This document shows positions 1 to 64,000 of a stretch of DNA of 64,000 bases, one piece after another. The stretch is from an uncultured Spartobacteria bacterium. Its GTDB lineage: Bacteria; Verrucomicrobiota; Verrucomicrobiia; Chthoniobacterales; JAATET01. A program made the translations under genes and the position numbers. The stretch's first letter is position 1. The number at the start of each line of letters is the position of its first letter. The stretch covers positions 47,679 to 111,678 of the forward strand of contig CALGTD010000138.1 of the NCBI GenBank assembly GCA_937901895.1, in the 5' to 3' direction. Below the pieces are notes generated by a model. That model made no database searches. It saw nothing but the letters and a program-made list of their open reading frames with translations, and was not told the DNA's origin.

Positions 1-937
<937 letters not shown>

Positions 938-1009
938 TCTGGAGTCTTTGGATGAGAGTTGAGAGGCCCGTCCTCTCAACTCCCGGCTCCCAGCGATCAA
1001 CGTTTCCCA

Positions 1010-1420
1010 ATGGCCACTCTCAAACTCGAAATCGTCACGCCCGAGGCGAAGACCTACTCCGACGACGTGGATTCCGTCGTGATTCCCGGCATCGAAGGCG
1101 AGATGCAGGTGCTTCCGCAGCACATTCCGCTCATGACGAAGCTCGCGCCCGGCGAACTCCGTGTAATGAAGAGCGGACAGGAGGTCCGGCTCGCCGTGGG
1201 CGAGGGATTTGTCGAGGTCACGCAGGAAAGCGTCTCCGTGCTCACCGACATGGCGATCAACGAGAACGAGATCGACGAGTCCGCCGCGGAGGCCGCAATG
1301 AAGCGTGCGGAAGAGGCGCTCAAGAACGAGCACGTCAGCGCCGAGCAGCATGCAGCGCTGCAGGCCGCTCTGCAGAAGTCCATGGCGCAGCTCAAGGTGA
1401 AGCGCCGTCGCGTCGTCTGA
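1010..1420 (+). CDS. atpC: F0F1 ATP synthase subunit epsilon
   Basis: Begins MATLKLEIVTPE, typical of the epsilon N-terminal beta-sandwich, and sits immediately downstream of atpD. Start taken at the internal ATG (1010) of ORF 959..1420. Confidence 0.85.
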   Translation: MATLKLEIVTPEAKTYSDDVDSVVIPGIEGEMQVLPQHIPLMTKLAPGELRVMKSGQEVRLAVGEGFVEVTQESVSVLTDMAINENEIDESAAEAAMKRAEEALKNEHVSAEQHAALQAALQKSMAQLKVKRRRVV

Positions 1421-1472
1421 CCCCGAACAACTAATCGGCAATTAGCCGGGAGTCCGCTATCATTGGGACTGA

Positions 1473-2138
1473 ATGTTCAAGCCCCATGCCATCATAGCGG
1501 AGTATCTGGCCGAGCTTCTCGCAGCCGGAGGATTTGTGCTTGGTCAGGTGCAGGTGATGCCCGGCCCCGTGCTCAGGCACGTGGACGACACGGGAGTCCT
1601 GGAGATCGCCACCCGTCCGGAGGACGCCAGGGAGATCGCCAAATACGACGGGGAGGGAAACTATCGTCCGCTGAAAACCGCGCCGAATCTCCGTCGTGGG
1701 TGGGAACTGCGTCTCGAATCCCTCGACGATCTTCGTAGAGCACTCGACTTTTTTTATCCCGCCGCGCTGGGAACGTGGTTTGCGTTTCGACGGAACGAAC
1801 TGGTTCCCATCCATCTCCGGGAGACGCTGGGCCGGCAGACCGGACGTTACCGCGTCACCAATCTCGTGACCGATGAACAGGCGGGGGAGGCCATCCGCAA
1901 CCGCTGCAATTCCCGGACCGGTTGTCTGCGGCGCCAGCTCTGGCGGATTTCTCCGGAGATTCAGAGTCCGTTCACGGAGGATCCCTCGGAGATCAAGTTC
2001 GACGGGTCGTTGCCCATTCTGTGCGTGGAGGCATGCAATCTCCTGGTCGCGGACATTCGTCCGATCGCGAAGCAGAATGTGCAGAACCCTTCGCGACGCG
2101 CGGACGGGGGCTCACTGGAACGCGAAGGGGTTTCGTGA
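1473..2138 (+). CDS. hypothetical protein of unknown family
   Basis: 221-aa ORF with coding-like composition. Its stop overlaps the next gene's GTG start (GTGA). No family recognised from the sequence. Confidence 0.45.
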   Translation: MFKPHAIIAEYLAELLAAGGFVLGQVQVMPGPVLRHVDDTGVLEIATRPEDAREIAKYDGEGNYRPLKTAPNLRRGWELRLESLDDLRRALDFFYPAALGTWFAFRRNELVPIHLRETLGRQTGRYRVTNLVTDEQAGEAIRNRCNSRTGCLRRQLWRISPEIQSPFTEDPSEIKFDGSLPILCVEACNLLVADIRPIAKQNVQNPSRRADGGSLEREGVS

Positions 2139-3352
2139 CGATTCACCGCGCCCGCATTGTTTTGCCGCTGGCGTCGCCGGCCATTGAGGATGGAGCCGTC
2201 GCAGTCCGGGACAGTCGCATCGAGGCGGTGGGGCGTTTCGCAGACCTCCGCACGGCATTTTCCGGTGCGGACGTCGTTGATCACGGCGATGCGATTCTTC
2301 TCCCCGGGCTGATCAATGCGCACTGTCACCTCGATTTCACCGTGATGCGCGGTGCGATCCTTTCGACAGGCAGCTTCTCCGCGTGGGTCCGGCGGATCAA
2401 CGAGGTCAAGCGCACCCTGAGCGATGACGACTACCTGAAATCCGTTTCCGACGGACTCGAGGAATTGCGAAAATGGGGAACGACCACCGTGCTGAACATC
2501 GAGTCGTTTCCCGAGCTCATGGTGCGCATGCCGCCGCCGATCGTGCGCACATGGTGGTTCTACGAGCTTCTCGATATCCGTTCGCGCATTCACACCGAGG
2601 ATGTCGTGGCTGGGGCGCTGACGTTCTTCGAGCAGCATCCGACGTGGCATGGAGGGTTCGGACTCTCCCCACACGCGCCCTACACGACGTCCATCGAGCT
2701 GTATCAGCTCGCGCGTTTTTGCACGGAGAAATACGGCATGCCGTTCACCACGCATCTCGCGGAGTCCGACGAGGAGATGGAGATGTTCGCGCAGGGGTCT
2801 GGACCGCTCTTTGATTTCCTGAAATCCCTCGGTCGCGACATGCGCGACTGCGGCCGAAAGTCCCCGATCCGTCTTCTGCTGGAAGCCGAGGCGCTGCCCC
2901 GCGGGGCGATTCTCGCCCACATGAACCAGCTCGCACCCGGCGATGAGGAAATGCTGGCGAACAAGTCGGGAATCTTCTCGATCGTGCACTGTCCGAACTG
3001 CCACGAGTATTTCGGGCGCGCGCCGTTCCCGTTCGAGACCCATCGACGGCTTGGTTTTCGTGTGAGTCTCGGCACCGACAGCTGTGCGAGCAATCGCGGG
3101 CTGAACCTGTTCGATGAGATGCGAACCTTCCGGCGAAATTTTCCAGACGTTTCGCCCGCGGAGATTCTCGACATGGCGACGCGCAATCCGGGCGCGGCGA
3201 TCGGTGGCGGCATTGGTGAACTGCGACCCGGATTCCGCGCGGATTTCATTGCAATTCCCTACGCGGGCTCGGTGAACGATGCGATCGAGGCGGTCGTGGA
3301 CAGTCGCACCCCGCCCATGGCCGTTTATCTCAACGGACGTCAGAGCGCGTAG
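2135..3352 (+). CDS. amidohydrolase-family metal-dependent deaminase (MtaD / aminofutalosine deaminase-like)
   Basis: LPGLINAHCHLDF metal-binding motif of the amidohydrolase superfamily and a C-terminal GTDS motif. GTG start at 2135 overlaps the upstream stop. Confidence 0.8.
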   Translation: MTIHRARIVLPLASPAIEDGAVAVRDSRIEAVGRFADLRTAFSGADVVDHGDAILLPGLINAHCHLDFTVMRGAILSTGSFSAWVRRINEVKRTLSDDDYLKSVSDGLEELRKWGTTTVLNIESFPELMVRMPPPIVRTWWFYELLDIRSRIHTEDVVAGALTFFEQHPTWHGGFGLSPHAPYTTSIELYQLARFCTEKYGMPFTTHLAESDEEMEMFAQGSGPLFDFLKSLGRDMRDCGRKSPIRLLLEAEALPRGAILAHMNQLAPGDEEMLANKSGIFSIVHCPNCHEYFGRAPFPFETHRRLGFRVSLGTDSCASNRGLNLFDEMRTFRRNFPDVSPAEILDMATRNPGAAIGGGIGELRPGFRADFIAIPYAGSVNDAIEAVVDSRTPPMAVYLNGRQSA

Positions 3353-5592
3353 TCGCCGATGTAGAGGGGGAGACGAAGCTTTGCCGCCTGCTTGCGCGCA
3401 ACGATGAAATCCCGCCCGGCCTCCTCATAGCGGGCGGAGAGTCCGAGAATGCGCAGGACGTCGATCGGCTCGTATCCGTGTTCGAGCATCCAGATGCGAA
3501 GCCTGCCGACCCACGAGATCCAGCGTTCGAGCAGATCTTCGATGGCTCCGCCGTCCAGCGTGGCGAGGTCGCCCTTGCGAAGCCCGGCGAGGTGCGAATC
3601 GATCTGCCGGTTGAACTCGGCCTCGAGCTCTCGAAGGAGTCTGGATGCCTCCGGTTTGTGCTCCTTTGGAATCAACGGGTCGAGTTTTCCGACGGTCACG
3701 AGGAGATGGCCGCCGACGCGCTGAAGCGAATGGAGATACGCCTCGAGCTGCTCAGGCTCGCCGGCCGGGCAAAGCGGCTCCCTCAGGACGTGAATGCGCT
3801 GCAGGGTTTCGCCTGGGATCAGGGCCAGCCTGACCCGTTTCCAGAATGGCACGGATTGCGGCCCCTGTTCCACGATTGCGCGGCACGTGCGCAGGAACTC
3901 GATGAACCGGTCCCGCATCTCCCACTGCGGCAGGGACGGCCACAGGGTTCGCTGGATGAGGGCGGACAGGATCTGCGCGAGCACGATGCCGAGAAAGAAA
4001 TCCATGATGGATTGGAACGGAATCGGTCGCTGTCCGTTCAGGGCGAGGATTCCGACGGAGGCAAGCATCGCGAGCTGCATGGGAATGGTCATGCCGCGCG
4101 TGGAATAGGTCAGATAGCCCCACACGAACAGCCATGTGAAGATCACGGTGTTCATCACCGCATAGCTGGAGAGCATTGGCCGCGCTGCGATGAGAATGAG
4201 CGAAAGGGCGAGCATCGCTGCGACGTTGTAGGCCGCGTAGTGAAAGGATCGCCGGTCGCCCTGCCCGCCGGGACTCGTGGCATCGAGAGCAGTGAAGACC
4301 CACGCGCCAAGGACGAACATCGTGCCGCCGGGAATATGCGCCCAATTGTCGATCAGCAGGGCGGCGACGACAGCGATCGCGGATTTCACGCCCGTTTTCA
4401 TCCAGAATGGCGGAGGAGTCGGAGGAGCGAACGGCTCCGTCTCGACAGAGCGCTGGGTGGGGTCTGCGGGCAACGAGTCGAGCAGCTCGTGTGCACGCTT
4501 GATCTGGTCGCGGAGGTCGAGAAGCGCCGTGACATGAATGCCGAGGGACATCGCGATCCTGGGATCGACACCGCGCATTCCCTCCGTCTCCCGAATGTCC
4601 GAGAGCCGTCGGTCGAGCGCCTGCACGGCGTCTTCGAGAGCCTCGCGCCGGGCACGGCGGGAATCCACCGTGGAGTCCTCCCGTGAAAGTTCGTCGAGCG
4701 ATGCTGTGATTCGATCATGCAGTGCGCGCAGTTCGCCGGAGACCTCCTGCCGGTAGACCGAGTCACTCGGGAGGGTTCTGCCGAGGGTGACAATCGCCGA
4801 CGCGATGCGCGACACGCACGTCGCAATCTCGGAATACGTGGGCAGCCGGGCGCGGAAATAGCTGCTTTCCCGCGCTCCGAAATCGAGGAGGCCGCGCAGG
4901 GCGGTGACCCGCGAGGGAAACCCTTCCGCGCGGCGCACAGCCTCCGCGTTGTGGCCGTCGAAAATGACCGGTGCGCTTTCGGCGAAGCAGTTTCGAAGAT
5001 CGGCGAAGGCCGACCGCACATTCTGCCCGAACTCCACCCGTGCGAAGCGCGGCCATAACAGCGACTGGACGACGATCACCGACAGGATGCCGACGCTGAC
5101 CTCTTCGATACGCAGCAGCATGAACCACCACGAGTGGTCCGGGTCGCTCATGCCGTTGCTCACGACGACGACCATCGTCAGCGCGCACAGCAGGAATGCA
5201 TAGGGATACTTGCTCTGGCCGAACATCGCAGTGGCCGCGCCCACGACAAGACCCACAAGTGTCAGAAAGATGACCGGATTCTGCTGGAACGTTGCGGTGA
5301 TCAGGTATCCGAGCACGCCGCCGACTGTGGTGCCAATGATGCGGAAGATCGATTTCTCGGCGATCGCGCCGACGTAATGCGCGATCATGAGCACGTAGAC
5401 GGTGAAGAGCGCCCAGGTCGGCTCCTGCAGGCGGACGACGAGTGAGAGAAACACCGCCAGCATGCCGGCGAGCCCGAACTTCAATCCGTAGCGGATTGCG
5501 CCGTCGGCAAAGAAATTCCGAACCGCTGTCAGGGCGCGCGCCATGGCGGTATGCAACATGCCGGAAGCTTTCCGCCGCAAGCAAATCTCCAT
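3340..5592 (-). CDS. FUSC-family aromatic acid / fusaric-acid-resistance efflux protein (AaeB-like)
   Basis: 750-aa protein with two multi-helix membrane blocks separated by a helical cytoplasmic region. The N-terminal FUSC signature (FGLAGMLAVFLSLVVRLQEPTWALFTVYVLM) is present. The exact start is uncertain. Confidence 0.85.
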   Translation of the reverse strand: MEICLRRKASGMLHTAMARALTAVRNFFADGAIRYGLKFGLAGMLAVFLSLVVRLQEPTWALFTVYVLMIAHYVGAIAEKSIFRIIGTTVGGVLGYLITATFQQNPVIFLTLVGLVVGAATAMFGQSKYPYAFLLCALTMVVVVSNGMSDPDHSWWFMLLRIEEVSVGILSVIVVQSLLWPRFARVEFGQNVRSAFADLRNCFAESAPVIFDGHNAEAVRRAEGFPSRVTALRGLLDFGARESSYFRARLPTYSEIATCVSRIASAIVTLGRTLPSDSVYRQEVSGELRALHDRITASLDELSREDSTVDSRRARREALEDAVQALDRRLSDIRETEGMRGVDPRIAMSLGIHVTALLDLRDQIKRAHELLDSLPADPTQRSVETEPFAPPTPPPFWMKTGVKSAIAVVAALLIDNWAHIPGGTMFVLGAWVFTALDATSPGGQGDRRSFHYAAYNVAAMLALSLILIAARPMLSSYAVMNTVIFTWLFVWGYLTYSTRGMTIPMQLAMLASVGILALNGQRPIPFQSIMDFFLGIVLAQILSALIQRTLWPSLPQWEMRDRFIEFLRTCRAIVEQGPQSVPFWKRVRLALIPGETLQRIHVLREPLCPAGEPEQLEAYLHSLQRVGGHLLVTVGKLDPLIPKEHKPEASRLLRELEAEFNRQIDSHLAGLRKGDLATLDGGAIEDLLERWISWVGRLRIWMLEHGYEPIDVLRILGLSARYEEAGRDFIVARKQAAKLRLPLYIGDYAL

Positions 5593-5658
5593 GGAGCCGG
5601 ACCGCTTCGGCGAACGCTCGCGCTTGCGCGGCGGTCGCGGAAATGGAAACTGGTCGCC

Positions 5659-5880
5659 ATGTCGTGGCTCGACCAGCTTCGCACGCCGGAGATCCGGATC
5701 GGCGAATTTCTGATTCCCTGGGGAATGATGGTAAGCACGCTGGGATTTCTCGCTGCGTGGTTCCTCGTTTCACTCGCCGAGCGCCTTTGCTGGACGCGGC
5801 ATGTCTGGCAGCTCCCTGCATTCTTCATTGCGCTTGCGGTCTTTCTTGGCTGTCTTTTCGGTCTCGTTCTCGCCCCGTGA
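5659..5880 (+). CDS. DUF1656 small membrane protein (AaeX-like)
   Basis: 73-aa protein with two transmembrane helices (MSWLDQLRTPEIRIGEFLIPWGMMV...). Its stop overlaps the GTG start of the downstream HlyD gene, the usual aaeX-aaeA arrangement. Confidence 0.6.
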   Translation: MSWLDQLRTPEIRIGEFLIPWGMMVSTLGFLAAWFLVSLAERLCWTRHVWQLPAFFIALAVFLGCLFGLVLAP

Positions 5881-6743
5881 CAAAATCGATTTCGAAATAT
5901 CTCGTCACGTGCACGGCGATCGCACTCGCCGTGGTCGCGGCGTTGTTGATGTATGACCGCTACACGACGCGGCCATGGACCCGGGATGCACAGGTTCGCG
6001 CAAATGTCGTTGGCATCGCGGCGCGCGTTGCCGGACCGATCATCCAGATTCCAGTGAAGGACAACCAGGCGGTAAAGAAGGGCGACCTCCTTTTCGAGAT
6101 CGACCCCGCCCCGTTCCAGGCGACCCTCGCCAACGCCAAAGCGAAGCTGCAGCAGGCCGAGGCCGCGCGGCTTCAGGCCGAGCAGGATCTGCAGCGGATG
6201 ACCGAGCTCTACAAGACCCAGGTCGTGGACCAGAAGGCGTATCAGGATGCGCAGGACAACTACGCCGCCGCCGAGGCAAACGTCGCGGCCGCCCAGGCCG
6301 ACGTCGTGACCGCCCAGCTGAATCTCGACTACACGAAAGTGGTGGCTCCCGTGGACGGATACCTCACGAATGTGAACACGAGTCCTGGCACTTACGTCTA
6401 CGGCGGTCAGCAGCTCCTCGCACTCGTGGATTCCAGCTCGTTCTGGATCGCAGCGTATTTCAAGGAAACGCAGCTCAAGCATGTCAACGAAGGCGACCGT
6501 GTGCGGCTGACGTTGATGGGCCACCCGGAGCAGCCCTTCGAGGGCGAGGTCAGAAGCATCGGGTGGGGAATTTTCCTCGAGGACGGCTCGACGTCGTCGG
6601 AGGATCTGCTGCCGATCGTGAGCCAGACGATCGATTGGGTGCGTCTGCCGCAGCGCTTTCCCGTGCGGATTCATGTAACCGGGCAACCGCCGATTCCACT
6701 GCGGATCGGGCAGACGGTGTCCGCCGGAATTCAGGGGAAGTAG
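5877..6743 (+). CDS. HlyD-family efflux periplasmic adaptor (AaeA-like)
   Basis: N-terminal transmembrane anchor, a coiled coil (QATLANAKAKLQQAEAARLQAEQDLQRM), then the beta-barrel region typical of HlyD/EmrA membrane fusion proteins. Confidence 0.8.
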   Translation: MTKSISKYLVTCTAIALAVVAALLMYDRYTTRPWTRDAQVRANVVGIAARVAGPIIQIPVKDNQAVKKGDLLFEIDPAPFQATLANAKAKLQQAEAARLQAEQDLQRMTELYKTQVVDQKAYQDAQDNYAAAEANVAAAQADVVTAQLNLDYTKVVAPVDGYLTNVNTSPGTYVYGGQQLLALVDSSSFWIAAYFKETQLKHVNEGDRVRLTLMGHPEQPFEGEVRSIGWGIFLEDGSTSSEDLLPIVSQTIDWVRLPQRFPVRIHVTGQPPIPLRIGQTVSAGIQGK

Positions 6744-6775
6744 CGTCCCGCACTGCCCCTGAGCCCCTGCCGACG

Positions 6776-8026
6776 CTAGGGGCGCATGTAGGGGGTGTGG
6801 CAGAAGATCCAGTTCGCGAAGCCGTTGATCGCGATCGAGACGGCGATCAACGCCGGCGCCCAGCCGATCTTCTTTCGAGGTTCGCCTTCGAGGAGGAGGA
6901 CGAGCAACCACGGAAACAGGACGCTCGCATAGCGGTAGGACACCTGCCAGCCGCCGGGATTGCCGTGAATCCAGAGAAGGAATGTGAGCATGGCAACGGC
7001 GGTCCAGCACGCGACGCGCATCGTCGGGTTACCGCGGCGGATGCGGAATAGCACGAGCAGGAGGAAGGGCGAGTAAAGGAACAGCGAGCCACCCCAGCCG
7101 GTGGGAACCAGCCACGGAAATTCGGGGAGTTGTCTCCACGGCTCGATGAGCATCGCGTAGGCGTTCCGCGGGATGGCGGAAAGTGCGAAGATGCCGTCGC
7201 GATACCATGGCTCCTCGAGAACCCCCGGGATGCGTGCGTAGCCAAAATCGAAGGGTGTGCCGAAGCGTGCGGCATTGTAGGCGAGCGTGGCCACGCCGAG
7301 AAGGAAGGGCACGATCGAGAACAGAACGATACGGCGCAGCCAGTCCGGCGGGCGCTGGCCGAGGAGAAGGAAGTAGAGAATCGGCGCCGTGAGAAGAATC
7401 TCCGTGCGGTTGCCGAACCCGAGTGCGAAGAAGGCGCCGGCGAGAAACGGCCGTGGCGTTCCCGTCGAGAAATAGATCGCGCCAAGCGTGCCAAGGACGG
7501 CGAAACCGAGAGCCATCTGCCAGGCGCCGCCGTAGGACAGGTTCGGCCACAGGCACGTCGCGAAGAGCGGCGTGAACGCGAAGAGAATCTTCTTCCAGGC
7601 CGGCAGACCATGACGACCCGCGAGCGCGTATGCAAAGGCCGCGATGCCGGCAGCGATGAGCGACAGGAATCCCCGGAGAAGCAGAAACTGAGTCGCCTTT
7701 TGCTCCGGCACCCCGAACCAGAAGTTGTCGTGATTGCGTGTCGGGATGGCGAGTGGCATCGCGCTCAGGACGCTGCCGAGGGGGAAGACACTGAAATAGC
7801 GGCCGTCGTGGGGAACCATCTCGTTCAACCACGGCGGGGGTTGGACTCCCGTGCCTGTGGAACCGTCGAGCAGCCAGACGGCGACGCGGCGCGTGTAGTC
7901 ATACTCCGCATGCGGGGACGGTGTGGAGAACCACATGATCCCGAAGGCACATCCGGCGACGAGAACGACCTGCAGGGGGAAGGGAAGCCGTGCCATTCCG
8001 GGAAATCTCCACGCCGCCGCGTGCAC
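6776..8026 (-). CDS. polytopic membrane protein, probably a GT-C-type glycosyltransferase (DUF2029/ArnT-like)
   Basis: At least 10 predicted transmembrane helices, with conserved aromatic- and proline-rich loops. The start may instead be the internal MARLPF. Confidence 0.55.
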   Translation of the reverse strand: MHAAAWRFPGMARLPFPLQVVLVAGCAFGIMWFSTPSPHAEYDYTRRVAVWLLDGSTGTGVQPPPWLNEMVPHDGRYFSVFPLGSVLSAMPLAIPTRNHDNFWFGVPEQKATQFLLLRGFLSLIAAGIAAFAYALAGRHGLPAWKKILFAFTPLFATCLWPNLSYGGAWQMALGFAVLGTLGAIYFSTGTPRPFLAGAFFALGFGNRTEILLTAPILYFLLLGQRPPDWLRRIVLFSIVPFLLGVATLAYNAARFGTPFDFGYARIPGVLEEPWYRDGIFALSAIPRNAYAMLIEPWRQLPEFPWLVPTGWGGSLFLYSPFLLLVLFRIRRGNPTMRVACWTAVAMLTFLLWIHGNPGGWQVSYRYASVLFPWLLVLLLEGEPRKKIGWAPALIAVSIAINGFANWIFCHTPYMRP

Positions 8027-8485
8027 GAGGCAAGCTCGTTGTCATCCGGCCTCGCAACGGGTGGAACCCTCGCGCCGATGGAATCCGGCGCGGTGAATGC
8101 CTGGAATACCGACCGGTGAGCTGGGTCTGGTTCTGCGGGTAGCAGACCCGGTGACGAGTTTTTCGGAACCGACTGGGTCAGGCTCATTCCCTTTGACGAA
8201 GGTCACGCGTTATCGATCCTTGCATCCGCATCTTCGGGGCACTGGCGTCAATCGGAGGCGAGCGGCCGTTGCGGGCGAACCCCAGAGCTCCCGCCGCAGA
8301 AGAGGATTCCGGGCGGCGGGCACGATCGTGCATCGGGTTTTCGGCAAGCACTCCTTCGATGGGATGAGGATGTGCTGGAGTTCATCTGGAATCCGGAAGT
8401 CAGGAATCCGGGCCTGTCTGGTGCAGAACACCACGGGTATTTTCCCTTTCCGGTGGCCATGCGATTGGCTATAGCCCGCGACATG

Positions 8486-8806
8486 TCCTCCCCCGACAAT
8501 GCACCGGCCGCGCCGGATTGGGACGCCATCGCCCGCGATCCGGCATTCAGGATCCTCCTTGCGGACAAGATCAAGTTCCTCGTTCCTGCGACGATTTTCT
8601 TCGTCATCTATTACTTCGCGCTGCCCGTGCTCGTGGGCTTTTATCCGGAGTTCATGAGCCGGGAGGTATTCGGCTCGCTGAATCTCGCGTATCTGTTTGC
8701 GCTCTCGCAGTTCTTCATGGCGTGGATCCTTGCGGGGCTCTACGTCGTTGTGGCGCGGCGCTGGGATCGCGATTCCGACGCTGTCTTGAAGAAGCTTGGA
8801 CGATGA
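8486..8806 (+). CDS. DUF485 inner-membrane protein (YjcH-like)
   Basis: 106-aa protein with two transmembrane helices. Its stop overlaps the ATG of the downstream ActP-like symporter (ATGATG/TGA), the canonical yjcH-actP pairing. Confidence 0.7.
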   Translation, partial: SSPDNAPAAPDWDAIARDPAFRILLADKIKFLVPATIFFVIYYFALPVLVGFYPEFMSREVFGSLNLAYLFALSQFFMAWILAGLYVVVARRWDRDSDAVLKKLGR

Positions 8807-10395
8807 TGCCGCTTTTTTTCGCCCAGGCAGATCCCCCGGCGCAAACCGACCGGGTCGCGCTATTCATGTTCCTGGCGTTCGTCGCGGCGACGCTGGTGAT
8901 CACGTATTTCAGTGCGCGTAAATCGAAGGGCTCGAGCGCGTATTTCGCGGCGGGCCGGCGCATCACCGGATGGCAGAACGGCCTGGCCGTCGCGGGCGAC
9001 TATATGAGCGCGGCGAGCTTTCTCGGCATCGCGGGCATGATCGCACTGAATGGCTACGACGGCTTCATGTATTCCGTAGGGTTTCTTGTCGCCTATCTCA
9101 CGGTGCTCTTCATCGTCGCGGAGCCGCTCCGCAACGCGGGCAAATACACGATGGCGGACCTTCTCGCATATCGGCTGAAACCCCGGCCGGTTCGCGCGAT
9201 GGCCTCGCTGAGCACGCTTACGGTTTCGATCTTCTACATGATCGCGCAGATGGTGGGCGCGGGAGCTCTCGTGAAGCTTCTGCTTCCCGCCATCAGCTAC
9301 GAGCAGGCGGTGATCGGAGTCGGTGTGCTGATGGTCGTCTACGTCGTGTTTGGCGGAATGATCGCCACGACCTGGGTGCAGATCATCAAGGCAGTGCTTC
9401 TCATGAGCGGCAGCATCTTCCTGAGCATCCTCGTGATGGCGAAGTTCGACTTCAGCGTGATGAAGTTCTTCGATTCGCTGACCGCGATTTCATCGACCGC
9501 CGCGGATGGCACTGAGGTAACGCGCAACTTCCTCACGCCCGGCTTGCTCTTCAAGAACCCGTGGGACCAGATCTCGCTCGGGCTTGCGCTCGTGTTCGGC
9601 ACGGCGGGCCTGCCGCACATCCTGATCCGCTTCTACACGGTTCCCGACGCGCGCACGGCGCGGTCGAGCGTCGTGTGGGCGATGGTGATCATCGGCCTGT
9701 TCTACATCATGACGACGTTCTTCGGGTTCGGCGCTGCGAGCCTGCTCGGGCCGGACTTCATCAACGCCCATGGCGGGACAAACATGGCGGCCCCGGAACT
9801 TGCGCGCGCACTGGGCGGCAACATTTTCTTTGCGTTCATCAGCGCGGTGGCATTTGCGACGATCCTTGCCGTCGTCGCCGGACTCACGATCAGCGCGAGC
9901 ACGAGCTTTGCGCACGATTTTTTCACGAACGTCATTCATCACGGTCGAGAACACCGGCCTGGCGAGGAGGTGCGTGTCGCGCGCATCACCGCGTTTGTTG
10001 TTGGTGCGCTCTCGATTGGAATTGCGATCATCCTCGGGCCGACGGTGAACGTTGCCTTCCTTGTCGGACTGGCCTTCGCCGTGGCGGCCAGTGCGAATCT
10101 TCCCGCGATCGTGCTGTCGATTTTCTGGAAGCGCTTCAACACGACCGGTGCGGTGTGCGGCCTTGGGGTCGGACTGGTCTCGAGCATAGCGCTCATTCTG
10201 GTCAGTCCCGACTTCATGAAGGAGAATCCGATCTTTCCGCTGAAGAATCCGGCGCTGCTCAGCATGCCGCTGGGCTTTCTCGGTGCGATCCTAGGCACGC
10301 TCTTTACCCACGAGCCTTCGTCGGAGGACAAGTTCACCGAACTCGAAGTCCGCGCGAACACCGGGCTTGGCGCGGAGAAGGCGACGGAACATTGA
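8803..10395 (+). CDS. actP: cation/acetate symporter of the sodium:solute symporter family
   Basis: 530-aa SSS-family permease (GRRITGWQNGLAVAGDYMSAASFLGIAG...). Partnered with DUF485 directly upstream. Confidence 0.8.
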   Translation: MMPLFFAQADPPAQTDRVALFMFLAFVAATLVITYFSARKSKGSSAYFAAGRRITGWQNGLAVAGDYMSAASFLGIAGMIALNGYDGFMYSVGFLVAYLTVLFIVAEPLRNAGKYTMADLLAYRLKPRPVRAMASLSTLTVSIFYMIAQMVGAGALVKLLLPAISYEQAVIGVGVLMVVYVVFGGMIATTWVQIIKAVLLMSGSIFLSILVMAKFDFSVMKFFDSLTAISSTAADGTEVTRNFLTPGLLFKNPWDQISLGLALVFGTAGLPHILIRFYTVPDARTARSSVVWAMVIIGLFYIMTTFFGFGAASLLGPDFINAHGGTNMAAPELARALGGNIFFAFISAVAFATILAVVAGLTISASTSFAHDFFTNVIHHGREHRPGEEVRVARITAFVVGALSIGIAIILGPTVNVAFLVGLAFAVAASANLPAIVLSIFWKRFNTTGAVCGLGVGLVSSIALILVSPDFMKENPIFPLKNPALLSMPLGFLGAILGTLFTHEPSSEDKFTELEVRANTGLGAEKATEH

Positions 10396-10454
10396 GACGT
10401 CGTTCGCGGGTTCGACCGCTCGACATTTTAGCGCGTCGGGATCACAGTCCGGGC

Positions 10455-11381
10455 ATGCGCGGATGGGTTTCAATTGCCGTCCTGTTGTTGGTGGTCTTCT
10501 TGAAAGACGCTCCTGCGGCGACGGTTACCGCCGCGGAAGCGCGATCGATGGCAGGTCGCGAGGCCTCCGTGCGGGGAACCGTTACGCAACTGGGGCAGAT
10601 TCCCGCCGGCACCGGACCGTTGGTGCTCGAACTCGACGGCGAGCCGCGTGCGACGGTGTTTCGAGTCATCATTCCAGCGAATCTGCTGTCCGCTTTTGGC
10701 GAGAGTCCGCGGCAGCGGTTTCGCGATCGGGAGATTACGGTTACCGGGCAGATCGCGCTGTATCGAAATGTCCCGCAGATCGTCGTGACCGACGCCGCGC
10801 AAGTTCGGATCGGCGACGAGCCGAAGGAAGCGTCGGAGGATGACGCTGACGAGAAAAGTGCTGAGGATGAAGGGCGCAAGGCTCGCAAGAAGTCGGAGCA
10901 ATCCTCCTCGACTCGCACGCAGGAAAATCTGCTGAAGAACGCGGATTTTTCGAACGGTGCGAAGCATTGGAAACTGCCGAAGGCGGCGGAGGTTGCCGAC
11001 GGAGTGCTGCGCATCCGTCTTGATCCGAAAAAATCCGTGCTGGTGCAGCAGACGTTTTCCGGCATCCCGCAGGACGCGATCCAGTTTCAGGCGGTCTTCC
11101 GGGCGCAGCTTGCGGAGGGTTCTTCGTTGTCCAAGCCGCTGATGCTGCGACTCGGGCCGAGCATTTCCGAATCAAGCTACCTTGCGCGTCCGGTGAAATC
11201 CAGTCCCGGCGAATGGACGCAGATCAAGTGGACCCGCACCGCGGACCTCAAGGGCCATTCGACAATGACGTTTTTCATTGAAGTCGGCCCCGGCGAGGGT
11301 GAGCTCCTGATCGACGACGTGGTCCTCTTTGCCCATCCTGATTGGAAGGACAAGAAGACATGGAAGCCGTCCGACGGATGA
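10455..11381 (+). CDS. secreted hypothetical protein with an OB-fold-like N-terminal domain and a CBM4/9-like C-terminal domain
   Basis: Signal peptide (MRGWVSIAVLLLVVFLKDAPAA), a low-complexity acidic linker, and a C-terminal beta-rich domain ending in the GEGELLIDDVVL motif common to carbohydrate-binding modules. Confidence 0.5.
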   Translation: MRGWVSIAVLLLVVFLKDAPAATVTAAEARSMAGREASVRGTVTQLGQIPAGTGPLVLELDGEPRATVFRVIIPANLLSAFGESPRQRFRDREITVTGQIALYRNVPQIVVTDAAQVRIGDEPKEASEDDADEKSAEDEGRKARKKSEQSSSTRTQENLLKNADFSNGAKHWKLPKAAEVADGVLRIRLDPKKSVLVQQTFSGIPQDAIQFQAVFRAQLAEGSSLSKPLMLRLGPSISESSYLARPVKSSPGEWTQIKWTRTADLKGHSTMTFFIEVGPGEGELLIDDVVLFAHPDWKDKKTWKPSDG

Positions 11382-11405
11382 CTTTTGGAGCCGCTTTCGG
11401 CACGC

Positions 11406-11765
11406 TCAAAGTTTGAGCATTTTCACGAGAGTGGAAGGCAGACCCTCCGGCACTTTCACGCGCGGCGGGTTGTCTGCCAGCATCTGCGCGGCGAGCATTT
11501 CGAGCCAGGGGCGTGAACACTCCACCTTCGTCGGAACGAAGGTGAGGGCGCCGTCCTGTTCCTCCAGGCGATAGGCGACCTTCGCTTCGATCGGCTGCGT
11601 TTCTCCGGCCAGATCGGCGGAGACTTCGATGGTGTGGGATTCGGAATCGATGCGGAGCGTCGTCATGTGGCCGAGGGATTTGAAGTGGTGATTCAGGTAG
11701 GCGCGGGCCGCTCGCGAAACTGCGAGATCCTTGAGAAACGTGAGAGTGCCCATTGCCGACACCAT
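11406..11765 (-). CDS. small hypothetical protein
   Basis: 119-aa ORF lying convergent to the upstream gene. No recognisable family. The start was taken at the internal ATG. Confidence 0.3.
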   Translation of the reverse strand: MVSAMGTLTFLKDLAVSRAARAYLNHHFKSLGHMTTLRIDSESHTIEVSADLAGETQPIEAKVAYRLEEQDGALTFVPTKVECSRPWLEMLAAQMLADNPPRVKVPEGLPSTLVKMLKL

Positions 11766-11824
11766 CGCATGCGATGCCGGTATCCGTCCCGCGTTCCGTG
11801 CAGATTTTTCCAGTCTTCGTCGGA

Positions 11825-12310
11825 TCAGCCGCGGCGTGCGGCGTCGATCGCGGCGACGTCGATTTTCCCCATCGTCATCATGGCCTCGAATGCGCGCTTC
11901 GCCTCCGCTCCGCCTGCGGCCATCGCCTCGGTGAGCGTGCGTGGCGTGATCTGCCACGAGATGCCCCAGCGGTCCTGACACCATCCGCATTCGCTGGCCT
12001 CGCCGCCGTTGCCGACGATCGCGTCCCAATAGCGATCCGTCTCCTCCTGCGTGTCGGTCGCGATCTGGAAGGAGAAGGCAATGTTGTGCGTGATGCCGGG
12101 GCCGCCGTTCAGTCCGATGCAGGGGATTCCGCATACGGTGAATTCGACGACCAGCACGTCACCCTCCTTGCCGGAGGGATAGTCCGAGGGCGCGCGATGC
12201 ACGGCTCCGACCTCGCTGTCCGGGAAGACCGACGCATAGAAGCGCGCGGCCTCCTCCGCATCTTTGTCGAACCATAGGCAGACCGTATTCTTGGGAGCAG
12301 GATTTCTCAT
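11825..12310 (-). CDS. VOC/glyoxalase-superfamily protein (PhnB-like)
   Basis: Conserved PhnB-family motifs: CLWFDKDAEEAARFYASVF ... CGWCQDRWGISWQI. Confidence 0.75.
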   Translation of the reverse strand: MRNPAPKNTVCLWFDKDAEEAARFYASVFPDSEVGAVHRAPSDYPSGKEGDVLVVEFTVCGIPCIGLNGGPGITHNIAFSFQIATDTQEETDRYWDAIVGNGGEASECGWCQDRWGISWQITPRTLTEAMAAGGAEAKRAFEAMMTMGKIDVAAIDAARRG

Positions 12311-12435
12311 GGCAGGTATTCGTTTTTCAAAGACTCGACGAACGGGTCGCCGTCTTTCGGACAGGAATCTCTTGAGATGCTGCTGTCGTGGTTGGGATGG
12401 GTTGACTTTTGCAAATCCGTTGCGACGGTTGCCTC

Positions 12436-14137
12436 ATGAATATCCGGCGCCTGTCCAGTTACGTGTCTTTTCATTGGGCCCTTGTCGTCGGCTTTTCTGT
12501 CGGGTTGCCGGAAGTGACGGCGCAGGAGAAGCGCTGGAAGGTCGAACTCGTGCGGGATATCGCGCCGGGGAGCGACGGATCGTCCCCGAGGAATTTACAA
12601 ACTGCGGGCGGAATCGTCTATTTTACGGCAAACGATGGGGTGACCGGCCGGGGTTGTGGCGCACCAACGGCACGCCCGGAGGCACGGTGCCGGTCGCGGA
12701 TATCCTACCCGGCCCGTTGACGGCATTCCCGGGGCCAAACAGCTTCGGCTCCTTGAATGGGCTGCTGGTTTTTCGGGCGTATGAGAACAATGGCGGGGCA
12801 GAGCTCTGGCGTTCGGAAGGCCTGGCCGCCAATACCGCTCGGATTTTCGATTTGAATCCCGGCGCCAGTGGTTCCAACCCTTTCGGTCTTGTGGAGATCG
12901 ACGGGGCGCTCATGTTCGATGCCGAAATCCCCGCGACCGGCGCGGAACTTTATCGCACCGATGGCACGGCAGCGGGGACTTCCCTGGTGATGGACATCTG
13001 GCCGGGGGCGTCCGGTTCTTCGCCAGCGTCCTTTCAGCGGGCGGGCAATGCCGTGTTCTTTTCCGCGGAACGGCCGGCCGAGGGGCGGGAGCTTTGGCGC
13101 ACGCTGGGCACCTTCCTCACGACGACTCTCGTGAGAGATATCCAACCGGGGGCCAATTCCTCCAACATTACGTTGATGACGCCCGTGGGCGATCGGGTGT
13201 TTTTTCCGCCACCGATGGAGCGACGGGCACCGAAGTCTGGGTGAGCGATGGGACCTTCGCGGGAACCACCGTCACGCTGGACATCAATCCCGGGGCGGCG
13301 GGATCCTCCCCCTCCAATTTTGTCGGCATCGGGAACCGGCTGTTCTTCTCCGCGGCCATCCCCGCCACCGGTCGGGAGCCCTGGTGCAGTGACGGCACGC
13401 CCGCGGGAACGGTGATGCTCGGCGATCTCAATCCCGGGGGAGATTCCTTCCCGGCTTTCTTCGTCGGGCTGAATGGGATGGTTCTTTTTTCCGCATTCAC
13501 GCCGGCGCAGGGAACGGAACTCTGGCGCACCGATGGCACACCGGCGGGCACATCATTGTTCGTGGAAATCCGCCCGGGCCCGCTGGGATCGTCCCCCCGG
13601 CCTCTCGGCGTCATCGGAAACGAACTTCTTTTCGCCGCCGCCGATGACTCCCACGGCTACGAGATCTGGGCCACGGACGGAACCGTCGCCGGCACCCGCC
13701 TCGTGAAGGATATCAATCCCGGGTCCGTTAGCAGCATTGGAACGGTTGTCTCCCACGTCGCGCCGGATGGATCGCTCCTCTTCGAGGCGATTACGCCCGC
13801 CACCGGCAGCGAACTCTATCGGGCCTCCCTCGATACCACGAGACCCCGGCTGCGCGGAGTGAAGAAGCGGCGGGCGACCGAGGCCCTCCGGATCCGGCTC
13901 AAAGGCCGTGTAACGGACGATCTCTACGCCGGGCGGGTGGAATACCGTCTGAAACGTCCCGGAGCCGGAACCACGAAATGGCGGAAGACGAAACTGCGCG
14001 GCAAGGGGCCGGAGGAGAAACGCTGGGTGTTGCGCCTCGCACTGCGTGAACCCGGCGCCCATGTCGTCCGCCTGCGTGCCGTGGATGGCAACGGCAACGT
14101 CAGCAAGCGCAAGAGGGCGCGTATCACCCGGATCTAG
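12436..14137 (+). pseudogene. secreted ELWxxDG-repeat protein, reading frame broken by two 1-nt homopolymer frameshifts
   Basis: Three consecutive ORFs (12409..12720, 12264..13244, 13094..14137) each carry the same roughly 50-aa repeat unit (ELWRTDGT..G......DI.PG..GS.P). The repeat pattern continues cleanly across both frame changes. The first is near 12648 (G-run, GRELW) and the second near 13200 (T6 versus the expected T7, DRVFFSATDG). Confidence 0.6.
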
Positions 14138-14138
14138 C

Positions 14139-15080
14139 TCACGCGTTGCGGGCCGTCGCAGGACGTCTCCTGCGCGCGGCGCCCATGGCCAGCACACCGG
14201 CCGCCGCCAGCAGCGCCACGGTTTCCGGCTCCGGCACCACCGAGGCGATCGCAGCATCGCCGAAATTCTCCGTGCCCACGTAGCCGCGCAGGGCCATCGT
14301 TCCCGTCGTGGCGTCGCCGACGATCTGGCCGGTGAGATTCGTGAGCACGCCGTCGACGAGCACATTGAAAAGCACGTTGCCCTCCGGCGTCACGGACCCG
14401 ATGTGCGTGAACGCATCGCCATCCGCTGCGAGGCCCGTGCCCCAGAAATAGCCGTTGCGATAACCGGTTACGGAAAACTGCGCGGGGTCCGCGGTTCCGA
14501 AAACTCCCGGCGCCGCCAGATTCCATATCGTGCCGTCCATCCATGCCCATTCCGTCGAGAGCAGCGTCCCTTCGTCCCAGTCCGTCGGCGGCGTGAACGG
14601 CCCGTCCGGCACCTGCGCCATGTAGGCCCAATGCGTCACGTAAGCCGACCCGGTCCCCGTCAGCATCTGCATCTCCATGAATCGCCCCCCAACGAAGTTT
14701 CGCACCTGCCCGATGCCCACGGTCACCGGTCCGCCCGCCGACTCCCCGTTCGGAGTGAAGACGATGCGCACCTGCCCCTCCGGAGTGACGATGCCGCTCA
14801 TCGATGAGGTCGAGACGGTATCCTGGCCGAGAATCGTCAACGTCGCCGAGCTTTCGCCGGTGAACGTCCCGCCCGAGGCGCTGGTGATGTTCCACAGCGT
14901 CTGATCGCCGATCGGAATCGGCGTCGAGAGATCCGACCCCGGTGTGAGGTAGGCGAGCAGATTGGCCGCCGGCACATACCACTGCGTATCCGCCAGCCAG
15001 TCGGACGGCGACTCCGCTCGTGCCGTTGACCATCCGACCATTCCCGCCGCCAGCACCGCAAGGAATCCGTGCTTTCGCAT
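14139..15080 (-). CDS. PEP-CTERM sorting-domain protein
   Basis: N-terminal signal peptide (MRKHGFLAVLAAGMVGWSTARA) and the C-terminal motif VVPEPETVALLAAAGVLAMGAARRRRP, i.e. PEP, a transmembrane helix, then an Arg cluster. Confidence 0.75.
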   Translation of the reverse strand: MRKHGFLAVLAAGMVGWSTARAESPSDWLADTQWYVPAANLLAYLTPGSDLSTPIPIGDQTLWNITSASGGTFTGESSATLTILGQDTVSTSSMSGIVTPEGQVRIVFTPNGESAGGPVTVGIGQVRNFVGGRFMEMQMLTGTGSAYVTHWAYMAQVPDGPFTPPTDWDEGTLLSTEWAWMDGTIWNLAAPGVFGTADPAQFSVTGYRNGYFWGTGLAADGDAFTHIGSVTPEGNVLFNVLVDGVLTNLTGQIVGDATTGTMALRGYVGTENFGDAAIASVVPEPETVALLAAAGVLAMGAARRRRPATARNA

Positions 15081-15182
15081 GACTACAGCCTTCCAGAATC
15101 CGTGAAGTCGAGCCATTCCAAAGCACCGGCATTGGCGTGTAGTTTTACGCCTGCAACCGAAGCGATGAAGCTGCTCGAGGCA

Positions 15183-15252
15183 TCCCGGTTTCCAGAGGCG
15201 ATGTCCCGGTTTCGCAGAGAGGCGTCCCGGTTTCCTGGAGCGATGGCTTGGA
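15183..15252. repeat. three tandem imperfect direct repeats of about 21 bp (TCCCGGTTTC-N2-3-AGAGGCG-like)
   Basis: The three units are GCATCCCGGTTTCCAGAGGCGAT, GTCCCGGTTTCGCAGAGAGGC and GTCCCGGTTTCCTGGAGCGAT. They lie 100-170 bp upstream of the PEP-CTERM gene start at 15080. Confidence 0.5.
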
Positions 15253-15382
15253 TCCAAGAGATGACGGCCGGTTTGCGGGGGTGACATTGCGCGGGACGCG
15301 CTCCTCCGTTTGTGGCTGCCGCGGCCCGGAGGTCCGTGACCTGCTCCAAGAGCGTCTGAGGCGGTCAGCGGGAGGTGGAAAT

Positions 15383-15414
15383 AAAAAGGGCCCCGCTTGC
15401 GCGAGGCCCTTTCG
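15383..15414 (-). terminator. rho-independent terminator-like hairpin downstream of the GH92 gene
   Basis: On the minus strand: AAAGGGCC-tcgcgcaagcgg-GGCCCTTT followed by TTATTTCC, a GC stem with a U-rich tail, 15-45 nt after the GH92 stop codon. Confidence 0.45.
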
Positions 15415-15429
15415 GAAGAGGAATCCGGC

Positions 15430-17787
15430 TTATTTCTGCGGGAAGGCCGGGTCTTTGATCTTCGCCGTTTCGGGGTCGATCGTGAGATCCACGTATTCCG
15501 AGAGCGACTGCGGCAGCTGGTCGGGCCGCCACGGTTCGGTGCGGATCGCCGGCTCGCGGCTCATCGTGAAGTCGAGCGTGGCGCCTTCCATGAGCGTCTT
15601 GTAGGGAATCGCGAGCTTGTCGTAGGGCTTGCCGTTCACCGTGAGCGACTCGACGAACACCTTGCCCGGCGCGTTGTCGGGCGCATTGATCGTGAGGTGC
15701 TTTCCGCCGGGGAGCTGGATGACGGCCTTGCGGACCATCGGCGAGCCGATGACGAATTCGTCGCGGCCCGGGCACAGCGGGTAGAGGCCGATCGCGCTGA
15801 GGATATACCAGGCGGACATCTCGCCGTTGTCCTCGTCGCCGCCGAATCCCTCGGGGCTGTAGGCCTCGTCCATCACGCGGCGCACCCAATATTGGGTCTT
15901 CCACGGATAGCCGGCCGCCACGTAGAGGTAGGGCACGTGGTGCACGGTCTGGTTGCTGTGCGCGTATTGGCCGAAGGGGAGGCGCGCCATTTCCACCATC
16001 TCGTGGATCACGCTGTTGTAGCCGTCGGGGCCGGTGTGGTAGGTGCCGGGCTTGGCGAACATTTCGTCGAGCTTGTCCACGAAGTTCTTCGGGCCGCCCA
16101 TGAGGTTGATGAGGCCGGCCGGGTCGTGCTGAACGGACCACGTGCTCTGCCAGGGGCCGCCTTCGACGTAGGGGCCGCCCCATGCAAATTCGTCGAAGGG
16201 CTCCTTGAAGCCGCCTTCCTTGAGCCGGCCGCGCATGAAGTTGGTCTCCTTGTCGAAGTTGTTCTGGTAGTTGAGCGCGCGCTTCTCGAACTTCTCGACC
16301 AGCTCGTCCTCGCCGAGGACGCGGGCGACCTGCGCGATGCAGAAGTCGTCGTAGGCGTAGTCGAGCGCCGCGCTGGCGGACGCATGCGCCTCGCCGTCGT
16401 AGACGTAGCCGCGCTCGAGGTAGCCGGAGAGGCCGGGGCGGCCGAATCCGTCGTCACCGGGAACGATCGTGTCGGCGTGCTTGAGCATGCCTTCGAACGC
16501 CTCGCGGACATCGAAGTTTCCGATCCCCTTCACCACCGCATCAGCGACGACCGCGTCGCTGTGCGAGCCGATCATGCACGCGCGATAGCCGGGCGCGGGC
16601 CACTGCGGGAACCAGCCGCCCTCGCGCAGAGCGGTCATCCAGCCGTCCATGATCTGCCCGTAACGCTCGGGATCGACGATGGAGAGGAACGAGTAGTAGG
16701 TGCGGTAGGTGTCCCAGAATCCGTTGTCGGAGTAGAGAATGCCGGGTTCGACCTTGCCGGTGTAGGGGCTGTAGTGGATCGGCTTCCCTTCCTTATTGAA
16801 CTCGAAGAATTCACGCGGGAAGAGCTGCGCGCGGTAGAGGCAGCTGTAGAACGTGCGCGTCTCGCGCGGGGTGGCCTCGATGTCGATCTTGCCGAGCGCC
16901 TTGTTCCAGATCTCGCGGCCTTCGGCACTCACGGTGTCGAAGTCGCGGTCGCCGATCTCGCTCTGCGCGTTGAATCCAGCCTGCTCGGTGCTGATGAACG
17001 ACGTGCCGATGCGCATGGTGACGACGAGCGGCTTGCCGTCGGTGCTCGGCGCGAAGTCGATCACGGCGCCGATGTTGTCGCCCTCGAGCTTGGCCTTGGC
17101 GTCCTTCTTGATGTGCCCGAGCTCGGAGATCTGGGCCTTGGCGACCGGCTTGTCGAAGACGGCGGAGAAGTAGAACGCGTAGTTTTCAGGCACGCCGCCG
17201 GAGTTCGAACGGGTGAACCCAGTGAACTTCTGCCCGTCGGCCGAGAGCTCGACCTGCGATTTGGCCGAACATTCGAGCATCACGCGGCCGGGCTTGCCGG
17301 CGGGAAAGGTGAACTCGAAGACGGCCGAACGGTCCGTGGGCGTCATGCGGATCTTCACGTCCGCGGGCTTGAGCGTGAGCGACATTTCATTCGGCGAGAG
17401 CTGCAGCCCTTCGAAGCGAGACTCGCGATTCTTCGACGTGACGTCGTCGCCCATCGGGCGCGCATCCCCGGCGGATGCGGTGATGTTGAACACGCCGTAG
17501 TCGCCCATCCACGGGCTCGGCTGGTGTGTGGAGCGGATGCCCTGGATCGAGCTGCTCTTCGGATCGAAGAACCAGCGTTCCTCCTTGGTCTGCATCGTCC
17601 AGTCGGTCATGGCGAACGGTCGCGCGACCATCGGGATCGTATTGCCGGTCGAGACGTCGTGGGTCGAGTCGGTGCCCTGGAGGACGTTGACGTATTGGAC
17701 GTAATCCCGCGCGGAGAGCGGCGCAATGCCTGCCGCGACGAGAGCCGCGACCCGCAGGAGTCTGCGTGAGATGGATGATTTACTCAT
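15430..17787 (-). CDS. glycoside hydrolase family 92 (alpha-1,2-mannosidase-like)
   Basis: 785-aa protein with a signal peptide and long conserved GH92 blocks (e.g. GYPWKTQYWVRRVMDEAY, DNGEMSAWYILSAIGLYP). Confidence 0.9.
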   Translation of the reverse strand: MSKSSISRRLLRVAALVAAGIAPLSARDYVQYVNVLQGTDSTHDVSTGNTIPMVARPFAMTDWTMQTKEERWFFDPKSSSIQGIRSTHQPSPWMGDYGVFNITASAGDARPMGDDVTSKNRESRFEGLQLSPNEMSLTLKPADVKIRMTPTDRSAVFEFTFPAGKPGRVMLECSAKSQVELSADGQKFTGFTRSNSGGVPENYAFYFSAVFDKPVAKAQISELGHIKKDAKAKLEGDNIGAVIDFAPSTDGKPLVVTMRIGTSFISTEQAGFNAQSEIGDRDFDTVSAEGREIWNKALGKIDIEATPRETRTFYSCLYRAQLFPREFFEFNKEGKPIHYSPYTGKVEPGILYSDNGFWDTYRTYYSFLSIVDPERYGQIMDGWMTALREGGWFPQWPAPGYRACMIGSHSDAVVADAVVKGIGNFDVREAFEGMLKHADTIVPGDDGFGRPGLSGYLERGYVYDGEAHASASAALDYAYDDFCIAQVARVLGEDELVEKFEKRALNYQNNFDKETNFMRGRLKEGGFKEPFDEFAWGGPYVEGGPWQSTWSVQHDPAGLINLMGGPKNFVDKLDEMFAKPGTYHTGPDGYNSVIHEMVEMARLPFGQYAHSNQTVHHVPYLYVAAGYPWKTQYWVRRVMDEAYSPEGFGGDEDNGEMSAWYILSAIGLYPLCPGRDEFVIGSPMVRKAVIQLPGGKHLTINAPDNAPGKVFVESLTVNGKPYDKLAIPYKTLMEGATLDFTMSREPAIRTEPWRPDQLPQSLSEYVDLTIDPETAKIKDPAFPQK

Positions 17788-17809
17788 GGTTATCAGGGGT
17801 ATTGGAGGT

Positions 17810-19456
17810 TCACACCATGCGTGCGAGCAGGCCGGTGAGATACGGAAGAAGTTGCTTCTTGCGGGAAACAACCCCGTCAAGCTGCCATACATACGGCTCG
17901 AGGGAAGGGTAATCGATCAGGCGCGTGAAGTTCTCGGCGCCGCGCACGAGGAGCATCGAGTTCTGCGTGTTGATGTCGGTCACCAGCAGCGCGGCGAAGA
18001 GGAGTTTGCGTGCGGCCCGGAAATTCTCGAGCGACTCGAGCAACGCGTCCTTCTTCTCCTCGAAATGCGAGAAACTGAGCTCCTCGATCTGCGCCACGGT
18101 GAATTTCTCTCCGGATTCCTCGTATTCCTTGCAATCCGCCCCCACCGCCTGGTCGGTCGTCATCGTGAGCAGCGGAGAACCGACGGAGAAAATCTCCGAG
18201 GCAAGGTCGGCGGGCGCGATGCCGGCAATCTGCGCGAGGTGATCCATCACGCCGCGGTCGATGTCGGTCGTTGTGGGTGAGGTGAGGTTGAGTGTGTCGG
18301 AAATCACTCCTGCCATGAGAATGCCGGCGATCGGCTTCGGGATGGGAATGCCGGCGTATTGATAAAAGGTCGCGACGATGGTGCTGGTCGAGCCGACGGG
18401 GCGGTTCACGAAAAGAATCGGCGCCTCGGTATGGACGGATCCGACGCGGTGATGGTCGAGGATTTCGACGATCGGAATCGTGTCGGCTCCCGCGACCGCC
18501 TGCGAAAGCTCGTTGTGATCGACAAGGATGAGCTGTCGCGGGATTGGCTTGAGAAAATCGGACTTCGAGAGGATGCCTTCGAGACGGCCGTCATCATCGA
18601 GGACGGGAAACGCGAACTGCGAGGACAGGGCGACCTGCTGTCGCGCGGCGGCGAGCGGCATGTCCGGGGAGAGCGATTCGTATTCGGCCCAGAGCATCCG
18701 CTCGGCGGTGACCGCGCTGCGGGCGAGGAGCACCGTGGTCGCGGTGTCGTAGGGCGCGACGATCACGGTGACGCCCTTTTCCCGGGCGAGTGCAAGGATG
18801 TCGTCGCCGACAGGCAGTTCCCCCGTCACGACGAGCGCCTTCACTCCGGCTTCGATCGAGATGCGTTGGATGTTGAACCGGTCGCCAACGATGAGCACCG
18901 TGTTCGCGAGATCGAGGGACCGGATGCGCTGCTCGAACGACGAGGTGTGCATGGCCGCCACGACCAATATGTGGCGCATCGTTTCCCGGCAGAGCGTGCC
19001 GGCGAGAACTTCGCCGTGAATGGTCGCGCAGATGTTCGAGAGCGACGCGTCCACCATGCCGGTGGAATAGATCTCCTCCGGGGGAGGGAAGAGGTGGCGG
19101 CTGATCTTGACGCTGGAAATCAGACCCACGCAGCGATTTTCCGAATCCACGACCGGCAGACCCCGAAAACGATTTTCGCCGATCTGGAGCATCGCCTTGT
19201 AAACGGGTTCGCCGATGCTCGCGGTGACGACATTTCGCTCCATGACGTCCGAAACCCGCGGGCGCACATCGCTGTAAAATGCGGGGGGTTCGACGCCGAA
19301 TTTCTCAAGGACGTAATCGATGCGCTCGTTTGTGTTTCCGCAGCGCCCGGCCGTGACCGCCGCATCGCCGGAAAGGCGTTTGAACTCTGCATAACCGATC
19401 GCGGACACGATAGCGTCCATGTCGGGATTCCTGTGGCCGATGACGATGGTTTCCAA
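17810..19456 (-). CDS. family-II (DHH) manganese-dependent inorganic pyrophosphatase with inserted CBS pair and DRTGG domain
   Basis: N-terminal IGHRNPDMDAIVSA (DHH), two CBS-like repeats, and a C-terminal DHHA2 region (GSTSTIV...LLSD). There is no in-frame ATG or GTG between the upstream GNAT stop and the catalytic His, so a TTG start at 19456 is proposed. Confidence 0.75.
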   Translation of the reverse strand: METIVIGHRNPDMDAIVSAIGYAEFKRLSGDAAVTAGRCGNTNERIDYVLEKFGVEPPAFYSDVRPRVSDVMERNVVTASIGEPVYKAMLQIGENRFRGLPVVDSENRCVGLISSVKISRHLFPPPEEIYSTGMVDASLSNICATIHGEVLAGTLCRETMRHILVVAAMHTSSFEQRIRSLDLANTVLIVGDRFNIQRISIEAGVKALVVTGELPVGDDILALAREKGVTVIVAPYDTATTVLLARSAVTAERMLWAEYESLSPDMPLAAARQQVALSSQFAFPVLDDDGRLEGILSKSDFLKPIPRQLILVDHNELSQAVAGADTIPIVEILDHHRVGSVHTEAPILFVNRPVGSTSTIVATFYQYAGIPIPKPIAGILMAGVISDTLNLTSPTTTDIDRGVMDHLAQIAGIAPADLASEIFSVGSPLLTMTTDQAVGADCKEYEESGEKFTVAQIEELSFSHFEEKKDALLESLENFRAARKLLFAALLVTDINTQNSMLLVRGAENFTRLIDYPSLEPYVWQLDGVVSRKKQLLPYLTGLLARMV

Positions 19457-19475
19457 GAGGTCGAACGAAAGGGAT

Positions 19476-19967
19476 TTACGAGGTTGCAGAATTAGCAGGA
19501 TTTCGAGGCAGCGAAAGGCGCAGAATTGCGACAGGTTTGGCCTGGACCATTTCCTCCTGAACGAAGCTCCAGCCCAACCGTTCGTAGAAATGCCGGTGGT
19601 CGGGGGTCCACAGATGCAGCGTGCGGATGCCCATGGCTCCGGCGCGACGCATGGTTTCGCGGACGATCTGTGTGCCGAGCCCGGCACCGCGACGGTCGGC
19701 GCGCACGATGACGGAGCCGAGCCACGGGCTGAACTCCGGATAGGGCAGCACGTCGTCCACGAGGAGCGACGCCGCGGCGACGGGTTCGTCGTTTTCGAGC
19801 AGGACGACCGTGCAGTCGGGGCGGTCGCGATTGCGGGCGCAGGATTCCGCCTCGTCCAGGGCGGTGAACCCGGGACGGAACAGATACGGCCACTCGGCGT
19901 CATACCACGCGGCCAGAGTCGGCGCGAGGTGAGGCACATCCGCGAGAAGCCGGAAATCCAGGGCCAT
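19476..19967 (-). CDS. GNAT-family N-acetyltransferase
   Basis: Acetyl-CoA binding motif RGAGLGTQIV within a 163-aa GNAT fold. Confidence 0.8.
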   Translation of the reverse strand: MALDFRLLADVPHLAPTLAAWYDAEWPYLFRPGFTALDEAESCARNRDRPDCTVVLLENDEPVAAASLLVDDVLPYPEFSPWLGSVIVRADRRGAGLGTQIVRETMRRAGAMGIRTLHLWTPDHRHFYERLGWSFVQEEMVQAKPVAILRLSLPRNPANSATS

Positions 19968-20007
19968 CCCGCGAGGTTAGCGACTCAGCGACGCGGCAAA
20001 AGCCGGA

Positions 20008-20994
20008 TCACCACTGAACGAGCGTGGCGCCGTAGGTGAGGCCACCGCCGAAGGCTGCGAGCAGGATGTGGTCGCCTTCCTTGAAACGGCCTTCCCGATA
20101 CGCCTCGTCGAGCGCGATCGCGCAGGATGCGCCGGAGGTGTTTCCGTAGCGGTCGAGGTTTGTGAAAAACCGCGAGAAGGGCATCTCCAGTTTTTCGGCG
20201 AGGGCCTGCAGGATGCGGATGTTGGCCTGGTGCGGAACGACGCACGCGATGTCTTCGGGGCGAAGGCCCGAGGCGAACAGGACGTTGTCGATCGACTGCG
20301 CCATGCACTGGATCGCGAGCTTGAAAGTCTCGCGGCCGTTCATGCGCAGGAAGCCGTTTGAATCCGGTGCGCCGATTTCGAGATGACTGCCAAAGCGTCC
20401 ATCGCTGCCGAGTGAGGTGCTCACGATGCCGCGGCCATGTGGACTCGCGGTGAGAACGACCGCGCCCGCGCCGTCGCCGAAGAGGACGCAGGTATTGCGA
20501 TCCGTCCAGTCGATCACGTCGCTGAGCCGGTCGGCGGCGATCACGAGCGCGTTGTCGTAGCGTCCGCTCGCGATCCACTGCCGGGCGTTCTCCACGGCGA
20601 AGAGAAAGCCGGAGCAAGCGGCGGCAACGTCGAAGCACACGGCGTTGAGCGCGCCGAGCTGCTTCTGCACTTCGCACGCAGCGGACGGGCAGGTTTTGTC
20701 CGCGGTGATCGTGGCGACGACGATGAGGTCGATCTCGCCGGGTTCGACACCCGCGCTGGCCATCGCGCGCCGGGCGGCCTCGGTGGCCATGTGAGTGGTT
20801 GTTTCCGCCGCGGTGGCGATGCGACGTTCCTTGATCCCCGTGCGCGTGGTGATCCATTCATCGCTCGTGTCCACGCGCTCGGAGAGCTGCGCGTTGGTGA
20901 GGACCTGTGGCGGGACGTAGCTGCCCGTGCCGGCAAAGGCGGCGATGCGGATGTCGCTCCAGACGGATGAGTGCGTGAGGGTGTTGGTCTTCAT
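20008..20994 (-). CDS. fabH: 3-oxoacyl-ACP synthase III
   Basis: Full-length FabH with the active-site context AACSGF, and His/Asn around VPHQANIRI and GNTSGAS. Confidence 0.9.
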   Translation of the reverse strand: MKTNTLTHSSVWSDIRIAAFAGTGSYVPPQVLTNAQLSERVDTSDEWITTRTGIKERRIATAAETTTHMATEAARRAMASAGVEPGEIDLIVVATITADKTCPSAACEVQKQLGALNAVCFDVAAACSGFLFAVENARQWIASGRYDNALVIAADRLSDVIDWTDRNTCVLFGDGAGAVVLTASPHGRGIVSTSLGSDGRFGSHLEIGAPDSNGFLRMNGRETFKLAIQCMAQSIDNVLFASGLRPEDIACVVPHQANIRILQALAEKLEMPFSRFFTNLDRYGNTSGASCAIALDEAYREGRFKEGDHILLAAFGGGLTYGATLVQW

Positions 20995-20998
20995 GGCT

Positions 20999-23900
20999 TC
21001 AAGCAGACGCTGGTTGCAAAGAAGGTTGGGTCGCGGGTGCTCTGCGCGCGCCGAGCTTCATGATCACGGCATAGAATACCGGCGTGAGGAACAGCCCAAA
21101 GAGCGTGACGCCAATCATGCCGGCAAACACGGCGGTGCCCATGGCCTGGCGCATTTCGGAGCCGGCGCCCTTTGAAACCACCAGCGGAAACACGCCGGCG
21201 ATGAACGCGATGGACGTCATGAGAATCGGGCGGAGACGCAGCCGGCACGCTTCCAGCGTCGCGTCGGCAAGCGGCAGGCCTTCGTCCTGCTTTTGTTTCG
21301 CGAATTCGACGATGAGGATTGCGTTCTTGCAGGCGAGGCCGACGAGCACGATGAGCCCGATCTGGGTGAAAACATTGTTGTCCCCGTCGCGCAGCCAGAC
21401 GCCCGTCATCGCGGAAAGCAGGCACATCGGCACGATGAGGATGATTGCGAGCGGCATGCGGAAGCTCTCGTAGAGCGCCGCAAGCACGAGGAACACGAGC
21501 AGAATGCAGAGAGGATAGACGTAAACCGCCGTGTTGCCCGCGAGGATGCGCTGGTAGGTGAGGTCGGTCCATTCCATCGTCATGCCCGGCGGGAGCTGCT
21601 CCTCCGCGAGTTTGCTCATCGCGGCTTCGGCCTGGCCGGAGCTGAAACCGGGTGCAGGCGCGCCATTGATCTCGGCGGCGGGGTAGCCGTTGTAGCGCAT
21701 TGCGCGATCGGGACCGTGCGTCTCGTTGATTTTGACGAGCGCGCCGAGCGGGATCATCTGGCCGGCGGCATTGCGCGTCTTGAGCCGGGCGATGTCCTCG
21801 GGACGCTGGCGGAATTCCGAATCGGCCTGCGCGATGACCTGGAAGGTGCGGCCGAAGCGGTTGAAGTCATTCATGTAGAGCGAGCCGAGATAGACCTGCA
21901 TCGTCTCGAAGAGATTCTGCAGCGGCACGCCCTGCGCCTTTGCCTTCACGCGGTCGATGTCCGCATCGAGCTGCGGGACATTCACCGTGAACGTCGAGAA
22001 CACGCCGCCGAGCTGCGGCACCTGCATGCTCCCGCCCATGAGGTTTTGCAGATTCGCGTAGAGCGCGTCGTAGCCGAGGTCGGCGCGATCCTCGATGTAG
22101 GCCTTGAATCCGCCGATCGTGCCGAGGCCCGACACGGGCGGTGGCGGCACAGTGAGGATGAAGGCGTCCTGAATCTCGGCGAACTTCTGGTTGAGCGCCT
22201 GCATGATCGCCGGCCCGCTCAGGTCGGGCGTGCTGCGTTCCTCGAACGGATCGAGGCAGAAAAAGACGATGCCGGAATTCGACGCGACGCTGAACCCGCT
22301 GATGCTCAATCCGGGAAAGGCCACCGCGCTCTCGACGCCCGGTTGCTTCAGGCCGATCTCGGTCATCCGCTTGATCACTTCCTCCGTGCGCGCGAGCGAC
22401 GCCCCGTCGGGAAGCTGCGCGAAGGAGATGAGGTATTGCTTGTCCTGCGTAGGCACGAAGCCGGTGGGGACTTTCTGGAAACTCCATCCGGTGAGTGCCA
22501 CGAGTCCGCCGTAGAAAAGCAGGACGATCACGCTCTTGCGAATGATGCTGCGAACGCCGGCGGAATACACGCGGCCGGTCCAGTCGAAGAAGCGGTTGAA
22601 GGGCCGGAAGAACCAGCCGAGCCCGCGATCCATGAGCCGGGCGATCGCATCTTTCGGAGCGTGGTGATCCTTGAGGAGCAGCGCGCAGAGTGCCGGCGAG
22701 AGTGTGAGCGAGTTGAATGCGGAGATGACGGTCGAGATCGCGATCGTGATCGCGAACTGCTTGTAGAACTGGCCGGTGAGTCCGCTGATGAACGCGGTCG
22801 GAATGAACACCGCGCAGAGCACGAGCGCCGTTGCGATGATGGGACCGGTGACCTCGCGCATCGCACGCTCGGTGGCCTCGACCGGTGAGAGGCCGAGCGC
22901 GATGTTTCGCTCGACGTTTTCGACGACGACGATGGCGTCATCGACCACAATGCCGATCGCGAGCACGAGTCCGAAAAGCGAGAGGGCGTTGATGCTGAAT
23001 CCGAACGCCAGCATCACGGCGAAGGTTCCGATCAACGAAACCGGCACCGCCGCGATGGGAATGATCGCGGCGCGCCACGTCTGGAGGAAGATCACGACGA
23101 CAAGGACGACGAGAATCAGAGCCTCGAAAAGCGTGTGGACCACGGCGTCGATCGAATGCTGCACGAAGACCGTCGGGTCGTAGACGACGGAGTAGTCGAT
23201 GCCGTCGGGAAAGTCCTTCTTCAGCTCCTCCATTTTCGCGCGGATGTCGCGGGAGAGCTGCAGGGCGTTCGCTCCGGGAAGTTGGAAAATCGGGAGCGCG
23301 ACGGCGGGGTGGTTGTCGAGCAGCGACTTCAATGCGTAGGACGAGGCGCCCAGCTCGATGCGCGCGACATCGCGGAGATAGGTCTTCTCGCCGTGCTCGC
23401 CGGTCTTCACGACGATGTTGCCGAATTCCTCCTCATCGAGCAGACGGCCCTTCGCGTTGATCTGAAGTTCGAAGGGAACGGGCGCATCCTCCGGCGGCTT
23501 GCCCACACTGCCGGCCGCGACCTGCACGTTTTGCTCGCGGATCGCCGCCACGATGTCGCTGGCGGTAAGGCTTCGGGACGCTGCCTTGTCGGGATCGATC
23601 CACACGCGCATCGCGTAGTCGCCGGAACCGAAAAGCTGCACAGAGCCGGCGCCGGGAATGCGCGCGAGAACATCGCGCACCTGGAGCGTCGCATAGTTGC
23701 GCAGGTAAATCTCGTCGTAGCGTCCGGTCGGGGACGTGAGGTGGACGACGAGCGTGAGGTCGGGCGATTGCTTCGTGGTCGTGACGCCGAGGGCGCGCAC
23801 TTCCTCGGGGAGCTTTGGAAGCGCCTGCGAGACGCGGTTTTGCACCTGCACCTGGGCCTTGTCCACGTCGGTGCCGAGGGCGAACGTGATCGTGAGCGAC

Positions 23901-24169
23901 ATCACGCCGTCGGGCGTGGACTGGGAAAACATGTAGAGCATGTTTTCCACGCCGTTGATCGCCTGTTCGAGCGGCGCGGCGACCGTTTCGGCGATCGTTT
24001 TCGGATTTGCGCCGGGATACGTCGCCTGCACGACGACCGTCGGCGGCACGACCTCCGGATATTCGCTGATCGGCAGTCGCACCATGGCGATGAGGCCGAG
24101 CAGCAGAATGATGATCGACAGCACGGCCGCGAAAACCGGCCGCCGAATGAAGTAGATCGCGAAGTTCAT
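20999..24169 (-). CDS. RND multidrug efflux permease (AcrB/MexB, HAE1 family)
   Basis: 1056-aa protein with a 12-transmembrane, two-large-periplasmic-loop architecture and the conserved N-terminus MNFAIYFIRRPVFAAVLSIIILLLG. Confidence 0.95.
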   Translation of the reverse strand: MNFAIYFIRRPVFAAVLSIIILLLGLIAMVRLPISEYPEVVPPTVVVQATYPGANPKTIAETVAAPLEQAINGVENMLYMFSQSTPDGVMSLTITFALGTDVDKAQVQVQNRVSQALPKLPEEVRALGVTTTKQSPDLTLVVHLTSPTGRYDEIYLRNYATLQVRDVLARIPGAGSVQLFGSGDYAMRVWIDPDKAASRSLTASDIVAAIREQNVQVAAGSVGKPPEDAPVPFELQINAKGRLLDEEEFGNIVVKTGEHGEKTYLRDVARIELGASSYALKSLLDNHPAVALPIFQLPGANALQLSRDIRAKMEELKKDFPDGIDYSVVYDPTVFVQHSIDAVVHTLFEALILVVLVVVIFLQTWRAAIIPIAAVPVSLIGTFAVMLAFGFSINALSLFGLVLAIGIVVDDAIVVVENVERNIALGLSPVEATERAMREVTGPIIATALVLCAVFIPTAFISGLTGQFYKQFAITIAISTVISAFNSLTLSPALCALLLKDHHAPKDAIARLMDRGLGWFFRPFNRFFDWTGRVYSAGVRSIIRKSVIVLLFYGGLVALTGWSFQKVPTGFVPTQDKQYLISFAQLPDGASLARTEEVIKRMTEIGLKQPGVESAVAFPGLSISGFSVASNSGIVFFCLDPFEERSTPDLSGPAIMQALNQKFAEIQDAFILTVPPPPVSGLGTIGGFKAYIEDRADLGYDALYANLQNLMGGSMQVPQLGGVFSTFTVNVPQLDADIDRVKAKAQGVPLQNLFETMQVYLGSLYMNDFNRFGRTFQVIAQADSEFRQRPEDIARLKTRNAAGQMIPLGALVKINETHGPDRAMRYNGYPAAEINGAPAPGFSSGQAEAAMSKLAEEQLPPGMTMEWTDLTYQRILAGNTAVYVYPLCILLVFLVLAALYESFRMPLAIILIVPMCLLSAMTGVWLRDGDNNVFTQIGLIVLVGLACKNAILIVEFAKQKQDEGLPLADATLEACRLRLRPILMTSIAFIAGVFPLVVSKGAGSEMRQAMGTAVFAGMIGVTLFGLFLTPVFYAVIMKLGARRAPATQPSLQPASA

Positions 24170-24172
24170 GAC

Positions 24173-25327
24173 TCAGCGGGCGGCGGTGTTCGGACCGGCG
24201 GACGAGGCGGAATCCTGTGCGACCTGCGGCTGCGGATTCACGGGAGCTCCCGGGCGCGCGCGCTGGACGCCGTTTACGATGATCATGTCGCCGGCGTTCA
24301 GGCCGGAGCGCACGATGCGCTTGCCGTCGGCGACGGGGCCGAGTGTGACCTTGCGGTATTCGACCGTGTTGTCCTTCCCGATCGAGAAGACGAACTTCTG
24401 TGCCTGATCCGTGCCAATGGCGGTCTCGTCCACAAGCAAGGTCGGCCGCTCCTCGCTCAGCGGGACGCGAAGGCGGACGAACAATCCGGGAATGATCCGG
24501 CCATCGGGATTCGGAATCTGCGCACGCAGGACGATCGTGCCCGTGTTGCGATCGACGCGGTTGTCGAGCGACTCGATGAAGCCGCGGTGCGGATAGCCCT
24601 CCTCATCGGCAAGCTGCATTTCCACGGGAATGCGCAGGCCTTCCTGCTTCGTCATGAGCGCCTGAAGCTGGAGCAGCGAGCGCTCGTCGACGTCGGCGTA
24701 AACGTAGATCGGATCCACGGAAACGATCGTCGTGAGGAGCGACGCGCCGCCGGCGTTGCCGCTCACGTAGTTTCCGGTGGTCAGCAACGCCCGGCTCACA
24801 CGGCCATCGATCGGCGCGCGGACCTCGGTAAATTCCAGGTCGAGCCGGGCGGATTTCAACGCGGCCTCGGCGGCGAGGACCGCCGCACGCGCCTGGTGGA
24901 AATCCGAAATGCTCGTGTCGGCCTCCTCGCTCGAGATCGCGCTGCTTTTCAGCAACTGGTCGGCGCGGTGGGCCATGCGGCCGGCGTTGGCGTGGCGTGC
25001 CTTCGCCTGCTCGAGCTCGGCTTCGCGTTGCTCGACCTCGGCCTGGTAGGGGCGCGGATCAATGACGAACAGGACATCGCCCTTTTTGACGAGCTGCCCG
25101 GATTGGAACCGCACCTCCTGGATGTAACCGGAGACGCGCGGGCGCACCTCCACGGCCTCCACGGCCTCCGTCTGACCAGTGAACTCGGTCCATTCGATGA
25201 GCTCCTTCTCGACCACCGGGGCGACCGTTACGACAGGCGCCGGCGGTGCCGTGGACTCGGATTTGTTTTTGCCGCACCCGGAAACGACAAGGCAGGTGAG
25301 GATGAACGCGACAGGCAGGATTTTCAT
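24173..25327 (-). CDS. RND efflux periplasmic adaptor lipoprotein (AcrA/MexA family)
   Basis: Lipobox (LVVSGCG) and the RND membrane-fusion-protein hairpin and beta-barrel motifs. Ends 4 nt upstream of the permease start. Confidence 0.9.
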   Translation of the reverse strand: MKILPVAFILTCLVVSGCGKNKSESTAPPAPVVTVAPVVEKELIEWTEFTGQTEAVEAVEVRPRVSGYIQEVRFQSGQLVKKGDVLFVIDPRPYQAEVEQREAELEQAKARHANAGRMAHRADQLLKSSAISSEEADTSISDFHQARAAVLAAEAALKSARLDLEFTEVRAPIDGRVSRALLTTGNYVSGNAGGASLLTTIVSVDPIYVYADVDERSLLQLQALMTKQEGLRIPVEMQLADEEGYPHRGFIESLDNRVDRNTGTIVLRAQIPNPDGRIIPGLFVRLRVPLSEERPTLLVDETAIGTDQAQKFVFSIGKDNTVEYRKVTLGPVADGKRIVRSGLNAGDMIIVNGVQRARPGAPVNPQPQVAQDSASSAGPNTAAR

Positions 25328-25345
25328 GCGTGCGTGTGGTTGGTA

Positions 25346-25369
25346 TTTGACTGGTCGTCTAGTGACTGG
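25346..25369. promoter_or_regulatory. operator-like element TTGACTGG-N7-GTGACTGG upstream of the adaptor gene
   Basis: Lies 20-45 bp upstream of the acrA-like ATG, in the 51-bp gap after tetR. It shares the TTGACT half-site with the palindrome upstream of tetR. Confidence 0.3.
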
Positions 25370-25378
25370 GCAAAAAAA

Positions 25379-25987
25379 TCAGGCTGCGGCGGGCTGTTTG
25401 GCGCCGAGGAGGGCTAGGGTGCCGGGATACATCTGGCGCAGAACCTCGACGTTGTTCTCGATGCGGGCCTGGGAAAGGGTGCCTTCGATGAAGGCCAGAA
25501 GGGCGCGGGCTTTTGCCTTCGGATCGGGAGCGTCGACGAGGCCCTCGGCGTGGGCGTCGCGAATGGCGCTCTCGTAGTAGCGGAGCTTTCGCTCGAGGAT
25601 CGAGTGGATCGTGGTCCGGAGCTCCTCGTCGAGCGTCGAAATCTCGCAACCCAGGGAAAAAATGGGGCATCCGAGCACGGCGCCGTGCTTTTTCACGGTC
25701 TCCTTGATGAACTCGTAGCTGTGTTCGTAATGAACGCGGAAGCGTTCGAGCGGAGGCAGCGAGGGCGAAAAATCCCGGTCGAGGTCCTTGCGATGCTTTT
25801 CCCAATCGGCTTCCAAGGCCGCCGAGGCGAGGGCCGACTTGGATTTGAAGAAATAGTAGAAGCTGCCCTTCTTGACGTTCGCCCGTTCGCAAATCGCATC
25901 CACCGACGTCGAACCGTAGCTGTTCTCCCACATGATCTGGAGAGCAGCATCGGTCAGGCGTTCTTTTGCCGTGCTGATCGGTGGCAT
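25379..25987 (-). CDS. TetR/AcrR-family transcriptional regulator
   Basis: N-terminal helix-turn-helix (GSTSVDAICERANVKKGSFYYFFKSK). Located directly upstream of the RND pump genes on the same strand. Confidence 0.85.
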   Translation of the reverse strand: MPPISTAKERLTDAALQIMWENSYGSTSVDAICERANVKKGSFYYFFKSKSALASAALEADWEKHRKDLDRDFSPSLPPLERFRVHYEHSYEFIKETVKKHGAVLGCPIFSLGCEISTLDEELRTTIHSILERKLRYYESAIRDAHAEGLVDAPDPKAKARALLAFIEGTLSQARIENNVEVLRQMYPGTLALLGAKQPAAA

Positions 25988-26006
25988 GGGAACACCATTG
26001 GGGAAT

Positions 26007-26022
26007 TTGACTGAATAGTCAA
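26007..26022. promoter_or_regulatory. perfect 6-4-6 palindrome TTGACTGAATAGTCAA (TetR-type operator candidate)
   Basis: Lies 20-35 bp upstream of the tetR start codon. A perfect inverted repeat of the size and spacing typical of TetR operators. Confidence 0.45.
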
Positions 26023-26047
26023 CAATGTTCTGCCGCAGGAGTGACCG

Positions 26048-26854
26048 TTACTTGATCTCGACCAGGGTGCCGATGGGCACCATCGAGAAAAGCTGCCTGG
26101 CGTTTTCCTCCGGGAGGCGGACGCAGCCGTGGGAGGCTGGATAACCGGGAACATGCCCGGCGTGCAATCCAAAGTCACCGCACGAGAGCCGCAGGAAGTA
26201 GGGCATCTTCGCGTCGTAGATCGTGGACTTCCAATGCCGGTATTTGTTGGTCACGAGAAATGTTCCGGTCCGCGTGGGGGTGGCGGGTTTGCCGGAGGAG
26301 ATCGGAGTGATGAGGATGATCTCCTGTCCCTTCCAGACAATCGCCTGCTGTTTTTCGAGGTTCACGCTGATCCGATATTGCGCGGGCTCGGAATCGTCGG
26401 TGATCCCCATGAGCAGCTTCATGATTTCCAGCCGACCGTGCCGGGCCGCCTGCCACAGGGCAAAGGTTTTGCTTTTTCCAGAGAGCCGGTTCGGATTTGC
26501 CCCGGCGGCGAGAAGGAAGCGGACCGCCATTTCGTTGCCGACAGCACTCGCAAACATCAGCGGCGTGTAGCCCGGTTCCTTTCGCAGATAGTAATACAAC
26601 GGGCCATCGAGGTAGCGCTCGCGGAACGTCCTTGCCTCCGGGCAATCGGGAAAGCCCATGTCGGGATTGGGAAGGCGGTTCAGGGCAGCGCGCATGGCCT
26701 CCTTGTCGAAATCGGCGATCGCAGCAAACAGCGCGACGAGATTTTGATTTTCCACGCTGGAAGGCTTCGCGTCCGGTGCTGCGATGGAAACATTCGCCAG
26801 TGCGATGGCGAGGATCAGCGCATGGGAGGGACGAATGGAACAACGCGCGGGCAT
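26048..26854 (-). CDS. ankyrin-repeat protein fused to an L,D-transpeptidase (YkuD) catalytic domain
   Basis: Signal peptide, ankyrin-like repeats (TPLMFASAVGNEMAVRFLLAAGANPN), then the YkuD active site HGCVRL. Confidence 0.75.
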   Translation of the reverse strand: MPARCSIRPSHALILAIALANVSIAAPDAKPSSVENQNLVALFAAIADFDKEAMRAALNRLPNPDMGFPDCPEARTFRERYLDGPLYYYLRKEPGYTPLMFASAVGNEMAVRFLLAAGANPNRLSGKSKTFALWQAARHGRLEIMKLLMGITDDSEPAQYRISVNLEKQQAIVWKGQEIILITPISSGKPATPTRTGTFLVTNKYRHWKSTIYDAKMPYFLRLSCGDFGLHAGHVPGYPASHGCVRLPEENARQLFSMVPIGTLVEIK

Positions 26855-26970
26855 CGGCGTGGATTCGTTTCGTCCATCACGGTCGGACGCGTAATGGCAC
26901 CTTGCAACGAAAGTTTTCGTGTGCGGAGGATTTGTTTTCGGATTCTGCGGTGGCGTGTTTCAATCCGCGC

Positions 26971-28305
26971 ATGTCCGGGCAAGGGGAACCGAAGCTGGCG
27001 AGATCGATCGGACTGATCGGACTCGTGGTCTATGGAATCGGCGACATGGTGGGCGCCGGAATTTACGGAACCACCGGCGTTGCGGCAGGGGTCATGGGAA
27101 ACGCCGTCTGGCTGGCATTCGTCGGCTCGATGATCGCCGCGATCCTCACCGGACTTTCCTACGCGTCGATTTCCTCGCGATATCCACGTGCGGCGGGTGC
27201 GGCCTACGTCGTGCACCGGGCGTTTCACGTGCCGTATCTTTCGTATGTCGTGGGGCTGGCGGTCGTGGCGTCGGGGCTCACGTCCATCGCGACGGGCAGC
27301 CGGGTGTTTGCGGGCTTCGTGCAGCCGTGGGCGGGCGGATTGCCGGTCGTGTTGCTCGCGGTGGGTTATCTGTTGCTGCTGAGCCTGGTGAATTTCCGGG
27401 GAATCAAGGAGAGCCTCGTGATGAACGTCGTCTGCACGGTCGTCGAGGTCGGCGGGCTGCTGTTCATCATTGCCGTGGGTGCGAAGTTCTGGGGCTCGGT
27501 GAATTATTTCGAAACGCCGGGTGCGGTCGATGGAGAGGGGCTTTCCGTCGTGCTCGTGCTCTCGGGAGCGGTGCTCACGTTCTACGCATTCGTGGGATTC
27601 GAGGATCTGTTGAATCTCGCCGAGGAGACGAAGAATCCCACGCGAAACATGCCGCTCGGCATCGTGCTCGCGCTGGTCGCGGTGGCGGCGCTCTACATTG
27701 CGGTCAGCGTTACGGCGGTGTCGGTGGTGCCATTTCGCGAACTGGCCGACGTGAGCAAGGGCGCACCGACCGAGCAAATCATCGCGCGGGCGGCGCCATG
27801 GGTCCCGCCGGGGATCTTCACGGTGATCACCCTCTTCGCCGTGGCGAACACGGGACTCATGAACAACATCATGGGCTCTCGGTTGATCTATGGAATGGCG
27901 CGGCAGGGATTGCTGCCGTCGGTTCTCGGTCGCGTGCATGCACGGCGCCGGACGCCACACGTCGCGATCGGCGTGCTGTTCGTCGTCATCGCGATTCTTA
28001 TCCTCAGCGGCAACATCGCGGAACTCGCGTCCGCAACGAGTCTGTTGCTGCTGACGTCGTTCCTCATCGTAAATCTCTCGCTCATCATCCTGCAGCGAAG
28101 GCCGGGTGAGCCGAAGGGAGCGTTCGAGATTCCGTGGATCGTCCCTGCGCTCGGCGCGCTCGTTTGCGTGGGATTGATCGGCAGCCGGCTGTCGAATGGC
28201 GACCTCCGCGCACCGGTGATCGCCGGCGCGGTGCTGCTTGTCATCACCGTGCTGTATTTCCTCACGCGAGGACGCGGGACGGCCGATCCGGAGGGCGTCG
28301 AGTGA
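26971..28305 (+). CDS. APC-superfamily amino acid permease
   Basis: 444-aa protein with 12 transmembrane helices and an N-terminal GIGDMVGAGIY motif typical of APC transporters. Confidence 0.85.
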   Translation: MSGQGEPKLARSIGLIGLVVYGIGDMVGAGIYGTTGVAAGVMGNAVWLAFVGSMIAAILTGLSYASISSRYPRAAGAAYVVHRAFHVPYLSYVVGLAVVASGLTSIATGSRVFAGFVQPWAGGLPVVLLAVGYLLLLSLVNFRGIKESLVMNVVCTVVEVGGLLFIIAVGAKFWGSVNYFETPGAVDGEGLSVVLVLSGAVLTFYAFVGFEDLLNLAEETKNPTRNMPLGIVLALVAVAALYIAVSVTAVSVVPFRELADVSKGAPTEQIIARAAPWVPPGIFTVITLFAVANTGLMNNIMGSRLIYGMARQGLLPSVLGRVHARRRTPHVAIGVLFVVIAILILSGNIAELASATSLLLLTSFLIVNLSLIILQRRPGEPKGAFEIPWIVPALGALVCVGLIGSRLSNGDLRAPVIAGAVLLVITVLYFLTRGRGTADPEGVE

Positions 28306-28324
28306 TCGACCGCCGCGGGCGCAT

Positions 28325-29653
28325 TTATTCGATCTCCAGTCGCCGCTTCACGTCGGCCGAAAGCCGGTCGATCGCGGGCATGGCGTGCTCGTAGAACGCG
28401 CGGTAGCCGGCGCACAGCCAGTTGAGGCCGGGCTCGCCATCGGCGGTCCGAAGCAGGCGGTTCTTTGGACACTCGCCCCAGCAGACACGGAGGTATTCGC
28501 ACCGGCGGCAGGCACGTGGAAGCGTCTCCGATTTCGCGTAGGCGAACTTCACCTGCTCCCGTGAGAACACGAGATCGACGAGATCATCGGAGAGGATGTT
28601 TCCGCGATAAAATTCCGGGTAAACAAAGTGATCGCAGGCGTAGACGCCGCCGTCGGCCTCGATCGCGAGGCATTTTCCGCAGAGTTCGGCGGACGTGCAG
28701 TTCTGCGCAGGCAGGCCCGCCCGCTGCGCGACGAGATCCTCGAAAATGCTGACGAAGATTCTGCCCGCGTCGTTGGTGATCCAGCGATCGAAGATTCGAA
28801 TGAGGAAGTATCCCCAGTCGTCCGGGTCCACGGTCCACGGCGTGACAATCGAGCGGGAATCGGGTGCTCCGGCGCGCGGGAGTTCCGTGGAATTCCATCT
28901 CCCCGGGGCGACGCGTTCGAAATCCCGGTGCTCGACGATCGGAATGAACTGCATCCGCAGGGAGCCGATGTCGTTTCGAAGGAAACGATACACGTCGAGC
29001 GGACGACGGGCGTTGTCGCGATGGACGCACGTCAGCGTGTTGAAAGGCACCCGATGCCGGTGCAGTCGCTTCGCGGTCTCGATGACTGCGCGCGATGTCG
29101 GCCCGCCACAGTTCGTCATGCGATGCGCATCGTGAATCTCCGGCGGACCATCCATGCTCAGCCCAACGAGAAAGCGATTCTCCGCAAGAAACTCACACCA
29201 CTCGTCGTCGAGCAGTGTGCCATTGGTCTGGATGTCGTTTTCGACGCGCTGGCCGGGACGTGCATGCCGGCGCTGAAACTCAAGAACCCGCCGGAAAAAC
29301 GGAATGCCGCGAAGCGACGGCTCGCCACCCTGCCACGAGAATACAACGGGACCGGTGTCGAAAGCCGCGAGCTGCTTTTGGATGAAGGCCTCCAGCGTTT
29401 CGTCCGACATTCGCGTCGGCCTCGGTCCGCCCGGCAAACGCGGCTTCGCGAGATAGAAACAATAGTCGCATCGGAGATTGCACGTGCTGCCGCCCGGCTT
29501 CGCCATGAGGTGGAAGCGATTTCCGCCCAGGCGCGCGGCGGCAAGTGGCGCATCGTATTTGTCGCGCATGTTCGCCCAGAATGGACAAAGCGCATGGGTG
29601 AAACCTTGCGGACGGGCAGGGAATTTTCCGCCCAGGCGCTGGAGGCGACGCAT
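28325..29653 (-). CDS. anaerobic sulfatase-maturating enzyme-like radical SAM/SPASM protein
   Basis: CNLRCDYCFY radical SAM motif near the N-terminus, GGEP, and C-terminal SPASM cysteines (CGKC...CDHF...CRRCEYLRVCWGEC). The start is possibly at the internal Met (29569). Confidence 0.8.
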   Translation of the reverse strand: MRRLQRLGGKFPARPQGFTHALCPFWANMRDKYDAPLAAARLGGNRFHLMAKPGGSTCNLRCDYCFYLAKPRLPGGPRPTRMSDETLEAFIQKQLAAFDTGPVVFSWQGGEPSLRGIPFFRRVLEFQRRHARPGQRVENDIQTNGTLLDDEWCEFLAENRFLVGLSMDGPPEIHDAHRMTNCGGPTSRAVIETAKRLHRHRVPFNTLTCVHRDNARRPLDVYRFLRNDIGSLRMQFIPIVEHRDFERVAPGRWNSTELPRAGAPDSRSIVTPWTVDPDDWGYFLIRIFDRWITNDAGRIFVSIFEDLVAQRAGLPAQNCTSAELCGKCLAIEADGGVYACDHFVYPEFYRGNILSDDLVDLVFSREQVKFAYAKSETLPRACRRCEYLRVCWGECPKNRLLRTADGEPGLNWLCAGYRAFYEHAMPAIDRLSADVKRRLEIE

Positions 29654-29701
29654 CCATCATCGTGGGCGCCGGCTGCGTCCGGCGCGCGAGTGGGCAGCGG
29701 A

Positions 29702-30256
29702 TCAAATCACGCGGCTGTTCATCCGTCGTGGCGACGACCCGCCTTTCGCCGTGCGGCATTCGCACTCTTCCAGATCGGCGACGTGGTGCTTCACGACGGC
29801 ACGACGCAGCTCGGAAAAGTGCCCGTTCTCGCAGCACAACACGAAGCTCTCCATGATGGTTTTGAGCTCCTCCCAGTGGCGACGCACGGAGCGGGCCTCC
29901 GCGTCGGTGATCTCGTTGTCCATGCTGGCGTGGGCAATCACGGCCAGCATATTGGCGAACTCCTGAATGATCTCATTCGTCGCGGGTAGAAGGTCGTTGC
30001 ATTGATCCCGGTGCTCGGGATCCCAGACGAAAAATCCCCCGGCGTGATGACACAGCCATTGAATGATCGGCAGATGGTCGGTGAGTTCGATCAGCAGGCG
30101 CGTCCGGTCGAGCGGGTTTCGAGCTCCGCTGCGATCATCTCCGTCGCTTTGCGCCCATTTGTAAACAATGGAAAGGGAGACGCCAAGGGCAGCGGCGATT
30201 TCCTTCGGGCTGCGCTTTTCGTATGCCGCGCGCAAGACCTCATGGGATTCCTGCAT
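29702..30256 (-). CDS. helix-turn-helix regulatory protein with a C-terminal Cys/His cluster (phage-CII-like)
   Basis: HTH segment SPKEIAAALGVSLSIVYKWAQ and the C-terminal cluster LCCENGHF...KHHVADLEECEC. Transcribed divergently from the yqiJ-like gene. Confidence 0.5.
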   Translation of the reverse strand: MQESHEVLRAAYEKRSPKEIAAALGVSLSIVYKWAQSDGDDRSGARNPLDRTRLLIELTDHLPIIQWLCHHAGGFFVWDPEHRDQCNDLLPATNEIIQEFANMLAVIAHASMDNEITDAEARSVRRHWEELKTIMESFVLCCENGHFSELRRAVVKHHVADLEECECRTAKGGSSPRRMNSRVI

Positions 30257-30379
30257 GGCGCTCAGAATGGGGCCTGTCGGGACTGCCGCGCAAGGAATCC
30301 GTGATGAGAAACAACGGATGTTTTTGTAACAGCGATTGACACAGTCGCTTCGCTACTTTCCGCGGCGAGGAGGAAAGTC

Positions 30380-30994
30380 ATGCAAGCACTGATTGACCAG
30401 GCCCTGTTCGCCCCGACGCTGCCATTTACGGTGCTGCTTGCCGCACTGGCGCTTTACTGGATCGGTGCGGCGTTCGGCTTCGTTTTCAGCGAGGACGAAA
30501 TGTTCGACGCCTCGGACACCGACGGCGCATGGGCTTCGTTTCTTTCGTTCCTGAATGTCGGCGAGGTTCCGGTGATGATCGTCATCACGGTCCTCACGCT
30601 TTCCACGTGGGTGCTCAGCATCCTTGGGAACGAGTTTCTCGCGGGCGGCTCGCTGGCATTGGGGTTCGTGCTGCTCGTTCCGGCGTTCGCGGTTAGCTGC
30701 GTGATCACCCGGTTCACGACCGCGCCGTTCAAGAAGGTGCTGCGCCTGCTCAACAACGAGGGGGAGGCTCCCATGCAGCTCATCGGCAAGGTCGCCAAAG
30801 TGACCACCGCATCCGTTACCGACCGATACGGGCAGGCGGCTGTGGAGACCGGCGGAGCGCCCGTGATTGTGCAGGTGCGTGTCGCCGCCGGCGAATCACT
30901 GGCCCGTGGCGACAGCGCGCTCATCGTCGCAGAGAACGCCGCGACCGGAACTTTTACCGTCCGAAAAGTCAGCAACCAACAACTGGAGAACTAA
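30380..30994 (+). CDS. YqiJ/NfeD-like inner-membrane protein (DUF1449) with a C-terminal OB-fold
   Basis: Three or four N-terminal transmembrane helices, then a soluble beta-rich C-terminal domain (IGKVAKVTTASVTDRYGQAAVETGGAPVIVQVRV). Ends 3 nt before the flotillin gene. RBS GAGGAGG at about 30365. Confidence 0.7.
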   Translation: MQALIDQALFAPTLPFTVLLAALALYWIGAAFGFVFSEDEMFDASDTDGAWASFLSFLNVGEVPVMIVITVLTLSTWVLSILGNEFLAGGSLALGFVLLVPAFAVSCVITRFTTAPFKKVLRLLNNEGEAPMQLIGKVAKVTTASVTDRYGQAAVETGGAPVIVQVRVAAGESLARGDSALIVAENAATGTFTVRKVSNQQLEN

Positions 30995-30997
30995 ACC

Positions 30998-33004
30998 ATG
31001 GAACTCATCACACCACTTGCACTGCTGATCGGGATCATTGCGGTCCTGATCCTGCTGGGCTTCCTCGTCATGATCGTTCGCTGCTACCGCAAGGTGGACC
31101 AGGGACAGGCGCTCGTGCGCAACGGCCTCGGCGGCACGAAGGTGTCGTTTTCCGGCATCGTCGTGCTTCCTGTCATCCACAAGGCGGAATTCATGGACAT
31201 TTCCGTCAAGCGGGTGGAGATCGATCGCGCCGGCGTGAACGGTCTGATCTGCCGGGACAACATGCGCGCCGACATCAAAGTCGCATTCTTCGTGCGGGTG
31301 AATCAGACCGCGCAGGATGTGTTGAAGGTCGCGCAGTCGATCGGATGCACGAGGGCGTCGAGCCAGGGCGCCATCGTCGATCTGTTCGATGCGAAGTTTT
31401 CCGAGGCGCTGAAAACCGTCGGGCGGCAGTTCGATTTCGTCGAGCTCTACAACTCCCGCGAGAAACTCAAGGACGACATCATCCAGCTCATCGGCACGGA
31501 TTTGAACGGATTCGTGCTCGAGGATGTTGCGATCGATTACCTCGAGCAGACGCCGCTCAATCTTCTCAATCCCGACAACATTCTCGACGCGGAGGGCATC
31601 AAGAAGATCACCCAGCTCACCGCGTCGCAGAAGGTGCTCGCGAACCAGATCGACCGCGAGCGGGAGAAGACGATCAAGAAACAGGACGTCGAGGCCCGCG
31701 AGGCCATTCTCGAGCTCGAGCGGCAGCAGGCCGAGGCGGAGGAAAAGCAGAGGCGCGAGGTCGCAGCCGTGGCGGCGCGCGAGCAGGCCGAGGCGAAGAG
31801 AGTGCAGGCGGAGAATCTGCTCAAGAGCGAAGCCGCCCGCATCCGGGCCGAGGAGGAAATCGCGATCGCCGAGGAAAACAAGAACCGGCAGATCATCGTT
31901 GCCCGCAAGAACAAGGAACGCACCGATGCCATCGAGACCGAGCGCGTCGAGCGGGACCGGCTCATCGAGGTCACTGAGCGCGAGCGCATCGTCGAACTTG
32001 CGACGATCGAGAAGAACAAGGCGATCGAGGTCGAGCAGAAGGCGATTCAGGACGTGATTCGCGAGCGCCTTGTCGTCGAGAAATCGGCGGTTGAGGAGCG
32101 TGAGCGGATCAAGGACACCGAGGCGGTCGCCGCCGCGGACCGCGAGAAAAAGGTGAAGATCACCGAGGCGGAGATGCAGGCCGAACAGGCGCTGGTGAAG
32201 GATATCAAGGCCGCCGAGGCCGCGAAACGGGCCGCGGAACTGCTGGCTGAGCAGGAGTTGTTCAGCCGCGTGAAGCAGGCGGAAGCCGAAAAGGAAGCCG
32301 CAGAGCTGCGGGCGCAGGAGATCCTCATCGCCGCTGAGGCGGAGCAGGCAGCCGCCGTCAAACAGGCCGAGGCGAAGAAATCGCTCGCCGAAGCGACGAT
32401 CGCGGAGGTTGCAGCCACCGGACTTGGCGAAGCACAGATCATCCAGGCGAAGGCCGATGCCGAAGCGAAGGGCATTCAGGAGAAAGCGGAGGCCATGAAG
32501 GCGCTCGATGGCGTGGGTCGCGAGCACGAGGAGTTCAAGCTCCGCCTCAACAAGGAGAAGGAGATCGAGCTGGCGGGAATCACGGTCCAGCGTGAAATCG
32601 CCGAGCAGCAGGCACGCGTCCTGGGCGAGGCGCTCAAGAGCGCGAAGATCGACATCGTTGGCGGCGAGGCCCAGTTCTTCGACAAGATCACGGGTGCGAT
32701 CACCAATGCGAAGGTCGTGGACCGGCTTGTGCTGGGAAGCAACACGCTTTCCGACATCAAGGACACGTTCTTCACGGGCGATCCCGAGGACTTCCGCAAA
32801 CGGCTCGCCGAGTGGTTCCAGCTCTTCGGAGTGTCGAGCGAGGACGTGAAGAACCTCACGATCGCCGCGGCGCTCGGAAAGCTGATCAGCGAAGCGGACG
32901 ATGACCGCAGCCGTGGCGTGCTCGCGACGCTGCTCCATCGTGCAAAACTCGCGGGCGTATCCGAAAAGACGGTGGGCTCTTTGGGCGCACTGGCAGTGAA
33001 TTAA
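30998..33004 (+). CDS. flotillin / SPFH-domain (band 7) protein, YqiK-like
   Basis: N-terminal transmembrane helix, an SPFH domain, and a long E/A/K-rich coiled-coil 'flotillin' region (EAEEKQRREVAAVAAREQAEAKRVQAE...). Confidence 0.9.
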   Translation: MELITPLALLIGIIAVLILLGFLVMIVRCYRKVDQGQALVRNGLGGTKVSFSGIVVLPVIHKAEFMDISVKRVEIDRAGVNGLICRDNMRADIKVAFFVRVNQTAQDVLKVAQSIGCTRASSQGAIVDLFDAKFSEALKTVGRQFDFVELYNSREKLKDDIIQLIGTDLNGFVLEDVAIDYLEQTPLNLLNPDNILDAEGIKKITQLTASQKVLANQIDREREKTIKKQDVEAREAILELERQQAEAEEKQRREVAAVAAREQAEAKRVQAENLLKSEAARIRAEEEIAIAEENKNRQIIVARKNKERTDAIETERVERDRLIEVTERERIVELATIEKNKAIEVEQKAIQDVIRERLVVEKSAVEERERIKDTEAVAAADREKKVKITEAEMQAEQALVKDIKAAEAAKRAAELLAEQELFSRVKQAEAEKEAAELRAQEILIAAEAEQAAAVKQAEAKKSLAEATIAEVAATGLGEAQIIQAKADAEAKGIQEKAEAMKALDGVGREHEEFKLRLNKEKEIELAGITVQREIAEQQARVLGEALKSAKIDIVGGEAQFFDKITGAITNAKVVDRLVLGSNTLSDIKDTFFTGDPEDFRKRLAEWFQLFGVSSEDVKNLTIAAALGKLISEADDDRSRGVLATLLHRAKLAGVSEKTVGSLGALAVN

Positions 33005-33056
33005 TCCCGGCGCGGCGGGAGCGCTGCTTCCGCCGCGTTCTTCCAAGGATCGATCG

Positions 33057-36000
33057 ATGGAAAACAAACCACCGACAATCGAAGGCGGCACCTACGAGGT
33101 TTTGCGCGCCCGGCTCGACGAGCAGGCGCGTGACCTCCGGGAGCGGTTGGAGCGGCTGAACGACGCGCGGCAGGAGGTCTTCGGGACCATCGAAACCGCG
33201 CTTGTCGCGACGGGGCGGATCTCCACCGAGAACAACTGCGTCCCTCGCGACATGGTCGCGATTCGCAAACGCCGGTCGCTGCTTGGCTACAATGTCCACA
33301 TCGGCCTGCGCTCGGAGGTCCGGCTCGAGGATGTGTTTACCGCCTACCAGCGCGAGGGGGACGAGTTTCGGCCGATCCCGCTCGATTTCCTGAGGGATCC
33401 GGACTTCGAAGCCGACTTCCAGAGTCTTTTCAAATACTACAAGAACACCGTCTTCACGAAGTTCGCGTTCATTGGGCCGCACCTCTTTTTTGTTTTTCAG
33501 GTCGGCCAGCGCGTGACGGACGTGAAGACATTCAAGTGGCTCGTCGGGGAGGACGGCGCGTTCACATACCTCGGAAACCGCAGCGACCACGAGTTTGTCT
33601 TTCCGCCACAGCACGAGTTCGAGTGGAAGCGCACGCATCGCGACCTGCATCGCGATGGGCTTCATCCACATATATCGATCGAGGACCGCGTGTTTGTCGA
33701 AACGATCGGCGGCGACCTCACGATCAAGGTTGAAGATAACACCGACACCGGCGCGGGCATCTACAGCGAGCCAGTTGAGCATGCCGATCAGACGCTCGAC
33801 GATGCGGAGATTTTCTACGCCGTCGTCGGCAATCTCGTTCTGCTGCGCATCCGTCCCTACCAGGAGAAGACCTGGCGGTATTTTGTATTCAACGAAAAGC
33901 TCCAGCACGTCCGGCGAATCGATGCGATCGAGCAGTCCTGTGTGCTGTTGCCGGACGGACACGGCATTATCTTCTCGCGCGGCTACTATTTGCAAAGCGG
34001 AGAGCTGAAACTCTTCGACGCGAACTCGACCGACATGCTTTTCGAGCGGCGGATTGCCGCGCCGAACCGCGAGGATCACCTCTTCTGCTTCTACAATCGC
34101 GAGCGCGGCGACTACATCCTGATGCCCTACAACGTGATCACGCAGCGCGTGGACACGCCCATTCATTGCCAGGGTTTTTCCATCTTCGACAGCGGCGAAC
34201 TTGCGCTCTTCAAGGGGGACTCGGAACCGCAGAAACATCACACCGTCCAGATCTGGCAGACGCCGTTCACCGGCTCGACGTTCCAGACTCCGGCGAAGAC
34301 CGATTCGTTTCTCTTCAAAGTTGGCAACGGCGACATCGTCCGCTGCATGGCTGAGTGCCACGAGATTCTCGGGCTGATTGCGCGCGACGAACCCTATGCC
34401 GACCTCTATGTGGACCTTCGCAAGAGGGCCGGCGACGTGCTCGACTCGTATTTCTGGTTGCGGGAGGAGGACGCCTTTCGGTTGGTCGAACCGCTCGCGG
34501 CGATCCGCGATGCCGCGGATCGAACGATCGAGGAGTTCGACAAGGTGCTCGAGCTGCGTCGCACGGCGGCATCGAAACTGGAAGAAGTCGCAGGAAAGGC
34601 GCGCGCACTGACGGAGGGGATTGTTCCGGGGGAGTTGCAGGATATCGACGCCTACGTGCATGCGCTGGCCGGTCTGCGCACCGTTCGCGGTGAGCTGATT
34701 GCGCTCCGGGACGTCCGATACATCGATCTGGAACGGGTCGATACCGAGGAACAACTTGTCGCCGACTGCAGTGAGGAAGTGTCCAGGCTGTGCGTGGAGT
34801 TTCTTCTCGGTGATGCGGCGCTTTCCCCGTATCGCGAGCGCGTGAAGGCGCTGGAATGCCGGATCGATGAAATCTCCCGCGTCGTTGACGGGCGCGCGCT
34901 CGAAGAGGAGATGACCGTAGCCGGCGCGGACCTGAGCATGCTCATTGAGATCGTCGGCAATCTGCAGATCGACGATGCGACGGCGACGACGCGGATTATT
35001 GACGACATCTCCGCAATCTACGCGGCGCTGAACCAGAACCTCGCCCGCCTGCGCCAACGACTTGCCGGGCTGCGTCAGAGCGAGGGAGCGGCGCAGTTTG
35101 GAGCGCAGCTGAAGCTTGTCACCCAGGCCGTAACAAACCTGCTCGAGCGCTGCGACACACCGGAGAAGTGCGATGAAGCGCTCGGGCGCATGATGGTGCA
35201 GCTCGAGGAGCTGGAGACGCGTTTTGCGGAGGCGGCGGAGTTTCTCGAGCCACTGGCGGAGAAGCGCACGGAGGTCATCTCTGCGTTCGAGGCGAGAAAA
35301 CTCGCGCTTTTGGAGGCGCGCAACCGGAAGGCGACCGCGCTGGCCGGGGTGGCCGACCGCATGCTGAAGGGAATTCAAACCCGGGTGGCGTCCATCGATG
35401 ACGTCGCGGCCATCCACGGATTTTTCGCGTCCGATCTCATGGTCGACAAGCTGCGCGATGTCATTCAGCAGTTGCTCGATCTCGGCGATCCCGTGAAGGC
35501 CGATGATGCGCAGTCGCGATTGAAGACCCTGCGCGAGGAGGCCGTGCGTCAGCTCAAGGATCGAAAGGAGCTGTTCGTTGATGGTTCGGACGTCGTTGCG
35601 TTTGGTCCGCACCGGTTCAATGTGAACACGCAGCCGACCGATCTGACCGTGCTGCATCGGGACGACGGCCTGTTTCTGCATCTTTCCGGCACGCGCTTTT
35701 TCGAGCGGATCGAGGATCCCGAACTTGATGAGCTTCGTCCCGTTTGGGACCTCGAGGTTGTTTCCGAATCGCACGACGTGTATCGCGCGGAGTGGCTCGC
35801 CTGCAAGCTGCTCAGAAGCCTTGAAGATGGCGGTCGGCTGGCGGAAGCCGCCCGGTGGAGTTCCGCGCAATGGCTCGATGAGGTGCGGAATTTCATGTCC
35901 CCGCGATACGCCGAAGGTTATGTGCGGGGAATTCATGATGCGGACGCGGTCCGAATTCTGGAAGCGCTGGCGCCGATGCACCTGGCGGCCGGAACGGTGC

Positions 36001-38090
36001 GGCATCCTCCGTCCGCGCGGGTGCTCGGAATCATGGCCTGGGATCATTTCGACAATGCGGAGGAACGGGCGCTGCTGGAGGGACAACTGGCGAGCCATGG
36101 CGCGATGCGAGGTGTCTTCGAAACCGAGGCCCGCCCGGCGCCGTATCTCGCAAGGCTCGAGGGCGTCTGCCGGCGGGCAATCGAAAGCGGAGCGCCGTTC
36201 GACGAATCACTGGTTTCCCCCGCGGCGGAATATTTGTTCGACGCGTTGAGTTCGGGAGAGGGATTCGCGTTCAGCCAGGACGCTTTCGAGGTGTTCCGCG
36301 CGTTCGAAGATGATGTGCGGGAGCGGGGAGCCTTCGACCGGTTTGTGGAGCTTCGAAAGGCGGTGGAGACCAATCCGTGGCGCCACTTCGAGATGCTTCG
36401 CGATTGGATGAGCGGGTTTCTGCGCCGCAGCGACAGGGACGGGACGTTTTGTGACGAGGCAGTCTTCCTGCTGAAGCGCGGCGCGCATCACCAGCATCGC
36501 GTGGTCGATGTTGAGCTGCGTGTGGATCTCACCGGCATGCTCGGCCAGCATCCTCGCCTCCGGAACGGCGCCTATGTGCTGGATTACCTGGATTTCACGG
36601 ACCGTCTCGAGCGTCACGAGCGTGTCACGGCACCCGCCTTCGAGCGGTTTCAGGCGATCAAACGCCGTCTCTCCGAAGTGGGAGCCAGTCGCCTGCGGGT
36701 CGAGGAGCTTCGTCCGAAGGTGCTGACATCGTTTGTCCGGAACCGCCTTGTGGATGAGGTCTTTTTGCCGCTCGTCGGCGCAAACCTCGCGAAGCAGATG
36801 GGCACCGCGGGCGCGAATACGCGCACGGATCGCATGGGTCTGCTGCTGTTGATTTCACCTCCCGGCTACGGCAAGACGACGCTTATGGAATATGTCGCGA
36901 GCCGGCTCGGGCTCGTGTTCATGAAGATCAATGGTCCGTCGCTCGGCGCCGGCGTCACCTCGCTGGATCCCTCGCATGCTCCGAATGCTGCGGCGCGCGA
37001 GGAGATCGAGAAACTGAATCTCGCATTCGAGATGGGCGACAATGTGATGATCTATGTGGACGACATCCAGCATTGTCATCCCGAGTTCCTGCAGAAGTTC
37101 ATTTCGCTCTGCGACGGCCAGCGGCGGATCGAGGGTGTCTATCGCGGACAGGCGCGCACCTACGACCTGCGCGGGCGGAAGGTCGCCGTGGTCATGGCGG
37201 GAAATCCCTACACGGAAAGCGGCGAGAAGTTCCGGATTCCCGACATGCTCGCGAACCGGGCCGATACCTACAATCTCGGCGACATCGCTGTGGGCGCGCA
37301 CTTCGAAGCGTTCCGCCTGAGCTACCTTGAGAATGCGCTCACGTCGAACGCGGTGCTGAACCCTCTCGCCGCGCGCGGGCGCAAGGACATCCTTGGCGTC
37401 ATTCGAATTGCGGAGACCGGTGGCCGCGATGGCGTCGAGCTTGAAGGCAATTACACCGCTCGGGAACTCGAAGACATGGTTTCCGTCGTGAAGAAGCTCG
37501 GCCGCATCCGCGACGTGATCCTGAAGGTGAATGCGGAATACATCCGCTCCGCCGCGCAGGCCGATGCCTACCGCACCGAGCCGCCGTTCCGCCTGCAGGG
37601 ATCGTATCGCAACATGAACCGCATGGCCGAGAAGGTCGTGCCGGTGATGAACGACGAAGAACTCGAAGCGCTCGTGATGGACCACTACCGCAACGAGGCC
37701 CAGACGCTCACGACGGGTGCCGAGGCGAACCTGCTCAAGCTGCGGGAACTTCTCGAAAAACTCACTCCGGAGGAGGCGGCGCGATGGGAGGAAATTCGGA
37801 AGACCTTTCGTCGCAACCTGCTGGTGGCGGGGACGGAAGGGGATGACCCGATTGCGCAGGTTGTCCGGCAGCTCGTGGCGTTTAATGTCGGGCTGGAAGG
37901 GATCAAGGACGTTATCGGGAGCATGGCCGCGAAGCCGGAACGCCCGCCCGCGGGATCCGATCCGGGGATCGATCTCACGAAGGTCGCGATCTCGCGCGAG
38001 ACCTTGCAGAAGATCTGGGAGCTCATCGAGCAGGACAAGATTCGGGCGAACAAGGGCGACACGTTGCAGGTGAAGATTCCGGAGGAGTAG
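33057..38090 (+). CDS. 1677-aa multidomain protein with a single C-terminal MoxR/AAA_5-type ATPase module; N-terminal ~1250 aa of unknown function
   Basis: Uninterrupted 5-kb ORF. Walker A LLLISPPGYGKTT (~36858-36884), Walker B VMIYVDDIQH (~37050-37080) and VVMAGNP (sensor-1-like). A beta-rich N-terminal ~450 aa and a coiled-coil-rich middle region have no recognisable family. Confidence 0.8.
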   Translation: MENKPPTIEGGTYEVLRARLDEQARDLRERLERLNDARQEVFGTIETALVATGRISTENNCVPRDMVAIRKRRSLLGYNVHIGLRSEVRLEDVFTAYQREGDEFRPIPLDFLRDPDFEADFQSLFKYYKNTVFTKFAFIGPHLFFVFQVGQRVTDVKTFKWLVGEDGAFTYLGNRSDHEFVFPPQHEFEWKRTHRDLHRDGLHPHISIEDRVFVETIGGDLTIKVEDNTDTGAGIYSEPVEHADQTLDDAEIFYAVVGNLVLLRIRPYQEKTWRYFVFNEKLQHVRRIDAIEQSCVLLPDGHGIIFSRGYYLQSGELKLFDANSTDMLFERRIAAPNREDHLFCFYNRERGDYILMPYNVITQRVDTPIHCQGFSIFDSGELALFKGDSEPQKHHTVQIWQTPFTGSTFQTPAKTDSFLFKVGNGDIVRCMAECHEILGLIARDEPYADLYVDLRKRAGDVLDSYFWLREEDAFRLVEPLAAIRDAADRTIEEFDKVLELRRTAASKLEEVAGKARALTEGIVPGELQDIDAYVHALAGLRTVRGELIALRDVRYIDLERVDTEEQLVADCSEEVSRLCVEFLLGDAALSPYRERVKALECRIDEISRVVDGRALEEEMTVAGADLSMLIEIVGNLQIDDATATTRIIDDISAIYAALNQNLARLRQRLAGLRQSEGAAQFGAQLKLVTQAVTNLLERCDTPEKCDEALGRMMVQLEELETRFAEAAEFLEPLAEKRTEVISAFEARKLALLEARNRKATALAGVADRMLKGIQTRVASIDDVAAIHGFFASDLMVDKLRDVIQQLLDLGDPVKADDAQSRLKTLREEAVRQLKDRKELFVDGSDVVAFGPHRFNVNTQPTDLTVLHRDDGLFLHLSGTRFFERIEDPELDELRPVWDLEVVSESHDVYRAEWLACKLLRSLEDGGRLAEAARWSSAQWLDEVRNFMSPRYAEGYVRGIHDADAVRILEALAPMHLAAGTVRHPPSARVLGIMAWDHFDNAEERALLEGQLASHGAMRGVFETEARPAPYLARLEGVCRRAIESGAPFDESLVSPAAEYLFDALSSGEGFAFSQDAFEVFRAFEDDVRERGAFDRFVELRKAVETNPWRHFEMLRDWMSGFLRRSDRDGTFCDEAVFLLKRGAHHQHRVVDVELRVDLTGMLGQHPRLRNGAYVLDYLDFTDRLERHERVTAPAFERFQAIKRRLSEVGASRLRVEELRPKVLTSFVRNRLVDEVFLPLVGANLAKQMGTAGANTRTDRMGLLLLISPPGYGKTTLMEYVASRLGLVFMKINGPSLGAGVTSLDPSHAPNAAAREEIEKLNLAFEMGDNVMIYVDDIQHCHPEFLQKFISLCDGQRRIEGVYRGQARTYDLRGRKVAVVMAGNPYTESGEKFRIPDMLANRADTYNLGDIAVGAHFEAFRLSYLENALTSNAVLNPLAARGRKDILGVIRIAETGGRDGVELEGNYTARELEDMVSVVKKLGRIRDVILKVNAEYIRSAAQADAYRTEPPFRLQGSYRNMNRMAEKVVPVMNDEELEALVMDHYRNEAQTLTTGAEANLLKLRELLEKLTPEEAARWEEIRKTFRRNLLVAGTEGDDPIAQVVRQLVAFNVGLEGIKDVIGSMAAKPERPPAGSDPGIDLTKVAISRETLQKIWELIEQDKIRANKGDTLQVKIPEE

Positions 38091-38168
38091 ACACCGACAG
38101 GCCCGCGGGACCTTCCGGGTGGGCTTTGACGGCTTGATGGAGGAATGCGGCCCTGCCATGGTGCGGCC

Positions 38169-38633
38169 ATGAAGCGCCTGTTCCTCTCCGTTGCTTTGGT
38201 CGTCGTCGCCATCGTCGCAACCGGCTGTCTTGCATCTCCGGTTTCGAGTTCGGGAGGCTTCGGCGCGGTGACGGTCACCAACACGAATGTCGACGCGATC
38301 AATGCGGCGGCACAGGCGGTCTTCGCTGAATACGGCTATCAACCCGGACCGATGAACTATCCGGACTCCTTTTCCTTCGACAAGAAGGCGGGCGCCTTTG
38401 GACAGCTCATGTATGCGAGCTACAACGACCCGACTTCCTACCGCGTCACGCTCTTCACGACGCAGCTTCCCGGCACGAACGATTTCCGCCTGAGCACACG
38501 CGTCGCGCGCGTTTCGGACGCCGGCGAAGCGGGATTCGAGGATACGACCCGCATGTCGGGACTGTGGTCCGCGGAATTTGGTCCGATCCTGAAGAAGATT
38601 GCCGCCCAGGCACAGGGCGCTGGTGGCATTTGA
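38169..38633 (+). CDS. hypothetical lipoprotein
   Basis: Signal peptide with lipobox (VVAIVATGCLAS). Function unknown. Confidence 0.5.
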   Translation: MKRLFLSVALVVVAIVATGCLASPVSSSGGFGAVTVTNTNVDAINAAAQAVFAEYGYQPGPMNYPDSFSFDKKAGAFGQLMYASYNDPTSYRVTLFTTQLPGTNDFRLSTRVARVSDAGEAGFEDTTRMSGLWSAEFGPILKKIAAQAQGAGGI

Positions 38634-38836
38634 TCCCGCAGGGCGCCCCGGCGGGGCGCGACTCCCGGACGTCGGAGCTACAGGCCTGGAGCTAAGGTCG
38701 TGTCCGGCCATTTCTGCGCGGCATTCGGCGGGCACATTCCGGAGCCATGATCGTTGCGTCATCGCACCGGTGAAGGACGCGCAATGAATGGCGGAGGGCG
38801 TTGTCAAAGGGTGCGGACTTGATTAAACGCAACCGC

Positions 38837-40330
38837 ATGCGCCGCCCTTTTTTCCTGCTGCACCTTTCCGCTCTGCTCCTCGCCGGGGCGGCACCGTCTT
38901 CTGCGCAAACCTTTGTGCCTGCTCCGATGCCGGCTTTGTTGAGGAAGGCGGGCCTTCCTCCCACGGTGCGCTTCGGTTACGTCACTGTCCCCGCGAACCG
39001 GGCGATGAATAATGGACAGAAGATCCAGATCGCGGTGGCGATCCTTCCCGCGAGGGAATCGCCGAAGAAGCCGGACCCGATCTTCTTTCTGCAGGGCGGA
39101 CCGGGAGGGGCCGCCACCTTGGTGGCTGGGGATCCCGTGTATTCTCTGCTCTCCAGGGATCGCGATGTCGTCTTCATTGACCAGCGGGGGTGCGGGTTCT
39201 CGCGACCGTTTCTGGGTGCGGCTTCCAATGATGTGACCGTTCCATTCCGTCCGATCGCTCGTGCCCGGGCCCGCTTCCGCGAGCGTGGAATTCCTCTTGC
39301 GAGCTTCAATACGCCGGAGAATGCAGCGGACGTCGAGGCGGTCCGGAAGGCGCTCGGCTATGGTCAAATCAACCTGTTGGGCAGCTCCTACGGGACGGTG
39401 CTCGCACAGCAGGTGATGAGTGATTTTCCACACAGACTCCGGTCGGTCGTGCTGAGCGGGGTGGTGCCGCTGCGTGGCTGGGACCTTGTGCCCGGCAATC
39501 AGCTTGTGCAGATGGATGGCCTGCGCGGCCTGTTTCGCGACGTGCGACGCACGCGGCGCGATCGGCGTTCGTTTCCGGCCCTCTCCTCGCGGTATAATGA
39601 GGTGATTGCGCGGCTTCTGGAGCGGCCGGTCATCCTCCGTCATCGCAGACAGAAGATCCGGCTCGATGCGTTTTCGTTTCAAAGTGCGCTGATCGTGCTC
39701 CTGCAGACACCGCAAACGGTCCGCTATGTTCCGTTGCTCATCGAGGCCGCGTGGGAAGGACGCTACGAGCAGGTGGGGCCGTATCTTTATCCGCCGATGC
39801 GGCCGGGCGACCGCGGTCTCGCATTCGGGATGTTTCTTTCCGTCGTGTCTCACGATTTCCGGGCGCCGGGAACCCATCGCCATGCGCTGGCACAAGTCGA
39901 TCGACTGCCCAATGGTCCCTTCAAGACGATGACCCGTTACACCGTCGACCGCCTCACCAAGGCGCTCGACCGCTGGCCGGTGGCCTACGATCCGGGCGCG
40001 ATCCGGCCGCCGTTTGGCAGTGCGGTGCCAACTTTGCTCGTGCAGGGAGACATGGATGCGCAGACACCGCCGAAGGGCGGAACGGACGCCGCGCGGCTGC
40101 TTGGTTTGAAGAATGCGTTTGTGATGTCGTTCCCCCGCAGTGGCCACGCGACCGGTCTTTCCGAAGGGCCGGCGTGCGACGCCATTCGTCAGTTTTTTGA
40201 CACGCCGAATCGGCGACCGGTCGTCAATCTGGCCCCGCTTCGGAAACGGCACTTCTACCTCACGAAATTCCCGCAGCGCTCCCGCACGAAGGCGATGCGC
40301 CCGGTGGTTCCCGTGGCCTCGTTGCCTTGA
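38837..40330 (+). CDS. secreted alpha/beta hydrolase (S33/TAP-like peptidase family), copy 1
   Basis: Signal peptide, GGPGG, and nucleophile elbow GSSYGT. About 65% identical to the downstream paralog. Confidence 0.75.
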   Translation: MRRPFFLLHLSALLLAGAAPSSAQTFVPAPMPALLRKAGLPPTVRFGYVTVPANRAMNNGQKIQIAVAILPARESPKKPDPIFFLQGGPGGAATLVAGDPVYSLLSRDRDVVFIDQRGCGFSRPFLGAASNDVTVPFRPIARARARFRERGIPLASFNTPENAADVEAVRKALGYGQINLLGSSYGTVLAQQVMSDFPHRLRSVVLSGVVPLRGWDLVPGNQLVQMDGLRGLFRDVRRTRRDRRSFPALSSRYNEVIARLLERPVILRHRRQKIRLDAFSFQSALIVLLQTPQTVRYVPLLIEAAWEGRYEQVGPYLYPPMRPGDRGLAFGMFLSVVSHDFRAPGTHRHALAQVDRLPNGPFKTMTRYTVDRLTKALDRWPVAYDPGAIRPPFGSAVPTLLVQGDMDAQTPPKGGTDAARLLGLKNAFVMSFPRSGHATGLSEGPACDAIRQFFDTPNRRPVVNLAPLRKRHFYLTKFPQRSRTKAMRPVVPVASLP

Positions 40331-40448
40331 GATTGCACGGAAAGGACGTCCACCCAACTCCCGGTCGATCTTCACCCCAGCGAGGGCGACGACTGGCGGA
40401 GAGTGGTGGCGGCGTTGTCAAAGTGGGCGGACTGGATTAAAGGCACGC

Positions 40449-41948
40449 ATGCTCCGACACCTTCTTTCGCTGCGTGTCTTCGCGGCATTTCTCGTCGGGG
40501 CGGGGCCGGCTCTTGCGCAGACCTTCGTGCCTGCTCCGCTTCCGGCGTTGTTGAGAAGGGTGGGTCTTCCAGATACGGTGCTCTTCGGCTACGTGGCGGT
40601 TCCCGAGAACAGGGGATCGGACAATGGACGGATGATTCAGGTTGCGGTCACCATTCTGCCTGCGACTCAATCGTCGAAGCGACCGGATCCCATTTTCTTT
40701 CTCGAAGGCGGTCCGGGAGGGACGGCGAGCTACCTGCCGCTCTCGCCGACGTTTTCGATCCTGGCGCAGGATCGGGATATCGTGTTCGTGGATCAGCGCG
40801 GATGCGGATTTTCACGGCCGTTTCTTGGCGCGAATTCCAACGACGTCACCGTGCCCTATTCCCCGATCAAGAAGGCGCTCGCGCGGTTTCGCTCCGCCGG
40901 CATTCCGCTGGAGTGCTTCAACACGGCGGAGAATGCCGCCGATATCGAGGCCGTCCGTGTGGCGCTGGGTTACGGCGCGATCAATCTCCTCGGGCACTCG
41001 TATGGCTCGGTGCTCGCGCAGCAGATGATGAGCGACTTTCCGGCGAACCTGCGTTCGGTGGTGCTGAGCGGGGTGGTGCCGTTGCGCGGATGGGATTTCG
41101 TGCCGGGGAACCAGCTCGTGCAGCGCGATGCGTTGAGGGCACTGTTTCGCGATGTGCGTCGCACTCGAAGGGCGCGCGCGACGTTTCCGAATCTCGCGCG
41201 ACATTACGAAGAGGTGGTGGCGAGGCTGCTCGAAAAGCCGGTGATGGTGCCGAGATTCGGACGCCTCGTGCGACTGGATGCCTTTTCCTTCCAGATGGCC
41301 CTGCTTGGGCTCATGCAGGCGCCGAACACCATTTGCGTGGTGCCGCTTTTCATTCAGGCCACGTGGGAGGGCCGCTACGAGGAGATCGGTCGCTTTATTC
41401 CGGACGACCTCTCTCCGGTGAAAAACCGGAGTTTTGCCTTCGGCATGTATCTTTCGGTGATGTCGCGCGATTTTTTCCCGCCCGGGTCTGCGGCAAAAGC
41501 GCGCGCCGCCGCTGATGCGCTGCCGGACAGTGCGTTCAAGGAGATGACACGCGTCACCGTTTCCCGACTCGCCCGGGCGATCAATCGCTGGCCGGTGCGC
41601 TACGATCCGACCGGACTGAAGCCGCCGTTCGGAAGCGCCATCCCGACGCTTCTGCTCCAGGGGGACATGGATGCGCAGACGCCGTCTCGTGGCGGCACGG
41701 ATGCCGCGCGTCTGCTGGGCCTGCGGAACGCTTTTGTCATCAGTGTGCCGCGTAGCGGTCACAGCACCGGTGCCACCCAGGGACCCGCCTTCAACGCGGT
41801 GCGTCGGTTTTTTGCCGAACCGCACCGCAGGCCCGTGGTGAGCTTTGCCTCGTTGCGGCGGCCGAATTTTTATCGCACCCGATTTCCAGTCTCATCCCGG
41901 ATGCGGACGCCCGCGGTGGCGATTCCGCAGCTCCCGACGGGGTTGTAG
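40449..41948 (+). CDS. secreted alpha/beta hydrolase (S33/TAP-like peptidase family), copy 2
   Basis: Signal peptide, GGPGG, and nucleophile elbow GHSYGS. Collinear with copy 1 over its whole length. Confidence 0.8.
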   Translation: MLRHLLSLRVFAAFLVGAGPALAQTFVPAPLPALLRRVGLPDTVLFGYVAVPENRGSDNGRMIQVAVTILPATQSSKRPDPIFFLEGGPGGTASYLPLSPTFSILAQDRDIVFVDQRGCGFSRPFLGANSNDVTVPYSPIKKALARFRSAGIPLECFNTAENAADIEAVRVALGYGAINLLGHSYGSVLAQQMMSDFPANLRSVVLSGVVPLRGWDFVPGNQLVQRDALRALFRDVRRTRRARATFPNLARHYEEVVARLLEKPVMVPRFGRLVRLDAFSFQMALLGLMQAPNTICVVPLFIQATWEGRYEEIGRFIPDDLSPVKNRSFAFGMYLSVMSRDFFPPGSAAKARAAADALPDSAFKEMTRVTVSRLARAINRWPVRYDPTGLKPPFGSAIPTLLLQGDMDAQTPSRGGTDAARLLGLRNAFVISVPRSGHSTGATQGPAFNAVRRFFAEPHRRPVVSFASLRRPNFYRTRFPVSSRMRTPAVAIPQLPTGL

Positions 41949-42045
41949 GTGACAACAACTTGGTCTGATGGGGGGGACGGGGGAGTCCTCGCCGCTACAT
42001 CCTTTCGCAGTGACACGCCGCCTTTCGAAGGCTACGAACCGAGGC

Positions 42046-42324
42046 ATGGCCACCACGGCGAAAGTGCTGCTTTGGGTTTTGGGGATGTTTCTTATTCCGC
42101 CGTTCGTCGGATTTCTCACGGGAGCGGCAAGTAATTGGGCAAACGCCGGTGCATTCGTCGCCTATGGCTTCGTGATGATTGGAATGGCGGTGGGGGCGGC
42201 TGTGAACGTGGCGCGAAGTCCGGCAGCGCGGATTGGCCTGTTTTTTGTTTTTGCGGTCGGAATGCTCTTCCTGCAGTGCGCCGTCTTTTTTGTCGGTTGC
42301 ACGATTCTCGTGTCGGTCGCGTGA
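42046..42324 (+). CDS. small integral membrane protein
   Basis: 92 aa with three predicted transmembrane helices. Its stop overlaps the GTG start of the radical SAM gene (GTGA). Confidence 0.4.
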   Translation: MATTAKVLLWVLGMFLIPPFVGFLTGAASNWANAGAFVAYGFVMIGMAVGAAVNVARSPAARIGLFFVFAVGMLFLQCAVFFVGCTILVSVA

Positions 42325-43697
42325 GCGGAATCGTAATCCCGAATCCTCTGGGCTCGCTGCTCAAGCGCACGCGCAGCCGGTGTGTGGTATGTCATCAGGA
42401 TTGCCCCGCCGAGGTGCGGCGAAAGGCGGAGGATGGCGTCGAGAAGGTCTTTCTCACGCGCTCTTGCCCGATGCATGGCTCGCAGACGACCTGCATCGCG
42501 TCGGACGCGAGGTTCTACTGGCTCGCGCAAGGCAATCCGGACAATGCGTGCTGTGGCCCGGGGGCAGCCTGCTGCGCCTCGACGGGCGAGCCGGCCGGGT
42601 CGCTGGGCAAAAACGCATTGGGGCGGGCTGACGGTCCTTTCGAGAAGCTCTCCACCTGCCTCGCGCTGATCGAGATTGTCGATACCTGCAATCTTGCATG
42701 TCCTGTGTGCTATGCGGATTCGCCGCGCGATCATGCGACCATTGGTGCGAAACCCGTCGACGAACTGCAGGCACGGATCCAGGGCGTGATCGATCGCAAG
42801 GGCGAGATCGACATCCTGCAATTCTCCGGCGGCGAGCCGACGATCCATCCGCAATTCTTCGAGCTGCTCGAGTGGGCACAGTCGCATGCGGGCATTCGGT
42901 ATGTGCTTGTGAATACAAACGGCGTGAAGCTTGCCACGGATGACGAGTTTCTTGCCGGCATGGCGGCGGCGGCTCGGCGACGGGGATTGCAGGTATATCT
43001 TCAATTCGATGGCACTCTCGAGGCGGGGCAGCGGGAGTTGCGGGGAGGGGATCTGCGGGCGATGCGGGAGCGGGCGATTGTGCGTTGTGGCGAGATCGGT
43101 CTGCCGGTCACGCTGGCCATGACCGTGACGCAGGAAAATCTCTCGAACGTGTGGGACACGGCGGAGTTCGGCCTGCGTTTTCCGCAGGTGCGCGGTGTGA
43201 GCTATCAGCCGTTTTTCACGAGTGGGCGACGTGTCGCGCTGGATCCTGGCTACAGACCGCTCACGACGGCCGATGTGCTGCTGGCGCTCATTGCGAACGG
43301 TCCACTAAAGGCGGACGATTTCACGCCGTTGCCATGTGGTGATCCGAACTGCGCGACCATCGGCTACCTGCTGCGCGTGGCGGAGGAGGTGCGGCCCATC
43401 AGCGAGTTTCTCGATTTCCGTGAGCTGCAGGGTTTCCTTCGCGACAAGGTGCGTTACTCGCTGGACGACCTTGTCCAGTGCGGTTGCGAGAACGAGCCGC
43501 TCGGCGAGTTGCTCAAGCAATTCGAACTCGATGAGTCGAATACGTTCCGGCTTTTCGTGAAGCCGTTCATGGATGCGTTCACCTGGGACGAGGATCGCAT
43601 CGACCGCTGTTGCACGCATGTGATCCGCGAGGATGGCCGACTCGACTCGTTTTGCCGCTACTACTCCGGATTCCCGGATACGTGTTGCGCTCCGTGA
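42321..43697 (+). CDS. radical SAM enzyme with an N-terminal Cys/His knuckle and a Cys-rich C-terminal extension
   Basis: CNLACPVCY (CX3CX2C) and FSGGEPT motifs. N-terminal CVVCHQDC...SCPMHG. C-terminal PCGDPNC, VQCGCENE and RCCTH...[15 protein letters not shown]. Confidence 0.8.
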   Translation: MSGIVIPNPLGSLLKRTRSRCVVCHQDCPAEVRRKAEDGVEKVFLTRSCPMHGSQTTCIASDARFYWLAQGNPDNACCGPGAACCASTGEPAGSLGKNALGRADGPFEKLSTCLALIEIVDTCNLACPVCYADSPRDHATIGAKPVDELQARIQGVIDRKGEIDILQFSGGEPTIHPQFFELLEWAQSHAGIRYVLVNTNGVKLATDDEFLAGMAAAARRRGLQVYLQFDGTLEAGQRELRGGDLRAMRERAIVRCGEIGLPVTLAMTVTQENLSNVWDTAEFGLRFPQVRGVSYQPFFTSGRRVALDPGYRPLTTADVLLALIANGPLKADDFTPLPCGDPNCATIGYLLRVAEEVRPISEFLDFRELQGFLRDKVRYSLDDLVQCGCENEPLGELLKQFELDESNTFRLFVKPFMDAFTWDEDRIDRCCTHVIREDGRLDSFCRYYSGFPDTCCAP

Positions 43698-44381
43698 ACC
43701 TGCCGCCGCTCTATGCGCTGACGATGCTCGGCGCGATTACCCTCGCCGGCATTTTCTGGTGGCGGCTTGCGCGGCGCGATGGGCGATTGTTTTTTCTCTA
43801 CCTGATCGCGCTCTTCGGCGCGTTGGCCGGTGCAAAACTGGGCTGGTTCATCGCGGAGGGGTGGCGCGAAATCGGCCATCCGCAATTTCTGATCGCCCTC
43901 GCAACCGGCAAGACGATTGTCGGCGGACTGATCGGAGGTTACCTGGCGGTGGAATGGGGCAAGCGGGCGCTGGGATTCTCCGGGGTTACCGGAGACTGGT
44001 TCGCCATGGTCGTTCCGCTGGGCATTGCACTTGGCCGTGTGGGCTGCCTCGTGCAGGGCTGCTGCGGTGGGATGCCATGGAACGGCTGGTGTGCCGTCGT
44101 GGACGCGCAGGGCATGGCGCGTTGGCCGTCCGCCGAAATGGAACTGGCGTTCAACCTCCTCGCGGCGTTGACATTTTTCCTGATGCGCAGGGGCAGGCTG
44201 CTACGGGGTCAGCATTTTCACATATACCTGATGGCATACGGCCTTTTCCGCTTCTTCCACGAATTCGTTCGCGATACGCAGCGAGAGATTGGAGTCTTCT
44301 CAGGCTATCAACTGCTCGCGCTCCTTTGCTTTGCCGTTGGCGTGGTTGGATTCGTGAGACGCGCGAATGGACAGCGCGGAA

Positions 44382-44398
<17 letters not shown>
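43694..44398 (+). CDS. prolipoprotein diacylglyceryl transferase (Lgt)-like membrane protein
   Basis: Seven predicted transmembrane helices and the Lgt-like signature region [20 protein letters not shown] start overlaps the radical SAM stop (GTGA). Confidence 0.6.
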
Positions 44399-48083
<3,685 letters not shown>

Positions 48084-48097
48084 TGCAACGTCAAGGT

Positions 48098-48134
48098 GAA
48101 CGAATCAAAACATATTGATATGTTAATTCGTTTC
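48098..48134. promoter_or_regulatory. AT-rich imperfect palindrome with a perfect core AACATAT-TG-ATATGTT
   Basis: GAACGAATCAAAACATATTGATATGTTAATTCGTTTC. It fills most of the 61-bp gap between the CPA2 gene stop and the metH start, and is strikingly AT-rich for a ~65% GC genome. Confidence 0.4.
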
Positions 48135-48144
48135 AAGTCAGCGG

Positions 48145-49872
48145 TTAAATGTCCGCGTCACCAAAGAGTTCGCGGCGGACACGTTCGCGCTCGCGATCCA
48201 CGTGGTCGAAGGTTGCGCCAAGGGAACGGAGCACGAATTCGGTCATGGTAAGCGCGACCTCGCCCTCGGCGGTCACGACGCGATGGGCTCCCGCGCGGTC
48301 GAGATGGGGGGCTTCGTTGAGGTAGTTTGCACGGGCGAGGATGCGAATATCGGGGTTGAGCTCCCGCGCGATGCGGATGGCCTGGTCAACTTCCGAGATG
48401 CTCGAAGCCGTGAAGATGAGGGCCTCGGCGGTGGCAACACCGGCGGAGGTGAGCGTTTCGCGGCGGGAGGCCTCGCCGTAGATGGCGTGCTCGCCGTTCT
48501 TCCGCAGTGCGCGCACCGTGTCGACGTTCATCTCGATGATGACGGGACGGATGTCATTGCGGGAAAGGATGCGCTTAACCGTGCGGCCAACGGGGCCGTA
48601 GCCCACCACGATGGCGTGGTGCTCGTCGTCTCCATCGGGGATTTCCGGTCCGTCGGGAAGCGGCTCGGTGGGATTGAGAAAATGGTCGATCGACGGGTGC
48701 TTTTTCACCCAACGGCCCATGGCCGGAATCGCCTTGTAGAACAGCGGATTGAGGGTGATCGAGATGATGGACGCGCTGACCAGGATGTTCTGAGCGCCAT
48801 CGGGTAGCATGTTCAGGCTGCCGGCGAGACTTGCGAGAATGAAGGAAAATTCGCCGATCTGAGCGAGGGCGACGGAGACGCCGATGGCGACGTGAAACGG
48901 GTAGCCAAGCACCCGGACCACCACCAGGGCTGCGATGGGTTTGCCGATCAGGATCACCGCCGTGGCGACCGTGATGACCAACCAATCCTGTGCGAGGCGC
49001 GACGGGTCGAAAAGCATGCCGACCGAGACGAAAAACAAAACGGCGAACGCATCGCGGAACGGCAGCGCCTCGGTGGCTGCGCGATTGCTGAACTCCGACT
49101 GTCCGACGACCATGCCGGCAAGGAAGGCGCCGAGAGCCATCGACGCGCCGAAGAATTTCGCCGACCCGACCGCAATGCCCAGCGCGAGCACGAGGATGGT
49201 GAGCGTGAACAGTTCGCGCGAGCCGGTCCGGGCCACATAGGCGAGCACGCGGGGGATCACGTAGCCGCCGAGCAGGAACGTGAGGCCGACAAGGGCGCCG
49301 AGTTTGAGCATGGCGCCGCCGAGCGAAGTGACGAGCGTTGCGCCGGTGGACTCGCCCGCGAGCGAGGGCAGGAGAACGAGTGCGACGACGGTGAAGATAT
49401 CCTCCACGACGAGCCAGCCGATGGCGATGTGGCCGGTGCGTGTGTGAAGTGCTCCGTGGTCGGACAGCACGCGGGTAAGGACCACGGTGCTTGCGACCGA
49501 AATCGCGAGACCAAAGACGATGCCGGCATTCCAGTTCCAGCCGAACAGATGCATGGTCGCGGCACCGAGCGCGGTGGCGACTCCGATCTGGACGATGGCC
49601 CCGGGGATGGCCACACGCCGGACCGCGAGGAGTTCCTTGAGGTGGAACTGAAGACCGACGCCGAACATGAGCAGAATCACTCCAATCTCCGCCATCTGTG
49701 CCGCGAGTTCCGAATTCGCCTCGAATCCCGGTGTGTGCGGACTCACGGCGATGCCTGCGATGAGGTAGCCGACGATCGGTGAAAGCCCCAGACGTGTGGT
49801 GATATAGCCGAAAAGGAGGGCTGCACCGAGGCCGCCTGCGAAAGTCAAAATGAGGTCGATGTGCTCCGGCAT
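48145..49872 (-). CDS. CPA2-family monovalent cation:proton antiporter with a C-terminal TrkA-N (RCK) domain (KefB/YbaL-like)
   Basis: Na+/H+ exchanger-type transmembrane domain plus a Rossmann GYGPVGR motif in the C-terminal RCK domain. Start taken at the internal MPEHIDL. Confidence 0.85.
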   Translation of the reverse strand: MPEHIDLILTFAGGLGAALLFGYITTRLGLSPIVGYLIAGIAVSPHTPGFEANSELAAQMAEIGVILLMFGVGLQFHLKELLAVRRVAIPGAIVQIGVATALGAATMHLFGWNWNAGIVFGLAISVASTVVLTRVLSDHGALHTRTGHIAIGWLVVEDIFTVVALVLLPSLAGESTGATLVTSLGGAMLKLGALVGLTFLLGGYVIPRVLAYVARTGSRELFTLTILVLALGIAVGSAKFFGASMALGAFLAGMVVGQSEFSNRAATEALPFRDAFAVLFFVSVGMLFDPSRLAQDWLVITVATAVILIGKPIAALVVVRVLGYPFHVAIGVSVALAQIGEFSFILASLAGSLNMLPDGAQNILVSASIISITLNPLFYKAIPAMGRWVKKHPSIDHFLNPTEPLPDGPEIPDGDDEHHAIVVGYGPVGRTVKRILSRNDIRPVIIEMNVDTVRALRKNGEHAIYGEASRRETLTSAGVATAEALIFTASSISEVDQAIRIARELNPDIRILARANYLNEAPHLDRAGAHRVVTAEGEVALTMTEFVLRSLGATFDHVDRERERVRRELFGDADI

Positions 49873-49960
49873 GAAGCGCAGAGTTTGCGAGTCAGGAGGC
49901 CCGGTGCGGAAGCACGAACTGGCGAAAAGATCGGGTTGCGGATAGATTCCGACATCCCTC

Positions 49961-51058
49961 ATGAGTCGAATTCGTTTCGAAATTCTTCCGCCGGTGGATC
50001 GACCGGAGGAGCCGGTGTTCGTCTGTGGGAACATTGCGGCGTTGGGGGATTGGAATGCGGAGCGGGCGCTGCCGTTGCGGTGGAACGGAGAGGTGCACGA
50101 AGGGACGATCGAGGCGGAAATCGGGTCCTCGCTGGAATACAAGATTCTGCGTGGCGGGTGGCCTTCGGAGGCGGTCGATGCGTGGGGAAATGTGCCGCCA
50201 AATGCGCGCCACGAGGTGTGGCTGGATGCGACCGTTCACCGGACGGTCGCGGACTGGAAGGATCGCTATGACGGCCGGCTCATGCGGGACCGGACCTACT
50301 CCCGGTCGCTGGCTTCATGGAGGGAGCTGCTGGTATGGCTGCCCTCCTCGTATGCGGCGGAGCCGGACCGGCGGTATCCGGTGCTTTATTTCAACGACGG
50401 GGCGAACGTGTTCGATCCGCAAACGAGTCCGCTTTCGGGCGTGGACCTTGCGGCGGACGAATGGGTGCGCCTGCTTGCGGCGGAGGGCGGGATGCCGGAG
50501 GCGATCATCGTGGGCGTGTGCCATCCGGAGGGGTTGGCTGAGGAATATCTCAGTCTGCGCGAGGTGGATCTTTCCGATGAGCTCGGAGGAATCGCGTATT
50601 CGGAATTTCTTGCGCGCGAGCTCGTCCCCGAGATCGATGCCCGATATCGCACGCAGGCACGGGCAACGGCGCGAATGCTTGGTGGCACGGGACTCGGTGC
50701 GTTGAATGCGCTGGCGACGGCGATCCGGCAACCCGGGGTCTTTGGAAAGATTGCGTGCCTTTCCACGTCGTTTGGAGAACCGCCGGGATCGTGTGGGGAA
50801 CTGGAGGCGCTCGCAGGCGCCTCTGATCTGGATCGCGAAATGCGGTGGTATTTTGACTATGGATCCGTTCCGCCTGACGACCGGCTGGAGTCGAGGCATC
50901 GCGAACTGGCGACGATCCTGATCGGGAAAGGGTGGAGGGAAGGTCGCGGGTTTCGCGTGCTGCGGGTGATTGGCGCCCCGCACGACGAGCGCTCGTGGCG
51001 CTTGCGGCTGGGCGATGCGCTGCGATTCCTCTGGCGCGACTGGAAGCGGACTTCGTGA
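49961..51058 (+). CDS. CBM20-like starch-binding domain fused to a putative esterase (enterochelin-esterase-like alpha/beta hydrolase)
   Basis: N-terminus: FEILPPV...VFVCGNIAALGDWNAERALPL, CBM20-like. C-terminus: esterase-type fold (VLYFNDG...GVCHPE...LGGTGLGA). Confidence 0.6.
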   Translation: MSRIRFEILPPVDRPEEPVFVCGNIAALGDWNAERALPLRWNGEVHEGTIEAEIGSSLEYKILRGGWPSEAVDAWGNVPPNARHEVWLDATVHRTVADWKDRYDGRLMRDRTYSRSLASWRELLVWLPSSYAAEPDRRYPVLYFNDGANVFDPQTSPLSGVDLAADEWVRLLAAEGGMPEAIIVGVCHPEGLAEEYLSLREVDLSDELGGIAYSEFLARELVPEIDARYRTQARATARMLGGTGLGALNALATAIRQPGVFGKIACLSTSFGEPPGSCGELEALAGASDLDREMRWYFDYGSVPPDDRLESRHRELATILIGKGWREGRGFRVLRVIGAPHDERSWRLRLGDALRFLWRDWKRTS

Positions 51059-51080
51059 TCGCGCCGCGGAACCACCAATG

Positions 51081-51662
51081 TCACGCCGGTTGCGGAACGC
51101 GGGGGCGAACGGTGAGACGAATGGCCGCGAGGAACATGACGGTGAAGAGCACGTCTCCGGCAATCGACCATTTGAGGAACGTCCACGTCGGCGGAAACCC
51201 GGGCACGCCCACGGTGAGCGCCTGAACCCAGCCGCCGGCGGTCCTGGCGTAGTCCGGGCTGGCAACCCAGGCGAGCGAGTTCGAGACCAGGTAGAACAGG
51301 AGCGAGTTACCGACGACTGCGGCGAGGGTGAGACCGATCCCGGCGTTCATGCGGCGCAACACCAGACCGCATGCCACGGCGAGCCCGTAGCTGGATGCAC
51401 GCACGAGATCGTCCCAGCCGATGGCGGGGCATCCGTAGAAAAGATTCAGCGCGATGTCGGAAATGACGAGCGCCGCCAGTGGGATGACCATGGCATAGGC
51501 ACCGGGCAGGATGAGCGCTGCGCAAAGTGCGACGGCCATCACGGGCGAGAAGTTTGGCAGATCGGGCAGCAGGGTGACGCGGAAGAGTCGGAAGCCGACT
51601 GCGAAGGCAATGAACGCGATCGCGAGAGCGAATTCCGGACGGCGGTGGATGGGTGTGTTCAT
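51081..51662 (-). CDS. hypothetical polytopic membrane protein
   Basis: Five or six predicted transmembrane helices. Its ATG overlaps the stop of the upstream pseudopilin-like gene (ATGA). Confidence 0.5.
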   Translation of the reverse strand: MNTPIHRRPEFALAIAFIAFAVGFRLFRVTLLPDLPNFSPVMAVALCAALILPGAYAMVIPLAALVISDIALNLFYGCPAIGWDDLVRASSYGLAVACGLVLRRMNAGIGLTLAAVVGNSLLFYLVSNSLAWVASPDYARTAGGWVQALTVGVPGFPPTWTFLKWSIAGDVLFTVMFLAAIRLTVRPRVPQPA

Positions 51663-52438
51663 TTGAGGTATTGGAAGCTGCCCCGCGGAGCGAACCGCCC
51701 GACGTTAGCTTCGGGCATGCGGTTGTCGCGAGTGGATTTGTCCATGGGTAGGAAATCGCAGGAGCCGTCGGCGAACGAGACCATCGCCATGCCGCCGTGG
51801 CGGAAATGGACGGTCTTCTCGCGTTCGTCGATGCCATAAAACTCCTCGAGCATCGGATTGTCGGTGGTGGCCGGCGACTGGAAGGTGTTCACCTGCGCGC
51901 CGGTCGCAAAGACGACGACCTTGCCGGGATTGCTGAGATCCCAGTAGCTCATCGGCTTCTTTTTCGCGGAGGAGGTCCATCCACCGGCAAGCACGACATT
52001 GTAGGCCACACCGAGGTAACCGCTTTCATATTTCGATTTAAAGGCGCGACCCTTGAGGGCGAAGCTGGGATCGGGCTTGAGGCTTTGCGGGATGTAACCG
52101 GCGAGCGGTCCCTGCGAGGGATCAAATCGGCGGCGACCCTCGCCCCGGGATTTGCTTGCGTCGGACTCGAACCCAAACCACCAGCGCGTGCCGGTGGTTG
52201 CGTGCCCGGAGTCATCCACGACCGTGAATCGACTCTCGCAGTAATCCCAAAACCGGTAGTCGTTTTCCGCGAGGTAGGCGGCGGCGCCCGCGGCGAGCTG
52301 GCGGATGTTGTTCGCCGAGGTCGCCAGGCAGGACATCTCGTAGGCTTTCCACCCCGCGCCGGCGAGCATCAGAAACAGCACGGTCAGCACCGCGAGGCAC
52401 GCGATGACCTCCATGAGCGTGTAGCCGCGCCTACGCAT
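51659..52438 (-). CDS. prepilin-type N-terminal cleavage/methylation domain protein of the H-X9-DG (DUF1559) family
   Basis: MRRRGYTLMEVIACLAVLTVLFL, a class-III signal, then the C-terminal HFRHGGMAMVSFADGS (H-X9-DG) typical of the PVC group. RBS GGAGG upstream. Confidence 0.8.
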   Translation of the reverse strand: MRRRGYTLMEVIACLAVLTVLFLMLAGAGWKAYEMSCLATSANNIRQLAAGAAAYLAENDYRFWDYCESRFTVVDDSGHATTGTRWWFGFESDASKSRGEGRRRFDPSQGPLAGYIPQSLKPDPSFALKGRAFKSKYESGYLGVAYNVVLAGGWTSSAKKKPMSYWDLSNPGKVVVFATGAQVNTFQSPATTDNPMLEEFYGIDEREKTVHFRHGGMAMVSFADGSCDFLPMDKSTRDNRMPEANVGRFAPRGSFQYLK

Positions 52439-53072
52439 GGCGGTTCCTCCGATACCACACGAGCCCGCCTGCGCCGAGCGCGAAAAGCACGAGCACCGAC
52501 GGCTCGGGAACCGCCGCGACCGGCTGGTCGGGCGGGGCGGAGTCGAAATCCGGAGCCCACGACCAGCCATCCCAGTCGTTGTTGGACAGCTGCCGGTCCT
52601 CCATTCCCGTCTCGGCAAACGCCCATTCGTCCGGAAAAGCGTTCGAGCCGTCGGCGACATAGTAGCCCCAGAATCCTGCCGCATCCGGCTCGAACCCGCC
52701 TTGCGCGTGCTCAAGATAGTTCCACTGAAAGACGGTTTCGCCGAATCCCGGGAAGGTCTGGATGAAGAGCGTCAGGGCCGGGTCGCCCGTGCCGTCCGGC
52801 GTGGCGGGCGTGGTATTCGTTCCGATGAAGCCCGCAATCGCGCGAAGCATGTCGGCGCCCGTGGCGGTGCCATTCCAGCGGAATCCCCAGGCATAGCTCT
52901 CGGTCGTGCCGCCGTCGTTCCAGTCGATGACAAGCGCGGCGCGGTTCGAGCCGGAACCGACCCAGTAGGTGATGTCGTCGAAGGATTGGACGGTCGTGGC
53001 GGCAAACGACGTTGCCGCGAGGGTGGCGGATACCGCGAGGGCGGTGATGGTGCGGAGAATGGAGATCTTCAT
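52431..53072 (-). CDS. PEP-CTERM sorting-domain protein
   Basis: Signal peptide (MKISILRTITALAVSATLAATSFA) and C-terminal VPEPSVLVLFALGAGGLVWYRRNR. Overlaps the downstream pseudopilin gene by 8 nt. Confidence 0.7.
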   Translation of the reverse strand: MKISILRTITALAVSATLAATSFAATTVQSFDDITYWVGSGSNRAALVIDWNDGGTTESYAWGFRWNGTATGADMLRAIAGFIGTNTTPATPDGTGDPALTLFIQTFPGFGETVFQWNYLEHAQGGFEPDAAGFWGYYVADGSNAFPDEWAFAETGMEDRQLSNNDWDGWSWAPDFDSAPPDQPVAAVPEPSVLVLFALGAGGLVWYRRNRHA

Positions 53073-53375
53073 TTTCTGTCCTTTCAGTGGCACGGGAATT
53101 GGGCTTTGCGAGAGCCAGCCTTTCTCCCGTTGCGAAAGGACTACCCCCGGCACAGACGCTTTCGCGGCGTCCCTGCCCATCTCAGGGCGGTGCGGTTTTC
53201 TCCTCCGGTTCGTGGTCGGACTTTGACCGTTGCGCGACAGTGGGGGACTTTCACCCCGCTTCCCTAGGCCGGAGGATTGGTTTGAAAAAATGGAAAGATC
53301 AGCCGCGGAGAAACTCCGCTGCCTTCGATCAAAGAAAAACGCGTTGCCGGCGTCAAGGCCGGGACGCCCTCCCGG

Positions 53376-53654
53376 TCAGGCGATCTCGTCCACGCGTTGC
53401 GCGACGTCAAAGTCCTTGGCGGTAAGACCGCCCTTCGAGTGCGTGGAGAAGCGAAGGGTGACCTTGTTCCAGCGGATGTCCACCTCCGGGTGGTGGTCGA
53501 AATCCTCCGCGATTTCCGTGATTTCATTCACGAACTCGACGGATTCCACGAAGTTCCCGAACTCGAACGTCCGCGCGATGGAATTGCCATCGAGCTTCCA
53601 CTGGGGGATGGACTTCAGCGACTGCTTGATCTCGGCATCGGTTAGGCTGGCCAT
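53376..53654 (-). CDS. pterin-4a-carbinolamine dehydratase
   Basis: 92-aa PCD/DCoH fold with the conserved EDFDHHPEVDIRWNKVTLRFSTH motif. Confidence 0.85.
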   Translation of the reverse strand: MASLTDAEIKQSLKSIPQWKLDGNSIARTFEFGNFVESVEFVNEITEIAEDFDHHPEVDIRWNKVTLRFSTHSKGGLTAKDFDVAQRVDEIA

Positions 53655-53696
53655 GATCGAAGCTAGCCCGGAAATCCCATCGGGCAAGCGACGGTG

Positions 53697-54440
53697 TTAC
53701 AGGCTCCGTGCCGCATCCACGATCGACCGCACCGCGGCGGTGTCGCAGATCGCGAGGCGGTATTCCCGCTCCGGCTCACCGCCGGACATGGAGACCTCCG
53801 GGTTGCGGAATCGCATGGCGCTTTCCGTCAGGCGCGTTGGGCCGCAGTGAAACTCGGCGATTCCCGTGGCGGCGCGGATGGCCGCGAGGTTGTGCGCACG
53901 AATCCCGCCACATGCAATCACCGCGATTCGTCCGGCAGCCAGTTCGTGGAGCTGCCGCAGGACGTCCGCTCCGGCTTCGGCGGACGGTTTCCCTCCGCTG
54001 GTCAGCACGCGCGAAACTCCGCATTGGACGAGGCTCTCGAGGGCCTCGAACGGGTCGCGCACCATGTCGAAAGCGCGGTGGAACGTCACCGGAGCAGGGG
54101 ATGCGGCCTCGACGAAGGCCCGGGTTCGTGTCTCGTCGACCTGGCCGTCGGGGGTGAGAAATCCACCGACGATGCCGTGCGCGCCCCCGGCGGCGAACCA
54201 TGCCGCGTCCGTGAGCATCGATGCAAATTCGTCGTCCGAATACAGAAAGTCCCCCCCGCGCGGACGGATCATCACATGGACGGGAACGGTGGCGATCCGG
54301 AGCGCTTCACGCACCGTGCCGGGGCTTGGGGTGATGCCGCCCTCGGCAAGCGCTGCGCAGAGCTCGATACGGCCGGCTCCGGCGGTTTGAGCGGCGCGCA
54401 GCCCCTCCAACCCCTCCACGCAGACCTCAACGAGCGGATG
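53697..54440 (-). CDS. cutC: copper homeostasis protein CutC family
   Basis: TIM-barrel CutC motifs (RIELCAALAEGGITPS ... VIACGGIRAHN). Confidence 0.8.
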   Translation of the reverse strand, partial: HPLVEVCVEGLEGLRAAQTAGAGRIELCAALAEGGITPSPGTVREALRIATVPVHVMIRPRGGDFLYSDDEFASMLTDAAWFAAGGAHGIVGGFLTPDGQVDETRTRAFVEAASPAPVTFHRAFDMVRDPFEALESLVQCGVSRVLTSGGKPSAEAGADVLRQLHELAAGRIAVIACGGIRAHNLAAIRAATGIAEFHCGPTRLTESAMRFRNPEVSMSGGEPEREYRLAICDTAAVRSIVDAARSL

Positions 54441-54545
54441 CATCGAAATCGTTTTGGCGGAATCGCGGGCCGCGTCCACTCGAAACCGTCATAGATGCCA
54501 GGGAATGCGTTCCCCCACTGGACGCGGAACCCCGTTCGTGATTGT

Positions 54546-56288
54546 ATGGGCGGTTCGATGAGTTCCGAAAGCCAAGGCGCAAAGCCGTTAGTTGCCAACG
54601 AGGCGATCAAGTCTCAGTCCAATTTCCTGCGTGGAGAGATCGCGAAGGACGTCGCCGACACGTCCACGGGCGGGATTTCCGAGAACAGCAACCAGCTTTG
54701 CAAGTTCCACGGACTCTACATGCAGGACGACCGCGACCTTCGCACGGAACTGAAGAAGGCCGGCAAGGAGAAGGCGTTCGCTTTCATGCTCCGCGTGCGC
54801 CTTCCCGGAGGCAAGGCGACCCCGCAGCAGTGGCTCGTGCTCGACAGCATTGCCGACGAGCTGGCGTCGCCGTCGCTCCGGCTTACCACGCGCCAGACGT
54901 TTCAGTTTCACGGGATCCTCAAGGGTAACGTGAAGCAGGTCATCCGGAGGATGCAGAGCGTGCTGCTGGATTCCATCGCCGCCTGCGGCGACGTGAACCG
55001 CAACGTGATGGCTCCGCCAAATCCCGAGCGTTCCCCCGTGCTCGAGCAGGTTTACCAGCACTCCCGTGCATGGAGCGAATATGCGCTCCCGAAGACGCGC
55101 GCGTATTACGAGGTCTGGCTCGACGAGGAACTCGTGGCCGGTGGCGAAGAGGAGCCGATGTATGGTCCGACCTACCTGCCCAGAAAGTTCAAAACCGGTT
55201 TTGCGATTCCGCCGCTGAACGACGTCGACATCTTCTCGCAGGATCTCGGCTACATCGCGATCGTCGAGAACGGCGAGCTCGTGGGATACAATGTCACCGT
55301 CGGCGGAGGCCAGGGAATGAACCATGGCAATGCCGCGACCTACCCGCGTCTAGCCGATGTGCTCGGCTTTATTCCGGCGGACAGGGTGAACGCCGTGGGT
55401 GAGGCCGTCCTTACGACGCAGCGCGACTATGGCGATCGCACGAACCGCCGCCATGCGCGCCTCAAATACACGATCGACGACCGAGGGGTGGAGTGGTTCA
55501 AGGGCGAGGTCGAGCGGCGCTCCGGCGTCACGTTCGAGCCCGCACGGCCCTTTGAGTTCACCACGATCGAAGATCCGCACGGATGGCACGAGTGCGCCGA
55601 TGGCACGTGGTTTTACGGCCTGCACATCCTGAGCGGGCGGATCAAGGACGTCCCCGGCTGGCCGATGAAGACGGCCCTTCGTGAGATCGCGGAGATTCAC
55701 ACCGGCGATTTCCGGCTTACGCCGTCGCAGAATCTGACGATTTCCGGGGTCACGCCCGAGCAGAAGCCGAAGATCGACGAGATCCTCGCCCGTCACGGAC
55801 TCTCCGCGGAAAACAACCGCTCGCGTCTGCGCCTGAATGCGCTTTCGTGCGTGGCGTTGCCCACCTGCGGCCTCGCGCTGGCAGAGAGTGAGCGCGCCCT
55901 GCCGGATCTCCTTTCGAAATTCGAAACCGTGCTCGAGGAGGCGGGACTCAAGGATGACGCGATCAGCCTGCGCATCACGGGCTGCCCGAATGGCTGCGCC
56001 CGCCCGTATCTGGCGGAGATCGGCTTCGTCGGCCGTGCGCCGGGCAAATATGCCCTTTTCCTCGGCGCGAAATACAACGGCACGCGCCTGAACCGGCTCG
56101 TCTCGCCGAGCATCACGCTGGATGACGGCGTGGAGCTGCTCAAGCCGATCATCAAGCGCTACGCGCTCGAGAGGAAGGAAGGCGAGGAATTCGGCGATTT
56201 CTGCGACCGGGTGATCCTTCCTGCCGATGCCACGCTCCACAGCGTGGGAACGGTGGAGTCCCCGGCGGAACCGGTTTCAGCGAATTGA
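54546..56288 (+). CDS. cysI: assimilatory sulfite reductase hemoprotein beta-component-like (NirA/CysI family)
   Basis: Two sulfite/nitrite-reductase ferredoxin-like half-domains and the siroheme-4Fe4S cysteine motifs CVALPTCGLA and TGCPNGCARP. Confidence 0.85.
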   Translation: MGGSMSSESQGAKPLVANEAIKSQSNFLRGEIAKDVADTSTGGISENSNQLCKFHGLYMQDDRDLRTELKKAGKEKAFAFMLRVRLPGGKATPQQWLVLDSIADELASPSLRLTTRQTFQFHGILKGNVKQVIRRMQSVLLDSIAACGDVNRNVMAPPNPERSPVLEQVYQHSRAWSEYALPKTRAYYEVWLDEELVAGGEEEPMYGPTYLPRKFKTGFAIPPLNDVDIFSQDLGYIAIVENGELVGYNVTVGGGQGMNHGNAATYPRLADVLGFIPADRVNAVGEAVLTTQRDYGDRTNRRHARLKYTIDDRGVEWFKGEVERRSGVTFEPARPFEFTTIEDPHGWHECADGTWFYGLHILSGRIKDVPGWPMKTALREIAEIHTGDFRLTPSQNLTISGVTPEQKPKIDEILARHGLSAENNRSRLRLNALSCVALPTCGLALAESERALPDLLSKFETVLEEAGLKDDAISLRITGCPNGCARPYLAEIGFVGRAPGKYALFLGAKYNGTRLNRLVSPSITLDDGVELLKPIIKRYALERKEGEEFGDFCDRVILPADATLHSVGTVESPAEPVSAN

Positions 56289-56360
56289 CGGGATCGGGAA
56301 AAACCGGGGAGTTTTGCTCGTGGACAACGGCAAAAATTTCCCGCAATTAGAGAAGCGAAG

Positions 56361-58064
56361 ATGACCACGACCGCCGCAGCGCCCAAAACGGAAGTTCCCA
56401 TGCTCAATGTCCAGGTGGACGGTGTGTGGAAGCAGTTTCCGAAGGGCACCCGGCTCATCGAAGCGTGCATGCAGAGCGGGCAGTTTGTCCCGCACTACTG
56501 CTACCATCCGAAGCTCAGCTCGCCGGGCAACTGCCGCATGTGCCTCGTGGAGCTTGGCATGCCGAAGATGACGCCGGACCGCAAGCCGGTGCTCGGAGAG
56601 GATGGCCGCCCGGAGATCGCATGGAGCCCGCGTCCGGCGATTTCCTGCGCCACCGAAGTCAGCGAGGGCATGGCGGTGCGCACCGCTTCGCCGCTCGTCG
56701 AGGAATGCCGCAAGGGCGTGATGGAGTTTCTCCTCATCAACCATCCGCTCGACTGTCCGATCTGCGACCAGGCGGGAGAGTGCCGGCTGCAGGAGTTTTC
56801 CGTGGAATACGGCAAGGGCGACTCCCGTTTCATCGAGGAAAAGGTCAAGAAGCCCAAGCGCGTCGACATCGGAAAGAACATCGTTCTCGACGACGAGCGC
56901 TGCATCATGTGCTCGCGTTGCATCCGGTTCATGAAGGAGATCGCGAACGACGATGTGCTCGGCTTCGTGAATCGCGGCAGCCACACGACGCTCACCGTCT
57001 ATCCCGGCAAGCGGCTGGACAACAATTACTCGCTGAACACCGCGGACATCTGCCCGGTGGGCGCGCTCACGAGCAAGGATTTCCGGTTCAAGATGCGCGT
57101 CTGGTTCCTCAAGGAAACCAAGTCGATCGACGTGAACTGCGGCAACGGCACGAACATCGTGATCGGATCCCGCGAGAACATCGTCTACCGGATCACTCCG
57201 CGGGAGAACGACTTCGTGAACTCCTGCTGGATGCCCGACAGCCATCGGCTGAACATCCATTATCTCCACGACGACCGCCGCTTGAAGGAGCCGGTTGTGA
57301 AGGGGGAGGATGCGCCGGCGAAATGGTCCGACGCCATCGCCGCCGCCGCCCGCCAGCTCAAGGCGCAGGAACCCTCGCGGATCGCGATGATCGCGAGCGG
57401 ACGGATGACAAACGAGGAGCTGTTTCTTGCGAAGCGCCTTGCCGCAGCCATCGGCGTCGAGCAATTCGACATCCTGCCGCGTCCGCAGGAAGGTGACGGA
57501 TTTCTCATTTCCGAGGATGGCAACCCGAACACGACCGGCGCGAAGTTGCTTGGCCTTACCAGTTCGCATCCCGGTGCGAAACTTCAGGAGATCGCGCGCG
57601 GAGTCGCAAGTGGCGCAATCAAGGCGCTCATCTGCCTCGGCGAAGATGCGACGAAGATCGGAATCATCGAGAGCGACCTGCAGAAGCTGGCCTCGCTGAT
57701 TGTGATGGACATTCTTCCGAACCGCACAACGCCGCATGCGACGGTTCTGTTGCCGGCCAGTGCCTTCGCGGAGAAACGCGGCACGATGATCAACCTCGGC
57801 GGCCGCATCCAGCGACTGAACCGCGCGGTCAGCGCACCGGGTCAGGCCCGGGACGATTGGGAGATTCTCCGCGACCTCATTCAGGCGGTCGGTGGAGCGA
57901 ACGGCGTGTATTCGATCGAGGAGGTGTTCAAGGCGATGGCCGCCGAAACGCCGGCGCTCGAAGGACTGTCGATCGCGAAGATTGGCGACCTAGGCGTGCA
58001 ACTCGAGATTCCCGAGGTCGCGACGCCGCGCGAGGTTCCGACACGCGTGACAGGCCGGAGCTGA
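56361..58064 (+). CDS. NuoG-like iron-sulfur protein (N-terminal 2Fe-2S plus 4Fe-4S, truncated molybdopterin-oxidoreductase domain)
   Basis: CYHPKLSSPGNCRMC (2Fe-2S), HPLDCPICDQAGEC and CIMCSRCIRF (4Fe-4S), then a molybdopterin-like domain. At 567 aa it is shorter than canonical NuoG. Confidence 0.8.
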   Translation: MTTTAAAPKTEVPMLNVQVDGVWKQFPKGTRLIEACMQSGQFVPHYCYHPKLSSPGNCRMCLVELGMPKMTPDRKPVLGEDGRPEIAWSPRPAISCATEVSEGMAVRTASPLVEECRKGVMEFLLINHPLDCPICDQAGECRLQEFSVEYGKGDSRFIEEKVKKPKRVDIGKNIVLDDERCIMCSRCIRFMKEIANDDVLGFVNRGSHTTLTVYPGKRLDNNYSLNTADICPVGALTSKDFRFKMRVWFLKETKSIDVNCGNGTNIVIGSRENIVYRITPRENDFVNSCWMPDSHRLNIHYLHDDRRLKEPVVKGEDAPAKWSDAIAAAARQLKAQEPSRIAMIASGRMTNEELFLAKRLAAAIGVEQFDILPRPQEGDGFLISEDGNPNTTGAKLLGLTSSHPGAKLQEIARGVASGAIKALICLGEDATKIGIIESDLQKLASLIVMDILPNRTTPHATVLLPASAFAEKRGTMINLGGRIQRLNRAVSAPGQARDDWEILRDLIQAVGGANGVYSIEEVFKAMAAETPALEGLSIAKIGDLGVQLEIPEVATPREVPTRVTGRS

Positions 58065-58102
58065 TCCGGTTCTCGTGATTTTCCGGACGAAAGTCCGGCG
58101 GG

Positions 58103-58933
58103 TCAGGCCGCCCTGCCGAGGGAGCGTCGGCGAACGCTCCCGGGAGTGACCGAGAAGACGTTCTTGAACGCCCGCGTGAAGTGACTCTGGTCCTGGAAAC
58201 CGACCATGTGACACACCTCGGCGACGGAAAGGCCTTCGCGCGTCCGGAGGAGCGTTTCCGCCTGCTTCAACCGGCGTGCGGTGACGTATCTCCACGGAGA
58301 GACCCCGGTCGAACTGCGAAACGCCCGCGCGAAGTGAAACCGGCTGCATCCTGCCGCGGCGGCCATGTCCTCCAGCGTGAAGTTTTCCACGAGGTGGTCG
58401 TCGATGAACGTCAGCGTGCGCCGCAGCGCCGACGGGGATAGCCGCTCCTTGCGGGTTTCCGACGACTGCCGTTCACCGTGTGAAAGGAGGCGGACCGCCA
58501 GCAACTGGGTCGCGCTGGTGGCAACCGATTCCGGGAGTTCCTGATCACGCGCCATGAGGTCGCGCACCATGCCGGTGATGTTCCGGATCGCTGGATCCGT
58601 GATTCTTTCCGCGCCGGACCGCGGAAGATTCGGGACGCCGAGGTTGCGCGAGGTGGCGTTGAGGACTGATTCGTCAAGCGATACGGCCAGCACTTCCGCG
58701 GGACCGATCCAGGTGACTTCGGCGGTGGCCCTGCGATCGGCCACCAGTGCCGCCCCGGGCGGCAGAATCGCCTGTTCCGTCCTCCGATTCGGACGACGGA
58801 TCTGCACGGCCATGCTGTCGGCTGCAAAGGAAACGCAGACCCGCAGGCCGGATGCGGGCGGCAGGGAAAAGCACCCGTCGCTGCCCGATGCAAAGGTGAA
58901 ATTCCCGGAGGTTCGCTGGGTGAGAGTCGTCAT
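58103..58933 (-). CDS. AraC-family transcriptional regulator
   Basis: C-terminal double HTH (LEDMAAAAGCSRFHFARAFRSSTGVSPWRYVTARRL...). Confidence 0.8.
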   Translation of the reverse strand: MTTLTQRTSGNFTFASGSDGCFSLPPASGLRVCVSFAADSMAVQIRRPNRRTEQAILPPGAALVADRRATAEVTWIGPAEVLAVSLDESVLNATSRNLGVPNLPRSGAERITDPAIRNITGMVRDLMARDQELPESVATSATQLLAVRLLSHGERQSSETRKERLSPSALRRTLTFIDDHLVENFTLEDMAAAAGCSRFHFARAFRSSTGVSPWRYVTARRLKQAETLLRTREGLSVAEVCHMVGFQDQSHFTRAFKNVFSVTPGSVRRRSLGRAA

Positions 58934-59117
58934 GGCAGGGGAATCAAGGGGGCGGACCAATCGGTCACTTTCAAAGTCGCGACATTTCGCCCTCAAACCC
59001 GCCAAAAATTTGTTTCCCGATCGAATATCGAAGAGAAAACAGAAGCGGAGGACTCCTTTGGGTCCCTCGAATTCCGGGAGGGGGACTCGCTTTCGCGCAG
59101 ACCCTCAGCGGACGAAA

Positions 59118-59630
59118 CTACAGGTTTCGGATCTCCCGATAGAGCCAGGCCCGGGCGTAGGCCCAGTGCCGCTCGACGGTCCGTTCACCGAGTCCCATGG
59201 CGTCGGCCACCTCGCGGTTCGACAGACCGCCAAAAAACTTGAGGATCACGACCTGGGCGCGAACGGGGTCCTCCTCCTCGAGGCGGGTCACCGCCTCGTG
59301 AATGAGGAGCATCTGGTCGTCCTCGGAGATATCGACCTCTCGCGCGGCCTCAATTGGCACGCGGGTGAGGTCTTTGCCGCGCTTTTGCCGGGCCTGGCGT
59401 CGCGCGCGATCGATCAGCACCCGTCGCATGGATTCCGCGACGGCGGCGAACATGTTCGAACTGGTCCTGCGCCACGCGTCCGAGCGTTCGCCGGAAAGAC
59501 GGATCCATGCTTCATGCACGAGCGCGGTTGGCTGCAGGGTGTTGTTGCCGCGTTCCATTGCCATGCGGGACGCGGCGAGCCTGCGCAACTGCGGGTAGAG
59601 TTCGGCGATCTGCGTCTCGGAATTCATCAT
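59118..59630 (-). CDS. ECF-type RNA polymerase sigma factor (sigma-70 family)
   Basis: Sigma region 2 and region 4 motifs (ILKFFGGLSNREVADAMGLGERTVERHW). Start overlaps the upstream kinase stop (ATGA). Confidence 0.8.
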   Translation of the reverse strand: MMNSETQIAELYPQLRRLAASRMAMERGNNTLQPTALVHEAWIRLSGERSDAWRRTSSNMFAAVAESMRRVLIDRARRQARQKRGKDLTRVPIEAAREVDISEDDQMLLIHEAVTRLEEEDPVRAQVVILKFFGGLSNREVADAMGLGERTVERHWAYARAWLYREIRNL

Positions 59631-61987
59631 CGTTTCACGACAGCTTCGGCATGGGGGGAGGGGAGATCGGCGACCCGCGGCAGCAGCAGCCTGGCCTCGG
59701 AAAAAAGGAGTCTTGCGATCACCCAGGTATACCACTCGCCGGCAAGGGATGGCTTGCTGTCGAAGGTGGTCTCGCGACCCTCCGCGATTTGTGAGCGAGC
59801 CTCCCGCAGTTCCCGTTCCGCGGCGGTCCGGTCCCCGAGTTGCAGGCAGGCGATCGCCTTGAGACAACGCGTGGCGGCGAGACGGGCGTCTCCGGATTTG
59901 TCGTTCGTGCTCGACGGATACGACAGGCACTTTTCCGCCCATTTCAGGCTCTCCTCCGGCTGGTCGAGTCTGTGGTAGTAGAGCGCCATTGCGAAGGCTT
60001 CCCAATCGGGATAGGGCCGGTTGGCGGGGTCGGGGAGACCATGCTCGCAGACGTGTGCGACATCCACGAGCCGCTCCATCACCCAGGGATCCGCCGGAGT
60101 GAGGAGGCAGGCCTGGAGGAGGTGTTCCGCCTGATGCGACGTGGTCGCCGGCAGGTAAAGCTCGAGCATTTCATGGCGAAAATCGTTGTAGGCCGGGATG
60201 TCACCGTGCGCCAGCAGGGCCGAGGAAATGGCGATGACTTCACATCCCTCCACGATGTCGGTGGGGGGATCGAGGCGGTTGGCCTGATTCAGCAACGTGT
60301 AATACTGAACCGCGCGCTCCCAGCGTTCGTAGAATGCATTCCAGTTTCCGAGCGCCCGGAACACCCCGGCAGCCTCGCGCGACGGTTCGATCGTCATCAG
60401 CGTATTCTGCTGGAGCAATGCGTCGGCCTCCTCGATCCGTCCTTCGCTCAAGAGCACCGCCGCCTGCGAGACGTTCGCCCGTGCCTGCGCCTGCTGGCGG
60501 AGTTTTGATTCCACCGATCGAGCGGTCTCGGCCTCGACACGGAGGCGGTTTTGCTCGGCGCGGGCTTCGCGCTCGCGCACATAGAGCCAGGTGGACACGC
60601 CCATTCCGGCGATCAGCGAAAGAGCGACGGCGGAGCCCAGCACGCAGACCGCGCGGTTGCGGCGGGTGAACTTTCCCAAAAGGTAAAGGCGTCCCGGCGG
60701 TCGTGCGAGCACCGGCTGATCTGCGAGAAAGCGGGCGAGATCCGCAGCGAGGGCGTTGACGGTTTGGTAGCGCTGGTTGCGATCCTTCGACATCGCCTTT
60801 GCTGCGATGCCGTCGAGGTCGCCGCGGAGGCGGGAGATCAACCGGTCCGGGTCCGTGCTCCGTGCCGTGGCCACGGCTTCGCGTTCGGTGGGGGGGAGCG
60901 CCGCGACCATGCGGGAAAGCAGAGGAGGGTCGTCCTCGAGAAGGATGCGGCGCATTTCCGAAATACCCGCGTGCGACAGGGCGTCGTTGTCGAACGGGGC
61001 GCGTCCTCCCAACAGTTCGTAAAGCAGCGCGCCGAGGCTGTAGACATCGGTGCGTGTGTCCACGTCGATGCCACTCATGTCGATCTGCTCCGGACTCATG
61101 TAGGGCGGGGTGCCGAGAAGCTGATCGGCAATGGTGCGGGGGCCGCGAAGCGCCGCATCGCGGCGGTCGGCCGCCTTGGCAATGCCGAAGTCGATGACCT
61201 TCGGCGAGGGTTCCGAATCCGTGCGGCCTACCAGCACGTTGGAGGGTTTGATGTCGCGATGGATCACCCCCTTCTGGTGGGCGTGCTGAATGGCGTGGCA
61301 GACCTGGATGAAGAGCCGGATGCGCGCCTCGATATCAAGCCGCTCGCGGTCGCAAAACGTCGTGATCCTCTCGCCGGTGACCCGTTCCATCACGAAGTAG
61401 GGCCGGCCAGTCGCGGTCGCGCCCGCATCGTAAACCCGCGCGATGTTGGGATGGTCCATCATCGCCAGCGCCTGCCGTTCCGCCTCGAACCGCGCGATCA
61501 CGCGCTCGGTATCCATTCCGAGACGGATGATCTTGAGCGCGACCGTCCGTCGCACGGGGCGTTCCTGTTCCGCCTCGTAAACAACGCCGCAGCCGCCCTC
61601 CCCGATGCGTGAGACAAGACGGTAGGAGCCGATCCATGTTCCGACCTCCTCGGTGGTCGGAGGTTCCGCGCCGGTGGCGTTCGCTGGAAGTTCCGCGAGG
61701 ATCTCGTCCGCGAGCGTGCTCCGCCGCTGGCTTGCCTCGAGGAAAAAGACGGCGGACTCGCCCGACACCTCGAGCAGCTCCGTCATTCGCGCCAGTCCCG
61801 CCGGGTCATCCCGGAAATAGCGTTCCAGGAACATGCGGCGCGCCTCGGGTTCCAGCATGAGCGCTGTTTCGAAGACCGCACCGTCGACATCCATCGACGC
61901 CGGCAGGGGAGACTCTGGAGGTGAAGCCATTGGGGGACAGGATTCGACGGGAGGGATGCCTACCCGTCGCGCCAAAAAGTAATTCAC
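59627..61987 (-). CDS. serine/threonine protein kinase with a transmembrane helix and C-terminal TPR-like repeats
   Basis: Hanks kinase motifs (GEGGCGVVYEA, HRDIKPSNVL, DFG, PPYMSPE), a transmembrane segment (AVCVLGSAVALSLIAGMGV), and a helical repeat C-terminus. Paired with the ECF sigma factor as is usual in the PVC group. The start is uncertain. Confidence 0.85.
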   Translation of the reverse strand: MNYFLARRVGIPPVESCPPMASPPESPLPASMDVDGAVFETALMLEPEARRMFLERYFRDDPAGLARMTELLEVSGESAVFFLEASQRRSTLADEILAELPANATGAEPPTTEEVGTWIGSYRLVSRIGEGGCGVVYEAEQERPVRRTVALKIIRLGMDTERVIARFEAERQALAMMDHPNIARVYDAGATATGRPYFVMERVTGERITTFCDRERLDIEARIRLFIQVCHAIQHAHQKGVIHRDIKPSNVLVGRTDSEPSPKVIDFGIAKAADRRDAALRGPRTIADQLLGTPPYMSPEQIDMSGIDVDTRTDVYSLGALLYELLGGRAPFDNDALSHAGISEMRRILLEDDPPLLSRMVAALPPTEREAVATARSTDPDRLISRLRGDLDGIAAKAMSKDRNQRYQTVNALAADLARFLADQPVLARPPGRLYLLGKFTRRNRAVCVLGSAVALSLIAGMGVSTWLYVREREARAEQNRLRVEAETARSVESKLRQQAQARANVSQAAVLLSEGRIEEADALLQQNTLMTIEPSREAAGVFRALGNWNAFYERWERAVQYYTLLNQANRLDPPTDIVEGCEVIAISSALLAHGDIPAYNDFRHEMLELYLPATTSHQAEHLLQACLLTPADPWVMERLVDVAHVCEHGLPDPANRPYPDWEAFAMALYYHRLDQPEESLKWAEKCLSYPSSTNDKSGDARLAATRCLKAIACLQLGDRTAAERELREARSQIAEGRETTFDSKPSLAGEWYTWVIARLLFSEARLLLPRVADLPSPHAEAVVKR

Positions 61988-62065
61988 CGCCGGAACATCT
62001 TCCAGTCCGGATACGAAGTTGCTCCAGGCAATGGGTCGGCCAGTGCCTGGGGCGTTGCGTGCGAT

Positions 62066-64000
62066 CTATTGGCCCTGCGGAGGACCGTAGACGGCGATCT
62101 CCGAAAGACCGGCGTTTTCCGTGCCGGGCTTCACGGCCCTCACCTCGAAGACGAGGGAGGTGACCGTCTTTGGCGGAAACGCGATGGAAAAAGGTTCGCT
62201 GCCACTGTCAGGCAACGGACCCACCTCGACGACGCTCCCGTCGCTGAAGCGGATCGTCGCGGCGGTGACCTGGTCGACGAGGTTCGGTCGATCGAACAAC
62301 GCGATCCGGTTCACGGTCTGCGGCTCATCCCAGCTCAGCTCCAGCTGCGCTCCCTCGGTCTCCTTGTCCGCCGCCCATTCCTGCGAGCGATCCCCGGGAT
62401 ATCCGCCGATATGCCCGTCTGTGGCACCCTCGGGGGAGTATCCGTTCTCCGTCGAACTGGCGGAAACCCTCGCAGTGGACGCGAGATTCCCGGCCATTCT
62501 CACGCCGCCCGAATCGACGGCGTAGTCCCTGCCGGCCACGCGAAACTCCACACGGCCGTAGCGGCCGGCATCCATGAGCAGGGGTTTCCTGCCAAGCTCG
62601 ACGACGTCCGTCTTCTCGATCCAGGAACCGGAGTCATTCTCCTCGATGACCCGCTTCACGGATCCTCCGTCGATGAGCCCGGGTGCCGCGATGAAAGCGA
62701 GCTGGTTTTTCTCTCCGTAAAAGGTCGGTGACTCGTGATACGGCATCAGCCCGACGCCTGCGAGCGCGAGCAGGGCGGCCTTTGACTCCGTAGTGAGATC
62801 CTTCGAAGCGAGAAGCGTTTCGAGGGACTTCGAGCCCGCGTCGTTACCGAGGATGCCTTTCGCCCGACGAGTCTGTGCGGCGTTGGAAAATTTCGCTGCG
62901 TCGGCCTCCGGGGCGATGGCTTCCACAACGACGGGAGTGCGGATGTTCGTCGCCGGCACGAGGATTCGATTCATGCCGAGGTTCGCGTTGTAAACGGCCT
63001 TTGCGGGCTGGCCATTGACCGTCACCTCGGTGGCTGCGACCGTGTTTGGGAGCTCGATCTCGTAGCTGCGCTGCGCAGGCTGACCCGTGTAGTTGCCCTT
63101 TGTGGGATCGATCCGAACCGAGACGCGATCGCCATCCCGTCGGTAGCTCAGTCGTGTTGTCGCGGATTTTCCCTCCAGATACTCGCGGGATTGACCGTCA
63201 TCCTCATACAGCGTCGAGGAGCCCTCCACCCCGTCTGCGCCCGGGTAGCAGCGCACGCGCAGCGTCTTCAAGACCGTCGTTGCCGGCCGCTCGCTGTAGG
63301 GCTGGAGAGGAATCGGGACGCCGCCCCGAGCGTAGAGCGGGAATTCGTCGATGTCCGCGGAGACGATTCGCGTCTGGTCTCCGTCGAATTTTTCGCCGGT
63401 GAAGAAGTTATACCACGTCGCGCCGGGCGGGAACCAGACGGTCTGGCGTCCGATCCTCCCCGGTCCCACCCCGGGCATCGTGATCGGCGCCACGAGAAGG
63501 TTGTCGCCAAAGAGGAACTCCTGGCCGTTGACGTAGGCGGGCTCGAGTTCCGGATATTCCAGGTAAAGCGGACGATTCAGGGACACGCCGGTCGAATACG
63601 TCTGCCACGCGCTGCTGTAGACATACGGGAGAATCTGCGCTCGCAGATGGAATGCATGGCGCATCGCGTCCGTTGCCCATTTCGGATGAAGCCATGGCCG
63701 GCGGTCGAGGTGCTCGTCCCTGGTGGAATGCGATCGCAGGGCGGTCGACAGGGCGCCAAACTGTGTCCAGCGCACGTAGGATTCGTCGTTGCGGGGTCCC
63801 TGGTGCCCGCCAATGTCGTGCGACCAGTAGTAGCAGCCGACGTTGCCTGCCGTGGAGGTGAAGGGCACTTCAAACGCCAGCATCGGCCAGCCGGTGTCCG
63901 CATCGCCGGAAAACTGGATCACGTGCCGGTGGTCGCCCCAGCCCGCCCAGCGGCTGAAGGAAAGACCACGTGCTCCGTTCGCCATCGAGTTGTCGAAAAG
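62066..64000 (-). CDS. glycoside hydrolase family 31 (alpha-glucosidase/xylosidase-like), N-terminus lies beyond the window
   Basis: GH31 catalytic region (WSHDIGGH, FGALSTALRSH), a C-terminal beta-sandwich, and a discoidin/F5-8-like domain. The ORF stays open to the window edge. Confidence 0.8.
   Translation of the reverse strand, partial: LFDNSMANGARGLSFSRWAGWGDHRHVIQFSGDADTGWPMLAFEVPFTSTAGNVGCYYWSHDIGGHQGPRNDESYVRWTQFGALSTALRSHSTRDEHLDRRPWLHPKWATDAMRHAFHLRAQILPYVYSSAWQTYSTGVSLNRPLYLEYPELEPAYVNGQEFLFGDNLLVAPITMPGVGPGRIGRQTVWFPPGATWYNFFTGEKFDGDQTRIVSADIDEFPLYARGGVPIPLQPYSERPATTVLKTLRVRCYPGADGVEGSSTLYEDDGQSREYLEGKSATTRLSYRRDGDRVSVRIDPTKGNYTGQPAQRSYEIELPNTVAATEVTVNGQPAKAVYNANLGMNRILVPATNIRTPVVVEAIAPEADAAKFSNAAQTRRAKGILGNDAGSKSLETLLASKDLTTESKAALLALAGVGLMPYHESPTFYGEKNQLAFIAAPGLIDGGSVKRVIEENDSGSWIEKTDVVELGRKPLLMDAGRYGRVEFRVAGRDYAVDSGGVRMAGNLASTARVSASSTENGYSPEGATDGHIGGYPGDRSQEWAADKETEGAQLELSWDEPQTVNRIALFDRPNLVDQVTAATIRFSDGSVVEVGPLPDSGSEPFSIAFPPKTVTSLVFEVRAVKPGTENAGLSEIAVYGPPQGQ

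Follow-up and report, generated by a model that had tools for sequence, protein, structure and literature searches.

Described Systems Related to the Locus

The mechanistic role of bacterial flotillins is still debated. Two known assemblies, HflK/C with FtsH and Vps4 with ESCRT-III/PspA (PspA being itself an ESCRT-III relative), share with the locus presented here a common logic, namely a membrane scaffold polymer served by an AAA+ ATPase; the likeness is one of analogy only, since homology is limited to the generic SPFH and AAA+ folds, and the giant ATPase of our locus, unlike the FtsH and Vps4 systems, has no protease domain, MIT domain or membrane anchor. As far as the first two genes of the locus are concerned, the yqiJ-yqiK pair of Escherichia coli and the yuaF-floT pair of Bacillus subtilis show the same order and a tight spacing, and the products of genes 1 and 2 are homologous to YqiJ and YqiK; in E. 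coli, however, no big ATPase gene lies downstream, and yqiK is followed by the small RNA genes sibD and sibE. The closest described system is the CesT/Tir-PspA-YqiJ/YuaF-(Band-7+flotillin)-(beta-propeller+coiled-coil+AAA+) operon of Ravi et al. (mSystems 2024, PMC11237479; section 19 and Table S3), of which there are a full version containing PspA and CesT/Tir and abbreviated versions lacking PspA; that work is a comparative-genomics study set in the context of the phage-shock-protein (PSP) envelope-stress response, with no experiments on the operon and with the Pfam families left unnamed.

The window, that is, the whole 64-kb stretch of DNA analysed here, carries a four-gene chromosomal cassette coding for a CII-like regulator, an NfeD-like membrane protein, a flotillin and a giant soluble ATPase. 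With the published operon the window shares the order of the YqiJ-like, flotillin and AAA+ genes and all three domain architectures, so that the original prediction that such a combination is not a described system has to be abandoned (PMC11237479). The loci from Bacteroidota reproduce the published layout exactly, with the divergent HTH-protease gene, CesT/Tir and PspA all in place; an example of the published operon is Dokdonia donghaensis ANH61663.1. In the window, on the other hand, PspA and CesT/Tir are missing (tblastn, and an HMM search of all six frames, over the entire 64 kb), and a divergent CII-like regulator takes the place of the HTH_3-S24 one; given the absence of PspA and CesT/Tir, the locus represents an abbreviated form of the operon. 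This identity is shown by the analysis; taken jointly with the scaffold-remodelling mechanism that we infer for the ATPase, it constitutes our main reading, to which a probability of roughly 0.6 may be assigned.

Organization of the Locus and Its Regulator

The core of the cassette consists of three open reading frames on the + strand, separated by 3 nt (genes 1 and 2) and 52 nt (genes 2 and 3); the tight cluster first described from the sequence is thus confirmed in its coordinates, strand and both gaps. Upstream, on the - strand, positions 29702–30256 encode a 184-residue HTH regulator of the phage CII/CP76-like type (Pfam HTH_23, E=1.3e-5). Homologues 41–50% identical to it occupy the same divergent position in loci L030, L033 and L036, the last of which matches Pfam Phage_CP76 (E=9e-8); Phage_CP76 genes stand in the equivalent position in L082 and L083, one homologue lies on the same strand just upstream in L014, and another about 6 kb upstream in L038. 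The suggestion that the regulator is a part of the module therefore holds for the lineage of the window, which is one of two lineages endowed with a dedicated regulator, the other being Bacteroidota, where an HTH_3 domain is joined to an S24 peptidase.

The divergent intergenic control region (30257–30379) contains the motif TTTGTAAC at 30323–30330, and GTTACAAA/TTTGTAAC is common to five of six equivalent intergenic regions; an AGGAGG ribosome-binding site precedes gene 1 at 30368–30373, and a promoter scan of the control region found no sigma-70 consensus promoter.

The Membrane Protein and the Flotillin

Gene 1 (30380–30994, + strand) codes for a protein of 204 residues whose relationship to YqiJ, already proposed from the sequence, is supported both by BLASTP against E. 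coli YqiJ (22% identity over 167 residues, E=3e-4) and by alignment of the family profile to the same protein with hhalign (probability 96.3%, E=1.8e-9, 157 columns). The match to Pfam YqiJ_N (E=5.6e-4) falls under the curated cut-off, Pfam NfeD gives no match, and a weak profile match (E=0.035) is obtained with the soluble OB domain of B. subtilis YuaF (PDB 2k14). A hydropathy scan reveals overlapping hydrophobic stretches at residues 7–37, 51–84 and 81–115, which are read as about three membrane segments; the protein is of the YqiJ/YuaF type, with a multi-pass N-terminal half followed by a soluble C-terminal domain. In 50 of 80 loci the flotillin gene is preceded by a homologue of gene 1, the gap between the two being mostly -8 to +50 nt.

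Gene 2 (30998–33004, + strand; 668 residues) is a true YqiK-type flotillin, as had been claimed: BLASTP aligns it with E. coli YqiK over 506 residues at 31% identity (E=4e-50), and hhalign yields a probability of 100% (E=8.7e-41). The window protein itself finds no sequence match in Pfam, NCBIfam or PDB, and Pfam Band_7 (PF01145) fails to recognize it even at E<=10; the same model matches only 2 of 17 members of the flotillin family, a weak Band_7 match being on record for the orthologue of L082. The Band_7 miss is read as a limit of the sensitivity of the model, and not as evidence against homology.

An N-terminal membrane anchor (a single hydrophobic segment, residues 1–33, by hydropathy) is followed by the SPFH domain and by an EA-rich coiled coil; the C-terminal region, about 160 residues long, is conserved. 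The hhalign alignment with YqiK stops near residue 450 (column 433 of 699 in the profile), and nothing in YqiK aligns with the last third of the window flotillin, to which the conserved C-terminal part belongs. Among the 120 matches listed for the C-terminal region, no precomputed Pfam family is recorded save in three fragments; these fragments carry unrelated Pfam families.

The Giant ATPase

Gene 3 (33057–38090, + strand) encodes a soluble protein of 1677 residues, which, unlike the products of genes 1 and 2, has no hydrophobic segment by hydropathy. The AAA+ module had been regarded as its only recognizable part; this view needs correction, given that the N-terminal half matches Pfam PF12458 (DUF3686) at residues 26–466 (E=6e-186, 618.6 bits against a cut-off of 25) and PF25472 (DUF7902) at residues 588–669 (E=1e-23, 83.5 bits against a cut-off of 26). 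In the AF2 model (mean pLDDT 81), residues 48–401 (33198–34259), the core of DUF3686, are all-beta, and Foldseek relates this N-terminus to beta-propeller proteins such as IFT-A, Elp1, paraoxonase, prolyl oligopeptidase, Ycf48 and the clathrin heavy chain; residues 418–838 (34308–35570), including DUF7902, form long helices of alpha-helical/coiled-coil type, and residues 846–1141 (35592–36479) comprise a small beta domain and then a helical one.

The AAA+ module, at residues about 1255–1560 (36819–37736), matches AAA/AAA_5 at residues 1263–1387 (AAA, 28.3 bits against a cut-off of 21.2). Walker A is GYGKTT (1270–1275), Walker B is DD (1335–1336), sensor-1 is N1383, and R1401 and R1518 are conserved arginines; the core AAA+ motifs are all invariant. 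The DD of Walker B, in place of DE, could denote a slow, switch-like ATPase and not a motor. The loop between the second strand and the second helix of the fold, which we take to be GAGVTSLDP, has no aromatic residue, so that a threading unfoldase mechanism is not evident.

The fold of the module is closest to MoxR-type structures. MoxR-type ATPases are usually paired with a VWA partner; no VWA domain is found by Pfam in genes 1–3 or in their immediate neighbours in the window, nor does VWA occur among the recurrent families flanking related loci. Compared to the MoxR family (CbbQ/CbbO, NorQ/NorD, RavA/ViaA) and to the AAA_5 domains of dynein and midasin, gene 3 thus differs in having no VWA/MIDAS partner, in about 1250 extra N-terminal residues and in the Walker B DD, with a sequence identity of only 14–16%; the AF2 secondary structure shows no clear helix-2 beta-hairpin insert.

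Conservation and Genomic Context

The linkage of the big gene to a SPFH gene across genomes, on which the original prediction had been staked beforehand, is maintained: in 68 of 80 homologous loci a flotillin gene, 36–61% identical to gene 2 in its product, lies directly upstream and on the same strand. Nine of the remaining twelve have less than 2 kb of upstream flank; among the 71 loci with enough flank, the flotillin gene is missing in only three (L018, L035 and L065). The fetched loci come from Desulfobacterota, Planctomycetota, Verrucomicrobiota, Kiritimatiellota, Omnitrophota, Bacteroidota and Clostridia, and the same order is present in Gammaproteobacteria (pQBR103) and Actinomycetota (a Streptomyces plasmid), that is, in at least nine phyla, a distribution which bears out the view of the three genes as a conserved functional unit. 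More than 3900 homologues of gene 3, exceeding 50% identity across phyla, go under the NCBI name "DNA repair ATPase"; the family retains 50–60% identity across phyla and a fixed architecture, and, when loci are compared in pairs, identity in gene 2 is correlated with identity in gene 3 (r=0.73, a value confounded by shared phylogeny). Carriers include Pseudomonas fluorescens SBW25 (plasmid pQBR103), Proteus mirabilis and several cultivable Bacteroidota.

Just upstream of the module, PspA (Pfam, E=4e-41) is encoded in 18 loci and CesT_Tir_1 (E=4e-54) in 13, all of them labelled Bacteroidota. In pQBR103 the SPFH and ATPase genes are preceded by a hypothetical gene, and directly upstream of these three come PspA, a rhomboid, DUF2491, DUF350, DUF1190 and a glutathionylspermidine-synthase-like gene. 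The recurrent linkage to PspA indicates an envelope-stress or membrane-remodelling module, and among the functions initially listed for the locus, stress response and remodelling are the ones that fit best.

A Possible Mechanism and Its Alternatives

In the mechanism that we favour, the flotillin and its NfeD partner would build, on the cytoplasmic side of the inner membrane, an SPFH cage or microdomain to which the ATPase would be recruited through its propeller/coiled-coil half, the conserved C-terminal region specific to this flotillin family being a plausible docking site; ATP binding and hydrolysis by gene 3 would then remodel the scaffold, or the proteins held by it, through assembly, disassembly or turnover. 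The module may in this way contribute to an inducible membrane-damage response, acting alongside PspA where the latter is encoded next door; the searchable literature reports no physical interaction, stress induction or phenotype for it. In a narrower version, put forward tentatively and with the odds against it, the giant MoxR-like ATPase would serve YqiK-type flotillin cages as a dedicated factor that drives their assembly and disassembly with ATP, docking on the C-terminal region of the flotillin.

Synteny would support equally well a different division of labour, in which damaged or unfolded membrane proteins are confined by the flotillin/NfeD cage, to be extracted, disaggregated or chaperoned by the AAA+ protein. 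Such client processing would parallel HflK/C with FtsH, or FloA-NfeD of Staphylococcus aureus; according to two reports, SPFH cages enclose the AAA+ protease FtsH and FloA-NfeD stabilizes unfolded proteins (PMC13220708, PMC11222466). The MoxR-type relatives CbbQ and NorQ, as they are described, remodel client protein complexes. The ATPase, however, is devoid of a protease domain (Pfam) and of a membrane anchor, no aromatic pore loop is evident in it, and the conserved core encodes no candidate client; this alternative is considered unlikely, at perhaps one chance in five.

The scaffold-remodelling reading implies a functional link between gene 3 and the genes preceding it, which a second alternative would loosen: genes 1–2 and gene 3 might be separate transcription units, divided by a full terminator. 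The spacer between genes 2 and 3 is indeed filled by a strong hairpin (33009–33039, + strand), with a 14-bp GC-rich stem, a folding energy of -28.5 kcal/mol (z=-2.27) and a U-poor tail; a similar hairpin is present in L082 (-28.3, z=-3.94), in 14 of 31 loci the spacer forms a more stable fold than shuffled versions of it do (z<-2), some of the hairpins, as in L014 and L060, carry terminator-typical T-runs, and some genomes have unrelated genes between gene 2 and gene 3. Owing to this stable and recurring structure, the co-transcription of genes 2 and 3 is unproven, and the claim of a single operon with no terminator is left unsupported. Against a full separation, the window hairpin has no U-tract and is not recognized as a canonical intrinsic terminator by the terminator scan, no promoter-like site is found by scanning between the hairpin and the start codon of gene 3, and the constancy of gene order and orientation across nine phyla argues for functional coupling whatever the structure of the transcript; separate units with a loose functional link are improbable. 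The hairpin may be an attenuator or an mRNA-stability element, and it would probably reduce the expression of the ATPase relative to the scaffold subunits.

A third alternative, an anti-phage defence or conflict system working as a membrane-anchored sensor/effector machine, was also among the functions first listed. It could be evoked by the large ATPase with its repeat domains, by the adjoining CII-like, phage-type regulator, by a PIN toxin-antitoxin pair that separates gene 2 from gene 3 in one relative, and by sporadic single defence genes among the neighbours. In PADLOC-DB 2.0, however, gene 3 finds only trivial P-loop matches (E>=0.0036; the best, IetA, over 29 P-loop residues), and genes 1 and 2 find nothing; among 148 flanking proteins from 37 loci, the recurrent PADLOC matches are HTH regulators only, the remaining flanks being varied housekeeping families. 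The neighbours of the module in the window, L082 and L083 are genes such as metH, purSQL, those for pyruvate kinase and others of this sort, along with an RND efflux pump. No match exists in a phage collection of 50,697 records, matches occur in only 13 of 72,556 plasmid records, mostly megaplasmids or chromosome-sized, and the conservation of the family is unlike that of fast-evolving defence genes; a defence function is very unlikely. Still less credible is the function implied by the database name, in which gene 3 would work on DNA as a repair ATPase and its position beside the flotillin gene would reflect a DNA transaction tethered to the membrane. In its favour stand the Pfam and NCBI family names ("ATPase involved in DNA repair", "DNA repair ATPase") and weak P-loop matches to RuvB. 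The score against the RuvB family models is 21.7 bits for a cut-off of 282, with only 50 residues around Walker A aligned, and the name "DNA repair ATPase" is without visible support and probably misleading.

Significance

The discovery value of the locus is limited by the fact that the gene association is already in print (PMC11237479). The module nevertheless gives a YqiK-type flotillin a near-obligate, ATP-consuming genomic partner; this partner being very large, 50–60% identical across distant phyla and repeatedly joined by PspA, the module is a strong candidate for a machine of membrane repair or scaffold remodelling, and it is well suited to experimental study. If the proposed role of the ATPase is true, bacterial flotillin (and PspA) scaffolds would have an energy-dependent turnover cycle, with a logic comparable to that of Vps4 with ESCRT-III or of clathrin uncoating, and bacterial flotillins would gain a defined biochemical partner together with a testable mechanism.

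Organization of the Locus and Its Regulator

The three genes lie on the forward strand as the tight, same-strand cluster that the original prediction had described. Gene 1, encoding a 204-aa NfeD-like membrane protein of the YqiJ/YuaF type, occupies 30380-30994 and is preceded by an AGGAGG ribosome-binding site (30368-30373); gene 2, for a 668-aa YqiK-type flotillin, follows after 3 nt at 30998-33004, and gene 3, for a giant AAA+ ATPase of 1677 aa, after a further 52 nt at 33057-38090. The GC content of the region (~60-63%) does not depart from that of the rest of the window. Divergently from gene 1, a helix-turn-helix gene at 29702-30256 encodes a CII-like regulator of 184 aa; a divergent Phage_CP76/CII-like gene is also found in the closest long relatives of the locus, L082 (73% identity) and L083 (66%), and likewise in L030, L033, and L036, which upholds its proposed membership of a self-contained module, while the homologues in L014 and L038 are positioned elsewhere. 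Between regulator and gene 1 the motif TTTGTAAC is found at 30323-30330; the GTTACAAA/TTTGTAAC motif is common to five of the six divergent regulator-gene 1 intergenic regions (equivalents in L030, L033, L036, and L082), with a TATAAT-like hexamer some 14-15 nt downstream of it in L030, L033, and L036, and could represent either a promoter element or an operator of the CII-like regulator. A sigma-70 promoter scan gave no match upstream of gene 1 or in the gene 2-gene 3 spacer.

Next downstream, in the orientation of genes 1-3, is an ORF of 162 aa (38145-38633) with a lipoprotein-type signal peptide (…VATGC) and no family match; it is not kept beside the module elsewhere and was discarded as a member; the same applies to two radical-SAM genes flanking the region (28325-29653 and 42135-43697, one with a SPASM domain) and to two tandem alpha/beta-hydrolase (TAP-like) ORFs, none of which accompanies the module elsewhere. 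The hydrolase ORFs, at 38801-40330 and 40140-41948, overlap by ~190 nt as listed, and therefore the start codon of the second is probably further downstream.

Conservation of the Module

A scan of a genome collection yielded 80 loci with gene 3 homologues (44-54% identity), labelled Desulfobacterota, Planctomycetota, Verrucomicrobiota, Kiritimatiellota, Omnitrophota, Bacteroidota, and Clostridia. The linkage of the big gene to SPFH genes, on which the original prediction hinged, is borne out by this survey: a gene 2 homologue (36-61% identity) is found directly upstream of gene 3 and on the same strand in 68 of the 80 loci, and a gene 1 homologue is also detectable in 50. Nine of the 12 loci lacking gene 2 have less than 2 kb of upstream sequence, leaving three true absences of an adjoining flotillin gene: in L018, in L065, and in L035, whose big gene carries a frameshift. 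At ~40% identity, the same gene order recurs on two plasmids, pQBR103 of Pseudomonas fluorescens and one from Streptomyces. Synteny is near-obligate, and the linkage of the module is strongly supported. The divergence of gene 2 correlates with that of gene 3 (r=0.73), a figure inseparable from shared phylogeny and for this reason set aside as evidence of interaction.

Small insertions occur at the junction between flotillin and ATPase genes. In L083 (9306-9995; 66% identity) a 79-aa gene and a PIN-domain gene, resembling a toxin-antitoxin pair, are inserted with the order left intact, and in several Bacteroidota loci one to three unrelated small genes are found there.

The module is recurrently linked to PspA and to dedicated regulators. 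PspA (Pfam, E=4e-41) is encoded just upstream of gene 1 in 18 loci, all labelled Bacteroidota, 13 of which also carry CesT_Tir_1 (E=4e-54); neither PspA nor CesT is present in the window. An HTH_3 gene adjoins the module in 10 of 37 flank-scanned loci, with an S24 peptidase domain as well in five of the ten, and is divergent in L074. On pQBR103 (locus L084, 85452-104392), genes for PspA, a rhomboid protein, DUF2491, DUF350, DUF1190, and a glutathionylspermidine-synthase-like protein lie immediately upstream of the module; rhomboid protease apart, this cluster resembles E. coli yjfIJKLMC, and on the other side of the module comes a silencer gene of the MvaT/MvaU type.

The operon is not new to the literature, contrary to the view that it was not a described system. 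According to Ravi et al. (mSystems 2024, PMC11237479; bioRxiv 2020), an operon joins CesT/Tir-PspA with three further genes, including a '3TM' YqiJ/YuaF protein, and abbreviated, PspA-less operons are more widely distributed; the order listed there for Dokdonia (Table S3: CesT_Tir, YqiJ-YuaF, Band-7+coiled-coil+flotillin, beta-propeller+coiled-coil+AAA-ATPase) is reproduced by the Flavobacteriaceae loci of the present set. A literature search found no experimental paper on the gene 3 ATPase, and nothing relevant on YqiK with an AAA+ protein. The locus is, then, an abbreviated, CII-regulated member of a module that is computationally described and experimentally untouched.

Membrane Components

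Gene 1 matches Pfam YqiJ_N weakly and under the cut-off (E=5.6e-4), and is 22% identical to E. coli YqiJ over 167 aligned residues (E=3e-4); a profile of 15 family sequences aligns with YqiJ at an hhalign probability of 96.3% (E=1.8e-9), and more weakly with the OB domain of YuaF (PDB 2k14, E=0.035). Hydrophobic stretches within residues 7-115 are read as about three putative membrane segments.

Searches of Pfam, NCBIfam, and PDB sequences returned no match for gene 2, Band_7 was recognised in only two of 17 family members, and the sole match of a PDB profile search was the coiled coil of QmcA; homology had therefore to be established by comparing the protein directly with YqiK of E. coli (31% identity over 506 aa, E=4e-50; hhalign probability 100%, E=8.7e-41), from which gene 2 is judged to be a true YqiK-type flotillin. 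The protein has a single N-terminal anchor and a conserved C-terminal region outside every Pfam family; with its last 169 residues as query, only fragments of the same family were recovered.

The Giant ATPase

The domain architecture of gene 3 extends beyond the AAA+ part once thought to be its only recognisable portion: residues 26-466 correspond to DUF3686 (PF12458, E=6e-186) and 588-669 to DUF7902 (E=1e-23), both in the N-terminal half, while AAA/AAA_5 covers 1263-1387. A hydropathy scan detected no hydrophobic segment. Two AF2 models, built on 36-sequence alignments, consist for residues 1-1180 (mean pLDDT 81) of a helix (12-42), an all-beta domain (48-401), long helices (418-838), a small beta domain (846-884), and a helical domain (910-1141), and for residues 1150-1677 (mean pLDDT 79) of an AAA+ fold, a lid, and C-terminal helices. 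Sequence-profile searches of the PDB gave matches only at the level of the Walker A motif, so that the family is without a solved relative. Foldseek matches of the 1180-residue N-terminal model to propellers were at fold level only, with low TM-scores, and a likeness to propeller-plus-solenoid coat proteins (IFT-A, clathrin, COPI) was too weak to build on.

The propeller domain is represented by 748 cluster representatives among 1.84 billion, full-length members being uniformly ~1600-1900 aa; to judge from these sequences, the family is compact, of fixed architecture, and widely distributed. Ankyrin or HEAT repeats, or a TPR-like extension at the C-terminus, are added in some members (P0079, P0101, P0097; L018, 9890-15487), which suggests that the protein tolerates extra protein-binding modules at its ends; L018, with its C-terminal extension, is also among the few loci without an adjoining flotillin gene. 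One eukaryote-labelled sequence (P0090, EukProt) covers 97% of the query at 54% identity; contamination or horizontal transfer could account for it.

Invariant in the family are Walker A (GYGKTT), Walker B, sensor-1 N1383, R1401, and R1518. Walker B reads DDIQH (D1335-D1336, window 37059-37064), with DD and not DE, as against the usual hhhhDE; it resembles the DnaA-type motif and may indicate slow, switch-like hydrolysis. With this DD Walker B and no aromatic pore loop evident, the sequence suggests a switch-like or lever-like remodeller and not a threading unfoldase.

Expression of the ATPase

The original prediction of a single operon without an obvious terminator holds in so far as a terminator scan of the spacer between genes 2 and 3 turned up nothing canonical; it has to be amended for a stable 14-bp GC-rich hairpin with a U-poor tail in these 52 nt (33009-33039, dG -28.5 kcal/mol, z=-2.27). 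Co-transcription of genes 1-3 is plausible. A strong GC-rich stem-loop just past the flotillin stop codon is shared by the window with many unrelated genomes, a similar one being found in L082 (9962-9988, z=-3.94); of the 31 loci whose spacer measures 25-200 nt, 14 have one that folds better than its shuffles (z<-2). Stem-loops include those of L004, L014, L043, L054, L060, L063, L064, and L066; T-runs follow some and are absent from others, the copies with T-runs looking terminator-like. We read the hairpin as a recurrent element of attenuation or stabilisation, which would set the ATPase below the level of the scaffold subunits; it may be a conserved means of lowering the ATPase-to-scaffold expression ratio.

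Possible Function and Alternatives

The flotillin and its NfeD partner would build an SPFH scaffold on the cytoplasmic face of the membrane, on which the soluble ATPase would dock via its propeller/coiled-coil half, possibly at the conserved C-terminal region of the flotillin, and would remodel the scaffold or its clients within an inducible membrane-stress response. The main live rival shares these parts and has the ATPase act on the clients and not on the scaffold.

A defence or conflict role, proposed from the sequence and poorly supported, finds no signal of defence or mobile elements at the module: PADLOC returned only trivial P-loop matches for all components, the big gene is in no phage record searched, and the recurrent Pfam/PADLOC families in the flanks of 37 loci (148 proteins) are regulators and PspA only, with defence genes occurring singly. 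The flanks outside the cassette vary by genome and are housekeeping in character (metH, purSQL, pyruvate kinase, an RND efflux pump, GH92, a Na/H exchanger). The window (17810-19939, 26048-26854, 44382-48083, 48145-50142) and the metagenome contig L082 have in common genes for a DHH-CBS-DRTGG-DHHA2 protein, an Ank-YkuD protein, MetH, and a Na/H exchanger with TrkA_N. Since the closest named homologues belong to Chthoniobacterales/Verrucomicrobiota, the window probably derives from the chromosome of a verrucomicrobial species. A function in DNA repair, echoed in the NCBI family name 'DNA repair ATPase', is likewise poorly supported. Literature searches on DUF3686 (PF12458), and on a DNA repair ATPase together with flotillin, returned nothing.

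A tractable experimental host is at hand in P. fluorescens SBW25 with the megaplasmid pQBR103; other carriers of the module are Proteus mirabilis and strains of Flavobacterium, Pontibacter, and Hymenobacter. If the ATPase is indeed a remodeller of flotillin cages, the module would matter considerably more.

Follow-up and report, generated by a model that had tools for sequence, protein, structure and literature searches.

A giant DUF3686-family AAA+ ATPase encoded next to a YqiK-type flotillin and a YqiJ/NfeD-like membrane protein

The mechanistic role of bacterial flotillins is still debated, and we know of no energy-consuming partner of these proteins. In the window analyzed here (the whole 64,000-nucleotide stretch of DNA, from an uncultured Spartobacteria bacterium), a flotillin gene is followed on the same strand by a gene for a protein of 1677 amino acids (aa) that carries an ATPase module. 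The locus raises the question of what this giant protein is and whether it acts together with the flotillin and the membrane protein encoded ahead of it. The region contains the following features:

29702..30256, minus strand: divergently transcribed HTH protein, 183 aa (Pfam HTH_23, E 1.3e-5)
30380..30994, plus strand: YqiJ/NfeD-like membrane protein, 204 aa, with about three hydrophobic segments and a C-terminal soluble domain
30998..33004, plus strand: YqiK-type flotillin, 668 aa (BLASTP against Escherichia coli YqiK)
33009..33039, plus strand: 14-bp GC-rich hairpin followed by UUCUUCC, within the 52 nt that separate the flotillin gene from the giant gene
33057..38090, plus strand: giant ATPase gene, 1677 aa, DUF3686 family

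Family and domain layout of the giant protein

The Pfam DUF3686 match of the giant gene (E = 6e-186) and its more than 3900 homologues at E ≤ 1e-10 place it far beyond chance. Its start codon is supported by an AAGGA sequence approximately 10 nt upstream and by the alignment of homologue N termini, and an antisense open reading frame of 1070 aa (32886-36098) was rejected as an artifact of high GC content. The hairpin in the preceding spacer has a predicted RNA folding energy of -28.5 kcal/mol (z = -2.2) and was not called by the terminator scan.

The giant protein belongs to a known but uncharacterized bacterial family. Residues 26 to 466 align with positions 1 to 448 of the 448-position profile of DUF3686 (PF12458; 618.6 bits; cutoff, 25), and together with the DUF7902 match listed below this supersedes the statement in the earlier note that the protein could not be assigned to a named family. 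That note had also reckoned with a well-characterized family of unrelated function; the family found is uncharacterized and linked to flotillins. The homologues are full length and 44 to 81% identical to the giant protein (44 to 55% across phyla) and come from the Verrucomicrobiota, Planctomycetota, Bacteroidota, Desulfobacterota, Kiritimatiellota, Omnitrophota, and Clostridia. All full-length relatives are 1600 to 1930 aa long, and the N-terminal domain was found solely at the N terminus of proteins of this size. This domain also matches "DNA repair ATPase" genes in the Actinomycetota, Deinococcus, and Gammaproteobacteria; that is the NCBI name for the family combining DUF3686 and DUF7902, and the label is without support.

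The operon and architecture of a DUF3686-type protein, termed "Betapropeller+Coiled-coil+AAA-ATPase," have been briefly described (Ravi et al. 2024, mSystems, PMC11237479). No paper naming DUF3686 or PF12458, or combining YqiK, YqiJ, and an ATPase, was found in the literature searched, nor were any experiments on a DUF3686-family ATPase. Searches for flotillin with MoxR returned only irrelevant papers, the ATPase is unmentioned in Hinderhofer 2009 and in a Pseudomonas aeruginosa SPFH paper, and other comparative papers on the PSP and ESCRT systems offered nothing further on it.

AlphaFold2 models of the giant protein, made in parts (pLDDT 88 and 84), together with the Pfam matches, suggest the following layout:

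33084..33182, plus strand: long N-terminal helix (aa 10-42)
33192..34271, plus strand: beta-rich, divergent propeller-like domain (aa 46-405) of about 27 strands, the core of DUF3686
34308..35573, plus strand: helical arm (aa 418-839) of about 13 helices of 20 to 58 residues each
34818..35063, plus strand: Pfam DUF7902 (PF25472; E 1.3e-23), within the helical arm (aa 588-669)
35592..35708, plus strand: small beta domain (aa 846-884), predicted in both models
35772..36701, plus strand: middle domain (aa 906-1215), mostly alpha-helical
36837..37286, plus strand: AAA+ alpha/beta core (aa 1261-1410)
37287..37931, plus strand: lid and C-terminal helical domain (aa 1411-1625)
37932..38090, plus strand: low-confidence tail (aa 1626-1677), with pLDDT below 50 in two segments and a conservation of 0.31

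The beta-rich domain is propeller-like by Foldseek, in agreement with the earlier proposal of a strand-rich and possibly propeller-forming N terminus, and very many of its charged residues are invariant in the homologue alignment. The helical region, modeled as spectrin-like bundles, had been placed at approximately residues 500 to 900; its helical character is borne out by the models, but it begins earlier, at residue 418, and extends to residue 839. What had been taken for an alpha/beta region ahead of the ATPase is predicted instead to comprise the small beta domain, a mainly alpha-helical domain (aa 906-1141), and a small beta element with a long helix (aa 1148-1213). The middle domain (aa 906-1215) is the least conserved part (conservation of 0.49 to 0.52), and its segment had no Pfam match when searched alone. 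The stretches of the tail with pLDDT below 50 are segments 826-842 and 864-877 of the C-part model. As previously claimed, the giant protein contains no transmembrane helix (the highest Kyte-Doolittle mean over 19 residues is 1.36); the two upstream proteins do have transmembrane segments.

Motifs and class of the ATPase module

The ATPase module contains the following motifs:

36855..36881, plus strand: Walker A, SPPGYGKTT (aa 1267-1275), the sole P-loop in a regex scan
37044..37073, plus strand: Walker B, VMIYVDDIQH (aa 1330-1339), with invariant D1335-D1336 (DD versus the usual DE)
37125..37166, plus strand: predicted pre-sensor-1 beta-hairpin (aa 1357-1370), between helix alpha3 and strand beta4
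37197..37208, plus strand: sensor-1 AGNP (aa 1381-1384), with invariant N1383
37257..37259, plus strand: R1401 in PDMLANRAD, an invariant candidate arginine finger
37599..37610, plus strand: GSYR, with R1518 as candidate sensor 2

The earlier note had described a single Walker A motif, GPPGYGKTT, at about aa 1265; the count of one stands, but the sequence and position had to be corrected to those given above, and the leading serine is invariant in alignments of 25 and 63 homologues. The Walker B and AGNP motifs are present as described, and the stretch of about 250 residues said to follow the ATPase amounts to approximately 267 residues, counted from the end of the AAA+ core near aa 1410. The note had also called for a search for an arginine finger and sensor 2, and invariant candidates for both were found. 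R1401 is a putative arginine finger by its position after beta4/alpha4 in the model. R1518 lies within the motif RTEPPFxLQGSYRNMNR (aa 1506-1522), which is invariant among the homologues, and is a candidate for sensor 2, as GSYR resembles the "GxSxR" lid motif of MoxR proteins. Walker A, Walker B, sensor 1, R1401, and GSYR are all invariant in the homologue alignments, and column conservation across the AAA core is 89%.

The AAA+ fold is closest to those of solved MoxR ATPases (clade 7 of the AAA+ proteins), with CbbQ and NorQ as the best structural matches. Profile searches place an AAA/AAA_5 match at aa 1263-1387, where AAA_5 scores 25.8 to 29.9 bits (cutoff, 22) and the generic PF00004 scores equal. 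A PDB sequence and profile search of the module matched only the stretch from the P-loop to beta2 of p97, Rix7, and RuvB; the NCBIfam matches were to RuvB only, all of them subthreshold; and Pfam on the isolated lid segment found no lid family. In the AlphaFold2 model, the pre-sensor-1 hairpin consists of strands at aa 1357-1362 and 1365-1370 (DSSP), and a long helix (aa 1468-1500) sits ahead of the candidate sensor-2 motif. Several observations were counted against a MoxR-type module. The hhalign comparison with E. coli RavA was weak (probability, 16%), and no hairpin is predicted for the MoxR-type helix-2 insert, the beta2-alpha2 link being modeled as an 18-residue loop with a short helix. 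MoxR ATPases normally act with a VWA/MIDAS partner, and none was found among the neighbors in the window or among annotated relatives. An aromatic pore-loop 1 is absent after beta2, which sets the module apart from classical clade-3 AAA proteins. The lack of this loop, together with the invariant DD of Walker B, points to a MoxR-like clamp or switch remodeler rather than a threading unfoldase, and the DD pair could confer very low ATPase activity.

Conservation of the flotillin module

The giant gene is the third gene in a conserved module comprising a YqiJ/NfeD-like membrane protein, a YqiK-type flotillin, and the giant ATPase. The flotillin matches E. coli YqiK with an E value of 4e-50 (31% identity over 506 aa; BLASTP) and consists of an N-terminal transmembrane helix, which is its single hydrophobic segment, an SPFH domain, a long helical region rich in E, A, and K, and a conserved C-terminal region; Pfam Band_7 did not match it even at E ≤ 1. 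The 204-aa protein matches E. coli YqiJ (BLASTP, E 3e-4) and Pfam YqiJ_N at an E value of 5.6e-4, below the family cutoff. Among 62 related loci, which span at least seven phyla, 59 have a flotillin gene immediately ahead of the giant gene and in the same orientation (median gap, 282 nt), and a YqiJ-like gene precedes the flotillin in at least 45 of the 58 loci with enough sequence, with a divergent YqiJ-like cluster in 5 more. The proposed link to an SPFH/NfeD pair is thus supported both by this recurrence across phyla and by the SPFH protein being a true YqiK homologue. Loci L017, L031, and L061 have no adjacent flotillin and were counted against a flotillin partnership. Flotillin identity across phyla is 50 to 60%, and the conservation profile has no single stand-out docking segment.

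No other neighbor of the giant gene is conserved across the loci. A downstream 162-aa open reading frame and alpha/beta hydrolases were rejected as partners on this ground, and where other genomes have open reading frames between the flotillin gene and the giant gene, these are small, unrelated insertions. The divergent HTH protein is a candidate regulator of the operon; homologues with 38 to 42% identity adjoin the operon in L013, L018, L026, L029, and L055. A plus-strand open reading frame at 28628-29989 is an artifact; the true gene there is on the minus strand and of the radical SAM/SPASM type. Genes for CesT_Tir_1 and PspA_IM30 proteins lie directly upstream of the module in 14 Bacteroidota loci and on one Hymenobacter plasmid, and on pQBR103 the module is part of a longer PspA operon with a CesT-like chaperone. 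Of the first 80 loci, 65 others had no PspA match, and one more, L016, has the gene solely downstream and in the opposite orientation. The 64-kb window contains no homologue of PspA or CesT, and the absence of PspA was counted against the envelope-stress role favored below.

Possible roles and comparison with known systems

Gene order and fold favor, with a probability of roughly 60%, a cytoplasmic remodeler of the MoxR class that acts with the flotillin/NfeD scaffold in envelope stress. The membrane anchoring of both partners and the lack of a transmembrane segment in the giant protein were counted for such a partnership, and envelope stress was likewise inferred from gene context by Ravi et al. 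2024 (PMC11237479). The AAA+ modules would form a ring, as in MoxR ATPases, with catalysis at the interfaces between subunits, in keeping with the invariance of R1401, the candidate arginine finger. Through its propeller and helical arms, the ATPase may contact the flotillin/NfeD assembly on the cytoplasmic side of the inner membrane; as the earlier note proposed, it might dock on the flotillin coiled coil and be recruited to the membrane by the SPFH/NfeD proteins. ATP binding and (probably slow) hydrolysis would remodel the flotillin/NfeD assembly or proteins held by it. The flotillin scaffold might in this way be opened, assembled, or recycled, as might PspA polymers where the operon includes PspA, in the service of an envelope-stress or membrane-maintenance response. 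More tentatively, the triad may be a self-contained, ATP-driven flotillin machine in which a ring with six propeller-tipped arms grips and remodels a flotillin cage. Such a machine would be the first case, in any organism, of a flotillin scaffold with a dedicated partner that consumes energy, and it would be a bacterial equivalent of Vps4/ESCRT-III or FtsH/HflKC; its propeller-like domain would be a variant of the fold to which no solved structure is closely related.

The operons that include PspA and a CesT-like chaperone (the 14 Bacteroidota loci, the Hymenobacter plasmid, and pQBR103) would also suit a Vps4-like ATPase that disassembles polymers of PspA, the bacterial ESCRT-III, with the flotillin/NfeD pair merely as a membrane platform. 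The analogy with ESCRT/Vps4 has been drawn by Ravi et al. 2024 (PMC11237479), and in Bacillus subtilis PspA is connected to the membrane through an SPFH protein (Scholz et al. 2021, PMC8581546), which was counted in the same direction. We consider this unlikely: the operon lacks PspA in most phyla and in the window, the genes for the flotillin and YqiJ are rarely missing, and the ATPase is MoxR-like, not of the classical Vps4 type, and has no MIT-like domain. A similarly low probability attaches to a MoxR-type chaperone that matures a specific client in flotillin microdomains, such as a membrane enzyme or complex, and leaves the scaffold itself untouched. CbbQ and NorQ are client-specific activases, and the many invariant charged residues of the propeller suggest a single conserved ligand; the neighborhood, however, contains no conserved candidate client gene or VWA adaptor, and universal coinheritance is limited to the flotillin and YqiJ.

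The distribution of the module is patchy, looks prone to horizontal transfer, and includes megaplasmids; the operon of some genomes is interrupted by small, selfish-looking genes; and the module is tied to PspA, a "phage shock" protein. An anti-phage or conflict system, in which an NTPase with a sensor propeller triggers a membrane effector, is nonetheless improbable. PADLOC-DB 2.0 gave no significant match (IetA, E 0.0036 over 29 residues at the P-loop; nothing for the partner proteins), 50,697 phage records contained 0 copies, the flanking genes are housekeeping genes that differ between genomes, and nuclease, protease, and toxin domains are absent. Cross-phylum identity of 44 to 55% and 89% column conservation of the AAA core are also unlike fast-evolving defense genes. 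That the protein is an SMC/Rad50/SbcC-type ATPase of DNA repair is very improbable; the only point in favor is its naming in Pfam and NCBI ("ATPase involved in DNA repair," "DNA repair ATPase"). The protein has one P-loop, with Walker B 60 residues further on, in a contiguous AAA+ fold, unlike an ABC head whose halves flank a coiled coil; no SMC, Rad50, SbcC, nuclease, or DNA-binding family was matched; the conserved neighbors are membrane proteins; and the literature search by family name returned nothing for it.

Very large, very strongly conserved, and coinherited with the flotillin and its NfeD-like partner in many phyla, the giant ATPase offers a concrete handle on flotillin function, and the module is repeatedly joined to PspA. 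It is present in tractable organisms, including Proteus mirabilis, Pseudomonas fluorescens (pQBR103), Streptomyces, and Hymenobacter. Its function, once shown, would test the active remodeling of SPFH scaffolds, and the same work would correct the "DNA repair ATPase" annotation, which is widespread and lacks support.

Among known systems, MoxR proteins such as CbbQ, NorQ, and RavA are approximately 270 to 500 aa long and have VWA/MIDAS partners, whereas the giant protein has 1677 aa, approximately 1260 of them in N-terminal domains, no VWA partner, and DD instead of DE in Walker B. Midasin and dynein heavy chains contain six concatenated AAA modules; the giant protein contains one, so that a ring requires oligomerization. 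In FtsH-HflK/C and m-AAA protease-prohibitin complexes, an SPFH-family scaffold and an AAA+ ATPase function together at the inner membrane. The giant ATPase module shares with FtsH-HflK/C the pairing of SPFH scaffold and AAA+ ATPase, but FtsH is a membrane-anchored classical AAA protease that does not share an operon with a flotillin-type SPFH protein, whereas the giant ATPase is soluble, MoxR-like, and without a protease domain. The Vps4/ESCRT-III and PspA/Vipp1 systems would resemble it in combining a membrane-shaping polymer with a dedicated AAA+ recycler, PspA being present in some of the operons; Vps4 is a classical clade-3 AAA protein with an MIT domain and an aromatic pore loop, both absent from the giant protein. 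The closest likeness is to the operon of Ravi et al. (PMC11237479), a paper that assigns no AAA+ clade and presents no structure or experiment. Its example genome, Dokdonia, is a flavobacterium, like several of the loci found here. The Bacteroidota operons have a LexA-like regulator where the window has the divergent HTH_23 gene, and the window copy lacks the PspA and CesT genes; otherwise nothing essential differs. Domain order and operon partners are identical, and the "abbreviated" operon of that paper, with flotillin, YqiJ, and ATPase and without PspA, is the form found in the window.

Architecture and family of the giant ATPase

The giant gene was confirmed as an open reading frame in the window, with AAGGA about 10 nt 5' of its ATG, and its product aligns with homologs from the first residues on. 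Two other open reading frames were rejected as high-GC artifacts: one of 1070 aa antisense to the giant gene (32886-36098, minus strand) and an arginine-rich antisense one of 453 aa upstream (28628-29989, plus strand), opposite which lies the real radical SAM/SPASM gene.

Features of the region (window positions)
28325-29653 (-), radical SAM/SPASM gene
29702-30256 (-), divergent HTH_23 gene, 183 aa
30998-33004 (+), YqiK-type flotillin gene, 668 aa, preceded by a 204-aa YqiJ/NfeD-like candidate
33009-33039 (+), hairpin within the 52 nt that separate the flotillin stop codon from the giant-gene start
33057-38090 (+), giant ATPase gene, 1677 residues
38801-40330 (+) and 40140-41948 (+), consecutive TAP-like alpha/beta-hydrolase ORFs (Abhydrolase_1 and Abhydrolase_4)
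42135-43697 (+), radical SAM gene whose product has an N-terminal zinc ribbon of the HMPTM type
44382-48083 (-), full-length cobalamin-dependent methionine synthase (MetH)

A pattern scan found a single P-loop, SPPGYGKT(T), at aa 1267-1275; the earlier note had also counted only one but read it as GPPGYGKTT, wrong by one letter, as the initial Ser is invariant across the family. The Walker B (VMIYVDDIQH) and AGNP motifs that it had described were located at aa 1330-1339 and 1381-1384, and the absence of a transmembrane helix was borne out, because the highest Kyte-Doolittle score in 19-residue windows was only 1.36. Unlike the giant ATPase, both proteins encoded upstream have transmembrane-type hydrophobic segments. 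Invariant residues in homologs are K1273 in Walker A, D1335 and D1336 in Walker B, N1383 in sensor 1, and R1401 within PDMLANRAD, and the motif RTEPPFxLQGSYRNMNR is likewise invariant; by position, R1401 is a candidate arginine finger and R1518 a candidate sensor 2. The giant ATPase is soluble, its AAA+ module is of the MoxR class with all catalytic motifs conserved, and the AAA_5/MoxR type proposed earlier holds. Two features are unusual: Walker B reads DD, not DE, and the loop following beta2 (GAGVTSLD) carries no aromatic pore residue. In a PDB profile search, matches to the AAA module end after beta2 of p97, and hhalign against Escherichia coli RavA returned a probability of only 16%; such sequence-only comparisons are too weak to fix the clade.

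Two AlphaFold2 models, each based on a 63-sequence alignment, cover aa 1-930 (pLDDT 83.7, pTM 0.57) and aa 801-1677 (pLDDT 88.2, pTM 0.77). The N-terminal beta-rich region, previously thought possibly to be a propeller, is propeller-like.

Domains of the giant ATPase in the AlphaFold2 models
aa 10-42, long helix
aa 46-405, beta domain of about 27 strands
aa 418-839, about 13 helices of 20-58 residues each
aa 846-884, small beta domain
aa 906-1141, mainly helical domain
aa 1148-1213, small beta element and long helix
aa 1261-1410, AAA+ alpha/beta core
aa 1411-1625, lid and helical C-terminal domain
aa 1626-1677, low-confidence tail

Mean column identity peaks in the AAA core (0.89) and the segment immediately preceding it (0.82), followed by the lid (0.74) and beta domain (0.73); the least conserved parts are the middle domain, at about 0.5, and the tail, at 0.31.

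The earlier note could assign no named family; the protein in fact belongs to Pfam DUF3686 ("ATPase involved in DNA repair"), the whole profile of which spans aa 26-466 (E value of 6e-186). DUF7902 matches aa 588-669, and AAA and AAA_5 match aa 1263-1387 with scores barely over their cutoffs. The protein has over 3900 matches at E values of ≤1e-10; the best 120 are full length (1639-1950 aa, 51-81% identity), and those with names are mostly labeled "DNA repair ATPase." Relatives occur in at least 592 species (scanned at one genome per species) across Verrucomicrobiota, Planctomycetota, Bacteroidota, Desulfobacterota, Kiritimatiellota, Omnitrophota, and Clostridia, with identity still at 44-54%. 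The N-terminal domain was also matched in plasmid-collection records from Streptomyces, Nonomuraea, Deinococcus, Proteus mirabilis, Vibrio, Halomonas, and the Pseudomonas fluorescens megaplasmid pQBR103. An exhaustive search with this domain yielded 253-740 clusters at 50% identity, and its complete matches were all proteins of 1600-1930 aa with the domain at the N terminus; the architecture is therefore a single, fixed one. Precomputed Pfam annotations place additional N-terminal ankyrin repeats in two homologs (P0079 and P0101) and HEAT repeats in another (P0097); these are added protein-binding modules ahead of the propeller.

Flotillin and YqiJ-like partners

The 668-aa protein is a genuine member of the flotillin family (BLASTP E value of 4e-50 to E. 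coli YqiK), and its subfamily retains 50-60% identity across phyla. Neither it nor its homologs at loci L081 and L082 matched Pfam Band_7 or Flot even at E values of ≤1, and the subfamily is therefore missed by domain-based SPFH surveys. The 204-aa protein may be YqiJ/NfeD-like, as suggested by an E value of 3e-4 to YqiJ and a subthreshold YqiJ_N match. Of 62 related loci for which 2.6 kb or more of upstream sequence was available, 59 have a flotillin gene directly upstream of the giant gene on the same strand, which upholds the flotillin partnership presumed from the sequence. A YqiJ-like gene was detected in 45 of 58 loci and a divergent YqiJ-like cluster in 5 more. The full triad recurs in P. 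mirabilis and on pQBR103; on a Streptomyces plasmid, a small unmatched ORF precedes the flotillin and giant genes. L017, L031, and L061 include 7.7-8 kb of upstream sequence, yet no flotillin or YqiJ homolog was detected anywhere in these loci; the partner genes may have been lost or may lie in another part of the genome.

The spacer hairpin has a GC-rich 14-bp stem (-28.5 kcal/mol, z score of -2.2) followed by UUCUUCC, and could act as a partial terminator lowering expression of the ATPase relative to the flotillin. In some genomes the two genes are separated by unrelated small insertions (L023, L025, L043, L046, L078, and L022 at 7362-7919), which look like selfish elements. A cluster of these ORFs (about 87-139 aa) resembles the GxxExxY family in sequence, and one of about 185 aa resembles DUF559 endonuclease-like proteins. 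The HTH_23 protein is a candidate dedicated regulator because its homologs adjoin the operon in five loci (L013, L018, L026, L029, and L055, labeled Verrucomicrobiales, Opitutales, or Kiritimatiellota); in Bacteroidota the equivalent position is instead held by a LexA-like HTH/S24 gene. No conserved gene lies downstream of the giant gene in related loci. The hydrolase ORFs, not conserved beside the operon elsewhere, overlap by about 190 nt as listed, and the second probably starts further downstream.

Function and the link to PspA

The giant ATPase is inherited together with a flotillin anchored in the membrane and with a YqiJ/NfeD-like protein, and is repeatedly joined to PspA. We favor, at a probability of roughly 0.6, the view that it acts in physical association with the membrane-located flotillin/NfeD complex. 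The AAA+ modules would assemble as a ring, by analogy with MoxR hexamers. Helical arms and propeller would touch the cytoplasmic flotillin/NfeD assembly, and ATP turnover would remodel this scaffold or proteins held by it, in membrane maintenance or envelope stress. Docking on the flotillin coiled coil, an idea of the earlier note, is speculative. Because it lacks an aromatic pore loop and has DD in Walker B, the ATPase would more likely act as a clamp or switch remodeler than as a threading unfoldase. The narrower reading, in which the substrate would be the flotillin cage itself, is a more tentative proposal.

A Vps4-like disassemblase of PspA appears unlikely; PspA genes accompany the triad in some lineages, and none occurs in the 64-kb window. 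A MoxR-type chaperone of some client is similarly improbable. Membership in a defense system is very doubtful: PADLOC and phage signals are both absent, phage records gave zero matches to the N-terminal domain, the family evolves very slowly, and the neighboring radical SAM protein and MetH are housekeeping genes, which argues against a defense island. Least credible is the DNA repair role carried by the family name, which is without support because the protein has no split ABC head, SMC/Rad50/SbcC, nuclease, and DNA-binding matches are all absent, and its partners are membrane proteins.

We found no experiments on the family, no structure, and no paper besides Ravi et al. (PMC11237479), so its architecture and flotillin link are catalogued but uncharacterized. 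The protein will not surprise those versed in PSP comparative genomics, and the family offers a concrete, testable handle on bacterial flotillin function in tractable hosts. Ravi et al. (PMC11237479) listed the protein as "Betapropeller+Coiled-coil+AAA-ATPase" in a CesT/Tir-PspA-YqiJ/YuaF-flotillin operon and described widespread abbreviated operons without PspA. At 14 loci from Bacteroidota and on a plasmid of Hymenobacter, CesT_Tir_1 and PspA_IM30 genes precede the triad, together with a divergent LexA-like regulator. On pQBR103, from P. fluorescens SBW25 (L084, NC_009444.1, 84437-97641), the triad closes a 10-gene operon in the order YjfI, PspA, rhomboid, DUF2491, DUF350, DUF1190, glutathionylspermidine synthase, YqiJ-like, SPFH, and giant ATPase, which unites in one unit the two PspA operon classes kept separate by Ravi et al. 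(PMC11237479).

What the first reader, a model, noticed from the sequence alone, without database searches (positions are those of the whole stretch)
42046..44398. Translationally coupled operon: small membrane protein, Cys-rich radical SAM enzyme, Lgt-like transferase
Three genes are joined by GTGA start/stop overlaps (42321-42324 and 43694-43697), which implies tight co-expression and a functional unit. The radical SAM enzyme has, beyond the CX3CX2C cluster, an N-terminal rubredoxin/zinc-knuckle-like CVVC...CPMH and several C-terminal Cys pairs (auxiliary clusters?). This resembles large lipid- or peptide-modifying radical SAM enzymes more than housekeeping ones. Its partner is a paralog-like prolipoprotein diacylglyceryl transferase, a membrane enzyme that moves diacylglyceryl groups. 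Pairing a radical SAM enzyme with a lipid transferase and a small membrane protein suggests an uncharacterised membrane-lipid or lipoprotein modification pathway, possibly C-C or ether coupling of lipid tails. This is speculative.
Basis: partly seen in the sequence, partly recalled or inferred. Interest (0 to 1): 0.6.

Follow-up and report, generated by a model that had tools for sequence, protein, structure and literature searches.

The report
Lgt paralogue, Tes-like enzyme, Cys-tailed miniproteins
This three-gene operon is one copy of a widespread but undescribed membrane system in which a divergent copy of the lipoprotein-lipidating enzyme Lgt is tied to a relative of the archaeal tetraether-lipid synthase and to tiny membrane proteins that end in a lipoprotein-like cysteine motif, which are probably its substrates.

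Summary
Three + strand genes are present: a 92-aa membrane protein (42046-42324), a 458-aa radical SAM enzyme (42321-43697) and a 234-aa Lgt-like protein (43694-44398). They are joined by GTGA start/stop overlaps.

- **Radical SAM enzyme.** It is a homologue of the tetraether synthase GDGT-MAS/Tes. It keeps the rubredoxin-type CX2C…CX2H site, the radical SAM cluster and the C-terminal cluster cysteines. It falls below the curated cut-offs for Tes and TrsS.
- **Lgt-like protein.** It has the Lgt fold and the catalytic Arg pair. H103, N146 and E151, essential in E. coli Lgt, are replaced, giving the signature GRxGCxxxGCCxG. It is a paralogue, not housekeeping Lgt.
- **Linkage.** It runs both ways: 66 of 80 genome loci and 63 of 65 informative metagenome loci. 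It extends to other phyla, and in Planctomycetes the two enzymes are one fused polypeptide.
- **New point.** The neighbouring small proteins are not homologous to one another. Nearly all end in the same cassette: positive flank, 22-residue helix, F-x-G-C, 3-18-residue tail. This is a lipoprotein signal peptide placed at the C-terminus.

Best reading: these miniproteins are lipidated on that Cys by the Lgt paralogue, with the radical SAM enzyme remodelling the lipid. The chemistry is inferred, not shown. I found no paper or curated family describing the system.

The parts
42046..42324 (+). Small inner-membrane protein (92 aa, three predicted TM helices, N-in/C-out by the positive-inside rule). 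It is the putative substrate or client of the system.
   Evidence: ORF and independent gene call. Protein-level homologue in L001 (47% identity, E 2e-16). It belongs to the set of non-homologous neighbours that share only the C-terminal cassette.
42232..42321 (+). C-terminal cassette of the small protein. The last TM helix begins after the positive loop NVARSPAAR and ends in F82-V83-G84-C85 (42289-42300), followed by the 7-residue tail TILVSVA.
   Evidence: Cassette logo: F(-3) in 68/110, G(-1) in 100/110, Cys invariant; tail 3-18 aa. The uncharged stretch before the Cys has median 22 residues (IQR 22-24) and is preceded by a net +1.75 flank. Enrichment 111/914 near vs 6/6706 elsewhere, replicated as 55/312 vs 4/2430.
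42321..43697 (+). Radical SAM enzyme of the HMPTM/Tes/GDGT-MAS family (458 aa, GTG start overlapping the stop of the small gene).
   Evidence: PF23545 + PF04055. NCBIfam TrsS 198 bits (cut-off 490) and Tes 135 bits (cut-off 450). PDB 7TOL E 4.7e-30 by sequence. The model matches 7TOL with E 1.3e-19 and TM 0.59, while the next hit is 5e-8.
42381..42476 (+). Rubredoxin-type metal site C21-X2-C24-X24-C49-X2-H52.
   Evidence: Same CX2C...CX2H pattern as the GDGT-MAS site C9X2C12X20C33X2H36 (PMC9433317) and aligned with it. Invariant in all Lgt-linked homologues from several phyla.
42687..42710 (+). Radical SAM cluster motif C123-X3-C127-X2-C130.
43608..43655 (+). C-terminal auxiliary-cluster cysteines C430, C431 and C445 (RCCTH...FCRYY).
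   Evidence: Aligned with RCCIH...FCTY of 7TOL (domain 2). Invariant in the verrucomicrobial clade.
43694..44398 (+). Cys3-type paralogue of prolipoprotein diacylglyceryl transferase (234 aa; alternative GTG start at 43682). It has seven TM helices.
   Evidence: PF01790 83 bits. TIGR00544 40.6 bits vs cut-off 118.9. AF2 model pLDDT 90, with E. coli Lgt 5AZB as the only significant PDB fold match.
44033..44071 (+). Modified Lgt signature G114-R-V-G-C118-L-V-Q-G-C123-C124-G-G126, aligned with E. coli G142RLGNFINGELWG154.
   Evidence: Alignment with E. coli Lgt. R143 is kept; N146 and E151 are replaced by Cys. The signature occurs in 114 of 115 top representatives that cover the region and in 78 of 80 metagenome copies.

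Best explanation
**What it is.** The operon encodes a dedicated membrane modification system with three parts.
1. One or more small inner-membrane proteins. Their only shared feature is a C-terminal cassette built like a lipoprotein (type II) signal peptide: positive cytoplasmic flank, about 22-residue helix, F-x-G-C at the outer end, then a 3-18-residue tail.
2. A divergent Lgt paralogue. It keeps the diacylglyceryl-transfer centre (equivalents of Y26, R143, Y235, R239, E243, R246). The phosphatidylglycerol-selection residues (H103, N146, E151) are replaced, giving a Cys3 motif.
3. A cytoplasmic radical SAM enzyme of the tetraether-synthase (Tes/GDGT-MAS) family.

**Proposed mechanism.** The Lgt paralogue transfers a glycerolipid group to the thiol of the cassette Cys at the outer leaflet. 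The radical SAM enzyme is held at the cytoplasmic C-terminal side of the Lgt paralogue; in Planctomycetes the two are one polypeptide. It carries out radical chemistry on the hydrocarbon tail of that lipid, either on the donor or on the attached group, by analogy with the tail-carbon activation done by GDGT-MAS. The product would be a specially lipidated miniprotein. If the general signal peptidase II then cuts before the Cys, the product would be a short lipopeptide.

**Shown.** Gene structure, family membership at superfamily level, residue conservation and replacement, two-way co-conservation, fusion, and the cassette with its enrichment.

**Inferred.** That the Cys is lipidated, which lipid is used, what the radical SAM enzyme does, the order of steps, and any cleavage.
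For: - **Forward linkage.** The Lgt-like gene lies downstream on the same strand in 66 of 80 species genomes that carry the radical SAM gene. Most of the rest are truncated contigs.
- **Reverse linkage.** 63 of the 65 metagenome contigs found through the Lgt-like protein that have either a detectable radical SAM gene or at least 1.5 kb upstream carry the radical SAM gene upstream. One of the two exceptions (L090, syntenic with this window next to metH) has lost the signature Arg and Cys residues.
- **Other phyla.** The Cys3 Lgt type sits next to a Zn_ribbon_HMPTM radical SAM gene in 7 of 7 contexts sampled from more distant representatives, including a Fimbriimonadales genome; two of these are Lgt-radical SAM fusions.
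- **Fusion.** More than 90 listed protein clusters, mostly Planctomycetes, carry LGT + Zn_ribbon_HMPTM + Radical_SAM in one ORF. The fusion in L167 is in a single frame.
- **Cassette.** 111/914 neighbouring same-strand ORFs carry it vs 6/6706 other ORFs, and 71/80 loci have one by a strict rule, about 78/80 with variants. This is replicated at 55/312 vs 4/2430. The carriers fall into unrelated sequence clusters with 1-4 per locus. The geometry is that of a lipobox signal peptide.
- **Cassette elsewhere.** Cys-tail small proteins recur in the ICMT/DUF4395-type operons and in a planctomycete fusion locus.
- **Lgt paralogue.** The Lgt fold is present and the catalytic centre is retained, while the PG-recognition residues are replaced (PMC4728403).
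- **Radical SAM enzyme.** It retains the rubredoxin site, the radical SAM cluster and the C-terminal auxiliary Cys of the lipid-tail-coupling enzyme GDGT-MAS.
Against: - No biochemical or mass-spectrometric evidence exists for any step.
- The radical SAM enzyme works in the cytoplasm, while the predicted Cys lies at the outer face. Direct action on the Cys is therefore unlikely unless it happens before membrane insertion.
- Five genome loci with room downstream lack an adjacent Lgt-like gene but still have cassette proteins. The link between the radical SAM enzyme and the miniproteins may therefore be the tighter one.
- In several other-phylum loci (L166, L168) no clear Cys-tail protein was found. 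Neighbours there include FA_hydroxylase, methyltransferase and PEMT/ICMT genes, which would also fit a pure lipid pathway.
- The replaced residues H103 and E151 are essential in E. coli Lgt, so the paralogue may not be a transferase of the same kind.
- The radical SAM model has low confidence outside the core (pLDDT 64).
Confidence: 0.45

Rival explanations
1. A pure membrane-lipid pathway. The Tes-like enzyme couples or otherwise modifies acyl tails. The Lgt paralogue moves the diacylglyceryl unit to a non-protein acceptor. The small proteins are scaffolds, regulators or anchors rather than substrates.
For: - Homology to GDGT-MAS/Tes, which binds and couples lipid tails.
- Lipid-type neighbours in other phyla: FA_hydroxylase, UbiE-like methyltransferase, PEMT/ICMT.
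- The enzyme pair is highly conserved (about 60-65% identity across the phylum), which fits an invariant small-molecule substrate.
- Bacterial Tes homologues have been proposed as makers of membrane-spanning lipids (PMC8941075).
Against: - It does not explain why unrelated small proteins next to the enzymes all end in the same helix-FxGC-tail cassette with signal-peptide geometry.
- The only known acceptor for the Lgt fold is a lipobox Cys (PMC4728403).
- The enzyme is below the Tes cut-off (135 vs 450 bits).
Confidence: 0.2
2. A RiPP-like lipopeptide pathway. The radical SAM enzyme modifies the peptide itself, at the Cys, the hydrophobic helix or the short tail, in the cytoplasm before the tail-anchored C-terminus inserts. 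The Lgt paralogue then lipidates the Cys, and signal peptidase II releases a short modified lipopeptide.
For: - Several hypervariable small genes lie beside a radical SAM gene, as in RiPP clusters.
- 10-residue tails show their own pattern, ending M-[DN]-F-[HRK].
- 39 of 111 carriers have an N-terminal CxxC...CxxC zinc ribbon that could serve as a recognition (leader-like) domain.
- The cassette orientation is the one that signal peptidase II would cut.
Against: - No SPASM or RRE domain was detected.
- The closest structural relative acts on lipids.
- The enzyme is far more conserved than the tails it would have to recognise.
- No protease or exporter is conserved in the neighbourhood.
Confidence: 0.2
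3. The small proteins are subunits or redox/metal partners. Their conserved Cys forms a disulfide or a shared metal site with the Cys3 motif of the Lgt paralogue, and nothing is transferred to them.
For: Three invariant Cys replace polar active-site residues at the periplasm-facing end of TM4 of the Lgt paralogue. The partner Cys is predicted at the same membrane level. A rhodanese-domain membrane protein follows the fused enzyme in Planctomycetes, which hints at sulfur chemistry.
Against: Obligate subunits are normally conserved in sequence and single-copy. Here they are unrelated families, 1-4 per locus, sharing only a terminal cassette.
Confidence: 0.1
4. Ordinary housekeeping lgt that happens to lie next to an unrelated radical SAM gene.
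For: Public annotation calls these proteins 'prolipoprotein diacylglyceryl transferase', and Pfam LGT passes its threshold.
Against: - Below the Lgt equivalog cut-off (40.6 vs 118.9 bits).
- No phmmer hit to any solved chain, E. coli Lgt included, and no tblastn hit of E. coli Lgt at this gene. By contrast, a canonical verrucomicrobial Lgt is 39% identical to E. coli Lgt with E 4e-54 (PMC10260701).
- The equivalents of the essential residues H103 and E151 are lost.
- Linkage to the radical SAM gene is near-obligate and includes fusions.
- The copy in L090 has Trp at the essential Arg position.
Confidence: 0.02

Closest known systems
Bacterial lipoprotein pathway (Lgt, then LspA and Lnt) acting on N-terminal lipobox signal peptides
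   Same: - Lgt 7-TM fold and catalytic centre (equivalents of Y26, R143, Y235, R239, E243, R246).
- The acceptor-like element has the same build and orientation as a type II signal peptide: positive flank, hydrophobic helix, [F/L]-x-G-C.
   Different: - The cassette sits at the C-terminus of small multi-TM or zinc-ribbon proteins, so the 'mature' part is only 3-18 residues.
- Phe dominates position -3.
- The helix is about 22 residues long.
- The enzyme lacks the equivalents of H103, N146 and E151 and has a shortened head domain.
- It is obligately paired with, or fused to, a radical SAM enzyme.
Tetraether synthase Tes / GDGT-MAS (MJ0619, PDB 7TOL), and bacterial Tes homologues proposed for brGDGT synthesis
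   Same: - Same superfamily and domain order.
- Rubredoxin-type CX2C...CX2H site, radical SAM cluster and C-terminal auxiliary-cluster Cys.
- Best sequence and fold match in the PDB.
   Different: - About 22% identity, and below the NCBIfam Tes cut-off.
- The labile Met439 position is Lys.
- Extra conserved Cys are present: C113 and C339 in all Lgt-linked homologues, and C344, C387 and C389 in most of them.
- The N-terminal auxiliary-cluster motif is not conserved in spacing.
- It is linked to an Lgt paralogue and Cys-tailed miniproteins.
- I found no report of a membrane-spanning lipid in Verrucomicrobiota in the papers read.
TrsS, radical SAM (seleno)protein (NCBIfam NF045646)
   Same: Closest curated family. 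The alignment is full-length (residues 16-448 to profile positions 2-430).
   Different: 198 bits against a cut-off of 490. The function of TrsS is itself unknown, and the paper describing it was not available here.
MYXO-CTERM / myxosortase and related C-terminal sorting tags (PGF-CTERM/archaeosortase, eukaryotic CAAX processing)
   Same: An invariant Cys beside a C-terminal TM helix is proposed to be lipidated, possibly by Lgt, as part of C-terminal processing. An ICMT-like methyltransferase in the related operons of other phyla echoes the CAAX pathway.
   Different: - The order is opposite: MYXO-CTERM is Cys motif, TM, then cytoplasmic Arg tail on secreted proteins.
- Here the order is positive flank, TM, Cys, then a short outer tail, on tiny non-secreted proteins.
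- No CPBP, sortase or rhombosortase partner is present.
- Carriers lie next to the enzymes rather than being dozens scattered through the genome.
Radical SAM RiPP clusters
   Same: Several hypervariable small precursor-like genes lie next to a radical SAM gene and share only a short conserved terminal motif.
   Different: There is no SPASM or RRE domain. The enzyme is of the lipid-acting Tes type. The 'precursors' are integral membrane proteins.

Membership tests
Canonical Lgt (phosphatidylglycerol:prolipoprotein diacylglyceryl transferase, TIGR00544) | Pfam LGT domain and seven-TM Lgt fold | tested here: met
   PF01790 83.1 bits vs cut-off 24.9. AF2 model pLDDT 90 with seven helices, and the only significant PDB match is 5AZB (E 1.1e-5, TM 0.61).
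Canonical Lgt (phosphatidylglycerol:prolipoprotein diacylglyceryl transferase, TIGR00544) | Score above the curated equivalog cut-off | tested here: not met
   TIGR00544 40.6 vs 118.9 bits; NF000778 72.8 vs 334 bits. No phmmer hit to any solved chain, E. coli Lgt included, at E <= 0.01.
Canonical Lgt (phosphatidylglycerol:prolipoprotein diacylglyceryl transferase, TIGR00544) | Catalytic centre: Y26, R143, Y235, R239, E243, R246 | tested here: met
   All are aligned and at least 90% conserved across 63 Lgt-like sequences. Their roles are taken from PMC4728403.
Canonical Lgt (phosphatidylglycerol:prolipoprotein diacylglyceryl transferase, TIGR00544) | Essential H103 (HGGL motif) and signature-motif residues N146 and E151 (PG recognition) | tested here: not met
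   The H103 position is Val here and not conserved across the family. N146 and E151 are both Cys, giving GRxGCxxxGCCxG. All H103 substitutions tested and E151A/Q inactivate E. coli Lgt.
Canonical Lgt (phosphatidylglycerol:prolipoprotein diacylglyceryl transferase, TIGR00544) | Sole, essential lgt of the genome | not tested
Indirect evidence against: the L090 copy has Trp at the R143 position, and Methylacidiphilum, in the same phylum, has a canonical Lgt 39% identical to that of E. coli.
Tes / GDGT-MAS tetraether synthase | Radical SAM CX3CX2C core plus N-terminal rubredoxin-type CX2C...CX2H site | tested here: met
   C123/C127/C130 and C21/C24/C49/H52 are present, aligned to 7TOL and invariant.
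Tes / GDGT-MAS tetraether synthase | C-terminal auxiliary [4Fe-4S] cluster ligands | tested here: met
   RCC...FC (C430, C431, C445) align with RCC...FC of 7TOL. The labile Met439 position is Lys414, but the M439A variant is still active.
Tes / GDGT-MAS tetraether synthase | N-terminal auxiliary cluster (C73X3C77X2C80 + His) | tested here: inconclusive
   A Cys-rich stretch (C77, C78, C84, C85) lies in the same region, but the spacing differs. It is not conserved in Lgt-linked homologues of other phyla, and the model is unreliable there.
Tes / GDGT-MAS tetraether synthase | Score above the curated Tes cut-off | tested here: not met
   NF045702 134.6 bits vs cut-off 450.
Tes / GDGT-MAS tetraether synthase | Tail-to-tail C-C coupling of saturated lipid chains | not testable with these tools
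   This needs anaerobic enzymology or lipidomics.
TrsS (NF045646) | Score above the curated cut-off | tested here: not met
   198.4 bits vs cut-off 490. Radical SAM proteins of the related ICMT/DUF4395-type operons reach 349-374 bits, also below the cut-off.
Radical SAM/SPASM RiPP maturases | SPASM (or twitch) auxiliary domain and/or an RRE leader-binding domain | tested here: not met
   Only Radical_SAM, Zn_ribbon_HMPTM and Fer4_12 were found. SPASM-family NCBIfam models match only the core, residues 113-299.
MYXO-CTERM-type C-terminal sorting tags | Order Cys motif, TM helix, basic cytoplasmic tail, on secreted proteins, with a CPBP/sortase-type partner | tested here: not met
   The order here is positive flank, 22-residue helix, Cys, then a near-neutral short tail. 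No protease family is conserved nearby. The definition is taken from PMC11980579.
NCBIfam NF058595 'lipo-invert putative C-terminal anchoring domain' | Score above cut-off (37 bits) with a consistent alignment register | tested here: not met
   9 of 111 small proteins hit, best E 0.019. Members scanned individually scored 9-11 bits, with differing registers. No paper on this family was found.

The most novel reading that the evidence does not exclude
PVC-group bacteria and several other phyla have an unrecognised post-translational lipidation pathway. A Cys3-type Lgt paralogue, working as a complex or fusion with a tetraether-synthase-like radical SAM enzyme, installs a radically remodelled glycerolipid on the cysteine of a C-terminal, signal-peptide-like cassette of miniproteins. 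The remodelling could be tail-cross-linked, macrocyclic or membrane-spanning. The pathway may release short lipopeptides. This would be the first protein-directed role for the Tes family and the first specialised Lgt.
Probability: 0.3. Interest if true: 0.85.

Novelty: new variant of a known kind. Interest (0 to 1): 0.72.

Why it matters
- **Lgt is assumed to be one enzyme with one job.** It is also an antibiotic target. A large paralogue family with an altered active site, now annotated everywhere as ordinary Lgt, means a second chemistry on this fold has gone unnoticed. It also means genome annotations of 'lgt' are partly wrong.
- **Bacterial Tes homologues are used to infer who makes brGDGT membrane-spanning lipids, which serve as palaeoclimate proxies.** A large clade of these homologues is wired to an Lgt paralogue and to Cys-tailed miniproteins. 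Such hits should therefore not be read as tetraether synthases without further evidence.
- **The system is directly testable.** It has a defined substrate motif, two enzymes, a natural fusion, and cultured hosts (Chthoniobacter flavus Ellin428, Haloferula chungangensis, Pedosphaera parvula).

Tried and rejected
- **Housekeeping lgt.** Rejected on cut-offs, lost essential residues and obligate linkage.
- **Membership of Tes or TrsS.** Rejected on curated cut-offs.
- **NCBIfam 'lipo-invert' tail domain.** I followed this as a lead because of its name. Hits are 9-11 bits with inconsistent registers, and no paper exists.
- **Other conserved neighbours.** Clustering all ORFs of 80 loci gave only lineage-specific synteny (ArgG, RuvB, hydrolases) and one unannotated 4-TM protein in 22 loci. 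No protease, exporter or LspA/Lnt was found.
- **Promoter/terminator scan of 41700-44700.** Nothing above the shuffle expectation.
- **A second Lgt-family gene in the window or held loci.** None found.
- **Radical SAM structure model.** Only moderately confident (pLDDT 64). I used it only for the fold match.
- **The TrsS paper.** Haft and Tolstoy 2025, which describes TrsS, is not held.
- **The second FLGC-tail ORF in the window (5551-5880).** It lies between FUSC-like and HlyD-like efflux genes and is best read as a chance match in an AaeX-like small protein.


Full report
**1. The observation**

The window carries three + strand ORFs:
- 42046-42324 (92 aa)
- 42321-43697 (458 aa, GTG start)
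- 43694-44398 (234 aa, GTG start)

Bases 42321-42324 and 43694-43697 both read GTGA, so each downstream start overlaps the upstream stop. The same sequence occurs on a 213-kb metagenome contig (ENA ERZ795039 NODE_131). There an independent gene caller found the same 92-aa and 458-aa genes. It placed the third start 12 nt further up (GTG 43682), still overlapping the radical SAM gene. Closest relatives are Chthoniobacterales, phylum Verrucomicrobiota. Neighbouring genes are not part of the unit, because they are not conserved in related loci. They comprise two alpha/beta-hydrolase paralogues upstream and convergent metH downstream.

**2. The radical SAM enzyme**

*Family placement*
- Pfam finds Zn_ribbon_HMPTM plus Radical_SAM.
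- The best curated families are TrsS (198 bits, cut-off 490) and tetraether synthase Tes (135 bits, cut-off 450). It belongs to that superfamily but to neither family.
- The only strong solved relative is GDGT-MAS (MJ0619, 7TOL): E 4.7e-30 by sequence.
- A moderate-confidence model matches 7TOL with E 1.3e-19 and TM 0.59, against 5e-8 for the next hit.

*Cofactor sites*

GDGT-MAS has a rubredoxin-type iron site C9X2C12X20C33X2H36, three [4Fe-4S] clusters and hydrophobic lipid tunnels. It couples terminal carbons of saturated lipid tails through a carbon-sulfur intermediate on the C-terminal cluster (PMC9433317; PMC13459092).
- The window protein has C21X2C24X24C49X2H52.
- It has the CX3CX2C motif at C123-C130.
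- It has RCC...FC (C430, C431, C445) aligned with the same residues of 7TOL.

Differences from GDGT-MAS:
- The labile Met439 position is an invariant Lys.
- The N-terminal auxiliary-cluster motif differs in spacing.
- There are extra conserved Cys: C113, C339/C344 in LPCGDPNC, and C387/C389. GDGT-MAS lacks those in its aligned stretch, reading PVPSVAPIS opposite LPCGDPNC.

**3. The Lgt-like protein**

It passes Pfam LGT. It fails the Lgt equivalog model (40.6 vs 118.9 bits). It finds no solved chain, E. coli Lgt included, by phmmer. E. coli Lgt does not find it by tblastn in the window. A high-confidence model (pLDDT 90) has seven TM helices, and its only significant PDB match is E. coli Lgt 5AZB.

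I aligned it with E. coli Lgt and 63 family members:
- **Kept:** equivalents of Y26, D129, G142, R143, G145, G154, E202, Y235, R239, E243 and R246.
- **Replaced:** N146 and E151 are both Cys. The H103 position is Val here and not conserved in the family.
- **Other changes:** the periplasmic head domain is shortened.
- **Resulting signature:** GRxGCxxxGCCxG.

In E. coli, R143 and R239 form the transfer centre. E151 and the signature motif select phosphatidylglycerol. H103 and E151 are individually essential (PMC4728403). The paralogue thus keeps the transfer machinery but has a rebuilt donor/acceptor recognition site. A canonical verrucomicrobial Lgt is much closer to E. coli Lgt (39% identity, E 4e-54; PMC10260701).

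**4. Linkage of the two enzymes**

| Test | Result |
|---|---|
| Species-genome scan with the radical SAM family | 484 positive genomes, nearly all Verrucomicrobiota, including C. flavus Ellin428 and Haloferula chungangensis |
| The 80 loci kept from that scan | 66 have the Lgt-like gene downstream on the same strand; most others are truncated; five with room lack it |
| Reverse test: 80 metagenome contigs found through the Lgt-like protein | 63 carry the radical SAM gene upstream, 15 are too short, 2 with room lack it |
| Exception L090, next to metH as in this window | Lost the signature (GWLGVICEGVRHG, Trp at the essential Arg position), as expected for decay after loss of the partner |
| Exhaustive profile search with the Lgt-like protein | 607 representatives at E <= 1e-10; 114 of the 115 top representatives covering the region carry the Cys3 signature, down to 31% identity |
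| Contexts sampled from more distant representatives | Fimbriimonadales: radical SAM and Lgt-like genes overlap by 4 nt. L168: the pair plus FA_hydroxylase and a methyltransferase. Three operons: radical SAM, PEMT/ICMT, DUF4395, an ArsP-type permease in L171 only, Lgt-like. L167 and L170: Lgt-like followed directly by the radical SAM domain |
| Fusion | More than 90 listed protein clusters, mostly Planctomycetes, are single polypeptides with LGT + Zn_ribbon_HMPTM + Radical_SAM; L167 is in one frame |

The Lgt head domain between TM4 and TM5 is periplasmic and there are seven TM helices. The C-terminus is therefore cytoplasmic. In the fusion this places the radical SAM domain at the cytoplasmic face, directly under the Lgt paralogue.

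**5. The small proteins: the new finding**

Only one locus has a sequence homologue of the window's 92-aa protein. Clustering all ORFs showed several unrelated families of small genes. They lie just upstream of the radical SAM gene or between it and the Lgt-like gene.

*The shared ending.* They all end with a hydrophobic helix, then F-x-G-C, then a short tail. The window protein ends ...FFVGC-TILVSVA.

*Enrichment.* I used a fixed rule: a hydrophobic 15-mer, then [LFIVMAC]x[GAS]C, within the last 22 residues.

| Data set | Neighbouring same-strand ORFs | All other ORFs of the same loci |
|---|---|---|
| 80 genome loci | 111/914 | 6/6706 |
| 80 metagenome loci (second data set) | 55/312 | 4/2430 |

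By this rule 71 of 80 genome loci have at least one carrier. Most 'failures' carry variants such as LGC, GGC, STC, YAGC, WVGC or GTC, so about 78 of 80 have one.

*Geometry.*
- Phe is at -3 in 68/110, Gly at -1 in 100/110, and the Cys is invariant.
- Tails are 3-18 residues (mode 10). Ten-residue tails often end M-[DN]-F-[HRK].
- The uncharged stretch before the Cys is strikingly constant (median 22, IQR 22-24).
- It is preceded by a net positive flank of +1.75.
- 39 of 111 carriers have an N-terminal CxxC...CxxC zinc ribbon, which must be cytoplasmic.

This is the geometry and orientation of a lipoprotein signal peptide: positive n-region, h-region, lipobox, Cys at the outer face. Here it sits at the C-terminus of tiny membrane proteins.

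*Other phyla.* Similar Cys-tail proteins flank the enzymes elsewhere:
- LLACGTC-FLSGSFF, FAFGAC-MLVFSGGW and FFASSC-RLFS in the three ICMT/DUF4395 operons
- FFVIC-VAGAGQ on a zinc-ribbon protein beside a planctomycete fusion

They were not found in every locus (L166, L168).

No Pfam or NCBIfam family covers these proteins.

**6. Interpretation**

Hypervariable, multi-copy neighbours that share only a terminal cassette are the signature of substrates, not subunits. The only known acceptor of the Lgt fold is a lipobox Cys at the outer end of a signal-peptide helix, and the cassette reproduces exactly that.

The most economical reading has two steps:
- The Cys3-type Lgt paralogue S-lipidates the cassette Cys.
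- The Tes-like enzyme, physically coupled on the cytoplasmic side, acts on the hydrocarbon tail of the lipid held or transferred by its partner.

The high conservation of both enzymes, set against the variability of the miniproteins, fits an invariant lipid or cassette substrate. None of the following is established:
- whether the radical SAM step precedes transfer (making a special donor) or follows it
- whether the chemistry is C-C coupling as in GDGT-MAS
- whether signal peptidase II then releases a short lipopeptide
- what role the three Cys play (a thiol-activating metal site, as in prenyltransferases, is one possibility)

Rivals remain open: a pure lipid pathway, a RiPP-like peptide modification before membrane insertion, and a Cys-Cys or metal partnership. 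I put the main model at about 0.45.

**7. Comparison with what is known**

- Papers on bacterial Tes homologues treat them only as candidate brGDGT synthases. The two I read for this (PMC8941075, PMC11868695) do not single out this clade.
- Full-text searches for Lgt paralogues, a C-terminal or inverted lipobox, and 'lipo-invert' found nothing that describes this system.
- The closest concept is MYXO-CTERM/myxosortase, where a Cys beside a C-terminal TM helix is thought to be lipidated, perhaps by Lgt. There the order of elements is reversed, the carriers are secreted proteins, and the partner is a CPBP protease (PMC11980579).
- Public annotation names the paralogue 'prolipoprotein diacylglyceryl transferase', which is misleading.

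**8. Verdict**

The likely centre of the system, a C-terminal lipobox-like cassette on the small proteins, was missed, and lipid-tail coupling is unproven.

I rate this a new variant of known kinds of system (Lgt-type lipidation combined with a Tes-type radical SAM enzyme). It is widespread in PVC bacteria and beyond, it is not described in the libraries I could search, and it can be tested directly. Interest 0.72.

Noticed in passing
L167 2684-4699; L173 4001-6145; L174 4001-6127 (and P0398-P0504): In Planctomycetes the Lgt paralogue and the Tes-like radical SAM enzyme are a single 650-750-aa polypeptide, with the Lgt part N-terminal. In L167 and L173 this gene is followed by a roughly 450-aa membrane protein with a rhodanese domain. 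It is preceded by a conserved ~217-aa membrane protein and zinc-ribbon small proteins.
   Followed up: partly
L169 489-4094; L171 1625-5937; L172 331-4069: A second operon type occurs in other phyla: radical SAM (349-374 bits on TrsS, below cut-off), PEMT/ICMT-like methyltransferase, DUF4395, an ArsP-type permease in L171 only, Cys3-type Lgt, then a Cys-tail small protein. In L169 and L172 the DUF4395 proteins themselves end in Cys-rich tails. The ICMT-like gene recalls CAAX-type carboxyl methylation of a lipidated C-terminal Cys.
   Followed up: partly
L090 4501-5229: A relative of this window's organism keeps the Lgt-like gene next to metH but has lost the radical SAM and small genes. Its signature reads GWLGVICEGVRHG, with the essential Arg and all three Cys gone, so this appears to be a decaying copy.
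   Followed up: yes
window 5551-5880 (+): This is the only other ORF in the window with a helix-FLGC-tail ending. It lies between a FUSC-like gene (3340-5592, - strand) and an HlyD-like gene (5442-6743, + strand) and resembles the small AaeX-type efflux partner. It is probably a chance match.
   Followed up: partly
window 38801-40330 and about 40450-41948 (+): Two tandem paralogous alpha/beta-hydrolases (Abhydrolase_1 plus Abhydrolase_4, with signal-peptide-like N-termini) lie directly upstream of the operon. They are not conserved next to it in other genomes.
   Followed up: no
window 33057-38090 (+): A 1677-aa protein with DUF3686, DUF7902 and a weak AAA ATPase domain. Its function is unknown.
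   Followed up: no
window 44382-48083 (-): The B12-dependent methionine synthase gene metH converges on the Lgt-like gene, and their 3' ends overlap by 17 nt. No terminator-like site above chance was found between them.
   Followed up: partly
L005 4740-5252, L017 5419-5925, L022 5399-5782, L025 2116-2532 and 18 more loci: A conserved ~130-aa four-TM protein ending in ...YPR, with no Pfam or NCBIfam match, sits among the small genes upstream of the radical SAM gene in 22 of 80 loci. It has no Cys tail, and its role is unknown.
   Followed up: no
L016, L020, L040, L044, L047, L048, L052, L076, L079: Contigs with typical verrucomicrobial versions of the locus are labelled in their records as Saccharimonadales, Sulfotelmatobacter, Acidoferrum, Bifidobacteriaceae, Bifidobacterium, Binatia or Oligoflexia MAGs. 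This probably reflects binning or labelling errors rather than true hosts.
   Followed up: no
L165/L166 2784-4418: In the Fimbriimonadales locus a 544-aa protein with a weak Peptidase_S41 (tail-specific protease) match lies directly upstream of the radical SAM gene. It is a possible processing enzyme for C-terminal tails. It was seen in only this one context.
   Followed up: no
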